The notes below the pieces were generated by a model, which saw only the letters and a list, made by a program, of their open reading frames with translations, had not been told where the DNA came from and made no database searches. Below, piece by piece: positions 1 to 64,000 of a stretch of 64,000 nucleotides of DNA. The position numbers and the translations under genes were made by a program. This DNA is from Alphaproteobacteria bacterium. GTDB taxonomy: Bacteria; Pseudomonadota; Alphaproteobacteria; Bin95. The stretch spans positions 480,001 to 544,000 of the forward strand of contig OZ219788.1 of the NCBI GenBank assembly GCA_964291285.2, given 5' to 3'. The first letter of the stretch is position 1; each line of letters opens with the position of its first letter.

Positions 1-69
1 GGCGGCGTAGATGCGGGTGACCCGCTTCACGGCGGTTTCGTGGATGCGGGCGCGGATCGTCCGGTTCAT
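1..69 (-). CDS. 5' end of a gene running off the window edge (MNRTIRARIHETAVKRVTRIYAA...), possibly an ATP-binding protein
   Basis: ATG at 69 on the minus strand with a GGAGG RBS about 8 nt upstream, co-oriented with the ParB operon. Only 23 codons are visible, so the product is a guess. Confidence 0.4.
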   Translation of the reverse strand, partial: MNRTIRARIHETAVKRVTRIYAA

Positions 70-177
70 GGACGGACCTCCATGGATTGCTGAAACGGAA
101 ACGCCCCGCCGGCGCTGCCCAGGGTCTGAAGCCCGGAGCAATGCGCCGGCGGGGCGTCTTGCGGGGTCTGCGGTCGC

Positions 178-2577
178 CTACCGGACCTGGCGGAGGAACT
201 CGGGGATCTCCGTCGGGTGGGCGGCCTGCCCGTTGACCGGACCGGTCGCCCCGATACCGTCCGGCCCGTTCGCGGCGACCGTGCCGGGACCGGCCTCCCC
301 GGCATCGCCCGGATCGGTCTCAGGAGCGGTATCGCCCGCGTCGGCGGCGCCGTTGCCGGCCTCCGCCGCTGCGCCTTCCGGGGGTTCCGGTTCGGCAGCG
401 GTCTGCGTCGCATGACCGTTGCCGGCCGGCGCCGCCGGACCGGTTCCGGAGGTCGCTTCGGCACCTTCCGGGGTTGCGGCGGTTCCGGCGGCGTCCGTCG
501 CCGCATCCCCGGCATCGCCGACCGTGCGCCCGGTGTCGAACGCGGTGAAGCCGGGCGGCGTCCAGGCGAGCGCGGCGGCGTGCATGGCGGCGCTCACCCC
601 GACCGGTGGATCGCCGGCGGCGAAGGCGGCCTCCATCGCCTCGGCGAGCGCGGGCTTCCTGTATTTCGACCGCGCCGAGGCCCAGTTGATGCCGAACACC
701 GTGCGGGCGATGTCGAGGACCCGCGCCTTGGAAATCCGCGACCACAGCATCGGCCCCGTCGGGCGCACATGCTGCGCGAAGTCGATGCCGAGCCGGGCCA
801 CCGTGGCTTCGAGTTCGGGCCGCGCCTGCGGCTCGAAGGCGAGCTGGCCCTTCACCGTGCGCGCGACGCAGGCCGCGAACAGCGCCTGCTTCTCCGCCGG
901 GGGCAAGGCCCGGAGCGCCGCGAAGGATCCGCCGTCGTCCTCGATGGTCAGCCAGTCGAGCGACAGGTGCGAGCGGTCTGCCAGCATGGCCTCGCCCGGC
1001 GACCAGGCCGCGAAACCGGCATCGTTCATGCGGGTCATGGGCCTGTCGGGGGTTTCCTTGACCGCGATGTCGAGGGCGTGGCCGTGACGGCCCGGCGCGA
1101 ACACGGCGCGGCCCATCTGGAACAGCGCGAGGTCGAAGGCGGCATCGAAGTCGCAGGCGAGATGCGCCTTGACCAGCGCGGTGCGGATCGCGCGCAGGTC
1201 GTCGGCGAGCCCGACGCCGACGCCCGCCTCCCTGCGCGCCTCGGATTCGGGGTCCTTCGGCGGCGCCATGGGCGTCGAGATGGGCGGATTGACGGACGGG
1301 CCTGCGGGGCGGTCGTCATGGCCGACGGTGTGGGCATCTTGCGCGGCGGCGTGCGCGCCGTGGCCGTTGCCGGCGGCGCCGGTTTCCGCCGGCATGTCTT
1401 CGGGCTTCACCAGGCCCTGGATGACCTGCATCGCGCCGTCATGGCCGACGGTGACGATGCAGCCGGCGATCGCGAAGTCCTCGCGCCGGAACACCGCGCG
1501 CGCCTCGACGGCGGCCTCGATCCCGTCGAGCCGTGCCTCGACGGCCTCCGCTTCGGCGGCCAGTTCGCCGGTCCACTCGTCGTCATCGAGATTGACGAGT
1601 TCGTCGTGGCGGGTCGTCAGCTTGTCGATCTCGGCCCGCTCCGCGTCGGTCGGCGTACCGGGCCGGGGCTCGATGCGGCCGTAGCGGGCGGTGTCGCTCC
1701 AGTCGACCTCGACCATGGGGACAGCCCACTTCCAGCGCGTCGCCAGCTCGTCGGCGGCGGCCCGGAGCTTCTCCGCCGCCAGCTTCTCCAGCAGCACCGG
1801 GTCCTCGAACCAGACGCCGTGCTCGCATTCGTCGGCGAACAGGTCGCGCATGACCTGGCCGCCCGCGGCCTCGTAGGCATCGACCCCGACGAAGCGGGCG
1901 ACGGCCGAGGCGCCCGGCACGCGCTCTTCGGTCAGCAGGCGCTTCACCTGCCAGGCCGACGGGCGGCCGGCCTGTCCGGAGAGTTGTTCCCATACCGTCA
2001 TCTGGCGCGCGCGGTCGGCGGTGACGGCGAAGGCCTTGAGCACTTCGAGGTCGATCCCGCCGGCCCGGTAGGCGTCCAGAAGCTCGGGCGCGGCGTTGCC
2101 GAGGCGCAGGCGCTGCTCGACGGTGCGCTCGGAGGCGCCGAACCGCGCCGCGATGGCGGCAACCGGCTGCCCGGCGTCGGCCAGTCTCGTGAACGCGACC
2201 ACCTGGTCGGCCGGGTGCATGGCGATGCGGACCACGTTCTCGGCGAGCGAGAGTTCGGCCGGCTCGGCGTCGCCGGTCCTGACCAGGCAGGGCACCGGGT
2301 GGTCGGCGTCGAGCGCCTTGTCCCCGGCCAGTTCCTGCATGGCCTTGAGGCGGCGTCCGCCGGCGACCACGGCATAGCGCCCGATGCCGTCCGAACCGGG
2401 TTCCTCGGGCCGGACGACCAGGTTCTCCAGCAGGCCGAGGGCGGCGATGGAGGCCTTGAGCTCGGCGTCGGCCCGGGCATCGGGCGGGGTCTTGCGGACG
2501 TTCTCGGGGGCGAGGCCGAGCCGGGCGAGCGGGATGTCCCGGATCGGCGGCGCGGCCCCGGGGGCGATGAAGTTCAT
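178..2577 (-). CDS. ParB/RepB/Spo0J-family protein, long ICE/plasmid type with low-complexity C-terminal tail
   Basis: ParB N-terminal motifs (NVRK, GLLENLVV, VAGGRRLKA, SLAENVVR) followed by an HTH region. Start moved to MNFIAPG, which has a GGAG RBS. Confidence 0.85.
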   Translation of the reverse strand: MNFIAPGAAPPIRDIPLARLGLAPENVRKTPPDARADAELKASIAALGLLENLVVRPEEPGSDGIGRYAVVAGGRRLKAMQELAGDKALDADHPVPCLVRTGDAEPAELSLAENVVRIAMHPADQVVAFTRLADAGQPVAAIAARFGASERTVEQRLRLGNAAPELLDAYRAGGIDLEVLKAFAVTADRARQMTVWEQLSGQAGRPSAWQVKRLLTEERVPGASAVARFVGVDAYEAAGGQVMRDLFADECEHGVWFEDPVLLEKLAAEKLRAAADELATRWKWAVPMVEVDWSDTARYGRIEPRPGTPTDAERAEIDKLTTRHDELVNLDDDEWTGELAAEAEAVEARLDGIEAAVEARAVFRREDFAIAGCIVTVGHDGAMQVIQGLVKPEDMPAETGAAGNGHGAHAAAQDAHTVGHDDRPAGPSVNPPISTPMAPPKDPESEARREAGVGVGLADDLRAIRTALVKAHLACDFDAAFDLALFQMGRAVFAPGRHGHALDIAVKETPDRPMTRMNDAGFAAWSPGEAMLADRSHLSLDWLTIEDDGGSFAALRALPPAEKQALFAACVARTVKGQLAFEPQARPELEATVARLGIDFAQHVRPTGPMLWSRISKARVLDIARTVFGINWASARSKYRKPALAEAMEAAFAAGDPPVGVSAAMHAAALAWTPPGFTAFDTGRTVGDAGDAATDAAGTAATPEGAEATSGTGPAAPAGNGHATQTAAEPEPPEGAAAEAGNGAADAGDTAPETDPGDAGEAGPGTVAANGPDGIGATGPVNGQAAHPTEIPEFLRQVR

Positions 2578-2909
2578 GCCAGTCTCCATGGAGGGTTGCG
2601 GACGGTCGGCGCGGGCGGCCCACTCCGGCTGCCCCGCGCCTGCCCGGACCGCCGCCCCGCTCCGGCTCCGGGCGGTGCGGTCCGGCGGGCGCCGGCGCCG
2701 GATACGGGCCGACGGTGCGGTGCGGCGGTATCGGAAACGGCGGCAGACGGCGCGCGGCCGGAAGTGGTCCGGCCGGCGCTGCTGCGGGCGGGGAGCGGCG
2801 GTCAGCCCCGCGTCACGGGGTCGGATGCGCAGGCGGCCGGCAGCGCCGGGGGCCGCCGGCAGACGAAGGCGCCGTGGAGGGTCGGGAAGCGGCGCGCCGC
2901 CGTCGGAGG

Positions 2910-4268
2910 TCAGGCGGCGATGTCGATGCGCTCGCCCCAGGGCGCGGGTCGCCGCCACGGGCCCTCCCCGTGGTCGCACCACAGCACCGGGAACGGGGGC
3001 TCCGTCGACGGATATCGGGAGCACTCCATGTCCGTGAAGTAGAGGCACACGCCCGGCTGTATCCCCTGCTCGTCGAGCCACTCGAAGCCCGGGCGGAAGT
3101 CCGTGCCGCCCCGGCCCCTGACGGCGATTTCGTCGGGAAGCTCGTCTGGCGCGTATTCCGCCGCGTCCTGCACCGCGGCGTCGACCTGGAGCACGACGAC
3201 GCGGCCGGGCCGGATCTCACTGGCGACCTCGCGCAGCTCCGCCCAGAACTCCGCCAGGGTGGCCGCCGGCAGCGAGCCCGAGGTGTCGATGATGACGGCG
3301 ATGGCGTCCATGCCCTCGGAATGGATTGAGGGGAGATAGAGGCCGGAGTCGATGAAGCGCCGGTTGGGGACGCTCCAGCTGTAGTCGCTCTTCACGGCGT
3401 CGGTCATGTAGCGCCGGAGCAGCGAGCGCCAGTCGAGCGCACTCGCATGGGCGCCGCGCACGGTTTCCTCGACCGCGCCGGGCAACCGGCCTTCGGCCCT
3501 GGCGAGACCGAGCGCCTGGTGCATGGCCTCGTCCCAGGCCTGTTCCTCCCGCGTCATGTCGCCCGGCGAAGGCGCGGCGTCCCCGGCGCCGCCCGCCGGC
3601 GCGTCCATGACCTCGCCGGTGCCCGACGGATCGCAGCTTGCGTCGCCGCCGTTGTCATCGTTGCCGGAACCGCCGTCATCGTTCGAGGCGTCTGCCGAAC
3701 CATCCGCCTTCCCGTCATCGCCGCTACCGGATTGCTCCCCGTCATCGCCCCGGTCGGATGGGCCGCTTCCGCCGGGCATGGGAGCGCCTGGCGAACCGGC
3801 GCCGGCGTCTCCGCCGCCGGACGGCGGATTGCCGGCATCGCTCGACCCGTCGTCCTCCGGTTCCGGTTCCGGCAGGCGGTCATAGGCTTCCTCGACGCTG
3901 ATCCCGTCCCAGGCTTCGGCGTCGGGCGGCAGTGTGAAGCCGGCATCCCTCAGCAGCCCGTGGGTGACGAGCTGGGAGGCGCGCTGCCAGCGCTCCGGGT
4001 CGCGCTCGCCCCGCCGCGTGTGGTGCTTGAGCGCGCAGGCCAGCACCACGCGGGCGATCGCGGTCTCGATCAGGTGGGCGTCGGTCTCCGCGATCCATTG
4101 CGGCGAATAGCGGATCTCCCGTCCGTCGCTCGCCAGCGTCTCGCGGCCCGCGTCGGCTCGGACCGGCAGGCGAAGCGCCAGGCTGCCGAAGAAGGGCTGC
4201 TCCCGCAGCAGCGCCGTCACGCAGCGGCTCACCCGCTGCGCCGACTCCGGGCAAGGGCGGGCGCCCAT
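2910..4268 (-). CDS. Putative metallopeptidase-like / vWA domain protein (DUF2201-like)
   Basis: N-terminal PFFGSLAL...TLASDG...LKHHTRRG region, an acidic Gly/Asp linker, and a C-terminal vWA MIDAS (IDTSGS ... GRGGTDF ... YFTD). The ATG overlaps the upstream stop (TGATG). Confidence 0.8.
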   Translation of the reverse strand: MGARPCPESAQRVSRCVTALLREQPFFGSLALRLPVRADAGRETLASDGREIRYSPQWIAETDAHLIETAIARVVLACALKHHTRRGERDPERWQRASQLVTHGLLRDAGFTLPPDAEAWDGISVEEAYDRLPEPEPEDDGSSDAGNPPSGGGDAGAGSPGAPMPGGSGPSDRGDDGEQSGSGDDGKADGSADASNDDGGSGNDDNGGDASCDPSGTGEVMDAPAGGAGDAAPSPGDMTREEQAWDEAMHQALGLARAEGRLPGAVEETVRGAHASALDWRSLLRRYMTDAVKSDYSWSVPNRRFIDSGLYLPSIHSEGMDAIAVIIDTSGSLPAATLAEFWAELREVASEIRPGRVVVLQVDAAVQDAAEYAPDELPDEIAVRGRGGTDFRPGFEWLDEQGIQPGVCLYFTDMECSRYPSTEPPFPVLWCDHGEGPWRRPAPWGERIDIAA

Positions 4269-5160
4269 CACGCGGCCTCCCGCGCCGGGGAGACCTCCGC
4301 CGCGAAATATCCCGCGAACCTCTCCGCCAGCGCATCCGCGTCGCGCTTCACCCGCGCGCGGGCGACCGGATCGAAACTCTTCGACGGCCTGAGCGCGTCC
4401 GGCTCGACGCCGGCGATCTTCTCCTTCACCTGCCCGCAGAGCCGGGCGAGTTCGTCGTCGCCGAAGATATTCAGCCGCGGCACGATGTCGACAAGGTCGC
4501 GGATGTTGCCGATCATCGAGTCCCGGAACACCAGCGGCTTGCCCTCGCCGTCCTCCCGCAGGCGTTCGGAGACCCGCTCCACGGCCTCGCCGAGGCGCCG
4601 GTAGAGGTCGCCCACCGCATCGTGCAGCCGCTCCTCCACCTGGCTCTCGATGTCGCGCTTCACCCGGTCGGTGTCGTCGGAGGCGAGCTTCGCCATGAAG
4701 TGGTCGGCACCGGGACGATCCGCCAGCGCAGGCCGAACCTGTCCCGGAGGTCTTCCTTCGAGGGATAGTCCCCGATGCGGAACAGCTTGCCGAGGTCGAG
4801 CCGGGCCTTTTCGATATTGTCGTCATAGTCCTCGATGAAGCGGGCGCGCTCGCGCACCATGCGCTCGCGCAAGCCGTCCATCAGCCCGGTGTAGCGCTCG
4901 TGGTTGGCGACGGGGAGCAGCCGGCTCCCCCGGTCGTCCCAGGGCAGGGTCTGGGCGTCGTGGGCCGCGCGCGCCGCGCTGACGGTGGCGTTGATGGCGG
5001 CGAAGGCGGCCCTGGGCAGCAGGCACTTGTTGTAGCGCCCGGCGCTGACGCTCGCCTCGTGGTGGACGGCGACATGGGTGCTGGCCTGCCGGTCATGGAG
5101 CCGGCCCGACCAGGCGGCGATGCGCAGGCTGACCAGCATGGCGTCGTGGCTGAGGTTCAT
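4268..5160 (-). pseudogene. DUF3150-like protein, frameshifted near 4700-4710
   Basis: MNLSHDAMLVSLRIAAWSG...TLPWDDRG...YPS...IVPVP continues in another frame as DHFMAKLASDD...RLNIFGD. The two ORFs (4660-5160 and 4268-4696) read as one protein. Confidence 0.65.
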
Positions 5161-5308
5161 CGGCGTTGTCTCCCTTGCAGTGGTTATCGGAGGGTCCATA
5201 CGGGGACGTTCGGAGCGGCGGCGAGACCGGATGCCCGCACGGCGCAGCTGCGCGACGGCGCGTCTCCCGGCGGGTAGTGGATGAGTCGCCGGACCGCGGG
5301 ATCCTCCG

Positions 5309-6322
5309 TCATTGCGTGCGCGCGGCGGCCCAGCGGATGAAGGCGGGCGAGTGCTGGAGGGCGGGGTCGCGCCGGATGCAGGACCCGACCAGGAACTCGC
5401 CGACCTCGCGGCGCAGGCGCCCGGCATAGGTGACGATGGCGTCGAGCGTGATGTCGTCGGCCATGCGGTAGAGCGCGCCGCAGAGCGCGATCAGCGCGCT
5501 GGCATTGTCCGGCACGACCGCGTTCCCGGGATCGTCCAGCACGGCCCGGGGATGGGGCAGTTCGCGCCACACCTTGAGGAAGGCCGCGAACTCCACCGCC
5601 GCCGCCTCGCCCACCGTGCCCCGGAACAGCGCCCGCTCGACCGAGGGGTCGAGACCGGCGCGCCGGCTGACGATGCCGGAGACCATCTCCCAGGTGCGGG
5701 GGCAGCAGAACGCCTTCTCCTGCGGGTCGAAGCAGTGCAGCAGGTCGGGGCGCATCCGGATGTAGAACAGCACCTCGGGCGCGATGCCGTTGGCCGCCCC
5801 CCAGGCGAGCCAGTCTTCCGCGTCCACCCGGACCTCCAGATGGACGAAGCGCGACGCCAGTGGCGTCGGCATGCGGTGGACCACGCCGCGGTCGCTCTCG
5901 CGGTTGCCGCAGGCGATCAGCGAGGCGCCCTCGGGCAGTTCGTATTCGCCCACCTTGCGGTCGAGCACCAGCTGGTAGAGCGCCGCCTGCACCATCGGCA
6001 CGGCGGACGGCAATTCCTCCAGGTTGATGAGCCAGCGGCCCGGATCGTCTGCCGGCGGCAGGAAGGCGGGCGGCGCCCAGCGGGTGCGCCCGTCGGCGTC
6101 GCGCCACGGGATGCCGCGCAGGTCCACCGGATCGAGCAGCAGCGCGCGGACATCGACATAGCGGCGCGAACCCTCGGCGGCGGCCTGCTGCGCGAGCGCG
6201 CTCTTGGCGCAGCCCGGCGCGCCCCAAAGGATCGTCGGCTGGCGCGCTTCGACCAGCAGCGCCAGGGTCGGCGCAAGCTCGCTCGGACGCAGCGTGTAGT
6301 CGGCGGAAACGGTGTCGGTCAT
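5309..6322 (-). CDS. MoxR-like AAA+ ATPase
   Basis: Walker A GAPGCAKS, Walker B INLEE, ACGN sensor and LASRF arginine finger. Lies in an operon with a vWA gene. Confidence 0.85.
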   Translation of the reverse strand: MTDTVSADYTLRPSELAPTLALLVEARQPTILWGAPGCAKSALAQQAAAEGSRRYVDVRALLLDPVDLRGIPWRDADGRTRWAPPAFLPPADDPGRWLINLEELPSAVPMVQAALYQLVLDRKVGEYELPEGASLIACGNRESDRGVVHRMPTPLASRFVHLEVRVDAEDWLAWGAANGIAPEVLFYIRMRPDLLHCFDPQEKAFCCPRTWEMVSGIVSRRAGLDPSVERALFRGTVGEAAAVEFAAFLKVWRELPHPRAVLDDPGNAVVPDNASALIALCGALYRMADDITLDAIVTYAGRLRREVGEFLVGSCIRRDPALQHSPAFIRWAAARTQ

Positions 6323-6831
6323 CGGCAGCCTCCGGAATGGCGGAAATACGGCGCGGGCTCCCTCCGGGCGCCCGGCCGTTCACCCGAACCTCCGCGGCCC
6401 TTTCCTCATCGTGCCGGGGGAGCTTGTGCCGGCGCGCCAGGCGGAGGCCGCGCAGGGCGGCAGTGTGCGGTCAGGCGCCGACCGGGTCCGCCGGGTCTTC
6501 GAGGTCGCCGCCGCCAGCCAAGGAAACGCGGGTCGGTTCCGGCAGCGGCCTGCCGATGGCAGGATGTCCGGCTGCCAGGCGCGGCGCGTGTTGAAACCGG
6601 CCTGCGGACGGGTTATGGGTTGCAGCGGCGGGTTCGCTGCGGCCGTGCGGGCGCGGCAGCTTGGAATTCGACAGGAATTCACTACGGGGGATGAGGTCAT
6701 GACAGTGACGCCGGGCGATGGCGGGATGCATGACCTGCGGCTCTTCGGGCGGGGCATGAGCGCCTCACGCGCGCGAACCCGAACTCGTTGTACCCCCTCC
6801 CTCTCAAGAGTCAGGGCTAGGGGCTGAGCCG

Positions 6832-7047
6832 GTGGGCGCCCTCGGGAGAACCGCCCGCCGCCTGAGCGCGGGACTCGCCTTCGTCTTCTTCGCGCTGGTG
6901 GTGCTCTCCGCACCCGAAAATGCGCATGCGGCCAAGACCGTCACCATATCGACCGCGTCAACCACGATCACCGAGGGCGATTCCGGCAAGAAGGATGTGA
7001 CGATCAACGTCAAGCTCGGGGAAGGTAAGCGTTCGTTCGTACGGTGA
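6832..7047 (+). pseudogene. Truncated secreted protein (signal peptide plus start of a Calx-beta-like domain)
   Basis: Hydrophobic signal peptide ending in AHA, then TTITEGDSGKKDVTINVKL. It is cut at ~7025, where an IS66-like terminus (GTAAGCGTTC) begins. Confidence 0.5.
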
Positions 7048-7770
7048 GGTGTTGCTGTTTTCGTCCGTTCGACGGGCTTTCGTCAGGGAGTTCCAGCGTC
7101 ACCTGGAGCGGTTTCGTGCGCCGCCGGGCCGGATGCGCGGTGAGGTTGGCGGGCACTGGCGCCATGCCGTGTTTTTCGCATTGGTTGCCGTTTGTCCCGG
7201 CGCTGCGGAGGAGGAGCTGACCGCCATCCTGTGCCGGTTGCAGGGTTCGGCGATTGAGAGTCCGCTTCCTGTCCTTGCGGAGCGGGTAGAGCCAGATGTC
7301 CTTCTTCGGCTTGTCGGCCCTGTCATGTCGGTCGTAGCGGCCGCGCCCCCTGGTTGTTCCGACGCGGATCTGGCCCGCGGCCCGGTAGACGCCGCCGCTG
7401 TGGCGCGGGACCTCGACCAAGGTCTCGCAGGGCGTGGTGTTGTAGCGCGCGGTCCAGTCTCCATGCGGCGGTCAAGAAGCCGAGCATGGCCAGCGGCTCG
7501 CCGTTCCGGTCATGGACCGCGCATCTGCCCGACCAGGCGCGTGTATCCGAGGTAGTGTCAGCGGACGACGAACTCGTTCCACAACCGGCTTTCCCGGGTG
7601 CCCACGATTCGGAAGTCAGCGGGCGGAGCTCGTCGAGGGTCTTCGGGGCGGCAAGCGGCGGCGGCTCGGTGTCCGCCCCGAACGTGATCAGCTTCGGGGC
7701 CGGCGGGGTCCGGGCTGGCGGCAGCAGAAGGCGCGGACGATGGCCGAACGGGTCTGCTCCGTGATCGTCA
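7025..7770 (-). mobile_element. Degenerate IS66-like element remnant containing a DUF4338 pseudogene (~7240-7740)
   Basis: Across frameshifts and a stop it reads SRLWNEFVVR*HYLGY...AMLGF..AAWRL...YRAA...GTTRGRGRYDR...KKDIWLYPL. A GTAAGCG terminus sits at 7025. Confidence 0.6.
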
Positions 7771-7844
7771 CCCGTGGTGGCCTTGTATTCGAGCGTTTCC
7801 GACTCTCCGGCGGCAACGATTGCGTAAATCTGCTCAGGCGTCAT
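7770..7844 (-). pseudogene. N-terminal remnant of an AlbA_2/Schlafen-domain gene
   Basis: MTPEQIYAIVAAGESETLEYKATTG matches the GES.tLEfK start of AlbA_2 domains. It is truncated by the DUF4338 element. Confidence 0.55.
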
Positions 7845-7883
7845 GGGCTATTACCATCGCGGGGTCCCGCACTATGCGTGCTT

Positions 7884-9791
7884 CTATGGAATCGCTTCCG
7901 AACCCATATCGGTTGGTAAGGGCTCCAAGGTCTGCACGATCTCCTCCAGAATATCGAATACCTTTTCAAAGTGCCGAAAGTCTTGGTCCGTGCCTTCGTT
8001 ACGTAGCCAATCGCAGAGATTTCTTTTCTCGTCCTTATTTACACTCCAACATTCTGGAACTTGCTCTTGCCGTCCTCTAATGGTTCTGGCATGAGATGAG
8101 GCGATATCTATAAATTTCGGGTGATGTTTCCGAGCCCTCTCCAAAGTTGTCCTATCAAAAAGATTTTCGACTCCTTTCTTTATGGGATGATTTTGGAAGT
8201 AAGGCATTTTCCTTTTGTAGATGCTGGCTTCCTTGTCTTCCCTGTCTTGGCTTTCCGGATCATGCAGCAAGATTATCGTCTTTTCAGACAATGTGCCAAA
8301 ATTTACAAGCTTTTTTAAGCTCGTCCACATCATCTTCAGGTTTCCATTACCCCCAGAGCATTCAATTTCGAATTTTTCCAGGACATCATTTTTTCCAAGG
8401 AACGTTGCCGCACTCCTAAGGTAATCCCGATCTGTTTCACCTTCGACGATTATCATCAAATGTTGTGCATTTTCAACCAAATACCGAACCTCATTTGAAA
8501 ATCTTGTAGTGTCCTTATACGCCTGAAATGCTTGATCGAACTCGTCAAACTCCTCTGGAGAGATGCGAGAGCCGCTCGGAAGGTCGTAGATCTCGAATCC
8601 GTCGTCTCCAAACACCTTTGCCATTCCGAGGGCAAACAACACCGAATGCGTAGTCATTACAAACTGAATTTGAGGAAACATCCGAATCAGTGTCGGGAGT
8701 ATATCGTGCTGATGTCGTGCATGAAGATGCAGGTCAACCTCATCAACTACTACAACCCCTTTCACGTTTTCGATCGAAGTAAAAGGCATATTCCGCGCTT
8801 CCCTGAGATCAAAATCCCTCAGTATGGAAAAAAATAGTGTTAACAGAGTCATCTCTCCGCTGGACAGCTGGAAGAGATTGGGGACCAATGGCTGCTGATC
8901 GCCCTCCAAGCTTATGACTCGATTGTGTCTCCCGCCGATGCCAAACCGAAGATTTCTCTTTGCAGCCAATTCTGGCATAACGGCACGCAAGACTTCCAGT
9001 ACCGAATTGTACATATTTGTTGCATCGCCTTGATACCCAAGAAACAGGGGAAGCGTTGTAGTTTGCTTCTGCTCCTTATCCGAAGTAGCGGGAAGGGCAA
9101 TGGGAAAGTTGCCCGAGTGTATTTCGAAAGCTGCACGGTCATAGACAACGTCATACAACCAATCGTGGATGTCTCGAAGCGGCGAGTGAGCGATCAATCG
9201 ACGTCGAGTTTCTCCTTTCAGGCGAGAGCCCTGTGTATAATGTGGCTTGGCGCGTAGATTGCCCTCATTCAGCCAAGCTGGTTCTTCAGTACGATTGGAT
9301 GGAAAATAGAGTAAACAATTTTCTGATATTATGTTTTTTACGGCCGTGCTGTGTGAAGGATCCAGTATGTTGGATTTGAAGTGATCCATTTCTTCGTTAT
9401 CGAAGTGAGCTTCCCAAGCATCAAACCCGGGATTGCCGTCTGTCATCGGTGCTTGGGTATACTCTCCTTTTGGCTTTCTCAGGCGGAGTTCTTGAATAAA
9501 ATATTCAGGACGAAAGTCACACCTAGCATAGTAATATTCGGCTTCAACGGAGATGTAGGAGCTGCTGCGCAGCTTGAATACCCTGCCGGCATCCAATTCT
9601 CTCGAGTCCGGATAAACGCTGTCCTTGGCCATCACCATGGCATTGACTATGTGGGAAAGGACTATGGTCTTGCCGGAGCCGTTTTCGCCAACAAGCAGAA
9701 CGGGTTTCGGGCGATCTCCGTCGAACGGGAAGTGGAGGTCCAGATTCCGGAGCGGGCCGTAGTTCGCCAGCTGAAGCCGTGTCAGGTACAT
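7884..9791 (-). CDS. ABC-type (AAA_21/SMC-like) ATPase fused to a TOPRIM domain (OLD-like nuclease), probable defence gene
   Basis: GENGSGKT, LSSGE signature, VVVDEVD and TTHS H-loop, followed by the TOPRIM motif IIVEGETD. GC content is visibly lower than the flanks. Confidence 0.75.
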   Translation of the reverse strand: MYLTRLQLANYGPLRNLDLHFPFDGDRPKPVLLVGENGSGKTIVLSHIVNAMVMAKDSVYPDSRELDAGRVFKLRSSSYISVEAEYYYARCDFRPEYFIQELRLRKPKGEYTQAPMTDGNPGFDAWEAHFDNEEMDHFKSNILDPSHSTAVKNIISENCLLYFPSNRTEEPAWLNEGNLRAKPHYTQGSRLKGETRRRLIAHSPLRDIHDWLYDVVYDRAAFEIHSGNFPIALPATSDKEQKQTTTLPLFLGYQGDATNMYNSVLEVLRAVMPELAAKRNLRFGIGGRHNRVISLEGDQQPLVPNLFQLSSGEMTLLTLFFSILRDFDLREARNMPFTSIENVKGVVVVDEVDLHLHARHQHDILPTLIRMFPQIQFVMTTHSVLFALGMAKVFGDDGFEIYDLPSGSRISPEEFDEFDQAFQAYKDTTRFSNEVRYLVENAQHLMIIVEGETDRDYLRSAATFLGKNDVLEKFEIECSGGNGNLKMMWTSLKKLVNFGTLSEKTIILLHDPESQDREDKEASIYKRKMPYFQNHPIKKGVENLFDRTTLERARKHHPKFIDIASSHARTIRGRQEQVPECWSVNKDEKRNLCDWLRNEGTDQDFRHFEKVFDILEEIVQTLEPLPTDMGSEAIP

Positions 9792-9881
9792 GTGGTCATT
9801 CCCTTGGATGGTCGGTGCTTTAGCACCAGGTCAGCATCCGCCAAGAGGCGGAAGTTCCTGACCGTGACTTTATGAAGGTGC

Positions 9882-9937
9882 ATGTGCGGACCTGTGTATG
9901 TGCGGACCTGTGTGTCGGGGGATGTGTGTGTGTGTGT
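9882..9937. repeat. 16-bp direct tandem repeat x2 (ATGTGCGGACCTGTGT) plus (TG)7 microsatellite
   Basis: Read directly: units at 9882-9897 and 9898-9913, TG run at 9923-9937. Confidence 0.85.
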
Positions 9938-10240
9938 CGGGCAGGCGAGGTCGAGTTTCCCTGAAGCTCCGAGAGTACAGTTCCCAGCAGCCGAAAGCAC
10001 CATGATCCGGAAGGAACCCAAGTCAGGTGCATAACACAGACTCCACGCGGCCGCACCTCAGTGGCGCGGACCGCGCCTGCCGTTCGGCGAGACGCCGCTC
10101 GGGCGTACTGCCGCGGGTGTCGGCCTCGATGCCCGCCTTCGGCAGGGTGCAGGCGTTGTCCAAACCAGCGAAGCCACGCTTGCTCCTGCGCCCGTCCGGT
10201 GTAAAATACACCAGATGGGTTGGGTGAGGAGTCGAAGCTC

Positions 10241-10477
10241 ATGGGTCGGCCAAGGCAGAACAAGCAGACCGCCCGGCTGAGCGTCAGCTTCGAGAAAGCG
10301 GATTATGAGCAGGTTGCCGCGATTGCCGAAGCCAACGATGTGTCCACCGCGTGGATCATCCGGCAGGCCGTCACCGCTTATCTGGACGCTTACCGAGATT
10401 CGGCGCTTCCTTTTGATCCACGGCGTGGGCAAACGCCGGAACGCGCGCCGGTAACCGAGGGAAGGCGGGGCTCGTGA
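10241..10477 (+). CDS. CopG/ribbon-helix-helix transcriptional regulator
   Basis: RLSVSF beta strand, then helices YEQVAAIAEAN and STAWIIRQAV. GAGGAG RBS upstream. Confidence 0.75.
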   Translation: MGRPRQNKQTARLSVSFEKADYEQVAAIAEANDVSTAWIIRQAVTAYLDAYRDSALPFDPRRGQTPERAPVTEGRRGS

Positions 10478-10608
10478 GCAAAAAGAGCGATCTCCCCTTC
10501 GGCAGCGAGTTTTCGCCCTCGCAGATTGAACTACCGAAGGCGCTGGAGTTTGCGGCTCGGCATGGCGGTAATTGGCGCGCCTTCGAGGAGACCGTGCGGG
10601 AAGCCTAG
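10474..10608 (+). pseudogene. 5' remnant of a probable restriction endonuclease, truncated by IS630
   Basis: GTG start overlaps the RHH stop (GTGA). MSKKSDLPFGSEFSPSQIELPKALEFAARHGGNWRAFE ends at the IS630 TA site. The family is recalled from memory only. Confidence 0.4.
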
Positions 10609-11790
10609 TCATCTGAATCTAAAGTTCGTGGCATAAGTTTTGTTCGACGCGGAGACAGAAGCGCTTGACGGCGGCGAGGATTTCGTCAGCTGATTTGGTC
10701 CATTTGAAGGGCTTGGGATTTTCGTTGTGGGTTTCGATGAAGGCCCGGATGTCGGTTTCGAGTTGCAGGGTCGAGCGGTGGACGCCGCGTTGCAACTGCT
10801 TGCGGGTCAGTTCGGCGAACCAGCGCTCGACCTGGTTGAGCCACGAGGCGGATGTCGGCGTGAAGTGGACGTGCCAGTGCGGCCGCCGGGCCAGCCAGGC
10901 TTTGACCGCGGCGGTCTTGTGGGTGGCGTAGTTGTCCATGACGATGTGGATGTCGAGCCCGTCCGGGACATTGCGGTCGATCACCTTGAGGAAGTCGAGG
11001 AACTCCCTGGCCCGGTGGCGGCGATAGCACTTGGCGATCACCGCACCGGTGGCGATGTCGAGCGCCGCGAACAGCGAGGTCGTGCCGTTGCGCTTGTAAT
11101 CGTGGGTGCGCCGCTCAGGGATGCCGGGCAGCATCGGCAGGACCGGCTGGGTGCGGTCGAGGGCCTGGATCCGGCTCTTTTCGTCGACGCAGAGCACCAG
11201 CGCGCGGTCCGGCGGCGAGAGGTAGAGGCCGACAATGTCGCGGACCTTGTCCACGAAGTGCGGATCGGCCGACAGCTTGAACGTCTCAGCCCGGTGCGGC
11301 TGCAGGCCGAACGCGCCCCAGAGGCGCCAGATCGACGTGTGCGACAGCTTCGCCTCCTTCGCCATCGAGCGCAGCGACCAGTGGGTCGCGTCCGCAGGCG
11401 TCGAGGTGAGCGTGCGCTCGATCACTTCCGCCACTTTCTCGTCCGCGATGCTCCGCGGGCGCCCCGGACGGGGCTCGTCCGAAAGCCCCTCGATGCGGTT
11501 CTTGACGAAACGCCTGCGCCACTTGCCGACGGTGTGCTCGTGCATGCCGAGTTCTGCGGCTACCGCCTTGTTGCCCAGCCCGTCAGCGCAACGCAGGATC
11601 ATGCGGCAGCGATCCGACAGCGAGCGCGCCACACGGTGACGCCGAACCTGCGCTTCCAGAAACGACCGTTCCTCATCGCTCAAGACCAAGGCCGCCAGCG
11701 GCCGTCCCGTACCGCGCCCCATCGAGATGACCTCCTTTGTCCGACCCGGAAGACCATCCTACAATGAACTCTACTTCAGTGCCAGGTGAC
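10608..11790 (-). mobile_element. IS630-family insertion sequence, complete
   Basis: Imperfect IRs GTCATCTG.../...CAGGTGAC, with TA on both sides (10606-07, 11791-92). Confidence 0.85.
10619..11722 (-). CDS. IS630-family transposase
   Basis: HTH region, CVDEK, MDNYATH and SASWLNQVERWF DDE motifs. Confidence 0.95.
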   Translation of the reverse strand: MGRGTGRPLAALVLSDEERSFLEAQVRRHRVARSLSDRCRMILRCADGLGNKAVAAELGMHEHTVGKWRRRFVKNRIEGLSDEPRPGRPRSIADEKVAEVIERTLTSTPADATHWSLRSMAKEAKLSHTSIWRLWGAFGLQPHRAETFKLSADPHFVDKVRDIVGLYLSPPDRALVLCVDEKSRIQALDRTQPVLPMLPGIPERRTHDYKRNGTTSLFAALDIATGAVIAKCYRRHRAREFLDFLKVIDRNVPDGLDIHIVMDNYATHKTAAVKAWLARRPHWHVHFTPTSASWLNQVERWFAELTRKQLQRGVHRSTLQLETDIRAFIETHNENPKPFKWTKSADEILAAVKRFCLRVEQNLCHEL

Positions 11791-11792
11791 TA

Positions 11793-12629
11793 GGTCGTGT
11801 ACCCATAAGGGGTTTCTTCTTCAGCGCAGCTGTGATTCAAGCTCCCAACATCAGGGAGCGAGGACATGGGCCGGTACGATCTGACGGACTTCGAATGGCG
11901 GGTGATCAAGCCGTTGCTGCCGAACAAGACCCGTGGGGTGCCGCGGGTTGACGACCGGCGGGTGTTGAACGGCATTCTGTGGGTGCTTCGCGCGGGGGCG
12001 CCGTGGCGAGACCTGCCGGAGCACTACGGGCCTTGTACGACCTGCTACAACCGGTTCAACCGCTGGCGCAAGAAGGGCATCTGGGATCAGTTGATGGATG
12101 CGGTGGTGGAGGCTCACGACGGCAATGTGCAGATGATCGACAGTTCGAGCGTCCGGGTTCACCAGCATGCGGCGGGATCAAAAAAGGGGGTCCGGATCGT
12201 TGCATGGGCCGTTCCCGTGGCGGACTGACCACGAAGATCCACGCCGTGTCGGACGTGAGCGGCCTGCCGGTCCGCTATGACCTCAGCCCTGGCCAGGCGC
12301 ACGACACCACGGCCGCCGGTGCCATGCTGGCGACCCTGCCGCCCGACAGTTTCCTCATCGCCGACAAGGCCTATGACGCCAAATGGATCCGTGACCTGAT
12401 CGAGCAACACGATGCCGTCCCGATCATCCCCGACCGCGAAGGCGCGAAGACCAGGCACGCTTTCTCCAAACCCTTGTATAAATTGCGAAACCGGATCGAA
12501 CGCGCCTTCAACAAACTCAAGCAGTTCCGCCGCATCGCCACCCGATACGAAAAGCTCGCGGCCAACTTCCTCGCCATGATCAAGATCGCTACTGTCAGGC
12601 TCTGGCTACGCGCTTATGAGTCCACGGCC
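11793..12629 (+). mobile_element. IS5-family (IS427-like) insertion sequence; transposase 11866-12632 made by -1 frameshift
   Basis: IRs GGTCGTGTACCCATAAG / CTTATGAGTCCACGGCC, TA flanks, and slippery A7G4 at 12180-12190 joining orfA (MGRYDLTDFEW...IDSSSVRVH) to orfB (GLTTKIH, ADKAYD, YKLRNRIER). Confidence 0.9.
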
Positions 12630-12738
12630 TAATCTTCAAAAGCGATTCCCTTGGCCCAGCTACCCCCATATCTTGTGTTGGGCGAGTGTTTCTCCTCAGT
12701 ATGCTCGGTTTCAATAATAACCAAGGGGATTGCGGAAC

Positions 12739-13896
12739 ATGGCCATCAAACCACCTGATCAGGGCTTCATCTTCTGGCCCGTCGGCACGGGCGACAGCAC
12801 GACCATTCGAGTAACAGAAACGGTTTACCTTCAAATCGACCTTCGGCACATGGCCAAGGCGGGAAACCGCAGCGACCCCGCCTGGCCGGTCATCGACGAG
12901 CTCATACGTATCCTTCCGAGACTCAGCGGCACGCCATACCTGTCGGTGTTCGGACTTAGCCATCCCGATCTCGACCATTGCCAGGGCTTCGAGGAGTTGA
13001 AACGCCGCGTCATCGTCTCCGAACTCTGGATGTCGCCGCGCACCTTTCGCGAATTCATGGAGGGCGACGACCTTTGCGACGACGCACAAGCCTTTCACGA
13101 TGAGGCCATGCGTCGCGTCCAAGCCGCTATCCGGGCGGGCGGCGACCCCGGCCGGGGTAACCGCATTCGCATCATCGGCTACGACGACCTTCTGTGCGAA
13201 CGCGAGTTTCGTGGCTTCCCCGCGCAGTTCCTGACCATTCCCGGTAAGACCATTACGACACTGGACGGTGAGGATCTCTCCAATCGGTTCGAGGCGTTTG
13301 TCCACGCCCCGTTTCGCGAGGACAGCTTCGGTGACCGCAACGACTGCAGCCTCGCCTTCCAGGTCTCGCTCTACAATGGCAACCACGCTGGCCGGGCACT
13401 GCTCATGGGGGACCTCAGCTATCCCGTCATCCGGCGAATCTTCCACCGAAGTATCCGCACGACACTCGCCTGGAATGTGCTGCTCGCCCCGCATCATTGC
13501 TCGAAGTCCGCCATGTACTGGAAGGAAGAGGGGGACAGCGACGAGACCCTAAAGGAGCATATCGTTCGCGAGATCGCTGCCGCAGCCCTCAACCCGGGAC
13601 ATGTCGTCTCGAGTTCCGAACCTGTGCCGACACGCAACGACCCGGGCGACAACCCACCTCACGCCAAGGCGAAGAGACAGTACGAACGCATCGTCGCCAA
13701 CGCCTTCCTGTGCACCCACGAACACCCGAACCGCAAGAATCCCAAGCCGATCATCTTCGAGGTCGACCGGAACGGTTTCGCATATGTTGGCGACACACAA
13801 TCGAGCAGCTCCATGAGCGAGGTGCTGAAGGCTGTCGGCGGCGTCGCCGCGTCGCCGCCTGCCGTCGCGGTCGGATTCGGTCGTGGCAATAAGTGA
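12739..13896 (+). CDS. Metallo-beta-lactamase-fold (ComEC-like) hydrolase of a ubiquitin-like conjugation operon
   Basis: VGTGDS, SHPDLDH, MGD and APHHCS metal-binding motifs. The Ala/Pro-rich tail ends VGFG-RGNK and overlaps the next gene by 14 nt. Confidence 0.8.
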   Translation: MAIKPPDQGFIFWPVGTGDSTTIRVTETVYLQIDLRHMAKAGNRSDPAWPVIDELIRILPRLSGTPYLSVFGLSHPDLDHCQGFEELKRRVIVSELWMSPRTFREFMEGDDLCDDAQAFHDEAMRRVQAAIRAGGDPGRGNRIRIIGYDDLLCEREFRGFPAQFLTIPGKTITTLDGEDLSNRFEAFVHAPFREDSFGDRNDCSLAFQVSLYNGNHAGRALLMGDLSYPVIRRIFHRSIRTTLAWNVLLAPHHCSKSAMYWKEEGDSDETLKEHIVREIAAAALNPGHVVSSSEPVPTRNDPGDNPPHAKAKRQYERIVANAFLCTHEHPNRKNPKPIIFEVDRNGFAYVGDTQSSSSMSEVLKAVGGVAASPPAVAVGFGRGNK

Positions 13897-16800
13897 AGGG
13901 CAACGGATTGCCCTCACCCAACTCCGGCGTATCGCCAATACGCACCGATCTCCCATCCGGATCGTCGGTATCGACGATGACCCGGCTCCCGGCGCTTATC
14001 TGAACGTCGATATCTCGCTCGACTGCACGCACTACCCGCGTGTCGAGGGAGGCCTTCCGCTGCACGACCGAGAAGGCATCACGCTTTCGGTGCCGGCGGA
14101 TTTTCCATTCAGTTCGCCGTCGGTCGACACCCCCCATTCCCGGTTCCACGGCTTCGGCCATGTGCAGTGGGGAACCCGTCTCTGCGTTTATCTGTCCACC
14201 GAGACCCAGTGGATCCCCTCCCAAGGCATGTTCGGGTTCTTGGCGCAGATCGACGAGTGGTTTCGACGCGGAGCGCGAAACGAGCTCGACGATCCCGAGG
14301 GACCCCTGCACCCGCCGGTCACCTACCCGGTTGCCACAACTACGATCTGCGTCAACGCCGACACCCCGGCTCGTGATACCTGGCCATGGTTCGGCGCCGC
14401 CACCCTCCATGAGCCCAAACCGGCCCTTCTCGAAGTCCAGGCGTGGATCCCCCTGCATGCGCTCCCCGACCACATGCCGTTTGCGCCGACCGTGCTGCTG
14501 AACTTCGAGCTTCCGTTCGAGTACCCGCGCAAAGTACGATACCTTTTCGACTACCTGGAGGCCAAGGGACGTCTGGGCTACCGCTTCCTTGCCCACATGA
14601 TGGTCGCTTCCGAGCGGATCCCCGATAGCACCTCACTCTACATCGGCATCGGTGCGCCGTCGCGCGGCATCGCTGGCGACCCCGCACAACGAAACCAGCA
14701 CCTCACCTTCTGGGAAATTGAGCCGGGGGACGTCGCCAAGCTGCGCGCCGCATCCATCGCCTGCCAATTCAGCAACCGCTACAAAGGACAGGACACTCCC
14801 GCTGCCATACAGGCATTGAGCGACACCATCCTCGGCACCTTGTTTACCTGGAGGAAGGAAGCCCGTGTACGATGGTGTCATGTGATTGAGAACCGGCCCG
14901 AAGTCATCACTCGGCGCGACGAGGGCACATCGATGGACTGGTTTCGCGGCAAGCGCGTTGCGCTCTGGGGCTGCGGGGCGATCGGCGGGCTCATCGCCGA
15001 ACATCTCGTACGCGCCGGTGTGTCCCAACTCAAGCTCTTCGATCGAGGCCGTGTCGCTCCCAGTCTGCTGATACGGCAGAATTTCTCCGCACTCGACGCC
15101 AATGAGCCCAAGGCCGCGGCGCTTGCCGGGCGTCTGCAATCCATCGCCCCCGGACTTCAGGTCACGACCCGGTCCGAGGACCTCATCTCGCACACCCTCG
15201 CCGAACCGGACTGGGACGCGGATGCCGACCTCATCATCGACGCGACCGCGTCCCTGCAGGTGCGCAGCAAGCTCGAGGCGCTGCTCAAGGAGCACGAGCG
15301 CCAGGCTCCCATTGCGACCTTGATGATCAGCGCCACCGCCCGCCAAGCGGTTGCGGTGCTCGCTCCAACCGGATACCGCGCCGGCCCCCTCGACGCGCTT
15401 CGCCGTCTCGGCATCGCCGCCATCGCGCGGGACTGGCTGAGCGACTGGTCCGAAGCCTTCTGGACCCAGGGGGCCATCGACGGCCTCCGCCAACCCGAGC
15501 CCGGCTGCTCCAATCCGACCTTCGTGGCGTCGCATACCGATGTCGCCGCGCTCTCTGCCCAAGCCCTCAACGCTCTCGCCCAAATCCTCGCCGAACCGGA
15601 CGATGCAGCCAGCGGTCTTCTCATTTCGTGCTCTCCCCATCGTCGCGAGCACAGGTTCCGCTTTCGACCCGACATGCGCTGGATCGCCGATGGAATCGAC
15701 TTCCGCATGTCCATGAACGCCTGGCGCGACATGACGGGCTGGGTCCGCGCCGGCGCCCGTGAACGCTCCGCCGAGCACGAGACCGGCGGCCTGCTGTTCG
15801 GCGAGTTGGACGAGACCCTCGGAATCGCGTGGATTACCAACGTCAGCGGCCCCCCGCGCGACAGCACCTTCTCTCCCGAGGGCTTCGTTTGCGGAACGCA
15901 CGGCACGAGGGAGCTGTGCGAGGACTACCGCGCGCGCACCGACGGTATCGTTCGCTACATCGGCACCTGGCATTCCCATCCGGTCGGTAGTGCCCAACCC
16001 AGCTTCACCGACTACCTGGGCATCACCGACATCTTTACAGCGGCTCCTGATGACGGCGCCCATCATTTGATGGCGATCGTCGGCCACGCGGTCCGTACGC
16101 AACCGGAACTCGGAGTCTACACATTCCAGAAACAGAAACTCGCCGCGCTTGATACCGAAACCGAGCTGGCCCTTTCGGTCCGCGGCGGCATCACCACTCC
16201 GCCTCCCGTCGCGGCGCTCGACAAGGTGATCGGTCTGGCACTCTCTGGCGGCGGATCACGCGCCGTTGCGTTTCACCTTGGCGCCTTGCGCGCGCTCGAA
16301 GACCTGAACTTGCTCAATGAGGTCGACGTGATCTCCGGCGTGTCGGGTGGGGCCGTCATGACCGGGAGGCTCGGCTATACAGAAGCACCGTTCGTCGACA
16401 TAGATCGCAACATCGTCCAGTTCCTTCGCCGGGGCCTGGTAGTGCCGGGACTCGTGAAACTCATCCATCCCGCGCGCGCTGCGCCCCTTGTATGGAACTT
16501 CGTCTTCGTCGCCTTCCCAACGCTCCTTGTCGACCTCCTCACCGGGTCGGCGAGTCGTGTCGCCTCGCTCTTCCCGGGTCTCCGCAGTGCATGCGCCGCG
16601 CTGTCCCGCACCTCGTGGCCCATCCGACGCCGCTACTCGCTAACGCATGTGTTGGCCGACGCCATTGCCGACGTGGTCGGCCCGCAGACATGCGATGCAC
16701 CCACCCGTCAGCACAAGTTGATCGTCTTCAACGCGTGTGAGCTTCGAACCGGCACTGCCTTCCGCATGAGCAACCAACGCTTCGGCTCCTACCGGTATGG

Positions 16801-17383
16801 ATGGGCTCCGGCCAGAGAACTTCGCGTGGCCGACGCCGTCGCAGCCTCGGCCGCTTACCCGCCGTTACTTCCGCCCTTCGACTGGAGAAGGCCGTTCAAA
16901 CGAAACGACAAGACCGAAATGCAGCGGGTCATCGTGACCGATGGCGGCGTTTTCGAGAACCTCGGCATTACCGTCATGGAACCTGACCGGGATCCCCGGA
17001 TCAGCACGATTGACTACGACGTCGACATCATCATTGCAAGCGACGCCGGGATCGGCCAGTTCACCGGCGAGATCCGCCCCCTCAGCTGGCCGAAGCGCAT
17101 GAGCCAAGTCGTCTCCGCAATCATGCGAAAGGTCCAGGACGCGACCAAGCAACGCCTACACGAGCACGCCAAGGCGGAACGCATTGACGGCTTCGTCTAC
17201 GCCGCTCTCGGACAGATCGACCGGCGGGTGCCGCTCAAGCCAGCCAACTGGGTCGACAGAGAAGATGTGATTCGTTATCCGACCGATTTCTCCGCGATGT
17301 CGGAGGTCGACATTCGACGGCTCTCCGGACGAGGTGAGGCCATCATGCGGACTCTGGTCACGCAATACCTTCTGAGTGACTGA
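13883..17383 (+). CDS. E2-like + ThiF/E1-like + JAB isopeptidase + patatin phospholipase fusion protein (1166 aa)
   Basis: E2: FPFSSP...GHVQWGTRLCVY. E1: GCGAIG, D...RQNF, IDATAS, EPGC. JAB: ETGG...WHSHP...PSFTD. Patatin: SGGGSRA, GVSGG, DGG. Confidence 0.85.
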   Translation: MAISEGQRIALTQLRRIANTHRSPIRIVGIDDDPAPGAYLNVDISLDCTHYPRVEGGLPLHDREGITLSVPADFPFSSPSVDTPHSRFHGFGHVQWGTRLCVYLSTETQWIPSQGMFGFLAQIDEWFRRGARNELDDPEGPLHPPVTYPVATTTICVNADTPARDTWPWFGAATLHEPKPALLEVQAWIPLHALPDHMPFAPTVLLNFELPFEYPRKVRYLFDYLEAKGRLGYRFLAHMMVASERIPDSTSLYIGIGAPSRGIAGDPAQRNQHLTFWEIEPGDVAKLRAASIACQFSNRYKGQDTPAAIQALSDTILGTLFTWRKEARVRWCHVIENRPEVITRRDEGTSMDWFRGKRVALWGCGAIGGLIAEHLVRAGVSQLKLFDRGRVAPSLLIRQNFSALDANEPKAAALAGRLQSIAPGLQVTTRSEDLISHTLAEPDWDADADLIIDATASLQVRSKLEALLKEHERQAPIATLMISATARQAVAVLAPTGYRAGPLDALRRLGIAAIARDWLSDWSEAFWTQGAIDGLRQPEPGCSNPTFVASHTDVAALSAQALNALAQILAEPDDAASGLLISCSPHRREHRFRFRPDMRWIADGIDFRMSMNAWRDMTGWVRAGARERSAEHETGGLLFGELDETLGIAWITNVSGPPRDSTFSPEGFVCGTHGTRELCEDYRARTDGIVRYIGTWHSHPVGSAQPSFTDYLGITDIFTAAPDDGAHHLMAIVGHAVRTQPELGVYTFQKQKLAALDTETELALSVRGGITTPPPVAALDKVIGLALSGGGSRAVAFHLGALRALEDLNLLNEVDVISGVSGGAVMTGRLGYTEAPFVDIDRNIVQFLRRGLVVPGLVKLIHPARAAPLVWNFVFVAFPTLLVDLLTGSASRVASLFPGLRSACAALSRTSWPIRRRYSLTHVLADAIADVVGPQTCDAPTRQHKLIVFNACELRTGTAFRMSNQRFGSYRYGWAPARELRVADAVAASAAYPPLLPPFDWRRPFKRNDKTEMQRVIVTDGGVFENLGITVMEPDRDPRISTIDYDVDIIIASDAGIGQFTGEIRPLSWPKRMSQVVSAIMRKVQDATKQRLHEHAKAERIDGFVYAALGQIDRRVPLKPANWVDREDVIRYPTDFSAMSEVDIRRLSGRGEAIMRTLVTQYLLSD

Positions 17384-17411
17384 ACTTCAAACACCCTGAC
17401 CTCGTCCAACG

Positions 17412-18179
17412 TTAAGCCGAAGTTCCAGCACCGATCAGACGTATCATTATGAATGTATTGACGTTTGAAAAAATCGGGTGTGTCGCTACTGGGAACGCTA
17501 CAAGCGTACGCCGAGGTAGTCTAGGGCCTTTTTCTGGAGCGGCGTGGGCCGCGTGGTGACCTGGAAGGGTTGGGCGCCCGCAAGGCGGGGCGCCACGGTG
17601 TTGCGGGTGGCGAGATCGTCGATGAGGGTGGAGAAGCTGTGCCACCCCCGGGTGTCCTCTTGGTTGCCGCCTTGGCCCGGGCGCTCGCCGAGACCTCTGC
17701 TGGCGCCACGACGGAAGGGCGCCTTCGGCATCCTCGTCGTCGAACAGCATGGGCTTCAGTTTCTGGCGCATGTGCCATTCGATGTAGTAGGCGAGCATGC
17801 ACAGGAAGACATGGGCCCGGGGCTCGGTGCGGTGGTAGACGGGACGGACCTTCAGATCCACGGTCTTCAGGCTGCGGAAGGCCCGTTCCACCGAACTCAA
17901 CCGCTTGTAGGCGCGCACCGCGCCGGGACCGTCGAGCTCGCTCTGCGGCAGGCTGGTGCGGATCACGTAGAGGCCGTCGAGCCTGGCCTCGGCGGCGATG
18001 GCAGCCTCATCGCGCCCATAGGTGAAGACACCGTCGTCGTCGATGGACCACGTGAAGTGCTTCGCCATCTTGTACTTGCCGATGACCTTCCGCTCCCCGA
18101 TCTTCCCGGCGCTTGTCGCGCCGTGTCGCTGCTGCGATCGGTTCAAGCAGGGCCTCGGTGGCCTCGAGCAGTTCCTGGC
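17412..18179 (-). mobile_element. IS1634-family transposase 3' remnant, degenerate
   Basis: EARLDGLYVIRT, YKRLSSVERAFRSLK, RPVYH and AHVFLCMLAYY motifs. Frameshifted 3' end; 5' end cut by IS21. Confidence 0.8.
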
Positions 18180-18369
18180 TGTCAATCGGCGTTCAAAGTT
18201 GACCCCGGATCGGCGCGGAAGATTGACCCCTCTTTAGGTTGTCCCGGTAGTCAACAGGAGGGCCCCGCGCGGCTCCGCGTAGCGCCCTGCGATACGTGGA
18301 GCGGAGCCGCGTGGGAGGTGCCTGTTGACCCACCGGGGCAACCGGGCCGCCGGCCTGGGCGTCGCCGGG

Positions 18370-19098
18370 TCACGATCGATGTTTGAAGCGCCAGCTCTGG
18401 TTGCCGGTTTCGACAATGTCGCAATGATGGGTCAGGCGGTCGAGGAGCGCGGTGGTCATCTTGGGATCGCCGAACACGGAGGGCCATTCGCCGAAGGCGA
18501 GGTTTGTGGTGATGATGATCGAGGTGCGCTCGTAGAGCCGGCTCATCAGGTGGAAGAGCAGCTGTCCTCCGGCCTGGGCGAAGGGGAGGTATCCGAGTTC
18601 GTCGAGGACGACGAAGTCGCGCCGGGCGAGCTGCTGGGCGGTACGACCCTGGCGCCCGGCGCGATGCTCGGCCTCAAGCAGATTGACCAGGTCGACGGTG
18701 TTGTAGCAGCGCCCGCGGCAGCCCTGCCGGATGCAGGCGCGCACGATGGCGACGGCAAGATGCGTTTTGCCGCTGCCGGTTCCGCCGACCAGGACGAGAT
18801 TGCGCTTTCCTTCCAGGAAGGCGCCGGTGACCAGTTCCTGGATCAGGGCCTCGTTGACCGGGGAGGCCGCGAAGTCGAAGTCGGCCAGTTCCTTGGCCAT
18901 CGGCAGCCTGGCGCTTGCCATCTGGTATTTGATCGAGCGCGCCGTCTTGTCGGCGATCTCGGCCTGCAGCAGCGCGGCGATGATCTTCGGCGCCGGGTGG
19001 CGGCGCTTGATGGCGTCGGCGAGGATATCGTCCCAGGCGGCGCGCATGCCCGACAGCTTGAGGGCGGTCATCATCGCCAACACGTCATGACGCTCCAT
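18370..19098 (-). CDS. istB: IS21 helper ATPase IstB
   Basis: [17 protein letters not shown] and LLDRLTH. Confidence 0.95.
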
Positions 19099-20599
19099 GG
19101 CCGGCCTCCCTCAGACGGTCGTAGCGGTGGCAGTCGGCCACTGGCTGATGGCGAAGCTGCAAGCCCTCGGGCGTCGGGATGGGCGGAACCGGCGCCGGCT
19201 GGCGATGCCGGGCGAGGATGTTGAGCACGACGTCGGCGCTGCAGGCGCCATTGGCGAGCGCCTCGGCGCAGGCGGCTTCGACCGCCTCAAGTCCGTCCTC
19301 CAGAACCGCTGTAAGGATCCGGACGATCTGGCGGTCGCCATCGTCATGGCCGGACAGCCGGGCTCGCAGCCGACCGAGGGCATCGGGCAACGGCCAGTCC
19401 TTGAAGGGCGCGCCGTTGCGCAGCGCGCCGGGCTTGCGTGCCAGGATCGGCACGTAGTGCCACGGATCGCAGGTGACCGTGCCGCGCGCGAAGCTCCGGG
19501 GGTGCTCGGCAACCGTCTCGCCGTCCTGGCGGATGACGATCCGGTTGGCGTAGGCCCGCACGTCGACCGGCCGGCCGACGGCGCGGGCGGCAACGCTGTA
19601 GTGGTTGTTGTCGAAGCGCACCAGGCAGGTCTTCGAGACCGCCGACTCAACCGCGTGGAAGCCGTCGAACGGACCGCAATACCCCACCAGGAACGGCTGC
19701 TCCTCCTCGAACACCTCCCACACCGTCTTGCCCGCGATCGACGGATGCGCGCGGCGCTTGGCGTCCCGGATGCAGGCGTCCATGAGCCATGCGTTCAGCT
19801 CATCATGGGAGCGGCCCCGCAGGCGCGGCACGAACAGGCGGCTGCGGGCGTAGCCCACCTGGTTCTCTACCTGGCCCTTCTCCCATGCCGCCCCGGGGGT
19901 GCAGGCCACAGGCTCTACCAGGTGATGGGAGCACATCTCCAGGAAGCGACGGTTGTAGGCGCGCTCCTTGCCGATGAAGATCGCGCTCACCGCCGTCTTC
20001 ATATTGTCGTAGATCCCCCGGCGGCACGACCCGCCGAAGAGCCGGAACGCCCGCTCGTGCGCCTCGAACACCATCTCCTGGCCTTCGCGCGGGAAGACCT
20101 GCACCAGCATCATGCGGCTGTGGCAAAGGCGCATGTGCGCCGCCTTCACCCGGGTCGTCACGCCCGACAGAACCGCGTATTCGTGGCTCCAGTCGAACTG
20201 GTAGGCCTCGCCGGGGGCAAAGCTCAGCGGCACGAACGCCTGCGAAGCCGACAAGGCACGGCGCTCGCGGCGCCAGACGCCGGCATAGCGACGAACGGCG
20301 TCATAACCGCCGGCATAGCCCAACGCCGCCAGCTCCTCATACATCCGCATCAGCGACAGGCGATCCCGGCGAGCCTTCTTCTCGTTCGCCTCCAGATAGC
20401 CGTCCAGAACCTCGATCCACGGACCCGGCTTTGGACGCGACTGAACCTTCCGCCCGTAGCTGAACGACGTCTCTCCGCTCCGGACCGCCTTGCGGACCGT
20501 GTTCCGGGATACCTTCAGCTCCCGGACAAGCTTCTTGATCGGGACCCCCTTGCCCAGATGCTCTCGACGGATACGCGCGATCGTCTCCACAACCAACAT
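19085..20599 (-). CDS. istA: IS21 transposase IstA
   Basis: QFDW, YDNMK and EKGQVE DDE motifs with an N-terminal HTH. Confidence 0.95.
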
Positions 20600-20717
20600 C
20601 TCCCACCTCCTCGTCCATCAAGAAAACGAGGCGGCTTCAAAGGACACAGCCCTCGGGGGGTCAATTTTGGAAGCCGATCACCCCCGAACGGGGGTCAATA
20701 TTCCACGCCGAATTACA

Positions 20718-21590
20718 TCGGCAAAACGCATCTGGCCATAAGCCTCGCGATCGCCGCGGCCGAAGCTGGACGGCGCGTCTACTACGGCACGCTCGCAGGG
20801 CTGATCGACTCCCTCACCGAGGCCAAGGCCGCCGGCAACCTGTCCCACCGGCTGCGCGTGCTCACACACCCGGCGCTGCTGGTGGTCGACGAGATCGGCT
20901 ACCTGCCCGTCAACCAGGACGGCGCCGTGCTCTTCTTCCAGCTCATCAACGCCAGGCACGAGAAGGCATCGACCGTGCTGACCTCGAACAAGGGCTTCGA
21001 GGACTGGGGCGGCGTGCTCGGCGACGAGGTCATGGCGGCGGCTCTCATCGACCGCCTGGTCCACCACTGCCACATCGTCAACATCCGGGGGAACTCCTAC
21101 CGGATGCGCGATCATCAGAACCTGCTGCAGTCCGGCTCGGACCGGCGACGCAAGAGGGCCGCCGCGTGATCCCCGCCCGGAGCAAAAACGGCAACGGTGA
21201 CCGCCGCCCGCTATGGATAACCGGGTTGTCGCCGCCAGACTCGCGGCGGTCGCTGCGCCAACCCGGTTACCCAAAGCTCCATCGAGGCCCACACCCCAAG
21301 CACCGTGCCGGGCGAAAGGGATCAAAGACAAAAGTGAGCAATTTTCACTTGCCAAAACCTTCATTGCCGGGCGGGTCGGCCACCCCGTATCATGAAAACA
21401 GGTGCCGGCCGCGCGGGCGGGACTTCGGGCTTTTACGGGGTTGCCTACCGGTCACGGTCCGCAAGACGGGCACCGCAGATGGCGAGTATCGGACGCCTCG
21501 GGAGCAGTGCTCTGGCGGGGAGGGGTTTTTGTGCGCTCAATCCCCAATAATTTTCACGGCAAAATGCGCAATTTTCGGCTGCCATTGACA
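20718..21590 (+). mobile_element. 3' fragment of a second IS21 (partial istB to 21169 plus right end); near-identical inverted copy at 40486-41152
   Basis: GKTHLAISLA...LIDRLVHH matches the copy at 40701-41152. The right end ...CCATTGACA is interrupted by a 203-bp insert. Confidence 0.85.
21358..21560. repeat. 203-bp non-coding repeat, copy 1 (inserted in the IS21 terminal repeat)
   Basis: Reverse complement of 27046-27248, and absent from the otherwise identical IS21 end near 40510. Confidence 0.85.
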
Positions 21591-22105
21591 CCTGAAATCG
21601 AACCGCTTCGCCAACCGTGTGTTCAAGGATGTCGCCGCCCTGAGAGAAGCCTGCCGGACGGCATCGCAATGGCTCATCGAGCAACCCGACATCATCACCA
21701 AAACAACCCGGCGAAGCTGGGCCGTCGCACCATCGTGACGATCCCCACGACCCAATGCATCGGTCTATATGACTTGCGGTTGGTATGATGTTCATTCGAA
21801 CCAGCTGACGGGCTGGCGCCGCCTGGCGCGGGATGGTCGTCTCGTGCTGCTGTCGCTGGATACGGATATGGCGTTTGTGCCGCTGGCGGTGAGTGCGGAG
21901 GGGTCCGGCGTTCCCGCGGCGGTTGGCGAGCGGGTGGAAGTGGTTCTGGAGAGGGTTACGGTCCGTCTGGACGCGGCGGTGCCGGCGGACCGGCTTGCCG
22001 AGATCGTCTCAGCGCTGAACGCGACGTCATGATCTTCCCGTCGAACCGTGTGCGGATCGTCGTCGCGACCAGGCCCGTGGACTTCCGCCGCCAGCATGAC
22101 GGGCT
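21591..22105 (+). mobile_element. Nested IS remnants: IS630 C-terminus (21591-21786), IS66 tnpA 3' part (to 22032) and tnpB 5' part (22029-22105)
   Basis: LKSNRFANRVFKDVAALREAC (IS630); NQLTGWRRLARDG...VRLD (TnpA); MIFPSNRVRIVVATRPVDFR (TnpB). Confidence 0.7.
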
Positions 22106-23310
<1,205 letters not shown>

Positions 23311-23588
23311 CCGGTTAACGCACATCATCCGACCTCTCGACGCTCCGACGCCGCCATCGCTGGGCACGAAAATCCCCATCGCCAGCCTCAATCCGGCACA
23401 CCTTCCGCGCGTATCAGGGAATCGAGAGCCGATATTTCCCAACCTCCTGTTCTTGCGGTGTCCGTTAGAATTCAACGTCGTGGTGCCCAGCAGGGCAAGG
23501 ATCTTTTGCTCCTGCCGGCAGCGCGACCTCGCGATCCCCCGAAAGACGGGGCGGCGCGTCGGGAGGACAGCCCTCGCGGCCGCTCACC

Positions 23589-26381
23589 TCAGCCCAGGAA
23601 GTCGAAATCGGCCTCGGTCAGCTGCGCCGCCCGAATCCCCTCGACCACGATCGAGAAGGTGTCGGCAGGGTCACCGATCACGGTGTCGTTGCCGCTTTGC
23701 TTGATATCGAGATCGGAGAATTGCAGGCTGCCCCTGATGACGATGATGTCCTGCCCGTCTTCGAAGTCGCGGATGCGGTCGGTTTCGGATTCGTTGTCGA
23801 AAACGAACCGGTCGGCCCCCTTACCGCCCATTAGCGTGTCGGTGCCTTTGCCGCCCACCAGCGTGTCGTCGCCGCTCCCGGCGTAGAGGGTGTCGTCGCC
23901 TCTCCCCCCTCTGAGGATGTCGTCGCCGCCGCCGTAGTCGTTGAGCCAATCGTTGCCGTTCCCGGCGTAGAGGATGTCGTCGCCTGCCCCGCCGTAGAGC
24001 ACATCGCCGCGGCCACTGCCATTGAGGGTGCCGCCGAAGTCGCCGTTGGCAAAGTAGTTGAGTACGCCGGGCCGGACGATGAAGTCGTTTCGATCCAAGG
24101 AGTCTGCCGCAACGTCTACCAGGGTGATCGTGTCGCCGTCGCCGTAGCGGATGACGGCATCGGCACCGTCCTGCTCAATCACCAGCGCCGCAAACCTGCG
24201 AGGGGACACACCAATGATGTCGATCCTGTCGCCTCCTCCGAAGTCGGTAATGGTATCATGCCCGTCTCCCGCTGCGAACCGGAAAGTGTCAGCGCCCCCG
24301 CCGCCCGTCAGCGTGTCGGTTCCGGTGCTGCCGTCGAAGAGATCGCGGCCGTCGCCGCCGTTGAGAATGTCGTCGCCGCCCTCGCCGTAGAGGTCGTCGT
24401 CACCCGAGTCGCCGTTGAGAGTGTCGTTGCCAATCCCGCCGAAGAGATCATCATCGCCGACCCCGCCGTTCAGGTCGTCGTCGCCGCGCCCGCCAGCGAG
24501 GTCGTCGTCGCCCGCGTCGCCGTTGAGGGTGTCGTCGCCTCCGCGTCCGAAGAGCACATCGTCGCCTCCGCCACCGTTCAGGGTGTCGTCCCCGTCGCCG
24601 CTGATGTAACAGTCGACGCCGGACCCACCGTTGAAGGTAACGCCATTGCGGGGCAGCGGGTCCGCGGGCTTGCCCATGTCGAACGGCTCATCGCCCGAGG
24701 TGCCCGGGATCGTGTCCGTGTCCTCGCCGCCATCGTTGCCGGCATTCGGATCGCCGCCATCGTTGCCGGCATTCGGATCGCCGCCATCGTTGCCGGCATT
24801 CGGATCGCCGCCATCGTTGCCGGCATTCGGATCGCCGCCATCGTTGCCGGCATTCGGATCGCCGCCATCGTTGCCGGCATTCGGATCGCCGCCATCGTTG
24901 CCGGCATTCGGATCGCCGCCATCGTTGCCGGCATTCGGATCGCCACCATCGTTGTTGGCATTCGGATCGCCACCATCGTTGTTGGCATTCGGATCGCCAC
25001 CATCGTTGTTGGCATTCGGGTCACCACCGTCGTTGTCGTTATCGAGGGGGTTGTCGTTGTCGTCGTCGCTCGTACTGGCACCGTAGGCGGCCTTTTCGTG
25101 ATTGTCGCCGCCACCGCCAGCGGGCAGGATGAAGTCGTTCGCATCCAGACTGTCTGCCGAGACGCCCGACAGCCTGATCGTGTCGCCGCCGCCGTAGCGA
25201 ATGACGGTATCGGCGCCGTCCTGCTCGATGACCAGTGCCGTGAACCCGCCGGATACGCCGTCGAGGCGAATCCTGTCGCCGGCCCCGAAGTCGGTAATGA
25301 TGTCGGCGCCGTCTCCCGCCTCGAACACGAAGGTGTCGGCGCCCTTGCCGCCCCCCAGCGTGTCATCGCCCGCGCCGCCGCGCAGCGTGTCGGCACCCCT
25401 GGCGCCGCGCAGCGTGTCGTCGCCCGCGCCGCCGTCCAGCGTGTCGTTGCCCTTGCCGCCCCCCAGCGTATCGTCGCCAGCCCCGCCGGTCAGCGTGTCG
25501 GCACCCAGGCCGCCATAGAGGAGGTCGTCGCCGGCCCCGCCGGTCAGCGTGTCGGCGCCCCCGTAGCCACGCAGGGTGTCGGCGCCATCACCACCGGTGA
25601 GCGTGTCCGCGTCCTTGCTACCCTTCAGCACCTCCCCGCCAGAAGGCCCGCCGCTCGAGGCATCATCGTCGCCGTCATCGTTGCCGTCCGGCGGCGCACC
25701 CTGTGCAGGAGCGTCCTCGCCGCCGTCCTCCGGCGAGGCTGCCTCGACGGGAAGGAACCGGAAGTCGTCCGCGCCAAGGGAGGCCGCCGTCACGCCCTCC
25801 AGCTTGATCGTGTCGCCGTCGCCGTAGCGGATGACGGTATGGAAGCCCTTCTGCTCGATCACCAGATCCCCGAAACCGCCGGACACCCCGGCGATCTCGA
25901 TGATGTCGCCAGCCTCGAAATCGCCGATGTAATCGGCCCCGTCGCCGACCGCGAACGCAAAGACGTCATGGCCACTGCCGCCATAGAGCGAGTCCGCGCC
26001 CCGGCCGCCGGTCAGCCTGTCGGCGCCCCGGCCGCCTTCCAGACGGTCGTTGCCCGCACCGCCATCGACCGTGTCGTCCCCGTCGCCGCCATACAGCGTG
26101 TCGTTGTCCGTGCCGCCGTCCAGCGTGTCGTCGCCCGCGCCGCCGTCCAGCACATCGTTGCCAGCACCGCCGTCCAGCGTGTCATCGTCCGAGCTGCCGG
26201 GGTTCATGAGGAGAAAGTCCGCGTCGGCTCCCGGGCTTGCGGTTCCGCCCGTCAGCGTGTCGTCGCCGTCGCCGCCCGTCAGGATGTCGTCGCCGAGGCC
26301 GCCCTTCAGGATGTCATTGCCGACGCCCCCCGTCAGGATGTCGTCGCCAGCGCCGCCGGTCCGGGAAATATCCTGTGTCAT
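23589..26381 (-). CDS. RTX/hemolysin-type calcium-binding repeat protein (likely T1SS-secreted surface protein)
   Basis: Dozens of GGxGxDxL nonapeptides, repeated ~60-aa 'DxIxDF...I..EQ.G.DTVIRYG' modules, no N-terminal signal peptide, and a C-terminus of DFDFLG. Confidence 0.85.
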   Translation of the reverse strand: MTQDISRTGGAGDDILTGGVGNDILKGGLGDDILTGGDGDDTLTGGTASPGADADFLLMNPGSSDDDTLDGGAGNDVLDGGAGDDTLDGGTDNDTLYGGDGDDTVDGGAGNDRLEGGRGADRLTGGRGADSLYGGSGHDVFAFAVGDGADYIGDFEAGDIIEIAGVSGGFGDLVIEQKGFHTVIRYGDGDTIKLEGVTAASLGADDFRFLPVEAASPEDGGEDAPAQGAPPDGNDDGDDDASSGGPSGGEVLKGSKDADTLTGGDGADTLRGYGGADTLTGGAGDDLLYGGLGADTLTGGAGDDTLGGGKGNDTLDGGAGDDTLRGARGADTLRGGAGDDTLGGGKGADTFVFEAGDGADIITDFGAGDRIRLDGVSGGFTALVIEQDGADTVIRYGGGDTIRLSGVSADSLDANDFILPAGGGGDNHEKAAYGASTSDDDNDNPLDNDNDGGDPNANNDGGDPNANNDGGDPNANNDGGDPNAGNDGGDPNAGNDGGDPNAGNDGGDPNAGNDGGDPNAGNDGGDPNAGNDGGDPNAGNDGGDPNAGNDGGEDTDTIPGTSGDEPFDMGKPADPLPRNGVTFNGGSGVDCYISGDGDDTLNGGGGDDVLFGRGGDDTLNGDAGDDDLAGGRGDDDLNGGVGDDDLFGGIGNDTLNGDSGDDDLYGEGGDDILNGGDGRDLFDGSTGTDTLTGGGGADTFRFAAGDGHDTITDFGGGDRIDIIGVSPRRFAALVIEQDGADAVIRYGDGDTITLVDVAADSLDRNDFIVRPGVLNYFANGDFGGTLNGSGRGDVLYGGAGDDILYAGNGNDWLNDYGGGDDILRGGRGDDTLYAGSGDDTLVGGKGTDTLMGGKGADRFVFDNESETDRIRDFEDGQDIIVIRGSLQFSDLDIKQSGNDTVIGDPADTFSIVVEGIRAAQLTEADFDFLG
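24726..25034. repeat. 27-bp coding VNTR, about 11 units (NAGNDGGDP/NANNDGGDP)
   Basis: CCGCCATCGTTGCCGGCATTCGGATCG repeated head-to-tail, 8 units of one variant and 3 of another. Confidence 0.9.
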
Positions 26382-27045
26382 CGCGCTCTCTCCTCAACGC
26401 ATGGGTCCATGGCAGGGCATGAAGGCATCCCGCGCCGAAAAGCCGGTTCCGCCCGCCAAAGCGTCGGCTCGCAGAGCGCATCCTGCCCGGCGCTCCCGGC
26501 CGTTGCAATCGAATTCGGCCCGGCGGCAGGCGCACTGTGGCGTTCCCGGCCCTGTCAGGTTTGGACCGGCCTCCGGACGGTTGACACGCTGCCGTCCGCG
26601 ATGGGGTAACCCCAGGCCGCCGTGGTCCGCCAGGCGCTGTAGGTGGCCGTGGGCACGCGCCCGCGCTTGCCCGTCTGAGAGCGGTTGGCGAAGAGCGCAT
26701 TGGTACTGGGGGGCACGGGAATTTCGAGGCAGTGGATACCCGGCGGGAACTTCCCGACCGTTGATCGGGAAGTTACGATTTGTCCGCTGCCTTGGCGGCC
26801 TTGTTCGCTGCCTCGGCGTTGGCCTTCTTTGCAAGCTGCCGCCTGAAAGTGGCGAAGTTCACCTCCGCCTCGGCGTTGGCCTTGTCCTGCTGATTGGCGG
26901 TGGCGGGCGGCCCATCGTTCCACGGCTCAAACAACCGATATGAGGCGTGTGCGCTGTTTGGAAGTGCTTTCTGAGCAAGGCATTGCGGAGGGTCTGGATT
27001 TTTCTTACCCCATCAGGATGGCTGATTTCCGGGGTTTTTGCGGTT

Positions 27046-27248
27046 GCCGTGAAAATTATTGGGGATTGAGCGCACAAAAACCCCTCCCCGCCAGAGCACT
27101 GCTCCCGAGGCGTCCGATACTCGCCATCTGCGGCACCCGTCTTGCGGACCGTGACCGGTAGGCAACCCCGTAAAAGCCCGAAGTCCCGCCCGCGCGGCCG
27201 GCACCTGTTTTCATGATACGGGGTGGCCGACCCGCCCGGCAATGAAGG
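27046..27248. repeat. 203-bp non-coding repeat, copy 2
   Basis: Inverted copy of 21358-21560, with one dinucleotide difference seen (CA/TG). Confidence 0.85.
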
Positions 27249-27401
27249 TTTTGGAGGGAAAGGTTTTGTGGATTTCCCCCCCATGGCCGTGCGCGGGCTG
27301 GTTTTCGGGCGCGTCGCGTTGAGGCGCGGGACTGAGTAGAAGGTGTCGCCATCGGGCCTGCGGCCCTTGTTCCATCCACCGGTGCTGGTTGGGAGAACGT
27401 G

Positions 27402-28023
27402 ATGGCGACAGCGGAGAAGTTACCGTTTTCGTGGCGGTCTGTCGAAGGTCTTCCGGATCTTGCGCGGTTGCGTGTGGTGCTGGAGGTGCTTCCGGACGAG
27501 GAGGTTGTGGCAGCGCTTGAGGCGGGTCGCGGTCGCGGGCGGAACGACTATCCGGTGCGGGCGATGTGGCGTGCGTTGATCGCGGGGATCGTGTTCCAGC
27601 ACGCCTCGATGCAGTCGCTTCTGCGGGAGCTGGGCCGCAACCCGGCATTGCTTGAGATTTGCGGTTTCGAGGCGCTGCCCTTGCAGGGCGCGCCGGTGGT
27701 GGCGCTTTGCGCGGGGCGGGTGGTGAGGTATCCGGCGCCGTTGCGCTCGACGGTGCCGGGCGCCTGGAACTTCTCGCGGTTCCTGGGGCGCGTGGTGCGC
27801 CTTGAGGACGAGCGCGGCCTTGTGTCGGGGATGATCGGGCGCCTGCGCGCATCGTTGTTCGAGGAACTGCCGGACTTCGGTCGCCATCTCGGCTACGACG
27901 GCAAGGCGGTCGGGAGCCATTCGACGGGCCGGGTTGCCGGGGCCAGGGGGAAGACCTCGGACCCCGATGCGGATTGGGGCAAGCACGAGACGGGCGGGGT
28001 GAACGCGAAGACCGGCGCGGCGT
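27402..28023 (+). pseudogene. IS1182/IS5-like DDE transposase, 5' half (split by an integrative element)
   Basis: GRGRNDYPVRAMWRA, CGF and GYDGKAV...DADWG. It joins in frame to WKKVKSWFGYGLHL at 38097. Confidence 0.8.
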
Positions 28024-28405
28024 AAATCTCGAACGTGATTTTTCGAGTTAGGGCACTATCTGACAGAGGGTCGCATTCCTCCCATGAAGGGGGTTTGAAT
28101 ACTGGATATTTTCGGGCATGGCAAGAGGCATTGGCACGAAATCCGACTGACCTACAGGAAGGTTATGAACGCGATAGTGGCACTGGGGGAAGTAAAACAG
28201 TGGCAACGCATTGTTTCCGGGGGGCATTGAGGGTAGCTTTATGCATGAATGCAGTTCTGGCACGAAAAAAGCCACGACCATCGTGGTGATGCACCAAATC
28301 AACCTGTGAGAGGATAAATATGATAACTGATACAGGAAAAACACAAGCACACTTGCCGGTAAAGCACGGAATTCTGATGGCTGCGGCAGGTCCGGGGGCG
28401 TCGTC

Positions 28406-28806
28406 ATGAGCCGGGCTCCGGGGGGTGCCGCACGCAGCATGCGGTGATGGCGACCGCGAACGAGTGGGCGCGCATCAGGGAGCTTGCCGACGAGGCGGGC
28501 ATGGAAATATCGCGCTACATCGTTCACCGGGCCATCATGGCGGAGGCGGTGCCGGCCGTCGTCATGCGGCGCGCGGTGCGCGAACTGCTGGTGCTGCGCG
28601 AACTGCTGGTGCTGGCAAAGATCGAGCAGGAGCGCATGGAGGACCTCGACCTGGGGGACCGCTGGGCCGCTCTCGGCGATGCCGTGGATGCCTGGCTCTC
28701 CCGTGAGGGCGACCTGGACCGTCTGACCGATCCCGGCGCGGCGGCGCGCTGGCAGGCGGTCTCCGTCGGCGCCGATCCGGAGGGCGGCCCCGCGCCGCAG
28801 CCCTGA
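28406..28806 (+). CDS. Small RHH/MobC-like protein 1 (possible frameshift in the G6 run at 28420-28425; alternative start 28447)
   Basis: EWARIRELADEAGMEISRYI RHH-like helices and an 18-bp internal duplication (RELLVL x2). Confidence 0.5.
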
Positions 28807-28813
28807 GGCGGTC

Positions 28814-29143
28814 ATGGCAAGAGTGGTTCGCCGCACCCTGCGCTGCACGGCGGTCGAGAAGGCGGCGATCAGGGAGAGGGCCGAGGCGGCGGGCATGCCG
28901 GTCTCGCGCTTCCTGATAGCCTGCGCGCTGCACGAGGATGCGGGCGGGGCGCCCCGCGAGGAGCCCCGGCTCGTGCTCTCGGAGGAGGAACAGCGGACAT
29001 TGCATGAGCGGGTGGCGCGGATGGACGCCGTCCATCGTGCCTTGCACGAGGCGCTTCCCGGCACGGACCTGTCGCTGTTCGGCGCGATCGCGTTCATCCA
29101 GCGCGCGCTTCGGGAGCGCCCTTCGGGATGGGCGGATCGATGA
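28814..29143 (+). CDS. Small RHH/MobC-like protein 2
   Basis: RRTLRCTAVEKAAIRERAEAAGMPVSRFLIACAL fits the MobC-type RHH pattern. Confidence 0.65.
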   Translation: MARVVRRTLRCTAVEKAAIRERAEAAGMPVSRFLIACALHEDAGGAPREEPRLVLSEEEQRTLHERVARMDAVHRALHEALPGTDLSLFGAIAFIQRALRERPSGWADR

Positions 29144-29589
29144 CGGCGCGCGGTTCCGGCGCGCGGGTGCGGCTGACCATCTCGTGCTCCGACCTGGACT
29201 GGGAGCGAAGCCGGGAGATCGCGGACCGGCGGGGCATTTCGATCAACGGGCACATGATTTCCGCCGGGCTGAGCGTCGAGCTCGACCCGGAGGCGTTGTC
29301 CGGTCCTTCGCTCGTCCTGTCCGGGGCGGAGCAGCGGCTTCTGTTCGACCGGGTCGCGCGCATGGCGGACAGCACCCTGGCGGCGGCGGGCCCGGGCGGG
29401 AGTTCCATCGAACGGCTCCGGCAATCGGTGGAGCTGCTGCTCATGACGGTGCTGCGCGACATGGTCCGGCAGGGCCGGGAGGACGAACTCGGGCCGCTGC
29501 TGGCGGAGACGTTCGGCGCCGACCACGCCCCGGAGATCGAACGGCAGTTCCGCAAATGGATGGAGAACGGGACGCCGCTGTTGGGCTGA
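29140..29589 (+). CDS. Small RHH-like protein 3
   Basis: ATGA overlap with the upstream gene. RLTISCSDLDWERSREIADRRGISI, plus an LVLS..EQR.L..RVARM segment shared with protein 2. Confidence 0.55.
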   Translation: MTARGSGARVRLTISCSDLDWERSREIADRRGISINGHMISAGLSVELDPEALSGPSLVLSGAEQRLLFDRVARMADSTLAAAGPGGSSIERLRQSVELLLMTVLRDMVRQGREDELGPLLAETFGADHAPEIERQFRKWMENGTPLLG

Positions 29590-29745
29590 GCGGCAGTATT
29601 GTCCCTGCGGCGTGCCGATGCTGCTCGATCGGGTTGTTTCGGAAGCGCCGGCGTTTTCGGCCAGCCAGAGCGCTCACTCATCGGCGCCGGCCTCCGCAGC
29701 GGCGCCGCTTCTGTCGGGGTCGCTTCCGGTAAGGGGCAGGACCGC

Positions 29746-30546
29746 TTATCGTTGGGTTCCGGCTGAAAGCGAAGCGCCGGCCTGCGACGAATGTCCCGGC
29801 CTCGCGAGCGTTCGGGCCGCCATCGCCGGGCGCCCGGTTTGCGTCCGTCTCGCCGCCCACAGCGATGCGGGCCGGCCGCGCTCCGGCCGCGCGCCTTGCC
29901 CGGCCTTCGGCGGGGGCTGCGGGGCTCGTTGCTCGAAGGCCCCGCTCTCGCGCACATGGCGCTGGAAATTGCCGGGATCGAGCGAAGCGTTCCAGACGAC
30001 CTCATAAACCCGTCTGAGTTGCCGGATCGTAAACTCCGGCGGACAGAACCCTGCGGCAAGCGCCGTGTGCTCCAGCCCGGAACGAATCCGCCCCAGGGCA
30101 TCCCTGACAATCCGCTCATGGTCGAAGGCGAGGCGGATGGCACCGCTCTCGATGCGCTCCACAGGCACAAGACGGGCCGCAGCAGCGTCCCCGCCACCGC
30201 GCGGGGCCGGCAGGCGGGCGCAAACCGCCCAATAGGCGACGGTAACGACCCGCATGCGCGGGTCCCGGTCCGGGGCGCCGTAGGCGGCCAGCTGCTCCAG
30301 GCGCCAGGCTCCTTCGATGAGTCCGGTCTCCTCCGCAAGTTCCCGGGCGGCGGCTTCCTCCAGATCCTCGTCCGGGCGCACGAAGCCGCCGGGCAAGGCC
30401 CAGGCCCCGGAATAGGGCTCTCCGCCCCGCTCGATCAGCAGCACCTGGAGCGCGTCGTCCCTGACGGTGAACAACGCGATGTCCGCCGTGACAGCGAACG
30501 GCGGGAATGACCTTGCGTCGTATCGGGATGAAGCTTCGGAAACCAT
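29746..30546 (-). CDS. nrtR: NrtR-family regulator (Nudix + winged HTH)
   Basis: WALPGGFV...AAARELAEETG Nudix box, RDPR, LAFDH and the FT...L..VYE...NF wHTH. Confidence 0.85.
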   Translation of the reverse strand: MVSEASSRYDARSFPPFAVTADIALFTVRDDALQVLLIERGGEPYSGAWALPGGFVRPDEDLEEAAARELAEETGLIEGAWRLEQLAAYGAPDRDPRMRVVTVAYWAVCARLPAPRGGGDAAAARLVPVERIESGAIRLAFDHERIVRDALGRIRSGLEHTALAAGFCPPEFTIRQLRRVYEVVWNASLDPGNFQRHVRESGAFEQRAPQPPPKAGQGARPERGRPASLWAARRTQTGRPAMAARTLARPGHSSQAGASLSAGTQR

Positions 30547-30558
30547 CTCTCCAAAATA

Positions 30559-30608
30559 AATTGTTGATTTGACAATATCAAGCACCATATATTGTCTGAA
30601 CAACAATT
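30559..30608. promoter_or_regulatory. Two NrtR operator boxes (GT-N7-AC palindromes) in the divergent promoter
   Basis: aattGTtgatttgACaata (30559-30577) and tattGTctgaacaACaatt (30590-30608) match the NrtR GT-N7-AC core with AT-rich flanks. Confidence 0.7.
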
Positions 30609-30727
30609 AAAAGCGGTGGCCCGGCTTCGATGAATGAAATCGTGCTCGTTCTCAACTTCCTTTCCTTTGCGCTCTCCGGAGCGTTCCTCCTCTACGTCGT
30701 TCTGGCGAGCCTGTGATGGAGACATGC

Positions 30728-31687
30728 ATGACAGTCCTGAACCTGGACGCCGCCGCCGTGGGCGCGCCGATCACGCGGCTCGGCATATCGTTCTTCCCGG
30801 TCTACGCGCCGGGCAACCGGCTGCCGGCGATCGCCACCGGCGAATCCTCCGGGCTGCTGGTGGACGAACTCGACACCGCGTCGGTGGAAGCGTTGCGGGC
30901 GACCAATCCCACTGACAAGCCGGCGCTGGTCGTCGAGGGGGAGCACTTTCTGGGCGGCCTGCAGAACCGCGCGGTCAACGCCACCGTGCTGGTGGCCGCC
31001 ATGTCGAAAGTGGAAATCCCGGTATCGTGCGTGGAGCAGGGACGCTGGGGACGCCGCCAGGCATGGCGGCGCGCCGAGGAGTTTGCGCCGCCCCGCATTC
31101 GGGCGGCACAGCACGCGGGTGTCGTCCGGTCCCTGCGGCGGGACGGTTCGCGCGAGGGCGACCAGGGCGGCGTCTGGCAGGAAGTCGATGCGATGCTGGA
31201 GGAGGAAGGTGTCGTATCAAACACGGTGGCGGCATCGGACCTGAAGCAGGCATACCGGCGGGAATCGTCTCGCGCGGAAGCCGTCGAGGAACTCGTCGCA
31301 GGCGGTCCGCTGCCGGGCCAGTGCGGAATCGTCGTTGCCCACGGCGGCCGGGTGACGGGGATGGACCTGTTCGGCGCGCCGCACCTGCTCTCGGCCCACT
31401 GGGGGCGGCTGGTGCGCTCGCATTATGTCGAACCGGCGCTGGTGGGAGGGCGGCCGTCCCTGGACCGTGTCCTGTCGCTCATCCGGCGTTTCGGACGGGC
31501 ACCTGCGCGGGAAATGCCGGGCGTGGGCCTTGGCGTCGAATATCGCATCCACGCCGGCAGGCTGGCCGGGCAGGTGCTGGCGCTGTACGGTGCGGTGGTC
31601 CATGCGGCCTTCTCGCGGGACGCTCGCAAAGAACAAACCGATCATGGTCGAAAGGGAAGGAACTGTCATGGTTGCTGTCATGGTTGA
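30728..31687 (+). CDS. DUF6569/ARPP-1-like protein
   Basis: GE...GG.QNR..N...LV...IPVSCVEQGRW and Q..VW motifs. GGAG RBS; adjacent to an ADP-ribosylglycohydrolase. Confidence 0.7.
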   Translation: MTVLNLDAAAVGAPITRLGISFFPVYAPGNRLPAIATGESSGLLVDELDTASVEALRATNPTDKPALVVEGEHFLGGLQNRAVNATVLVAAMSKVEIPVSCVEQGRWGRRQAWRRAEEFAPPRIRAAQHAGVVRSLRRDGSREGDQGGVWQEVDAMLEEEGVVSNTVAASDLKQAYRRESSRAEAVEELVAGGPLPGQCGIVVAHGGRVTGMDLFGAPHLLSAHWGRLVRSHYVEPALVGGRPSLDRVLSLIRRFGRAPAREMPGVGLGVEYRIHAGRLAGQVLALYGAVVHAAFSRDARKEQTDHGRKGRNCHGCCHG

Positions 31688-32717
31688 CACGAATCGCGCG
31701 CGAGGGCTGATGGCCGGGATCGCGGTGGGAAACCTGCTGGGAATCGCAATGGAAGGGTGGCCGCGGCAGCGCATCGCCCGGGAGTACCCGGCAGGTGTTC
31801 GGGAGATCGCCGCGAAACCGGGATATCCCGACGACGACGATCTGGCGCAGGCCATCGAAATCGCCGACGCGGCAACGGCCGACGGGGGACTGGATGTAGA
31901 CGACCTGGGCAGGCGCTTCTGGGCGTGGGCCGAAACGAACGGCGCGGGCATGGGCGGCCTGACCGGGGACGTGCTGGCATTGTACGGCGGCAGCTATCCC
32001 CGGCGGCTTGCCCGCAACCGCGATACAGGGACCGCACGGACGCCGGAAGGTGTTCCGATCGTCGAGGCGTCGCGGCAGGCGTGGGAAGGAGGCCGGGCCG
32101 GCAACGGCGCGCTGATGCGGTGTGCGCCGCTCGCGATCCGGTGGCATGACGATCCGCATCGGCTGGTGCGGGAGAGCGTGCTCTCGGCCGTGCCAACGCA
32201 CTGGGACTGGCGCTGTGGCTGGTCCTGCGCGCTTGCGAACCTGGCCTGCGCCGCCGCGCTGCATGGCGAAACACTGTCTGCGGAAGCCCTGTTGCGGTCG
32301 GCGCGGGACGGTATGGCGGCATCCCTGCCTGCGCTCCGCGATTACGGCTACCGCGCCGAAATTCCGTCATCGGTATCGGAAGCGGTGACCCTGGCGTCGC
32401 GGTCCACGATGGACGATCTGGGGTTCGACGGCGACGACATGGGCTTCACGCTTCTGTCCCTCCAGGCGGCGCTGCTCTCGTACTGGCAGGCGGAAGACTT
32501 CGAGTCCGGTTTGCGCAAGGCCGTCGAGGCGGGTGGCGATACGGACACCAACGGCGCCATTGTCGGCGCGGTGCTCGGGGCGCGGTTCGGCCTCGCGGCA
32601 ATCCCCGAACGCTGGCGGCGCCGGGTAGACGGGATCAGGACGGGGCGCGTGTCGATGGAGGCCTGCGCCGAACGGCTGGCGGCCCGGCGGACATCAACGA
32701 ATGTGCATACGTCTTGA
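31668..32717 (+). CDS. ADP-ribosylglycohydrolase (DraG/ARH family)
   Basis: AVGNLLG, DDD, GNGALMR, PTH and GGDTDTNGAIVGA motifs. Confidence 0.85.
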   Translation: MVAVMVDTNRARGLMAGIAVGNLLGIAMEGWPRQRIAREYPAGVREIAAKPGYPDDDDLAQAIEIADAATADGGLDVDDLGRRFWAWAETNGAGMGGLTGDVLALYGGSYPRRLARNRDTGTARTPEGVPIVEASRQAWEGGRAGNGALMRCAPLAIRWHDDPHRLVRESVLSAVPTHWDWRCGWSCALANLACAAALHGETLSAEALLRSARDGMAASLPALRDYGYRAEIPSSVSEAVTLASRSTMDDLGFDGDDMGFTLLSLQAALLSYWQAEDFESGLRKAVEAGGDTDTNGAIVGAVLGARFGLAAIPERWRRRVDGIRTGRVSMEACAERLAARRTSTNVHTS

Positions 32718-33562
32718 CCGTCGCCAGCACCTTTCCCGATACGCGGCGCGATCATTGTCGTGAATGATTTCTGAGGGCCCCGACGGCTGGAATGGAGAGC
32801 TTCGCCCAACTTGGGAGAGGCGCGCTGTCGGTGACGCCTGTCGGGCCATGGTCCTGGGAGGCCCGAAACCTTTCCTGCTCCTGCGAATATCGGATTTCGG
32901 GAAATTTCGGGTGAGCGCAGGGGCGATCAGGCGCTTCCCGCCCTGCGTTGGCCATGCCCTGCCCCTATTGTTCCGAAATGAGACGGAAAGTCTCGTCGCC
33001 CGGCCAGAGGCCTCGTTCCATGGCCAGTTCTGAGGTTGAGAGCATGACGGCGGCACGGGAGAACCCGGGCGGCGTTCTACTGTCCGCACGGTCGCAAACG
33101 GACCGCCCTGAAGTCAATTTGCAACGGCGTGCCAAGCAATGAGAGAGGTGCGCCGTTCGGGGCGGCTTGTCGGACCGGAGCCCCGGGAGGCTCGGGATTT
33201 CTCTTGCCCTGATATCCCGGTGGCATTTGGGATGAAGCGGGCATCCGCCTCTCAGGAGAACGACTGGGAATCTTCCATGGCCAATTCATGAAGACGTTGG
33301 ACGTTGCATTCGGGCGATTTGCCTGCCCTGTCCAGCTATGCACCAGCTCCGCAGTAGCTTGTATCGCTACCGATCAGCCCGCGCTGAGCCCGCCGCCTTC
33401 GGAGCGGTCGACGCGCTGCTCCTGGGTCGTTTCTTGCACCTGCCGGGGCGTCTGAACCGGCTTCGGCGGGTTCAGGATACGTGCGCGGCGGGTCTCGTCG
33501 CTCCATTCGGCGCGGAAGCATCCGCGCGCGGTGACCGCGGCGACCGTCCTCTCGATATCGCT

Positions 33563-35486
33563 CCTGACTTCGACGGTTGATTCGGGTAAGTAGTTGATAT
33601 TGTCCGGTTCTCATTTCCGGCCAGGCACTACATTCGGCATTTCTTCGAGTTCTGGCCGGGCGTGGCTGTGGGTCAGGCGAGCAGGTACGGGGTGATTGTC
33701 AGGGGCAACCCCAAGGTGGCGTAGATCTGTTCCGCCGCGGGTGTGGGCTTCGAGGGGATGACGTAGCGGTTTCCCGATTGCCGGCAGCGCAGCACGGAGC
33801 ATTGGCGGTGGACGAGGGCGGAGCGGATGACCTCCGGGGACATCCTCTGCTTCTGGATGGCGACGCGGTATGCGAGGTGGCGGACACAGGCGAAGGCCAT
33901 GAAGGCGATGGCGATGTGGGCGCGGATGCGGTCCGGGTTCCAGTGCCATATGGGCCGCACCCGGAGGTCGTGCCTGGTGATGCGGAAGCTTTCCTCGACC
34001 TGCCAGAGCCCGTGGTAGTGGGACATCACTTCGGTGACGCTGGCGTCGCGCAGATTGGTGATGACGCCGGCGAGCCCGTCCCATTGCTCGGCCTCGGCGA
34101 TCTTCTCCGGGTTCACCGTGAGCCGGGCGTCGCCCTCGACGGCGATGAAGCGCTTCATTCCATGGTTGGAGAGCAGCTCCTTGGGATTGTTGCTGCGGGT
34201 CAGCCTGCCGAGCAGGCGCTGCACCTGCTTGCGGCGCTCGTGCGCGTCCTTGCGCGCGCGCTTGGGGCAGAAGACGACGATCAGGCGTCGGCCCTTGTAT
34301 TCCCATTCGCCGACCCGGCGGTTCTCCGGGCCCTCCAGCGGGGCATAGGCGTCCGGGTCGAGAAGCTGCTTGCGCAGGGCGAGCGGCAGCTTGCGCAGCC
34401 GCGCGCCGACGACATACGCGCCGCCGATCCTGTCCATGGCGTCGAGGTTGTCGGCGCTCAGCATGCCCCGATCGGCCACGCACACCATGCGCTCCACCTG
34501 GTGGCGGCGCTGCATGTCCCGCAGGACCGGGACCAGGCTGTGCCCCTCGTAGGTGGCGCCGGGGAAGACCTCGTAGCCGATCGGCAGGCCTTCGCGCGTC
34601 ACCATCAGCGCCAGCAGGATCTGCGTGTCCTTGTGCTTGCCGTCCTTGCTGAAGCCGTGCTGGCGAAGTTCGTCCTCAACCGCGCTCTCGAAGGAGAGCG
34701 TGGTGCAGTCGAAGAAGAGGATCGCGACCGGCTCCGGCAGCAGCGACCGGCTCGCCTCGCCGACCCGCGTGCGCAGACGCTCGATCACGGGCGCGTCGAG
34801 CTGGTCCATCATCCGGTAGACCTTCTCGAGCGGCAGGCTCACGCCGAAGTCCTCCTCGAGCCGGCGCACGCTGCCCCGCTTGCTGTCGGGGTTGGCGATC
34901 CGCGCCATCACCAGGTGGAACAGCGCGTCGTGCGAGGCGCGGTAGCGCGAACGCGGCAGCAGCGTGTCCAGGCCCAGCAGGCGGTACATCTCGCCGTAGA
35001 CCTCGTGCACGCCGGTGACCAGGCGCTGCTCCTCCTCGATCTGCTTGAGGTCGACCGGGAGTTCCTGCTTGCCGTCGCCCCGGCGACCGACGCGGATCAC
35101 CTGCCCGGCGATCTTCTCGGGCGCAAACAGCAAGGGCTGGCGCTCGTCCTCCAGCTTCGCCTTGACATACGCGCCGAGCTGCCTCAGGCGCTCGAGCTCG
35201 TCCTCGTCCATGGCCACGCCGATGTGGCGCACGATGCGCTGGCGCACCTTGCCGCCGTCGCGCACCGCCTCGACCAGCTGGACCGAGCGGCGCGGGCTGT
35301 TGGGCGTGGACTTGATGCGAACGAACATGGGCCGGAGTATAGCCCGCGGCGAAGATATCCGAAATCAAATATAATCACTAGGCACTACAATCCAACGCAA
35401 CTGCAACGCAACTGCCAAGTCATTGGCTTCGCTGAAAACTCCAGACGCAACATCAGCCGAAATCCGGCTCAACCGTCGAAGTCAGG
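33563..35486 (-). mobile_element. IS1634-family insertion sequence (transposase 33673-35328)
   Basis: Perfect 18-bp IR CCTGACTTCGACGGTTGA. FFDCT, GFSKD, VADRGM and Y..LWQVEESFR motifs. No obvious target duplication. Confidence 0.9.
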
Positions 35487-35698
35487 CGGGTTTTGCAATC
35501 GCGCGGGGAATTCGGCTTCAACAGGAATTGAGTCTGCTGGACTGCTACATCGAGAGCGCCGTTGCGCGCCATTCGCACCACCTGGGCGCGGGGCTCTCCC
35601 TCGGCCTTGAGGGCGCGCACCGGCCGGGTCCGGCTCCCGAGACAGCCTCGTGTTGCACGGCGCGCTGCGATGGCAGGAGAACGCCCGGTAGTGGCGCG

Positions 35699-36844
35699 TC
35701 AGGTCTCCAGCACGGCGTTCATGGCCTGCCCGACGCGTTCCGCGGCGGCTTCGATGTCGCGGTCGGCGATATGGGCGTAGCGCAGCGTCATGCGCACATC
35801 GGAATGTCCGAGCAGGCGGGAGACGACCGGGACGGGCACGCCGTTCATCACCGCATGACTGGCCATGGTATGGCGCAGGTCGTGGAGGCGGACATCCCCG
35901 ATCCCGGCTTCGCGTCTGACGCGGTACCAGAGCGGCAGGTCCGGGCTGCGCGGGCGGGCGGGGTCGCGCGGCGAGGGAAACACGAACGCGCTGCCCGTGC
36001 GCGTCTGCCGGTAGAGGATAGCGCGGGCCTGTCTGTTGAGTGGAACCGTTCTCGGTCCGGTCTTGGCATCGGTGAGCGCCAGCCCGTCCTCGCGGACTTC
36101 CGACCAGCCGAGGCCCGTGATCTCGCTTCTGCGGCAGCCGGTCAGCAGCAGGAGGCGGATAATGTCGGCCTGCCGCCGCGCACCCTGCCGGGTCTGCGCG
36201 TCCAGGGCGGCATGGAGGCGTGCGAGTTCCTCCCGGGACAGGAACCGTGTGAGTGCCGGGCGGCGGTTCCTTCTCATGTGCCTGGCCGGATTGACCTCGA
36301 CATGACCGCAGGCGAGGGCGAAGTTCATGATCTGGTGAAGGAGGGTGAAAGCGCGGTTGGCGCCGCCGGGTGCGGTCCGGCTGTAGCGGTCGAACCACTG
36401 CCGGACATGGCCCGGCGCAATGCGGTCGAGCGGCTTCGAGCCGAATGCGGGAAGCAATTGTCGCCGGAGTATCCCGGACGCGGTTTGCTGGCCCGACGGC
36501 TTGTAGCGGTCGAAGTGTGCCTGCTTCCACGAACCCGCGACGAAATCCCGGAACAGCGGGGCCGCGCCGGGCGGCGCGGCTGTCTCCTCCGGCTGCGGGG
36601 CCGCCTGGCGCTCGAGAGCCTCCCGGCGGGCTTCGGCGGCGCTCTTCACGCCAACCGGGCCGAGCGAGACGCGCTTCGTGCGCCCGCCGCTGTCGAGCAG
36701 CAGCACCCAGCTGCGCCCGCCGGTGGGCCGCACCCGGACGCCAAGGCCGGCGATGCGCGTGTCCCAGACCGTATATTCCCGCTCGCGGGGGCGGAAACGG
36801 GCGACGGCGGCGTCGGTGAGTTTCATCCGTTCCCGGCCCGCCAT
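35699..36844 (-). CDS. Tyrosine recombinase/integrase B (arm-binding N-terminal domain)
   Basis: LTGCRRSEI, KTG, HDLRHT, LLGH and TLRY. The start overlaps the upstream stop (TGATG). Confidence 0.9.
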   Translation of the reverse strand: MAGRERMKLTDAAVARFRPREREYTVWDTRIAGLGVRVRPTGGRSWVLLLDSGGRTKRVSLGPVGVKSAAEARREALERQAAPQPEETAAPPGAAPLFRDFVAGSWKQAHFDRYKPSGQQTASGILRRQLLPAFGSKPLDRIAPGHVRQWFDRYSRTAPGGANRAFTLLHQIMNFALACGHVEVNPARHMRRNRRPALTRFLSREELARLHAALDAQTRQGARRQADIIRLLLLTGCRRSEITGLGWSEVREDGLALTDAKTGPRTVPLNRQARAILYRQTRTGSAFVFPSPRDPARPRSPDLPLWYRVRREAGIGDVRLHDLRHTMASHAVMNGVPVPVVSRLLGHSDVRMTLRYAHIADRDIEAAAERVGQAMNAVLET

Positions 36845-37968
36845 CAGCCTGCCTCCAGCGCGGCGCCGACGGTCTCGGCTGCGTCCTGCACCATGGCGTC
36901 GGCGACATGGGTGTATTTCAGCGTGGTTTCCGGCCTGCGGTGGCCCAGCAGCCGGCCGATGGCGAGCACCGTCTCGCCCTGCCTGAGGGCAAGGCTCGCA
37001 TGCGTATGACGCAGGTCGTGAAGGCGGGCGTCCTCCAGGTGCGCCTCGGCGCGGACCCTGCGCCAGAAGTGGTCCAGCCAGCACCCGCTCCGGGGCCGGT
37101 CGCCCCGAGATGCGGGGAATATCCATCGCCCCTTACGCTCGAGACGATCAAGCACCGTCCGGGCCGGCTCCGACAGCCAGACGGTTCTCGGCCCCGTCTT
37201 GGAATCGCGGAGAAACAGGCGGCCTTCGCGGTAATCGGACCATTGCAGGGTGAGGATCTCGCCCTTGCGGCAGCCGGTCAGCAGCAGCAGGCGGATGGCG
37301 GCAACATGCTGCGGCCAGCGGGCCTCATGCGCCTTGAGCCTCGCGGACAGGCGGCGGATTTCCTCGTCCGGGAGGAACCGCTCGCGGCCCTTGCGGCGGT
37401 AGCGCCTGATGCCCCGGCAGGGGTTGGAACCCTCCGGGCGCAGGCCCATGGCCTCCGCCTCCCTCATGATGACGGACAGCACCGGCATCGACCGGTCCGC
37501 CGCCACCGGCGTCGCGCGCAGGCGGGCGAACCAGTTCCTTACCTCCTGCCGGTCGATGTCCGCGACTTGCCGTCCCGCGAAATGCGGCAGGATCTGGCAG
37601 CGAAGATAGCTGCGGTTGACAGCGAGCGTTCCGGCCTTCCAGAGGCGCTCATACCGCCGGAAGACCGTCCCGGCGACGGCCTCGAAGACCGTCTCGTCCA
37701 GCGCAGGCGGCGCTTCCCCGCCGCGCCTGATGGCGGCAAGCATGTCCGCAGCCACGGCCCGCGCCTCGCCGATGCTCATGGACCCGGCGTCGCCGACGAT
37801 CTTCCAGATGCGCACGCCGCGATGCTGGCAGTGGATGAAGAACTGCTTGCGGCCCAAGGGCGACACCCGGACGCCGAACCCCCTGAGCCTGCCGTCGCGG
37901 ACCTCGCGGACGGACCTGCGGGGCTTGAGCGCCTTCACGCGGACCTCGGTGAGGGTAGTCTTCGCCAT
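36844..37968 (-). CDS. Tyrosine recombinase/integrase A (arm-binding N-terminal domain)
   Basis: LTGCRKGEI, KTG, HDLRHT, LLGH and TLKY. Confidence 0.9.
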   Translation of the reverse strand: MAKTTLTEVRVKALKPRRSVREVRDGRLRGFGVRVSPLGRKQFFIHCQHRGVRIWKIVGDAGSMSIGEARAVAADMLAAIRRGGEAPPALDETVFEAVAGTVFRRYERLWKAGTLAVNRSYLRCQILPHFAGRQVADIDRQEVRNWFARLRATPVAADRSMPVLSVIMREAEAMGLRPEGSNPCRGIRRYRRKGRERFLPDEEIRRLSARLKAHEARWPQHVAAIRLLLLTGCRKGEILTLQWSDYREGRLFLRDSKTGPRTVWLSEPARTVLDRLERKGRWIFPASRGDRPRSGCWLDHFWRRVRAEAHLEDARLHDLRHTHASLALRQGETVLAIGRLLGHRRPETTLKYTHVADAMVQDAAETVGAALEAG

Positions 37969-38096
37969 TGCGTTTCTCCCGGCTCCGGTTGCAGCCGGGG
38001 AACGGGCCCTTGCGACCCGCTTGCCCGACCGCTACATTTCGGGAGAAAAAACGATGCTATGTCAGGTAGTTAGCACCCACCGGTGCGGGCGCGGTG

Positions 38097-38951
38097 TGGA
38101 AGAAGGTGAAGTCGTGGTTCGGCTACGGGCTGCACCTGATCGCCGACACGGACCACGAGGTTCCTGTGGCCTTCGAGGTGACGCGGGCGTCGGCATCGGA
38201 ACCCGGGGTGCTGTCCGGGATGCTGGAGGAGTTGTTCGCCGAGGCGCCGGAGATGGCCGGGCGCTGCGCCACCTTCAGCGCCGACCGCGGTCTCGACAAC
38301 GCCCGCCTGAAGGCGCGGCTGTGGGACAGGTGGCATATCCGCCCGCTGATCGACACGCGCCTGATGTGGCGGGTCGAGAAGAAGGAGCCGGGCCATGACC
38401 CGGCCCGGCCGATCACGCGACCGCTGTTCCCCGGGCGCGCCGACGTCATCGTTCATGACGAACGCGGCCGGGTGTCCTGCGTGTGCCCGCAGACCGGCGA
38501 GGTCCGCGCCATGGCCTTCCAGGGGTTCGAGGTCGGGCGCGGCGTCTGCGGCACGCTCAAATACCGCTGCCCCGCAGCCGCCTTCGGCTTCGAGTGCAAG
38601 GGACGCCGGGCCTGCCATCGGGCGGGTGGGGTGAAGTCCGGCGAATACGGCCGCATCCTGCGCGTCGACCTCGACAGCCATGACCGGCGTATCTTCACGC
38701 CCACGCCCTGGGGCAGCCCGTCATGGCGGCGCGGATACAACCGGCGCACCGCCATGGAGCGGATCAACGCCCGCCTCGACCGCAGCTTCAACTTCGAGAC
38801 CCATTACATCCGCGGACGCGCGAAGATGAAGACCCGCATCGGGCTGGCCCTGGCGGTCATGATGGCCATGGCGCTTGCACAGGCCCGCGCCGGACGCGTC
38901 GCACGCATGCGCTCCCTGGTCGGCCCGGCGCCATACCTCGATACCGGCTGA
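38097..38951 (+). pseudogene. IS1182/IS5-like DDE transposase, 3' half
   Basis: WFGYGLHL, ADRGLD, YRCP...C...C and YNRRTAMERINA. Continues the 27402 ORF. Confidence 0.8.
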
Positions 38952-38953
38952 TA

Positions 38954-39545
38954 CCAGCGGGCATAGTTCAGAACCCATTGGCCCATTTTCGGGTTCCGAT
39001 GGAGGCGATGCGTTCTGGTTGTGAGACGAGATTGTTCCAGGCCTGGCAGCAGTGATCGAGTATGTCGTCGTAGTTCTGGAAGACGCGGTTCGAGAGCCAA
39101 TTTTCGCGCATGAACTGCCAGACATTCTCGACGGGATTGAGCTCGGGGGACCGGGGCGGGAGCGGCATCAGGGTTATGTTGTCGGGGACTTTGAGGGCCG
39201 GGGATGTGTGCCATCCGGCCCGGTCGAGCATGACGAGGGCATGGGCTCCGGGTTCAACGGTGAGGGCGACCTCGGCGAGGTGGGCGTTGAGTGCCTCCGT
39301 GTTGGCGTGGGGCATGACGAGGCCGGCGGCCTTGCCCTTCTGCGGGCATATGGCGCCGAAGATGTAGGCCGAGATGGTTCTCTGGTCCTTGGGCGCTGAC
39401 GGTCGGGTGCCGCGTTTAGCCCATCGCCGGGTGATCTTGTTCTTCTGCCCGACGCGCGCCTCGTCCTGCCACCAGACTTCGACCTCGACGCCGTCGCCGA
39501 GTGCAGCGCGGATCTCCTTCAGGCGGTCGGGGAAGTTTTTTTGAA
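38954..39545 (-). mobile_element. IS630-family transposase 3' half, 5' part lost
   Basis: QDEARVG, LDRAGWH and SPELNPVE. A slippery A-run sits at ~39536-39542, at the truncation point. Confidence 0.8.
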
Positions 39546-40485
39546 CCTAAATCCGGCAGTTGAGTATGGCGTGGCCTTGCCGAATCCCTTGTAGTCTTCG
39601 GGTATGAGCGTCTTTTCAGGGGCCGAAGAGGCTCACCCTGTGGGTGATTATCCTGGCGCTGTGCGGGATGTCGCCCGAGCGTTCGTGAAGGTGGACACCT
39701 TCGGCGGCGCGGTTCATGTGGAATGGGACCCTGATGCGGCGGTGACGCCGCTGGGCCATCTGGCGTTTTTCGCGGAATAGCTGAAGGTGAGCGGTCGCTT
39801 TGACGCTTTGGTTGCGGACTGCCCGCTGCGGTACACGAGCCCGAACGCGCCGTCGAAGCGGGATGTCCCGGGGACGGTTCTTCTGTCGGTTCTGGCGGGG
39901 CAGTCCCGCTATGCGCACATCACGTCGCTGCGCGGCGACGGGGTGAACCCTGCGCTGCTGGGTATGGACAAGGTTGCGAGCGAGGATTCGGTGCGGCGCG
40001 GTCTGGAGCGGATCGGTGCGGATGTCGGCACATCGTGGCTTCAGGGCCATCTGGACGAGGTGGTCCGTCCGCTGCTGAGGGAGCCGTGGGTTCTGGACTG
40101 CGACACGACGATCAAGGCGCTTTACGGTCGTCAGGAGGGAGCGGTTGTGAGCTACAACCCGAAGAAGCCGGGCCGCCCCTCGCATGCCTGCCATGCGTTC
40201 CTGATGGCGGGGACGCGGCTTGTTCTGGATGTCGAGGTGGCGCCGGGCAACCATCACCATTCGAGGCGCGCGGCGCCGTCCTTGTGGGCGTTGCTCGACC
40301 GTCTTGGGCGGGATCGCTGGCCGCGTCTGGTGCGGGGCGACAAGGACTGGGGCAGCGAGGCCAACATGGCGTCGTGCGAGGCTGCGGGTCCGGACTATCT
40401 GTTCAAGCTGCGCCTGACGAAGGGGGCGCGCCGGCTTGCCGGGCGGCTGATGGCGCGGGACGGCTGGAAGGATGCGGGCCAGGGC
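39546..40485 (+). mobile_element. IS1380-family element, pseudogenised (TAG at 39778) and truncated by IS21
   Basis: DTFGG.VHVEWD, YTSPNAP, LDCDTT, GRPSH and RGD motifs. Confidence 0.8.
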
Positions 40486-42233
40486 TGTCAATGGCAGCCG
40501 AAAATTGCGCATTTTTGGCAAGTGAAAATTGCTCACTTTTGTCTTTGATCCCTTTCGCCCGGCACGGTGCTTGGGGGGTGGGCCTCGATGGAGCTTTGGG
40601 TAACCGGGTTGGCGCAGCGACCGCCGCGAGTCTGGCGGCGACAACCCGGTTATCCATAGCGGGCGGCGGTCACCGTTGCCGTTTTTGCTCCGGGCGGGGA
40701 TCACGCGGCGGCCCTCTTGCGTCGCCGGTCCGAGCCGGACTGCAGCAGGTTCTGATGATCGCGCATCCGGTAGGAGTTCCCCCGGATGTTGACGATGTGG
40801 CAGTGGTGGACCAGGCGGTCGATGAGAGCCGCCGCCATGACCTCGTCGCCGAGCACGCCGCCCCAGTCCTCGAAGCCCTTGTTCGAGGTCAGCACGGTCG
40901 ATGCCTTCTCGTGCCTGGCGTTGATGAGCTGGAAGAAGAGCACGGCGCCGTCCTGGTTGACGGGCAGGTAGCCGATCTCGTCGACCACCAGCAGCGCCGG
41001 GTGTGTGAGCACGCGCAGCCGGTGGGACAGGTTGCCGGCGGCCTTGGCCTCGGTGAGGGAGTCGATCAGCCCTGCGAGCGTGCCGTAGTAGACGCGCCGT
41101 CCAGCTTCGGCCGCGGCGATCGCGAGGCTTATGGCCAGATGCGTTTTGCCGACCCCGGGCGGACCAAGCAGGATCACGTTCTCGCGGCGGTCGACGAAGC
41201 CGAGCTCGTGCAGGCTCTCGATCTGCTCGCGCTTGATGCTGGGCTGGAAGGCGAAGTCGAACTGGTCGAGCGTCTTCACCGCGGGCAGCCTGGACGAGCG
41301 CATGGCGGTCTGGAGCCTGCGGTTGTTGCGGAGCACGATCTGGGCGTTCAGCAACTGCTGGATGGCCTCGGCCGCGGTGATCGAGCCGCCGTCGGCTTCG
41401 GACAGGATGCCGTCGACGGCCTCCAGCGCGCCGGGCATCTTCAGGTCGGCCAGCATCGCCCGCAGCCTGTCGCGCCGGCTCGGCGCCGGGGGCTTCATTG
41501 CAGCGCCTCCGCATAGACGCTGAGCGGGCGCCGTTCGACCTCCACACTTGTCGGAAAGCGCCGTCGTGCGGGCTCCGGAGCCTGGCGGAGGCCGAGACGC
41601 CGGTAGGGAGAGATGGCCAGGGGGCGAAGCGCCGCCCGTTCGTCGCGCTCGAAGCGGTCGACGGGGCGTTCCCCGGTCGTGGCGTGCCGGCGAACGTTGG
41701 CCGTACCCTCCAGCCAGCCCGCGGCCTGTTGGTTGAGATCGTCGTCGTTCGCGAAGCTGCGTCCGTAGAAGAAGCTCTCGCGGATGTAGCGGATCGGACG
41801 CTCCACCTTGCCCTTCGTCCGGGCCCGACAGGGGCGGCACGAGCGGGGCATGAACCCCCAGTGCGTGGCGAAGCGCAGGAACTCCGCGTTGAGCACCAGG
41901 CCGCCGGCGCCGGTGCGGTCGTCGGACAGCACCACCGCGCGCATCTGGTCGAACAGCAGCTCCTCCGGAACCCCGCCGAACCGACCGAAGGCGCTCTCCA
42001 GTCCCTCCATCAGCACTGCCATCGTCTGCCGGGGGAAGAACCGCAGCCACAGAAGCCGGGAGTAGCCCAGCACCACCACCAGGGCATGACGCCGGCCCCA
42101 GGGAAGCCGGAACGTCCCGAAGTCCACCTGGCCCTGGCGACCCGCCGGCGTCTCGAACCGCACCACCGCCTCGACCGGCTCGCGCGGCCGCGTCGCACGC
42201 ACATAGTCCAGCACGCGGCGATAGCCGCCCGGG
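40486..42233 (-). mobile_element. IS21-family element: istB 40701-41498 intact, istA 41495-42233 5'-truncated
   Basis: TGTCAA end, GPPGVGKT/VVDEIGY (IstB) and QVDF/FDQMR/KGKVER (IstA). Confidence 0.85.
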
Positions 42234-42614
42234 TGTAGGTGACGGTCGTAAAAGGCGCTTATTTGCTGGCGTTGCGCGTTTTTGCGGGGCGTGATGATCG
42301 CAGTGATTGTGGTGCGGCGGTGTTTGTGACGGGGGCCTGGGACGGAAGGAGGGCGTAGCCCGACTGGAGTCGCCGGCCCCCGTCGCGTTGATATTTTCGC
42401 CTGCCGAGGGGAGGGTGTCCTGGCGCTGTCGGCGGGGGTCGCCGGGCTGCGCGAGGGGGTAGACTGGGGCTGCTGAGAACGATGCGGCGCCGGCCCCGTT
42501 TGCTAGGTGGCAACGACCGGCGCCGCACCCCCCGAGCCATGCAAGGCACGGCCCGTATGCGCAGTATCGTAGGCGTTCGGGCGTGGGTCCACCCCGTTCT
42601 CATCGGTCTTTGCG

Positions 42615-43049
42615 ATGAGGAACGCCGCCCGCCTGTTCACCTGCGCTTCGTGCCATCGCCAGGTTGTGCTGTGCCGGCGGTGCGACCACGGCAACATCTA
42701 CTGCTCGCGTCCGTGCAGCGGCCGGGCGCGGCGGCGCTCGCTGCGCCTTGCCGGGCGTCGCTACCAGAACAGCCGGCGGGGCCGTCACAAGCATGCCGAA
42801 CGCCAGCGGCGCTACCGCGAGCGCCGTCGCGTCCGTGCGCCTGAGGAGGGGCGCCGTGCGCAGAAAGTGACGCATCACCCTTTGACCCGTTCACCGCGCC
42901 GTCCTGTTGTGGCGGGCATGCCGGCGGGGCGCTCGGGAAGGAGGCCCTTCGGACCCGACCGTCCCGCCGGAGTGTTCCGCTGCGATCACTGCGGGCGGTT
43001 CTGCGCCCGGGCGGTCTATCCGGGCCTGCGCCCGGCGCGAAGGGAGTGA
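42615..43049 (+). CDS. Small basic Cys-rich (Zn-ribbon) protein upstream of istA
   Basis: CASC, CRRC, CSRPC and CDHC motifs; Arg-rich. The stop lies 1 nt before the istA ATG. Confidence 0.65.
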   Translation: MRNAARLFTCASCHRQVVLCRRCDHGNIYCSRPCSGRARRRSLRLAGRRYQNSRRGRHKHAERQRRYRERRRVRAPEEGRRAQKVTHHPLTRSPRRPVVAGMPAGRSGRRPFGPDRPAGVFRCDHCGRFCARAVYPGLRPARRE

Positions 43050-43050
43050 G

Positions 43051-44556
43051 ATGGCGATCGACCAGCAGACCCGGGCCGAGATCCTGCGGCTGTATTTTGC
43101 CGAGAAGTGGCGGATCGGCACGATCGCGCGCCAGCTCGGCGTCCACCACGGCACGGTCGAGCGCGCGGTGGCGGCCGCCGGGGCGCCCACGCCTGAGAAG
43201 CGGCGCAGATCTTCGATGATCGATCCGTTCCTGCCCTTCGTCCGCCAGACCCTGGCGGTCTGGCCGAAGTTGCCCTCCAGCCGGCTCTACCGGATGGCGG
43301 TCGAGCGCGGTTACCGGGGGTGCGAGAGCCACTTCCGGCGCATGATCGCGCCCGGGCGTCCGCGGCCGGTGGCCGAGGCCTATCTGCGCCTCAAGGCCCT
43401 GCCCGGCGAGCAGGCCCAGGTCGACTGGGCCCACTTCGGCAAGGTGAGGATCGGGCGTGCGGAGCGCCCGCTGATGGCCTTCGTGATGGTGCTCGGCCAC
43501 TCGCGCCGCCTCTTCCTGCGCTTCTACCTCAACGCCGGGATGGACAACTTCCTGCGCGGCCATGTCGAGGCCTTCGAGGCTTGGCAGGGCGTGCCCCGCG
43601 AGCTCTGGTACGACAATCTGAAGAGCGTCGTGCTGGAGCGGCGCGGCGACGCCATCCGCTTCAATCCCCGGCTTCTCGACTTCGCAGGCGCCTACCGCTT
43701 CCTGCCGAAGCCGGTCGCGGTCGCCCGAGGCAACGAGAAGGGCCGCGTCGAGCGGGCCATACGCTATGTGCGCGACAGCTTCTTCGCCGCCCGCGCCTGG
43801 CGTGACCTCGACGATCTCAACGCCCAGGCCCGGGAGTGGTGCGAGGGCGTCGCCGCCGACCGCCCCTGGCCGGACGACCGCTCCCTCACCGTGAGCGAGG
43901 CCTTCGAGCGCGAGCGCGGCTCCCTGATGGCGCTGCCCGACGACCGTCCCCCCGTCGACGAGAGGGTCGAGGTCAGGATCGCCAAGACCCCCTATGCCAG
44001 GTTCGACCTCAATGACTACAGCGTCCCGCATACCCATGTCCGGCGCACCCTCACCGTGGCCGCGACGCTGGAAGAGGTGCGCATCCTCGACGGCATGGAG
44101 GTCATCGCCCGCCATCCGCGCAGCTTCGACAAGGCGGCCCGCATCGAGAACCCCGAACACATTGAGGAGCTGGTCAGGCGCAAGCGTCACGCCCGCAGCC
44201 TGCGCGGGCAGAGCCGGCTGCTCCAGGCCGCGCCCAACAGCGAGCGCCTGATCGCCGAGGCCGCCCCCCGCGGCGCTTATATCGGCGCCACCGTCGCCGC
44301 CCTGCTGCGCCTGCTCGACCAATACGGCGCCGCCGAGCTCGAAGCCGCCATCGACGAGGCCCTCGAACGCGGCGTCCCCCATCCCAATGCCGTGCGCCTC
44401 AGCCTCACACGGCGGCGCGAACTGCAGGACAGGCCGCCGCCGATCCCCATCGACCTGCCCAGGGACCCGCGCGTGCGCGACATCGCCGTGCGCGATCACG
44501 ATCTCGGCGGATACGACGGGCTGGCCGGCTACCATGAAAAGGACAGCGAAGAATGA
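43051..44556 (+). CDS. istA: IS21 transposase IstA
   Basis: QVDW, YDNLK and EKGRVER. Confidence 0.9.
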   Translation: MAIDQQTRAEILRLYFAEKWRIGTIARQLGVHHGTVERAVAAAGAPTPEKRRRSSMIDPFLPFVRQTLAVWPKLPSSRLYRMAVERGYRGCESHFRRMIAPGRPRPVAEAYLRLKALPGEQAQVDWAHFGKVRIGRAERPLMAFVMVLGHSRRLFLRFYLNAGMDNFLRGHVEAFEAWQGVPRELWYDNLKSVVLERRGDAIRFNPRLLDFAGAYRFLPKPVAVARGNEKGRVERAIRYVRDSFFAARAWRDLDDLNAQAREWCEGVAADRPWPDDRSLTVSEAFERERGSLMALPDDRPPVDERVEVRIAKTPYARFDLNDYSVPHTHVRRTLTVAATLEEVRILDGMEVIARHPRSFDKAARIENPEHIEELVRRKRHARSLRGQSRLLQAAPNSERLIAEAAPRGAYIGATVAALLRLLDQYGAAELEAAIDEALERGVPHPNAVRLSLTRRRELQDRPPPIPIDLPRDPRVRDIAVRDHDLGGYDGLAGYHEKDSEE

Positions 44557-45347
44557 CCGACACCCTCATGAACCGCGCCCGCGCGCTGGGCCTGCACGGC
44601 CTCCTCGCCCATTGGGGCGAAGTCGCGGAGCGCGACTGGCTCGCCTCCCTGATCGCGTGGGAAGAAGATGAGAAGCGCGCCCGAAGCCTCAAACGCCGCC
44701 TCGCCGACGCCCGCCTCGGACAGTTCAAGCCGCTCGCAGACTTCGACTGGGACTGGCCAAGGCGCTGCGACCGCATGGCCGTCGAGGACCTCATGACCCT
44801 CGACTTCCTCAAGGAGGCCGCAAACCTCGTACTGGTCGGACCCAACGGCGTCGGAAAGTCCACCATCGCCGCCAATATCGCCCACCGCGCCGTCCTCGAA
44901 GGCCACATCGTGCGCTTCGCAACCGCCGCCAGCCTGCTCGGCGAACTCGCCGCCATCGACTCCGACACCCTGCTCCAGCGCAGGCTGCGCTTCTACGCCC
45001 GACAGCACCTGCTGGTCATCGACGAAGTCGGATATCTCTCCTACTCCAACCGCCACGCCGACCTGCTGTTCAACATCGTCTCAAGCCGCAGCCAGCAGAA
45101 CTCAACCATAATCACCACGAACCGCCCCTTCGCCGAGTGGAGCGAGGCCTTCCCAAACGCCGCCTGCCTGGTCGCCCTCGTCGACCGGCTCGTCCACAAC
45201 GCCGAGATCGTCGCCATCGACGGCGACTCCTGGCGCCGCAAGGAAGCCGAGGAACGTCAGAAGCAGCGCAGCGCCGAACGCCGCCGCCGGCGCGGACCGA
45301 AAGCCGGGCAAAGCACTGGAAAGGCGAACCCGGTCCCGTCGCCATAG
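44553..45347 (+). CDS. istB: IS21 helper ATPase IstB
   Basis: GPNGVGKS, IDEVGY, TTN and LVDRLVH. Confidence 0.9.
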   Translation: MTDTLMNRARALGLHGLLAHWGEVAERDWLASLIAWEEDEKRARSLKRRLADARLGQFKPLADFDWDWPRRCDRMAVEDLMTLDFLKEAANLVLVGPNGVGKSTIAANIAHRAVLEGHIVRFATAASLLGELAAIDSDTLLQRRLRFYARQHLLVIDEVGYLSYSNRHADLLFNIVSSRSQQNSTIITTNRPFAEWSEAFPNAACLVALVDRLVHNAEIVAIDGDSWRRKEAEERQKQRSAERRRRRGPKAGQSTGKANPVPSP

Positions 45348-45349
45348 CC

Positions 45350-46222
45350 ATGCATCCCTCCCGCCCCCGCGAGCGGCGGGTGCGGGCCGAGAGCCTGCGG
45401 GGCTATCCCCTCGAACCCGTCGCCCGAGCCCTCGGCTACCGCAGCGATCCCGACAATGCCGTGCGCTGGAGACGGCCAGGATCGGTCCTCTCCATCAACC
45501 GCTTCATGTTCTACGACCATCTGCGCGCAGAGGAGGGAGCCGGGGCTATCGAACTGGCGGTCCATGCGCTCGGATGCACCCCGCCGGACGCCATCGACTT
45601 CCTCGCCGAACTGTCCGACCTCTCAATGCCCCCAGGCGGCCGCCGGCAGGCGCCGGCCAAGGACCCCCGCTGGCCCAACCTCCGGCGATACCTCGTCGAG
45701 CGGCGCGGCCTCGCGGACGCGCTCGTCACCCTGTGCCGCGACCTCGGCCTGGTCCATGCCGACCCTCACGGCAACCCCGTGTTCGTCCGCCGAAACGCCG
45801 CCGGCGAGGCTACCGGCATCGAAACCGTCACCGCTGACCGCAAAACGACCGCGGGCGGCGGCTTCTGGATGTCCTGGGAGACCGAATGGCCACACGCCGT
45901 CATCCTGGACGGCAACGCCCTCGACGCACTCTCCATCCTCTCCCTCCACCTCGGCCCGGTAAAACGCACCGAATGCGCCACCGTCTCCACCGGCGCCGTC
46001 GCCACCAAAGTCCCCAAATGGATCGAGGCATGGAACCCGCGCCTCATCTTCTGTGCATACGACGCCACCACAAACGGCGATCACGCCGCAAGGCGCCTCG
46101 CCCGCAACGACACCAGAATCGTCCGGCTGCGACCCGCACTCGACAACCGGGACTGGAACGACATGCTCATCCGCGACCGAGCCGGCGAACCAATCGAAAC
46201 CGATGACCAACAGATCAACTGA
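45350..46222 (+). CDS. Primase-like protein (DUF3991/TOPRIM-like) carried inside IS21
   Basis: G.GAI.L...A..FL N-terminal region, YLVERRGL, (D)GNALDALS, CAYDA and DWNDML. Confidence 0.6.
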   Translation: MHPSRPRERRVRAESLRGYPLEPVARALGYRSDPDNAVRWRRPGSVLSINRFMFYDHLRAEEGAGAIELAVHALGCTPPDAIDFLAELSDLSMPPGGRRQAPAKDPRWPNLRRYLVERRGLADALVTLCRDLGLVHADPHGNPVFVRRNAAGEATGIETVTADRKTTAGGGFWMSWETEWPHAVILDGNALDALSILSLHLGPVKRTECATVSTGAVATKVPKWIEAWNPRLIFCAYDATTNGDHAARRLARNDTRIVRLRPALDNRDWNDMLIRDRAGEPIETDDQQIN

Positions 46223-46282
46223 AAAACCGCAACCGGCCGAAAAATGTCAGCGAATAGGCGCGCTCTGTAACCGTCGCTAACA

Positions 46283-47267
46283 AGCGGCTTCATCCCCTCC
46301 GCCAGCCCCTCGCGCCGGGCGATGTCCACCACATATTCGCCGAGGTCGAACACCGAGCGCGCCAGCCGCGCCACCTCCTCATTGTCGGGCAGCAGAAGAG
46401 GCCATTCGAATTTCAGCATGAGCGCGCAGGACGGCATCAGCGCCACGATATCGTAGCCGGCGTCGGAGACCCCCAGTAACTCCGCAGCGATCCGCCCGGC
46501 CCGCCGGGCCACCGTTTCGATATCGCCCAGATCCAGTTGCGGCATGCCGCAGCAGCCGGGATGGACGATGTGCGTCTCGACGCCGTTCCGCGCCAGCACG
46601 GCGCGGGCGGCGAGGCCGGTTCCGGCTCGTTGTAGTTGCCGAGGCAGGTGGCGTAGAGCACGGCCTTGCGCCCGAAGGCCGGGGCGGCCTCGTTGAGCGC
46701 CGGCGCGCCCGCCATGGCGCGGTGCTCGAGGCTCTCATGGTGGAAGCGCGGCAGCGCGGCCTCGCGGTGGACGCCCGCCAAACCCTCGATCAGCGTGCGC
46801 ACGGGCTCGTTCGCCGTATCCAGCGCCCAGTTGGCGAGCGGTGCCGCCATGCCGCCAAAACGGCCGTTGCGGTCGGTCGCGGCAACCTCGCGGTCCTCGA
46901 AACGCCGCTCACCGCGCCGGAACTCCGCCGCCCGGTGGCGCAGCATCAGGTGGGGGAAATCCACCTCCAAAGGGTGCGGTGGCACATAGGGGCATTCGGT
47001 CTTGAAGCACATGTCGCAGAGCGTGCAGGCGTCCGCGACCGCCTTGAAATCCGCCGAGTCCACCGTGTCGAGCCCGCTCGACGGAGCCTTGTCGATCAGG
47101 TCGAACAGCCTCGGGAACGAGTCGCAAAGGCCGGAACAGCGCCGACAGCCATGGCAGATGCCGAACACCCGCCGGAGCTCGGCGTCCATGGCTTCGGAAT
47201 CGTCGAATTCCGGCGCGTCCCACGCCAGCGGGCGGCGCAGCGGGGCGTCGGGTCTGCCCTCGCGCAT
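46283..47267 (-). pseudogene. Fe-S oxidoreductase (GlpC/heterodisulfide-reductase-like), frameshifted near 46620 and truncated by IS21
   Basis: CHGCRRC..LC, CTLCDMC...CP, YATC, CCGMP and PSC. The frame breaks after YNEP and the gene ends at the IS21 IR. Confidence 0.8.
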
Positions 47268-47345
47268 GGGCTCCGACCTTCCCGGGACGGAAGGTTTGCG
47301 GGGGGACAGCCGGCCGGCCCCGCCGGCCGGATGTCCCCGCCGGAA

Positions 47346-49661
<2,316 letters not shown>

Positions 49662-49668
49662 TCAACAA

Positions 49669-49685
49669 TTTAGACCGATTCCAGG
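49669..49685. promoter_or_regulatory. Possible Irr-binding ICE-like site upstream of katG
   Basis: TTTAGACCGATTCCAGG resembles TTTAGAA-N3-TTCTAAA and lies next to a minus-strand TTGACG. Confidence 0.4.
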
Positions 49686-49718
49686 TTCCGGAATTTCAGG
49701 CGGTGCGCGTACCCGCGC

Positions 49719-50123
49719 CTAACGGATTCGCACCACCAGGTCGATGCGTTCCACCGTCTTGCCGCCGGGCGCTGCCGGCAGGCCGGTGATGCCGACATCT
49801 TCCGCGTCGAAGTCGATCAGCTCGTTCGTGCCCGTGTCGTAGAAATGGTGGTGGCGGGAAAGGTTGGTGTCGAAGCAGGCGCGGCCCGGCTCCACATCCA
49901 CCCGGCGCAGCAGTCCGGCATCCACGAACTGGTGCAGCGTGTTGTAGACCGTGGCCAGCGAGACGCGGACTCCGGCCTCGCGCGCCTCCCGGCTCAGTTC
50001 CTCGGCGCGGACATGGCGGTCGGGCCCGGCGAACAGGAGCCGCGCCAGCCCGAGCCGCTGCCGCGTCGGGCGCAGTCCGGCCCCGCGCAGCCGTGCCCTG
50101 ATGTCCGAAGCCTTGGCATCCAT
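49719..50123 (-). CDS. irr: Fur-family regulator, Irr-like
   Basis: GLRPTRQR, SLATVYNTLHQF and FDTN...HHHF. Confidence 0.8.
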   Translation of the reverse strand: MDAKASDIRARLRGAGLRPTRQRLGLARLLFAGPDRHVRAEELSREAREAGVRVSLATVYNTLHQFVDAGLLRRVDVEPGRACFDTNLSRHHHFYDTGTNELIDFDAEDVGITGLPAAPGGKTVERIDLVVRIR

Positions 50124-50256
50124 GACACCGGCGATCCTATAGCGCGGCGGGCGAAAGTCCAGCCGAAGGACTTGCCTGCGGCCGCCCCGGCGCAGCACGG
50201 CCCGATGGAAAATTTGGCTTCTCCCCGCCCGTCCGCGTCGTATAATTTCCCTCGCC

Positions 50257-51024
50257 ATGCCCGCCCGACACATCGGTCCGTTGCCCTCATCCCGGTTTCG
50301 CGTCGCCACGGCGGCGGCGTTGCTGGCGGCGCTGATGGTGTTCCCGGCGGCGGCCGGGCCGCTCGATGGCGCGCGGGCGGCATGGTCTGAAGGGCGGTTC
50401 CTCGAAGCCGCCGACATGGCGGAGGAAACCGGCGGGCCGGCGGGCCTCGCCTTCGCGGCGGAATCTCTGGCCCTGCAGGCATTCTACCTCGCGGCGGAGC
50501 AGGACCGGCCTGCACTGTTCGAGAGGGCGCTCGCGCTGGCGGCGCGCGCGGTCGAGGCAGCACCGGACCGGGCCTATGCGCATATCGCGGCGGCGCGCGT
50601 CATGGGCCGCCACGGACAGACGCTGAGCACTTCCGAAGCCGGCGACCGGGGCTATGCGACGAAGATCCGCGATTCGCTGAAGCGCGCGCTGGAGTTGAAA
50701 CCCGCGTCCGTGAAGGCGATGACGGGCCTCGCCATCTGGCATGCCCGCGTCGTGGAGGTTGCGGGCTCCTTCCTGGCCAGGATCACTTACGGCGCCCGCG
50801 AGAAATCGGTCCATGAGCTGTTCGGCCGCGTGCTCGAGGCCGCGCCCGGCGTGAAGGCGCCGCTCTACGAATATGCGCGCGCGCTGCGCATGCTGGGCGG
50901 AGACATGGACCGCGCCCGGGAGCTGCTCCGGCAGGCCATGGCGCGGCCGGCGAAGAACGCCTATCAGCGCATTATCGACGAACGCGCGGCCGCTCTTCTG
51001 GCGGAAATCGAAGCAGACGGCTGA
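50257..51024 (+). CDS. Exported TPR-like hypothetical protein
   Basis: Signal-peptide-like N-terminus followed by Ala-rich helical repeats. Confidence 0.6.
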   Translation: MPARHIGPLPSSRFRVATAAALLAALMVFPAAAGPLDGARAAWSEGRFLEAADMAEETGGPAGLAFAAESLALQAFYLAAEQDRPALFERALALAARAVEAAPDRAYAHIAAARVMGRHGQTLSTSEAGDRGYATKIRDSLKRALELKPASVKAMTGLAIWHARVVEVAGSFLARITYGAREKSVHELFGRVLEAAPGVKAPLYEYARALRMLGGDMDRARELLRQAMARPAKNAYQRIIDERAAALLAEIEADG

Positions 51025-51042
51025 TGGTCGCACTCGCCGCGG

Positions 51043-51498
51043 TCAGCCTTCGATGAGCTTGCGGTAGCGGGCGAGCCAGTGGGCGGCGAGCTCCGCCTCG
51101 TCGGCGCCCGTGTCGTAGGCGGGCGACACCACCATCTCGGCCGCGGTGACGGCGATATCGAAGATGCCGTGCATGCGGGGCTGCAGGTCCGGCCATTCCG
51201 TGAAGCGGGGCAGGAGGGCGTCGAACTCCGGCGCGCCGCGCGCATGGTAGGAGCCCCGGCCGCGCACGCGCACCGCCTTGCGCCGGAACACATCGACGAA
51301 GGCGAGCTCGCAGGCCGGATTGGCGGCAAGATTGCGCCTCGTGCCGGGGGAGCGCAGGTCCGAGAAGGCGAGCCGCGCCGGGTCCAGCACCACCACCGTC
51401 GCCTTGGGCGAAACGGCGGGTTCTCCCTCCGGCGTCACCGTCGCGGCCAGCGCCAGCGTGTTGTCGCGGATGAGCGCCGTCATTTCGGGCGTCAGCAT
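51043..51498 (-). CDS. Pyridoxamine 5'-phosphate oxidase-family protein
   Basis: ATVTPEG.P.VSPK and SPGT..NL..NP. Confidence 0.8.
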   Translation of the reverse strand: MLTPEMTALIRDNTLALAATVTPEGEPAVSPKATVVVLDPARLAFSDLRSPGTRRNLAANPACELAFVDVFRRKAVRVRGRGSYHARGAPEFDALLPRFTEWPDLQPRMHGIFDIAVTAAEMVVSPAYDTGADEAELAAHWLARYRKLIEG

Positions 51499-51600
51499 GG
51501 GGAACGGTCTCCCTCGGGGCGGGTCAGCGGCGGGCCGGGCTTGGACCCCGGGCGGAAATCGATATAGGCTCGCGCCGCCATCATGGGAAGGAGAGGGGAT

Positions 51601-52455
51601 ATGACCGGTTTCCAGCGCATCGAGGTGAAGCCCGTGGCCGGTGCGCTCGGCGCCGAGGTCGGCGGGGTCGATCTGGCGGATGTCGATGACGAGACCTTTG
51701 CGGAAATCCGCCGCGCGCTGCACGAGAACCTGGTGATCTTCTTCCGCGAGCAGGACATGACGCCCGAACAGCAGCTCGCCTTCGCGCGGCGCTGGGGGGA
51801 CATCCACCTGCACCCCTTCATGAAGGGCATGGACGACTATCCGGAGCTTCTCGAAATCAAGAAGACGCCGGTGGACACGAAGAATTTCGGCGGCGCCTGG
51901 CATTCGGACCAGATGTTCTCGCCCCAGCCCGCCATGGGCACCATCCTCTACGCCAAGCAGGTGCCGTCCAAGGGCGGCGACACGCTGTTCACCAACCAGT
52001 ATCTCGCCTATGAGATGCTTTCCGACGGCCTCAAGGAGACGCTTGCGGGTCTGCGCGCCGTCTCGGTCGGCGACCGCTTCAAGAGCGCCGGCGGCAAGAC
52101 CCGCAAGGAAATGTATGCCGGGCGCACCTCGATGCAGGTCAAGGACCCCGGCAATGTGCAGACCACCTCCTCGCACCCGGTGGTGCGCACCCACCCGGAG
52201 ACGGGCCGCAAGGCGCTCTATGTCGGCGGCCACTGCCAGCATTTCGACGGGCTGACGGACGCGGAGAGCGAGCCGCTGCTCGACTGGCTGCGCCAGCATT
52301 CCATCAAGCCGGAATTCCAGTGCCGCTTCCGCTGGGAGGAGGGGTCGGTCGCCTTCTGGGACAACCGCTGCACCCAGCATTACGCGCTCGACGACTATCC
52401 CGGCGAGACCCGCATCATGCACCGCGTCACCATCTGCGGCGACACGCCGGTCTGA
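51601..52455 (+). CDS. TauD/TfdA-family 2-oxoglutarate dioxygenase
   Basis: WHSD, GGDT, HPVVRTHPETGR and WDNRCTQH. Confidence 0.9.
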   Translation: MTGFQRIEVKPVAGALGAEVGGVDLADVDDETFAEIRRALHENLVIFFREQDMTPEQQLAFARRWGDIHLHPFMKGMDDYPELLEIKKTPVDTKNFGGAWHSDQMFSPQPAMGTILYAKQVPSKGGDTLFTNQYLAYEMLSDGLKETLAGLRAVSVGDRFKSAGGKTRKEMYAGRTSMQVKDPGNVQTTSSHPVVRTHPETGRKALYVGGHCQHFDGLTDAESEPLLDWLRQHSIKPEFQCRFRWEEGSVAFWDNRCTQHYALDDYPGETRIMHRVTICGDTPV

Positions 52456-52477
52456 CGGCGCGATACCGGAACTGTCC

Positions 52478-52879
52478 ATGATCGAACTGCTCGACCTCCG
52501 CCGCGACCTTGACGACCTGGTCCTGCTGGAAGGGCGCGGCGCCCACACCACGGAAGCGGAGGCGCAGGCCTCCTTCCGGAAGCTCGCCGACTTCCGCGAC
52601 GGCGGGCTGTTCGCCGCGCATTTCAGCGGCTCCAGCGGATGGGAGCGGCACCTCAAGGGCGACGAGATCGTCCAGATTCTCGAAGGCTCGACCCGCTTCG
52701 ACATCATCGTGGACGACAGGATCGAGTCGCACCGGCTCACCGCAGGCGCTCTCCTGGTGGTGCCGCAGGGCTGCTGGCACCGGTTCACCTCGGAAGACGG
52801 GGTCAAGGTGATGACCGCGACCCCGCAGCCGACCGAGCACCTGCATGTGGACGACCCGAGGGCGGTGAAGGCCGGCTGA
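52478..52879 (+). CDS. Cupin-domain protein
   Basis: WERH..GDE...LEG and VVPQGCWHR. Confidence 0.8.
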   Translation: MIELLDLRRDLDDLVLLEGRGAHTTEAEAQASFRKLADFRDGGLFAAHFSGSSGWERHLKGDEIVQILEGSTRFDIIVDDRIESHRLTAGALLVVPQGCWHRFTSEDGVKVMTATPQPTEHLHVDDPRAVKAG

Positions 52880-53100
52880 CCGCGGCATCGGCGACAGGCC
52901 GGATGCGGCGGACGAAAGCGGCCTCCCGCCGCCCGCTTCGAGACGAGTTCGGAAGAGCGCGCCTGCCGCATCGACGGTTTCCGCACCGTGCTTGCGCCCG
53001 TTCCAGAGGCTGCGGCTGCCTGACCCGGCCACGCCGCGCTCCGCGCCGGGGCGGCGGCTGTGCTTCGGAAAGCGCTTCCCTGGCGCTGTGTCATGGAATG

Positions 53101-54090
53101 TCATGTTTTGTCATGGTCGGGGGCGGAACCGGCGTCCTCCGGGCCGGTCCTCCGCTTCTTCCCCTTCTTCTTTTTCTGCTTCTTCCTCCTCGCCGCCGGT
53201 CCGCTCCAATCGTCATCTTCGTCGCCGCCCCGCTCTTCCCGTTCGAGGCGGCTCTGCCTGCGCTCCTCGACTTCCTCCGGGGCCCAGGGGTCGTAGATGT
53301 CGTCGTAGCCGTTGCGGCGCTGGTATAGCCAGTCATGTTCGGCGCCGTCGGCCCGGTCGTCGTCGGTGCTGTCCTCGTGGCCGGGCGTGTCGGCGGCGGC
53401 CCACGGGCAGTCTTCGTAGGTCTCCTCCGGCGGGTCGTCGGCCGGCGGCAGGTCGTTTGCCGGCGCGGGCGGGGGGCCGAAGCTGACGGGCAGGCGGGAG
53501 CGCTCCTCGACGGCCGCGGCGAGCCTGCGGGCGTCCTCCTCATGCGCGGCCCCGTCGAAGCCCTCCTGCGCCTCCATCTCCTCGCGCCGCTCGCGGTGGC
53601 GGGCGAGCGCTCGTTCGGCCCGGGCATGGCCGCTGCGCACGGCGTCTGCGAGCGGTCCGGGCTCGGTGCCCGCCTCCTGCGCCTCGCCCGCTTCGATCTC
53701 GCCGAACTCGTCCTCGTGCAGCAGCGGCCAGAGCCGGGCGCGGTTCGCGCCGGCCGGACTGACAAGCCCGGCGATCTCGGCCTGGAAGCGCAGCACCCGA
53801 AGCATCATGTAAGCCGAGCCGCTGGCGACGGCGGCGTCCCAAGCCTGCTCCGAGCGGGCGAGCAGGATGCGGGCCTCGTCGCGTTCGGTGCGCTTCCAGG
53901 ACAGGCGGATGCGGCGCACGCGTTCGACGATGTAGGGCCGCTCCAGCAGGGCGCATCCGGTCTGCCTTGCGGAGCGCTCGGCATAGCCGGCCTGCCTTGC
54001 AGCGTCGGCGGCATTGCCGGAGGCTGTGTAGTGGCGGCAGAAGGCTTCCTGGCGGGTGGAAAGCGCGACGGCGGGGTCGATGACGGGCAT
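53101..54090 (-). CDS. Orphan terminase-small-subunit-like HTH protein with a long acidic tail and basic C-terminus
   Basis: LSTRQEAFCRHY...NAADAARQAGYA...G..LL matches the TerS N-terminus. No other phage genes are nearby. Confidence 0.65.
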   Translation of the reverse strand: MPVIDPAVALSTRQEAFCRHYTASGNAADAARQAGYAERSARQTGCALLERPYIVERVRRIRLSWKRTERDEARILLARSEQAWDAAVASGSAYMMLRVLRFQAEIAGLVSPAGANRARLWPLLHEDEFGEIEAGEAQEAGTEPGPLADAVRSGHARAERALARHRERREEMEAQEGFDGAAHEEDARRLAAAVEERSRLPVSFGPPPAPANDLPPADDPPEETYEDCPWAAADTPGHEDSTDDDRADGAEHDWLYQRRNGYDDIYDPWAPEEVEERRQSRLEREERGGDEDDDWSGPAARRKKQKKKKGKKRRTGPEDAGSAPDHDKT

Positions 54091-54587
54091 GGTGTGCGGG
54101 TCCTTTCGTTCCGCTTCGGTTCGACGGCCATGCCGCCCCGGCATCGGAGCGACCCTTATCCGCGCGTATCCTGCGCGCGCCTGTGCCGGCGCGGGCGGGT
54201 GTCGGCGCCGGCGCGGTTCGCGCGCCTGATTGCGCGTGCGCGAGGCAGGCGCAGGGCACACCTCGCCTGTCGGCTGAATCGGGGTCGTTCCGCACCGGGC
54301 CGGCGCGGGCGGGAAGCGGTCCGCGCGGACTTCGCTCACCTCGGACCCATCATACCACGATTTCTGAAAATGCAAGCCTCAAATCAAGAATTATTACTTA
54401 AATTTCATGAACAACCTGTCGCGCCCTTTGTCGCCCTCGCGAAAGAGGTTGTGGAGAAACGGAGTAGCGGCCGCTCCTGTGGAAAGGGACACAACCGCAG
54501 CGAGTGCTCCTGCGGAACCTGTTCCCGGGCGTGCGATTCGATCCGGCCGAAGCGGTTGCCGGTGTGCGGTCAGCGCGGTGTCAAATT

Positions 54588-54602
54588 TGCGATTGACTTG
54601 CA
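54588..54602. promoter_or_regulatory. Iron-regulator box (TGC-N9-GCA) upstream of bfd
   Basis: TGCGATTGACTTGCA in an AT-rich context, overlapping a TTGACT -35-like hexamer. Confidence 0.55.
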
Positions 54603-54647
54603 TTTGCACATGGGTCAGGCTCTGCCGGTTCATCCGGGGACAGCGGC

Positions 54648-54866
54648 ATGTATGTCTGCATCTGCAATGCCTATCGCGACGCCGAGATCCGCGAGGCAGC
54701 GCGCTCGGGCCTGAGATGCGCACACAAGGCGTATGCGGCACTCGGCGGCGGCCCCCGCTGCGGCCGCTGCCTGCCGGTTGCCCAGGACCTGATCGACCGC
54801 GAGCATGATGCGCCGGTCGCCCTCGCGGTTTCCGCCGGGAACCCGCCCGGCGCGCGCGCCGGTTGA
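54648..54866 (+). CDS. bfd: Bacterioferritin-associated ferredoxin
   Basis: MYVCICN...CGRC. Confidence 0.9.
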   Translation: MYVCICNAYRDAEIREAARSGLRCAHKAYAALGGGPRCGRCLPVAQDLIDREHDAPVALAVSAGNPPGARAG

Positions 54867-54890
54867 GGCGCCGCCCGCAGCAGCCCTCCC

Positions 54891-55370
54891 TCAGTCCTCT
54901 GCCGGCTTGCTCTGCAGCTGGACGTAGTTCTCCATCCCCATCCGGGCGATCATTTCCCCCTGGGTCTCCAGCCAGTCCACATGCTCCTCCTCGCTTTCGA
55001 GGATTTCGCGCAGCAGATGGCGGGTCACATAGTCGGAGACCGCTTCGCAATGGGCGATGCCTTCGCGAAGCGGGGGGATGGCTTCATGCTCCAGTGCCAG
55101 GTCGGCGTCCAGGATTTCCTGCACCGTCTCGCCGATGCGGAGCCGGCCGAGGTCCTGGAGGTTGGGCAGCCCCTCGAGGAACAGGATGCGCTCGATGAGC
55201 TTGTCGGCATGGCGCATCTCATCGACCGATTCCTCATATTCGTGCTTCGCGAGCCTCGCGATTCCCCAGTTCCCGAGCATCCGGGAATGCAGGAAATACT
55301 GGTTGATCGCCGTCAGCTCGTTCTTCAGCACATCGTTGAGTATTGCGATGACCTTTTTATCGCCCTTCAT
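54891..55370 (-). CDS. bfr: Bacterioferritin
   Basis: MKGD...[11 protein letters not shown]...EMRHAD...[11 protein letters not shown]...EEEHVDWLE. Confidence 0.95.
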
Positions 55371-55481
55371 TTCTCTCTCCTGCCGCTGGAATGGCTTCCC
55401 AACAGGGAATTGTTGCATGAATATATGAGCTGAAACATCGCAATGGCAAGGACAATAACTTATCAATTCACAAACTTTATT

Positions 55482-55576
55482 TGCGACGGATTTTCATTTT
55501 CATTCGCAGAATATTTGCGAGTGTTTCGCATTATCTTTCGCATGCACCAGGAATTGAGAACGAGAAGAATTCTCAT
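55482..55576. promoter_or_regulatory. Cluster of Fur-like boxes upstream of bfr
   Basis: TGCGACGGATTTTCA (55482), TGCGAGTGTTTCGCA (55516) and GAGAAGAATTCTCA (55562) in an AT-rich intergenic region. Confidence 0.5.
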
Positions 55577-55615
55577 CGATGAGCCGCAGTTCCGGAAGGC
55601 TGCGGCCAGCCGCCC

Positions 55616-56662
55616 CTATCCGAGCGCGGGCATGACCTCTTCGGCGATGCGGCGCACGCTGTCGGCGGCCTGTCGCTCGGTGAGGCCGTTGCCGGCATTG
55701 GTCTCGACCATGATGCCGTCGATGTCGAGCGTCTCGCGCCAGCGGCCCAGCGTCTCGACGAGCCGGGCGGGAGAGCCGACGGCGACATAGTGCGCGCGGA
55801 TGTCCTCCCAGGTGAGCGCCGCGAGCCGGGCCGCGGTCGCAGACGCGCCGCCCCTGCCGATGCCCTTCTTCGCGCCCTGGCTCGCCACCAGCCGCGCCTG
55901 GCGCTCGAAATAGTGCACCAGGGTCGGCCGCGCCTCCGCCTCCGCCGCCTCCGGCGTCGCGCCCGCATAGACCGGCACGCGCAGATGCACGGTCGGCCGG
56001 CCCGGATGGCCCGCCGCCGCCCAGGTCTCGCGATAGACGCGGATATTGGCGGCGAGCGGCTCCAGCCCGTCGCCGCGCAGCCCGACGAACAGCGGCAGGC
56101 CGAGCGCGCCCACCTTGGCGAAGGTGGCCGGCGAAGTCGCGGCCATGTACATGGGCGGGTGCGGCTTCTGGTGCACGGGCGGCATCAGCACCGAATCGCG
56201 CACCCGGTAATAGCGGCCCTCATAGGAGAACCGCCCGCCGGCGAAGACGCCGCGCAGCACCTCCAGCGCCTCGTCGAAACGCGCTTCGCTCTCGCCGTAG
56301 TCGATGTCGTAGCCGCGATATTGCGCGACGAAGCCGCTGCGCCCGATGCCGAAATCGAAGCGCCCGCCGCTGATCTGGTCCACCGTCGCCACTTCCTCCG
56401 CGATGCGCAGCGGGTGGGCGAGCGGCAGCACATAGACCGCCATGCCGATCCTGAGCCGCTTCGTGCGCGCGGCCAGCGCCGCCGCCACGGCGATCGGCGA
56501 GGAGAGCACCGAGCGGTCCGGCATGAAGTGGAACTCCGCCAGCCACACCGAGTGCATGCCGAGGCGCTCGGCGAGGTCGGCCAGCGCGAAGCCCTCGCGG
56601 AATATGTCGTCCGGCGCCCGCCCGTTGCGGACCCCGAATTCGAGGAACAGCCCGAATTCCAC
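55616..56662 (-). CDS. LLM-class flavin-dependent oxidoreductase
   Basis: WLAEFHF, LAART, HPLRIAEE.ATVD.ISGGRF.FGIGR. Confidence 0.9.
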   Translation of the reverse strand: MEFGLFLEFGVRNGRAPDDIFREGFALADLAERLGMHSVWLAEFHFMPDRSVLSSPIAVAAALAARTKRLRIGMAVYVLPLAHPLRIAEEVATVDQISGGRFDFGIGRSGFVAQYRGYDIDYGESEARFDEALEVLRGVFAGGRFSYEGRYYRVRDSVLMPPVHQKPHPPMYMAATSPATFAKVGALGLPLFVGLRGDGLEPLAANIRVYRETWAAAGHPGRPTVHLRVPVYAGATPEAAEAEARPTLVHYFERQARLVASQGAKKGIGRGGASATAARLAALTWEDIRAHYVAVGSPARLVETLGRWRETLDIDGIMVETNAGNGLTERQAADSVRRIAEEVMPALG

Positions 56663-56668
56663 GGCCCC

Positions 56669-57799
56669 TCAGCCCCCCAGGAAGGCGGCGCTGCGGGCGC
56701 GGAGCACGGCCCCGGCGTCCGAGACCAGCTCCGCCATGATCTCCGCGGCCGGGCGCACGGCGCGGATCATGCCGATGCCCTGGCCGGCGAAGCCGGGGTT
56801 CACGTCCGCGCGGCCGGCGAGGTTGGCGGCGACCATGACGGGGCGCGAAACGGCACCCTGGTAAGGCATGGGCAGCGGCTCGCGTTCCGGGTCGTTCGCC
56901 CAGAGCTCGGTCCATTTGGAGCGGATGATGCGCGCGGGCTTGCCGGTGACGGAGCGGGAGACGGTGGTGCCCTCCTCGGTCGCATCGACGATGGCCTGCT
57001 TCTGGCCGGGCTCGATGCCGGCCTCGGCCGAGGCGAGGAAGGCCGAGCCGACCCACGCGCCGTCCGCGCCCAGCATCATCGCCGCCGCCACGCCGCGCCC
57101 GTCCGTTATGCCGCCCGCGCCCAGCACCGGCACCCGGCCCTCGACGGCGTCCACCACCTGCGGGATCAGCGCCATGGTGCCGATGGGCGAGTTGTGGCCG
57201 CCGCCGTCATGGCCCTGGGCGACCAGCGCGTCGAGCCCGACGGGCAGCAATTGCCGCGCATGGCGCACCGTGCCGATCACGGCCAGCACCTTCGTGCCGC
57301 GCTCGCGCAGCCGGTCGAGCCAGGCGGCCGGGCTGCCGAGCCCGGAGGCGTAGACCGGCACCGCCTCCTCGATCACCACCTCCATCTGCGCCTCGAAGAA
57401 CTCCTTCGAGAAGAGCGGCGGCCCGTCCCCCCGGGGCCAGATCGCGTCCTCCGGCGCTTCGGGAATGCCTTCCCCGGCCATGAAGGCGCGCGCGCGTTCG
57501 CGGTATTCCGGCACCAGGTCCTGCGGCCGCGGGCGGTTGGAGGGCCAGCCCTTCTGCGCGCCCCGGCGCACCGAGGCCGGCAGCAGGGTATCGACGCCGA
57601 ACGGCTTGTCGGTCAGGTCCCGGCAGCGCGCGATCCACTCCCGCAATTGCGCGGGCCCGAGCGAGGCCGCGCCCATGATGCCGAGCCCGCCCGCATTGGA
57701 GACGGCGGCGGCGAGCTCCGGCGTGCTCGCCCCGCCCATGCCGGCCAGCAGGATCGGGTGTTCGATGCCGAACAGCTCGCAGATCGGCGATTTCAGCAT
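56669..57799 (-). CDS. Nitronate monooxygenase / FabK-family flavoprotein
   Basis: PILLAGMGG, AAVSNAGGLG, QG.DGGGH and AGGITDGRG. Confidence 0.9.
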   Translation of the reverse strand: MLKSPICELFGIEHPILLAGMGGASTPELAAAVSNAGGLGIMGAASLGPAQLREWIARCRDLTDKPFGVDTLLPASVRRGAQKGWPSNRPRPQDLVPEYRERARAFMAGEGIPEAPEDAIWPRGDGPPLFSKEFFEAQMEVVIEEAVPVYASGLGSPAAWLDRLRERGTKVLAVIGTVRHARQLLPVGLDALVAQGHDGGGHNSPIGTMALIPQVVDAVEGRVPVLGAGGITDGRGVAAAMMLGADGAWVGSAFLASAEAGIEPGQKQAIVDATEEGTTVSRSVTGKPARIIRSKWTELWANDPEREPLPMPYQGAVSRPVMVAANLAGRADVNPGFAGQGIGMIRAVRPAAEIMAELVSDAGAVLRARSAAFLGG

Positions 57800-59445
57800 G
57801 CGGCCATGTCCCCCCGGGTTTCCAGCCGGCTGCACGCATCGGCGCGCGGCTTTATACGTTCCTGCGCGTCGGCGCGCAGTTCCACTTTTCGTATCTTCCC
57901 CGATGCGGTCATCGGGAATTCGTCAATGAAGAACACATGCGCCGGAATCTTGAAGCTCGCAACCTTGCCCCGGCACCAGGCGATGACGGTCCCGGCGTCG
58001 AGGCGGCTGCCCGGCTCGCGCTCCACATAGGCGGCGGCGACTTCCGCCAGCCGCTCGTCCGGCGCGCCGACCACGGCGGCCTGGCGGATTTCCGGATGGT
58101 CGAGCAGCAGCCCCTCGACCTCCATCGGATCGACGTTCTCGCCGCCCACCTTGAGCATGTCCTTGTAGCGCCCGAGGAAGCGCATGTAGCCATCCTCGCG
58201 CCACACGGCCATGTCGCCGGTGCGGAACCAGCCGTCCTCCGCATAGCTCTCCGCCGTCTCGGCGGGTTTCTTGTAATAGCCGAGCATCAGGCTGAAGCCG
58301 CGCACCTGCAGTTCTCCCTCGGTGCCGGGCGGGCAGAGGGCGCCGGTTTCGGGATCGACGATGCGCGACTCGTAGCCGGGGGCGGGATAGCCGGAGGTCT
58401 CGGTGCGGCGCTCCAGACCGTCATCGACGGAGCCGACCGTGACGCCGAGCCACACTTCCGTCATGCCGAAGCCGGAGACGGCGCGGAACGGCTTCAAGGT
58501 CTCCGCGCCGCGCCGGCAGACGGGCGTGGCGCTCTTCATGCCGGCGGCGAAGAGGCCGGTGCGCAGGCTGGAGAGGTCGCGCGGGCGGGCCTCCTGGGCC
58601 TCGCAAAGCCCCTTCATGTGCGCCTCGAAGCCGTGCATCACGCTCACGCCCTCGGCCTCGACAAGGTCCAGGCACTCGTCCGGGTCGAAGGTGGCGGTCA
58701 GGATCTGGCGCGCGCCGAAGAGCGGCGACATCAGCGCGCCTTCCGAATAGCCGAAGGCGTGGAACAGCGGCAGGTAGTTCAGGATGGTGTCGCAGACGGT
58801 CAGGCCCAGCTTGAAGCCGCGCTCCTCATTGTTGCGCAGCAGCTTGTGGCTGTGCATCGCGCCCTTGGGGAAGCCGGTGGTGCCGGAGGTGTACATGATG
58901 AACGCCACCGCGTCGGGCGCCACCTCCGCCGCGCGCCGCACAAGCTCCGCCTCCGGCACGGCGCGGCCCGCCTCGAGCGCCGCCCGCCAGTCGGCGAAGC
59001 CGTCATGCGCCGGCCCTTCCGAAACCAGCACGATCCCCCGCAACTCCGGGAAGTCCGCCCGGTCGAGTTCGCGCAGCATGGCGAGGTAGTCCACCGGCCC
59101 CGAGACGTCGTGCGCGACCAGCATGACGCTGTCGGACTGCTTCAGAACATAGGCGAGGTCGCGGGTGCGGAAGCGGGTGTTCACCGGCACGGTGACCGCG
59201 CCGATCTTGGCGAGCGCGAAGTGGACGAACACCCACTCGTCGCAATTGGTGAGCCAGAGCGCGACATGCTCGCCGGGGCCGACGCCGAGGCCGATCAGCG
59301 CGCGCGCCGCCTCGTCCACCTTGTCGGCGGCCTCCCGGAAGGTGTAGCGCCGGTCGCGGTAGACCAGCGCCTCGCGGTCCGGCCAGCGCGCCGCCGCCTC
59401 GTCATAGAGGTCGCCGAAGCGGCGTTTCGGATACCAGTGCTCCAT
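57793..59445 (-). CDS. AMP-binding acyl-CoA synthetase
   Basis: YTSGTTGFPKG, GFGMTE, FRTGD and TASGK. Confidence 0.9.
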   Translation of the reverse strand: MEHWYPKRRFGDLYDEAAARWPDREALVYRDRRYTFREAADKVDEAARALIGLGVGPGEHVALWLTNCDEWVFVHFALAKIGAVTVPVNTRFRTRDLAYVLKQSDSVMLVAHDVSGPVDYLAMLRELDRADFPELRGIVLVSEGPAHDGFADWRAALEAGRAVPEAELVRRAAEVAPDAVAFIMYTSGTTGFPKGAMHSHKLLRNNEERGFKLGLTVCDTILNYLPLFHAFGYSEGALMSPLFGARQILTATFDPDECLDLVEAEGVSVMHGFEAHMKGLCEAQEARPRDLSSLRTGLFAAGMKSATPVCRRGAETLKPFRAVSGFGMTEVWLGVTVGSVDDGLERRTETSGYPAPGYESRIVDPETGALCPPGTEGELQVRGFSLMLGYYKKPAETAESYAEDGWFRTGDMAVWREDGYMRFLGRYKDMLKVGGENVDPMEVEGLLLDHPEIRQAAVVGAPDERLAEVAAAYVEREPGSRLDAGTVIAWCRGKVASFKIPAHVFFIDEFPMTASGKIRKVELRADAQERIKPRADACSRLETRGDMAAC

Positions 59446-59459
59446 GCCCCGCTCCTCCC

Positions 59460-61415
59460 TTACGCCCGGAGTTCCGGCAGGCCGCGGAAAAGCTCCAGCG
59501 CTTCCGGGTTCTCCAGCGCCTCGACATTGGCGACGGGGCGTCCGTGAACCACGTCGCGCACCGCAAGCTCGACGATCTTGCCGGACCGCGTGCGCGGAAT
59601 GTCGGCCACCGGGGCGATCACCGCCGGCACATGGCGCGGCGAGGCGTGCTCGCGGATGCGCCGGCGGATGCGGTCCCGGAGCGCGTCGTCGAACGCCGCA
59701 CCGCCGGCCAGGCGCACGAACAGCACGATGCGCGTGTCGCCCTCCCATTCCTGGCCGATCACCAGCCCTTCCGCCACCTCGTCGAGCTGCTCGACCTGGC
59801 GGTAGATTTCCGCCGTGCCGATGCGCACCCCGCCCGGATTGAGCGTCGCGTCCGAGCGCCCGTAGATCACCATGCCGCCGGTTTCCGACGAGATCGATGC
59901 AAAGTCCCCCTGGCGCCAGACATTGTCCCAGCGGGCGAAATAGGCCTCGCGGTAGCGCGCGCCGTCCGGGTCGTTCCAGAACCCGACCGGCATGGAGGGG
60001 AACGGCCGCGCGCAGACCAGTTCGCCCTTCTCGTCCAGCACGTCCCGGCCCGCGCCGTCGAACACGCGCACATCCATGCCGAGCTGCGGAGCCTGGATTT
60101 CGCCCCGGTGGACCGCGCCCAGCGGGTTGGCACCGACGAAGCAGCCGAGCAGGTCCGTCCCGCCCGACATGGAGCCGACCAGGAGGTCCGCCTTTGCCTT
60201 GCCGTAAAGCCAGTCGAAGCTTTCGGGCGCGAGCGGCGAGCCCGTGGTGAGCACGCTGCGCAGCGCGTCCAGCCGCCGCCCGGCCGCCGGCTCCACCCCC
60301 GCCTTGCGGACCGCGTCCACATATTTGGCCGAGAGGCCGAGATGGGTGATGCCCTCCTCCTCGGCGAAGTCCCAGAGCGCGTCCGGGCCGGGGTGGAAGG
60401 GCGAGCCGTCGAAGAGCATCAACGCCGCCCCGAAGGCGAGGCCGCCGAGCAGCCAGTTCCACATCATCCAGCCGAGCGTGGTGAAGTAGAACACCCGGTC
60501 GCCCTCGCCGACATCGGCGTGCAGACGGTGCTCCTTCAGGTTCATGAGCAGTGCGCCGCCCGTGCCGTGGACGATGCATTTCGGCTTTCCCGTCGTGCCC
60601 GACGAGTAGAGGATGAAGAGCGGCCGGTCGAAGGGACCGCGGTTCCAGGCGATCGGGCCGGGCTCGAAGCCGCCCGCGAATTCCTCCAGCGATACCGTCT
60701 TCGGCACGGCGGCAAGGTCCGGCTCTGCGGCGAGATAGGGGATGACCACGACGGTCTCGACCGTGGGCAGGCCGGCGGCGACCTCGGCGAGCTTCGCGCG
60801 GATGTCGTGGTCGCGGCCCGCATATCTGTAGCCGTCAACGGCGAACAGGATGCGCGGCTCGATCTGGCCGAAGCGGTCGAGCACGCCGGCCGCGCCGAAA
60901 TCCGGCGAGCAGGAGGAGAAGACCGCGCCGAGCGCCGCCGTCGCCGCCATGGCGGCCACCGCTTCCGGCATGTTCGGCAGGAAGGCCGCCACCCGGTCGC
61001 CCTCCTTGATCCCGGCGGCCGCGAGCGCCTGCGAGATACGCGAGGCCTCTTCATGGAGCCGGTCGCGCGGCCAGACGCGCCGGAGCCCGTCCTCGCGCCG
61101 GAAGACGATCGCCGGCGCCTCTCCGCGGAGCCTCAGCAGGTTTTCCGCATAGTTGAGCCGCGCGCGCGGGAAGAAGCGCGCGCCCGGCATGAGATGCCCG
61201 TCCTCGATCCAGGGAGCCGCGCCCTTGTCGCCGACAATGCCGGCGTCGTCCCAGAGCAGGTCCCAGAAGGCCTCCGGCTCTTCGACCGACCAGCGGTGCA
61301 GGGCGGCGTAGTCATTCGCTCCTGCGCCCTTTTCCGTATTGGCCCGCGCCATGAAGGCCGCGATGTTGCTCGCCGCCTTGCGCCGGGCGGAAGGTTCCCA
61401 CAGGAGATCGGACAT
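59460..61415 (-). CDS. Acetoacetate--CoA ligase
   Basis: [32 protein letters not shown] and [20 protein letters not shown]. Confidence 0.9.
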
Positions 61416-61567
61416 GCTTCACGACTCGGTGACGGAACGGGGCCGGTGCGAACGATAGCCGCTCGCCCGCCGCTGCGAAACCTCGCCGGGCTGCGCGGGC
61501 TGCCGGAGTCACGCCTCCCGTCCCGGCTCGTATGCAGTCCATCCCCTGTCCGCCATGTCTGCCCCTC

Positions 61568-61600
61568 CGTCATGCCCGGACTTGTCCCGGGGTCCATCCA
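61568..61600. repeat. REP-like intergenic palindrome of alphaproteobacterial type (CGTCATGCCCGGACTTGTCCCGGGGTCCATCCA)
   Basis: Resembles the GTCATGCCCGGRCTTGDYCCGGGCATCCA repeat family; single degenerate copy in this window. Confidence 0.5.
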
Positions 61601-61723
61601 TGGCTCGCGACGCCGTCCGCCGCCGTCGCCCCGGATGCCCGCGGGGGAGCCAACGGGCCGGCCTCAGGCGTGAAAGGGCTGTCGGCCATGCGTCATCCGC
61701 ACGACGGACCATGACATCTCATG

Positions 61724-63013
61724 TCATGACACGCCTGGCAGGCCCCCGGGCTTCGGCCCGCCCGCCGCCCAGTCGAGGAGTTGGGCGGTGTGGAGGACGG
61801 GGAGGCGCGTCGCGCCGGCGATCTGCACCATGCAGCCGATATTGCCGGCGGCGACGGCGTCCGGGTGCGTGCTCTCGATATGCGCGGCCTTGCGCTTGCC
61901 GAGGCGCGTGGCGAGTTCCGGCTGCAGCAGGTTGTAGGTGCCGGCGGACCCGCAGCAGATATGGCCCTCGGGCACGGAAAGCGGCTCGAAGCCGGCGGCC
62001 TCCAGCAGGCGCACGGGCAGGTCCGTGATCTTCTGCCCGTGCTGCATGGAGCAGGCCGAGTGGTAGGCGATGCGCAGCTTCGGGACGGCACCGTTCGCCG
62101 CCGGCCTGAAGCCGAGTTCGTCCACCACCTCCGTCAGGTCGCGCGTGCGGGCGGAGATCCAGGCCGCGTTCTCGGCAAGCGCCGGGTCGTTGCGCAGCAT
62201 GTAACCGTAGTCCTTCACCTGCGTGCCGCAGCCCGAGGCGTTGACGACGATGCGGTCCGGCGCCGCGCGCATCCAGGCGCGGACATTGGCCGCCGCCGCC
62301 CGCTTCCCCGCTTCCGCCTGCCCCATATGGTGGACGAGCGCCCCGCAGCAGCCCGCCCCCTCCGCCACGACCACCTCCGCGCCGAGGCGGGTCAGCAGGC
62401 GAACCGTCGCCTCGTTGATGGCGGGGTCGAGCACCGTCTGGGCGCAGCCCGTCAACAGCGCGACGCGCATCTTCCGCTCCCCCTCGGCCGGGAAGGTCTG
62501 CGGGCGGTCCACCGGCGAGGGCGGGGGCAGGCGGCGGGGCGCCATGCCCGCCATCGCGCCGAGCCTGCCCGGCAGGAAGCGCGCGAAGGGCTTCGCCGCC
62601 ATCGCGCCGAGCAGCGCCGCGCGGAAGAGCGCCGGGCGCGGCAGCACGAACGCCAGCAGCCGGCGCAGCCAGCGTTCCGCCGGCGGGCGGGCGAAGGTCC
62701 GCTCGATATGGGCGCGCGCATGGTCCACCAGGTGCATGTAGTTCACGCCGGAGGGGCAGGTGGTCATGCAGGACAGGCAGGAGAGGCAGCGGTCGATATG
62801 GCGCACCGTCAGCGCGTCGGCTGCCCGGTCGTTCTCCAGCATGTCCTTGATGAGGTAGATGCGCCCGCGCGGGCTGTCGAGTTCGTCGCCCAGGAGCTTG
62901 AAGGTCGGGCAGGTGGCGGTGCAGAAGCCGCAATGCACGCAGCGCCTCAGAATCTGCTCGGAGGCCGCGACATCCGGGTCGGCAAGCTGCGCCAGTCTGA
63001 AATTCGTCTGCAT
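61724..63013 (-). CDS. glcF: Glycolate oxidase Fe-S subunit
   Basis: MQTNF...CVHCGFCTATCPT...DSPRGRI...CLSCLSCMTTCPSGV. Confidence 0.93.
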   Translation of the reverse strand: MQTNFRLAQLADPDVAASEQILRRCVHCGFCTATCPTFKLLGDELDSPRGRIYLIKDMLENDRAADALTVRHIDRCLSCLSCMTTCPSGVNYMHLVDHARAHIERTFARPPAERWLRRLLAFVLPRPALFRAALLGAMAAKPFARFLPGRLGAMAGMAPRRLPPPSPVDRPQTFPAEGERKMRVALLTGCAQTVLDPAINEATVRLLTRLGAEVVVAEGAGCCGALVHHMGQAEAGKRAAAANVRAWMRAAPDRIVVNASGCGTQVKDYGYMLRNDPALAENAAWISARTRDLTEVVDELGFRPAANGAVPKLRIAYHSACSMQHGQKITDLPVRLLEAAGFEPLSVPEGHICCGSAGTYNLLQPELATRLGKRKAAHIESTHPDAVAAGNIGCMVQIAGATRLPVLHTAQLLDWAAGGPKPGGLPGVS

Positions 63014-64000
63014 CAGAGGCCCTCGCCCATGCGGCCCGGATTGAGCACGCGCTTCGGGTCGAAGCTCTCCTTCACCCGCCGCGAAAGCGCCGCCAGCGCC
63101 GGCGGCTGCGGGTGGAAGACCGGCTCGGCCGCGCGGACCGCATCGGGCGCGCGCACGCAGGTCGCATGGCCGGCGAGGCCCTCGCGGATAACCGCCCCGT
63201 GCCGGCCCGCCTCCAGCGCCAGCCAGAGGAGCCCGCCCGCCCAGTCGAACAGCCGGCCCGCGATCGGCAGGCCCGCTTCGGCGAGCCTTGCGGCGACCGC
63301 CGCGCCGTCCGCGGGCGCCACGGAGAGCCGCCAGAGCTGCTCGCCCCGCCCCGCGAGCGTGCGCACGTCGCGCACCGCCTCCCAGAAGGCGCGCGAGGCG
63401 GCCTCGGCCAGCACTTCCGCCTCGCCGCCGAACCGGACCAGCACCGACTCGCGCCGGCTCGCCACGGAAACCGCCGGCCCTTCGAGCCGGAGGCCCGTGC
63501 GCCCGCCCTCTTCCGGCGCGTGGGCGAAGCCCGAGACCTCCGCCGTCAGCCCCGACGCCGCGGTCATCAGCGCCACCGCCGCCGCATCGTCCAGGCCCCG
63601 GAACACCACCGTCTCCTCGGTTTCCGGCTTCGGCAGCACCTTGACAGTGATCTCGCTCATCACGCCGAGCGTGCCGTGCGAGCCCGCCATCAGCTTCGAG
63701 AGGTCGTAGCCGGTCACGTTCTTCATCACCCGCCCGCCGGACTTGAAGGGCTCGCCCCGCCCGCTGACGGCGCGGAAGCCGAGCACATGGTCGCGCGCCG
63801 CCCCGGCCTTGATGCGGCGCGGGCCGGAGGCGTTGATGGCGATGGCGCCCCCTATCGTTCCCCGGTCCGCCGGTCCGCCCAGGATGAGGCCGTAATCCGC
63901 CGGCTCAAAGGCAAGCTGCTGGCCCTGCTGGTCGAGCAGGCCCTGGATTTCGCGGAGCGGCGTGCCCGCGCCGGCGGTCAGCACCAGTTCGGCCGGCTCG
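63013..64000 (-). CDS. glcE: Glycolate oxidase FAD subunit (5' end outside the window)
   Basis: GPRR...GAARD, GGRVMKNVTGYDLSKL and FDPKRVLNPGR, directly upstream of glcF. Confidence 0.9.
   Translation of the reverse strand, partial: EPAELVLTAGAGTPLREIQGLLDQQGQQLAFEPADYGLILGGPADRGTIGGAIAINASGPRRIKAGAARDHVLGFRAVSGRGEPFKSGGRVMKNVTGYDLSKLMAGSHGTLGVMSEITVKVLPKPETEETVVFRGLDDAAAVALMTAASGLTAEVSGFAHAPEEGGRTGLRLEGPAVSVASRRESVLVRFGGEAEVLAEAASRAFWEAVRDVRTLAGRGEQLWRLSVAPADGAAVAARLAEAGLPIAGRLFDWAGGLLWLALEAGRHGAVIREGLAGHATCVRAPDAVRAAEPVFHPQPPALAALSRRVKESFDPKRVLNPGRMGEGL

Follow-up and report, generated by a model that had tools for sequence, protein, structure and literature searches.

Introduction

To our knowledge, transposons that need more than one tyrosine recombinase are few and poorly understood, and the known groups are Tn554, SEs (strand-biased circularizing integrative elements), GInts and RITs. 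Single P4-like integrases suffice for many islands. P4-like islands and IMEs, and conjugative transposons of the Tn916/CTnDOT type, have one integrase and usually occupy a tRNA gene or another single site, once per genome. The dif site is asymmetric, its central region is 6 bp long, and XerC and XerD bind one arm each. The Tn554 family (TnpA, TnpB, TnpC) is found in Staphylococcus and Enterococcus with actinobacterial relatives (PMC10214605, PMC3414803), and insertion of an SE into an IS gene is on record (PMC10214605). Both the Tn554-type recombinases and the Xer-like RIT recombinases are described as simple tyrosine recombinases with no arm-binding domain (PMC8138268), and CTnDOT is described as tolerating mismatches in its crossover region (PMC2817482).

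Here we analyse the window, a stretch of 64,000 nucleotides from an alphaproteobacterial genome. The segment 28024-38097 is probably one of many copies of a cargo-carrying transposon that moves by tyrosine recombinases, with an XerC/XerD-like integrase pair acting on an asymmetric core.

Results and Discussion

A transposase gene interrupted by a precise insertion

A single IS transposase gene accounts for both ORFs, 27399-28025 (DUF772) and 38094-38951 (DDE_Tnp_1), which hold one half of it each, and they rejoin exactly as in intact genomic copies, in agreement with the split transposase of the preliminary description. The gene belongs to an IS5/IS1182-like IS (window 26942-38951) that is interrupted at 28023|38098. 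Its left part (26942..28023, + strand) carries the N-terminal transposase half (27399-28023, DUF772) and its right part (38098..38951, + strand) the C-terminal half with DDE_Tnp_1 and DDE_Tnp_1_6. With inserts removed the IS is 1,730 bp long, with its left boundary at 26942. The left part is also interrupted by a 206-bp repeat at about 27046-27251; other copies of the IS are without this unit, and the contig joint 27043->27250 supports the IS form that lacks it.

Intact copies of the IS in the genome are colinear with the window up to 28023 and from 38098 onwards, with 0 nt gained or lost (for example C5:44222-44995|44996-45849), and thus no extra junction sequence is found in intact transposase homologues. 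The uninterrupted site, gacc-GGCGCGGTGT-ggaag with a single 10-bp core, is present in 24 of the 27 genomic IS copies that cover it, and the other three, including that of the window, pass into the left end of the element at this position. An insertion of about 10 kb had been proposed; the insertion stands, while its extent is corrected to 10,074 bp with one core copy counted in. The identical junction structure is seen 11 times, which argues against misassembly.

The element ends

The 9/10 direct repeat noted earlier is confirmed. The attL core GGCGCGGCGT (28014..28023, +) differs at one position from the empty site, and the attR core GGCGCGGTGT (38088..38097, +) is the same as the empty site; all empty sites in the IS have the T form of the core. 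The left arm (28024..28443, +) is conserved and non-coding, with about 55% G+C, a palindrome at its terminus (28024-28041) and a subterminal inverted repeat at 28055-28083. Several of its blocks are invariant in 14/14 copies, and an Rfam search of the left arm gave no match. The right arm (37969..38087, −) lies upstream of intA. Within it, the inverted repeat spans about 38036-38072 and a palindrome, GCACC-N4-GGTGC, occupies 38073-38086; its total length in the family backbone is 129 bp.

The subterminal inverted repeats, also proposed before, are supported by a gapped local alignment of 28055-28083 with the reverse complement of about 38036-38072 (32 matches in 48 columns). They are not a chance similarity, since the repeat is kept in every one of the 14 left ends found here and, outside this genome, in 45 right ends; conserved ends thus accompany homologous integrase pairs both here and at 45 loci elsewhere. 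In the other genomes, 42 of the 45 right ends follow the pattern flank-ACACC-N(4-7)-CGCACC, with N6 in 36, and the half-sites of the core are asymmetric.

Direct repeats of about 10 bp together with subterminal inverted repeats, and a DDE transposase gene lying inside the window copy, are also what DDE-type transposition with a 10-11-bp target-site duplication would produce, driven on the inverted repeats by the nested transposase or by a host IS in trans. We regard this as very improbable: the nested transposase is absent from the other elements, the inverted repeats sit 20-30 bp inside the element ends and not at the tips, every junction has the same GGTGT in a single orientation, and the near-identical copies E4 and E5 already have mismatched repeats. 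E4 and E5 each have one core mismatch, at the identical position in both, which fits heterology in a crossover region and not a target-site duplication followed by mutation.

Two integrases that occur as a pair

The right end encodes two arm-type tyrosine integrases on the − strand, intA (36844..37968, 374 aa) and intB (35699..36847, 382 aa, catalytic residues intact). The stop codon of intA and the start codon of intB overlap in TGATG. The proteins are 40% identical (151/376, E 1e-63), and both combine Arm-DNA-bind_3 (PF13356) with Phage_integrase and contain the R-K-H-R-H-Y residues. Alignment and domain searches therefore bear out the two paralogous arm-type integrases with TGATG overlap that were first described. 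The PDB sequence matches of the integrases are themselves integrases (5c6k_A at 4.4e-12, HP1 integrase and lambda Int). Their best NCBIfam matches are Xer models far below threshold (56-79 bits against cut-offs of 220-335), and the model for GmtZ, the gamma-mobile-trio integrase, scores 24.7 bits against a cut-off of 600.

The element could be read as an ordinary integrative island or IME that uses one P4-like integrase, the second being a superfluous paralogue, a reserve for a different site, or no more than a helper in structure or regulation. Both proteins do have the usual architecture of such enzymes (Arm-DNA-bind_3, SAM-like/central and Phage_integrase), one P4-like integrase is known to be enough for many islands, and the A and B genes of family F4 group with one another, as after a recent duplication. 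We nevertheless consider a single-integrase island unlikely, as the pairing is obligate. At 49 of 55 loci of other genomes the gene right after IntA is IntB, and in 63 pairs out of 65 the spacing between intA stop and intB start falls in the range -4 to +6 nt. This genome holds 41-45 tandem pairs, and no lone full-length IntA-like or IntB-like gene was found among its 100 integrase-like intervals. No IntA (62/62 intact) or IntB (63/63 intact) copy departs from the six catalytic residues or has an internal stop. The A and B clades have an old origin, stand apart for the most part and extend to plasmids of Aurantiacibacter and Photobacterium. The asymmetric half-sites of the core also speak against a single enzyme. 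For the transposon favoured here, the strict pairing, the catalytic integrity of both proteins and the asymmetric core suggest that IntA and IntB may act as a heteromer.

Left-module genes and cargo

Next to the left arm lie three small genes on the + strand. RHH1 (28444..28806, GC3 0.87) encodes a NikA-like ribbon-helix-helix protein (PF21983, 27.5 bits with the cut-off at 27, E 3.5e-6) and is the most widely retained gene of the left module. RHH2 (28814..29143) encodes a NikA-like paralogue (PF21983, E 4.2e-10), with MobA/MbpA models below cut-off. RHH3 (29140..29589), the third small protein, resembles RHH1 and RHH2 by eye and matched no Pfam family; it is found with 80-86% amino acid identity beside left ends in three other genomes. 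The trio is kept next to left ends in G015 (three loci), G016 and G007. No excisionase was recognised in these elements.

The cargo of the window copy is a set of ADP-ribose genes. It comprises a NUDIX hydrolase with an NrtR-type winged helix (29746..30606, −; PF00293 2.7e-21, PF21906 8e-9), which gives a weak PADLOC PDC-S07 match, an ARPP-1 domain protein (30713..31687, +; PF20208 3.7e-61) and an ADP-ribosylglycohydrolase (PF03747 7.9e-50). The coordinates of the last, 31425..32717 (+), are those of the longest ORF; as the domain begins at residue 94, the real start is probably near 31650-31700. The nested DDE transposase (33673..35328, −; 551 aa, PF01609 4.4e-13), presumably IS1634-like, also belongs to the cargo and lies outside the family backbone; one other, partial copy of it exists in the genome.

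Copy number and spread

The intB-intA module with its right end is present in about 18-20 copies in this genome; about 17 close right ends and 14 left ends are found. The module is present in 15 of the 16 same-genus genomes searched. Eight complete elements of 8-39 kb were delimited here and three in the related genome G015. These 11 left/right pairs share a core of 9-13 bp with terminal GGTGT, which is perfect in 7/11. What the elements have in common is limited to the left arm of about 400 bp, NikA-like RHH genes (three at most), and the intB-intA pair with the 129-bp right arm. Outside the arms the cargo varies, with a porin and Slam in E3-E5 and a 2,273-aa ORF in E2, and conservation between copies ends at the intB stop codon. 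The integrase pair is the sole conserved enzyme set, in line with the transposon-like nature suggested at the outset, and the same precise ends adjoin unrelated flanks at at least eight different non-tRNA sites in one genome, with empty sites available. Over 7,239 bp E4 and E5 share 99.8% identity and yet differ in site, core and flanks; judged from sequence, this reflects recent movement.

The genome is extremely repeat-rich, several ends have no partner, and copies E1 and E6 are 98% identical in cargo and 90% identical in integrase modules, which indicates that recombination between copies occurs. One might therefore attribute the spread to segmental duplication or homologous recombination among IS copies, the ends being relics. 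The same precise ends with unrelated flanks at these sites, the exact empty sites and the unrelated flanks of E4 and E5 make this highly unlikely. In addition, identity is 93% between the left halves of the IS next to E1 and E2 and 97% between the integrase modules of the two elements, which argues against joint copying of IS and element.

Two observations bear on the preferred transposon reading itself. The unpaired ends and the excess of right modules over left ends mean that many copies may be rearranged or dead. Conservative tyrosine recombination alone does not raise copy number, and the presence of about 20 copies counts against our explanation. Neither a circular junction (attP joint) nor the locus-specific empty site was seen in the assembled contigs of three runs.

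Target choice

The relaxed target choice that had been proposed is not upheld, whereas the non-tRNA location is: the window element lies in an IS transposase gene. Each lineage holds one core of about 10-11 bp (N5-6 + GGTGT) in one orientation. Four copies with core GGCGCGGTGT lie in the IS described above, where three left and four right junctions all have one orientation. Three copies with core GCCGTGGTGT lie in a second IS (window 11979-12632), and one further copy is elsewhere; this second IS has eight empty and three filled copies of its core, and the empty sites are exact. In the integrase-module tree the copies cluster by core. Insertion thus occurs, per lineage, where the lineage's own core is present, in two cases within multicopy IS transposase genes, and across the family at many sites.

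Proposed mechanism

The backbone of the element consists of the left arm (about 400 bp of non-coding DNA and up to three RHH genes) and the right arm (the intB-intA operon and 129 bp), with any cargo between them. IntA and IntB would be produced together from the right end. On joining of the ends in a circular intermediate, the pair may bind the asymmetric core ...GGTGCG | N6 | GGTGT-AAATC..., with one half-site per integrase as for XerC and XerD at dif, and the subterminal inverted repeats may serve as arm-type sites for the N-terminal arm-binding domains. Strand exchange is predicted at the edges of the central region of about 6 bp, the target reading N6-GGTGT, which would leave N6+GGTGT on both sides of the insert and appear as a 'direct repeat' of 9-13 bp. 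Since the central region would travel with the lineage, re-insertion could take place wherever the core of about 11 bp is present, and multicopy IS genes that hold it would be hit repeatedly. Central-region mismatches, if occasionally tolerated, could give rise to new target specificities. The RHH proteins are probably accessory factors, directionality factors or regulators.

Some data fit this mechanism poorly. Depending on the copy, 10 to 12 nt separate GGTGCG from the end of GGTGT, which is awkward for fixed cleavage points. The core mismatch of the window copy falls within GGTGT and outside N6, and the E3 core has three mismatches in 11; both count against the mechanism.

A further-reaching reading is that these elements form a new superfamily of IS-like tyrosine-recombinase transposons, with an element-encoded, XerC/XerD-like heterotetramer that is built from two arm-type integrases and acts on an asymmetric core, a target set by the carried region of about 6 bp and replicative copy-out spread. 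It would include a compact family of about 3 kb in this genome that has the two integrase genes alone, and would have retargeting occur by heteroduplex segregation after mismatched insertion. Copy-out spread as in SEs would explain at least 40 pairs in one genome. Taken jointly, with the compact family and the retargeting as parts of it, this proposal is tentative and in our judgement somewhat doubtful.

The paired-integrase family offers a clean natural data set, with dozens of copies, exact empty sites and lineage targets that track a short carried core, and the system has just two catalytic proteins, both ordinary in size. If the central region does set the target, it would be a simple integrase system that is retargetable by sequence, and the multiplication of cargo islands in the manner of IS elements would be explained by their parasitising IS copies that hold their core. 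There is also a value for annotation: genes of the pair carry no label but 'site-specific integrase' wherever they occur, plasmids of cultured Alpha- and Gammaproteobacteria among them.

Comparison with known systems

The Tn554 family is similar in being non-conjugative and in relying on two adjacent tyrosine recombinases and a small accessory protein; its terminal inverted repeats are imperfect, a segment of 6 bp lies at the junction, and a short target is preferred (PMC10214605, PMC3414803). One Tn554 recombinase is abnormally long (611-828 aa in the actinobacterial set), whereas both proteins here are arm-type and of about 375-380 aa. The accessory genes here are RHH genes at the opposite end, and N6+GGTGT stands on both sides. 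Membership in Tn554 was rejected, as neither IntA (374 aa) nor IntB (382 aa) is long and no TnpC-like gene, judged by the description of TnpC, is found in the modules.

SEs likewise have two catalytic tyrosine recombinases, whose genes form an operon with translational coupling at one end; their terminal inverted repeats are imperfect and surround a spacer of 6 bp, their cargo varies, and conjugation genes are absent (PMC10214605). They differ in requiring Srap and Tfp, the latter a catalytically dead recombinase-fold protein whose gene lies between intA and intB. SEs circularise by copy-out without an empty site and place a 6-bp donor fingerprint at attR. They have been found in Gammaproteobacteria only, and Alphaproteobacteria yielded no Tfp/Srap homologues. 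In the present family intA and intB overlap or lie at most 6 nt apart in 63/65 pairs, which leaves no room for tfp; on this ground SE membership was rejected.

GInts and RITs resemble these elements in that a cluster of tyrosine-recombinase genes, set at one end, defines a unit that is mobile or putatively so; RITs also have terminal inverted repeats. The distinction from three-recombinase RIT elements drawn in the preliminary description holds: RIT membership (ritA-ritB-ritC) was rejected on the basis of two genes instead of three, both PF13356 arm-type, with a DDE transposase as the neighbouring gene. The four-gene ginABCD of GInts was likewise rejected.

The likeness to XerC/XerD at dif concerns the presumed mode of action only, in which each of two paralogues would be assigned its own arm of an asymmetric site whose central region is 6 bp long. 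By this analogy a dif-like use of the core is suggested, although the element itself encodes the integrases here, which have an arm-binding domain and are no orthologues of Xer. P4-like (Arm-DNA-bind_3/DUF4102) islands and IMEs and Tn916/CTnDOT-type conjugative transposons share the domain architecture and a core at both junctions, and CTnDOT is a known case of mismatches being tolerated in the crossover region. They differ from the present elements, in which the pair is obligate, the copy number is IS-like and the target is not a tRNA, and assignment to the P4-like single-integrase islands was rejected in view of this pair and the many non-tRNA sites occupied. The elements belong to a large family of paired-integrase elements that seems to be undescribed.

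Boundaries of the element

The 10-kb element of the window (E1) is real and well bounded, and it belongs to a large and as yet unnamed family of transposons with two integrases. It lies in an IS which we take to be IS5/IS1182-like. This target IS measures 1,730 bp without inserts and spans window positions 26942–38951. Its transposase, with DUF772 and DDE_Tnp_1/DDE_Tnp_1_6 domains, is split into 27399–28023 and 38098–38951. The preliminary description had placed the break correctly and rejoined the halves in frame; in intact IS copies both halves abut exactly, for example at C5:...44995 and 44996.... About 27 copies of this IS are found in the genome containing the window (G000, 6.1 Mb in 5 contigs). 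The uninterrupted copies sought by the preliminary description are abundant: in 24 of the 27 copies that include the site, the sequence is an unbroken gacc-GGCGCGGTGT-ggaag holding one core, the short sequence shared by the element junctions. In three of the 27, the window among them, the element left end is entered from the IS. The insert of E1 is 10,074 bp long (28024–38097, one core included), with the core GGCGCGGCGT at the left and GGCGCGGTGT at the right, as previously described for the junction direct repeat. Apart from the targeting discussed below, that first reading was largely right.

A joint from 28013 to 38088, equal to the empty IS form, is present in Logan contigs of two sequencing runs (X22 and X23). 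It is not assignable to the window locus because 24 other IS copies yield the same joint. Among the listed Logan contigs of X21–X23 and X1, an assembly type that loses rare forms, none carries a joint of the right end to the left end and none bridges either junction of E1.

Several other repeats are observed around the target IS. A 206-bp MITE-like repeat lies inside its left end (27046–27251); IS copies without it exist, and dozens of units occur in G000, some as tandem dimers. A further repeat starts right after the IS (38951–39300); its 350 bp recur with 100% identity in at least 10 copies, and it is probably a neighbouring IS that directly adjoins the target IS. At 26027–26260, within the large ORF 23589–26381 (−), many differing joints in contigs of related runs skip about 93–229 bases, which suggests a length-variable internal repeat in this ORF.

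Gene content of E1

The left end of E1 is a conserved non-coding arm of about 420 bp with a G+C content of roughly 55%, which has no match in Rfam. Short direct repeats in the element (TGGCACGAAA twice) were considered as arm-type sites and dropped, as they are only partly conserved between copies. Three small consecutive genes follow the arm: RHH1 (28444–28806) and RHH2 (28814–29143), both matching the NikA-like ribbon-helix-helix family PF21983 (E 3.5e-6 and 4.2e-10), and RHH3 (29140–29589). The trio adjoins the left end with 80–90% amino-acid identity in three related genomes (G015 at three loci, G016 and G007) and in four copies of G000, while the remaining copies retain just RHH1 or a degenerate form. 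Because NikA-type proteins are relaxosome accessory factors according to the family description, mobilisation in trans is possible. Action of the RHH proteins at the two terminal palindromes, to control directionality or as an architectural factor, is equally possible.

To the right of RHH3 lie a NUDIX/NrtR gene (−) and genes for ARPP-1 and an ADP-ribosylglycohydrolase (both +). This cargo (29746–32717) resembles a conflict or signalling set centred on ADP-ribose or NAD. A DDE transposase gene (33673–35328, −, 551 aa) is nested in the cargo; its one other copy in G000 is partial (C1:803184–804123, 99.7%). The right side is formed by intB (35699–36847, −), intA (36844–37968, −) and a right arm of 119 bp (37969–38087), followed by the 10-bp attR core. 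The overlap of the two integrase genes and the subterminal inverted repeats had both been recognised correctly. No specific family for the integrases or the RHH proteins was obtained from NCBIfam or PADLOC, and the sole PADLOC match is a weak one of the NUDIX protein to PDC-S07.

Copies of the element in the genome

A BLAST search of the insert against its own genome returned two repeated blocks. The last 2.4 kb, comprising intB, intA and the right end, has about 18 full-length copies at 71–98% identity plus truncated ones, and the first 500–1,600 bp has 14 copies. An nhmmer left-end profile gave no further left ends in G000 beyond these 14; therefore the more divergent integrase pairs have other left ends. 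Pairing of the ends by orientation gave eight complete elements: E1 (10.1 kb) in the window, E2 (C2:1395559–1406614, 11.1 kb) at the same IS site as E1, E3 (C3:1579028–1587281, 8.3 kb), E4 (C3:1616808–1625006, 8.2 kb), E5 (C5:390323–400424, 10.1 kb), E6 (C1:412410–448755, 36 kb), E7 (C3:123434–145042, 21.6 kb) and E8 (C1:1132383–1171139, 39 kb).

Pairwise comparison shows that the two arms alone are common to all eight elements, and it revealed no transposase or additional recombinase shared by them; the DDE transposase of E1 is missing from the others. The cargo is unrelated between element groups. E1 and E6 carry the ADP-ribose gene set, E3–E5 a porin, an unknown protein and a Slam-type outer-membrane protein, and E2 an ORF of 2,273 codons. 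The cargoes of E1 and E6 are 98% identical while their integrase modules, of different lineages, are only 90% identical and their cores differ; therefore modules also recombine. E4 and E5 are 99.8% identical over 7,239 bp, with an extra 1.8-kb insert in E5. Their flanks are unrelated and their cores different, a signature of recent movement. A direct derivation of E5 from E4 was also considered, and it fails under both Tn554/SE-type carry-over and simple heteroduplex models.

Junctions and core

All left junctions in G000 read flank-...GTGT and then, within the element, AAATC...; the flank side is GGTGT in 12 of 14, while the window has GGCGT and one further copy GCGTGT. The close right junctions all show the order ...TTAGCACC-N4-GGTGCG, 5–7 variable bases, GGTGT or a one-base variant, and the flank. 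In all eight pairs the segment preceding the left end is repeated before the right flank. This shared core is perfect over 10–13 bp in E2, E6, E7 and E8, has one mismatch in E1, E4 and E5, and has three mismatches in 11 in E3. Left ends were found by BLAST in four of nine other genomes searched, and a related complete genome (G015) holds three more pairs with perfect cores of 10, 12 and 9 bp.

The imperfect cores bear on how the repeats arise. E4 and E5 both have their mismatch at base eight counted from the right, and for two elements so nearly identical this makes target-site duplication followed by mutation very unlikely. The mismatches fit heterology inside a crossover region.

The conservation of ends around homologous integrase pairs, anticipated in the preliminary description, extends to other genomes. 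The pattern flank-ACACC-N(4-7)-CGCACC (intA strand) is present in 42 of 45 right ends from other genomes, with a central region of six bases (N6) in 36, beside unrelated flanks. The joined ends are predicted to read [palindrome GCACC-N4-GGTGC]G-N6-GGTGT-[palindrome AAATCTCA-AA-TGAGATTT], with the 30–35-bp subterminal inverted repeats 20–30 bp farther out on both sides. The sequences to either side of N6 bear no inverted-repeat relation to each other.

Target choice

The family uses many sites and no tRNA gene, as had been proposed for E1. The proposal of relaxed target choice does not hold: in a tree of sixteen 2.4-kb modules from G000 the copies cluster by core, and each lineage is specific for its own core. 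Such specificity would follow from a need for the central regions of element and target to match. Four copies with the core GGCGCGGTGT, 95–97% identical to the window copy, are all found in the target IS in one orientation. Four others carry the core GCCGTGGTGT. Three of these are at one point of a second IS, whose transposase (DDE_Tnp_1) is at window 11979–12632, and the fourth has the identical core beside a different flank. Eight copies of the second IS are empty and hold one core each, which in the window copy lies at 12304–12313 (− strand); three copies are filled. The core CTC-NNN-GGTGT occurs in five copies with five different flanks.

Between E1 and E2, identity is 93% for the adjoining IS left halves and 97% for the integrase modules. 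This difference points to independent insertion into two IS copies and not to joint copying of IS and element, but it may also stem from gene conversion.

The integrase pair

IntA and IntB are paralogues with 40% identity. Both carry Arm-DNA-bind_3, a SAM-like/central domain and the Phage_integrase catalytic domain. Their NCBIfam matches are to Xer and integron integrases only, far sub-threshold, and their sequence matches in the PDB are HP1 Int, lambda Int and XerD. Among 55 loci from other genomes, found with IntA at 65–84% identity, IntB directly follows IntA in 49. In the other six, an insertion separates one pair, one locus is a deletion derivative, and four show no IntB match, one of these at a contig end. 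The MAGs that carry the loci are in most cases labelled Alphaproteobacteria, Defluviicoccus sp. or Rhodospirillaceae; one locus is labelled Paracoccaceae and two Chloroflexota/Dehalococcoidia. The latter two (L033 and L056, about 74% identity, labelled Dehalococcoidia and Chloroflexota) could be a binning error or a transfer across phyla.

The six catalytic residues are invariant, with no internal stops, in 62 IntA and 63 IntB near-full-length copies, and the distance from the intA stop to the intB start is −4 to +6 nt in 63 of 65 pairs. In 15 of 16 same-genus genomes searched, the module is present in several copies. Database records include more than 100 protein clusters at ≥77% identity, named, where at all, only ‘tyrosine-type recombinase/integrase’ or ‘site-specific integrase’. 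By tblastn, G000 has 100 integrase-like intervals, including 41 adjacent A-B pairs and four with a 65-bp gap (41–45 pairs in total, in four families), and no full-length member stands alone among them. Overlapping arm-type pairs are also present on an Aurantiacibacter atlanticus plasmid (L092, NZ_CP015441.1 30609–32911) and on Photobacterium damselae pPHDD1 (L093, NC_014653.1 49487–52104), both annotated only ‘site-specific integrase’. A small FastTree tree separates the first from the second genes for most pairs (supports 0.86–0.99), except for family F4, whose two genes group together. Conservation of the pair, the intact residues and the tree thus indicate that the pairing is old and maintained.

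The further families in G000 differ in size and layout. F2 has 8 tandem pairs of about 60% and 55% identity (e.g. C4:326409–328670, C2:637218–639476), and F4 has 4 pairs of about 37% and 38% with the 65-bp gap (e.g. C2:209006–211301, C3:1343315–1345610). F3 is compact, about 3.0–3.1 kb, with 11 copies at about 95% identity (C4:237046–240063, C4:462146–465146, C5:300451–303458 and 8 more). It seems to contain two integrase genes only, with 43% and 40% identity to IntA and IntB. At the junction on the integrase side, flank-ACACC recurs and leads into a short palindrome. F3 resembles an IS that is based on a pair of tyrosine recombinases. About 110 bp of the 206-bp MITE-like repeat also adjoins F3 copies.

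Proposed mechanism

The anatomy comprises precise ends, empty sites, a two-sided core, a single orientation and a link between lineage and core. Judged from the sequences, the integrase pair is obligate with its residues intact, and no other recombinase is shared. We propose that the element ends would join into a circle. IntA and IntB may divide the two half-sites of the asymmetric core between them, in the manner of XerC and XerD at dif, with strand exchange at the borders of the ~6-bp central region, and the arm-binding domains would contact the subterminal inverted repeats. Mismatches in the central region may sometimes be tolerated and then segregate, which would give imperfect repeats and new specificities. 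Four observations fit this model poorly. The segment from GGTGCG to the end of GGTGT spans 10 to 12 nt, the core mismatch of the window itself lies within GGTGT, E5 is not directly derivable from E4, and the about 20 copies are unexplained by conservative recombination. This copy number leaves room for an SE-like copy-out route.

Comparison with known systems

Five groups of prokaryotic transposons with tyrosine recombinases are listed in Table 1 of PMC10214605: ICEs/IMEs (Int, Xis), SEs (IntA, Tfp, IntB, Srap), GInts (GinA–D), RITs (RitA–C) and Tn554-related elements (TnpA, B, C). The present family matches none of the gene sets listed there. Within the main texts of the openly searchable literature, passages of PMC3414803, PMC10214605 and PMC8138268 among them, no account of a transposon with two arm-type integrase genes was found. 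The family has two genes, against three or four, with no gene between them. Both integrases are of ordinary size and arm-type, and the RHH accessory genes are at the opposite end. With two integrase genes rather than three, the family is distinct from the three-recombinase RITs, as initially proposed. P4-type island integrases are closest in protein likeness. Tn554 and the SEs are closest in working, sharing two catalytic recombinases, a 6-bp junction segment, cargo and the lack of conjugation genes. The family falls within the known class of tyrosine-recombinase transposons.
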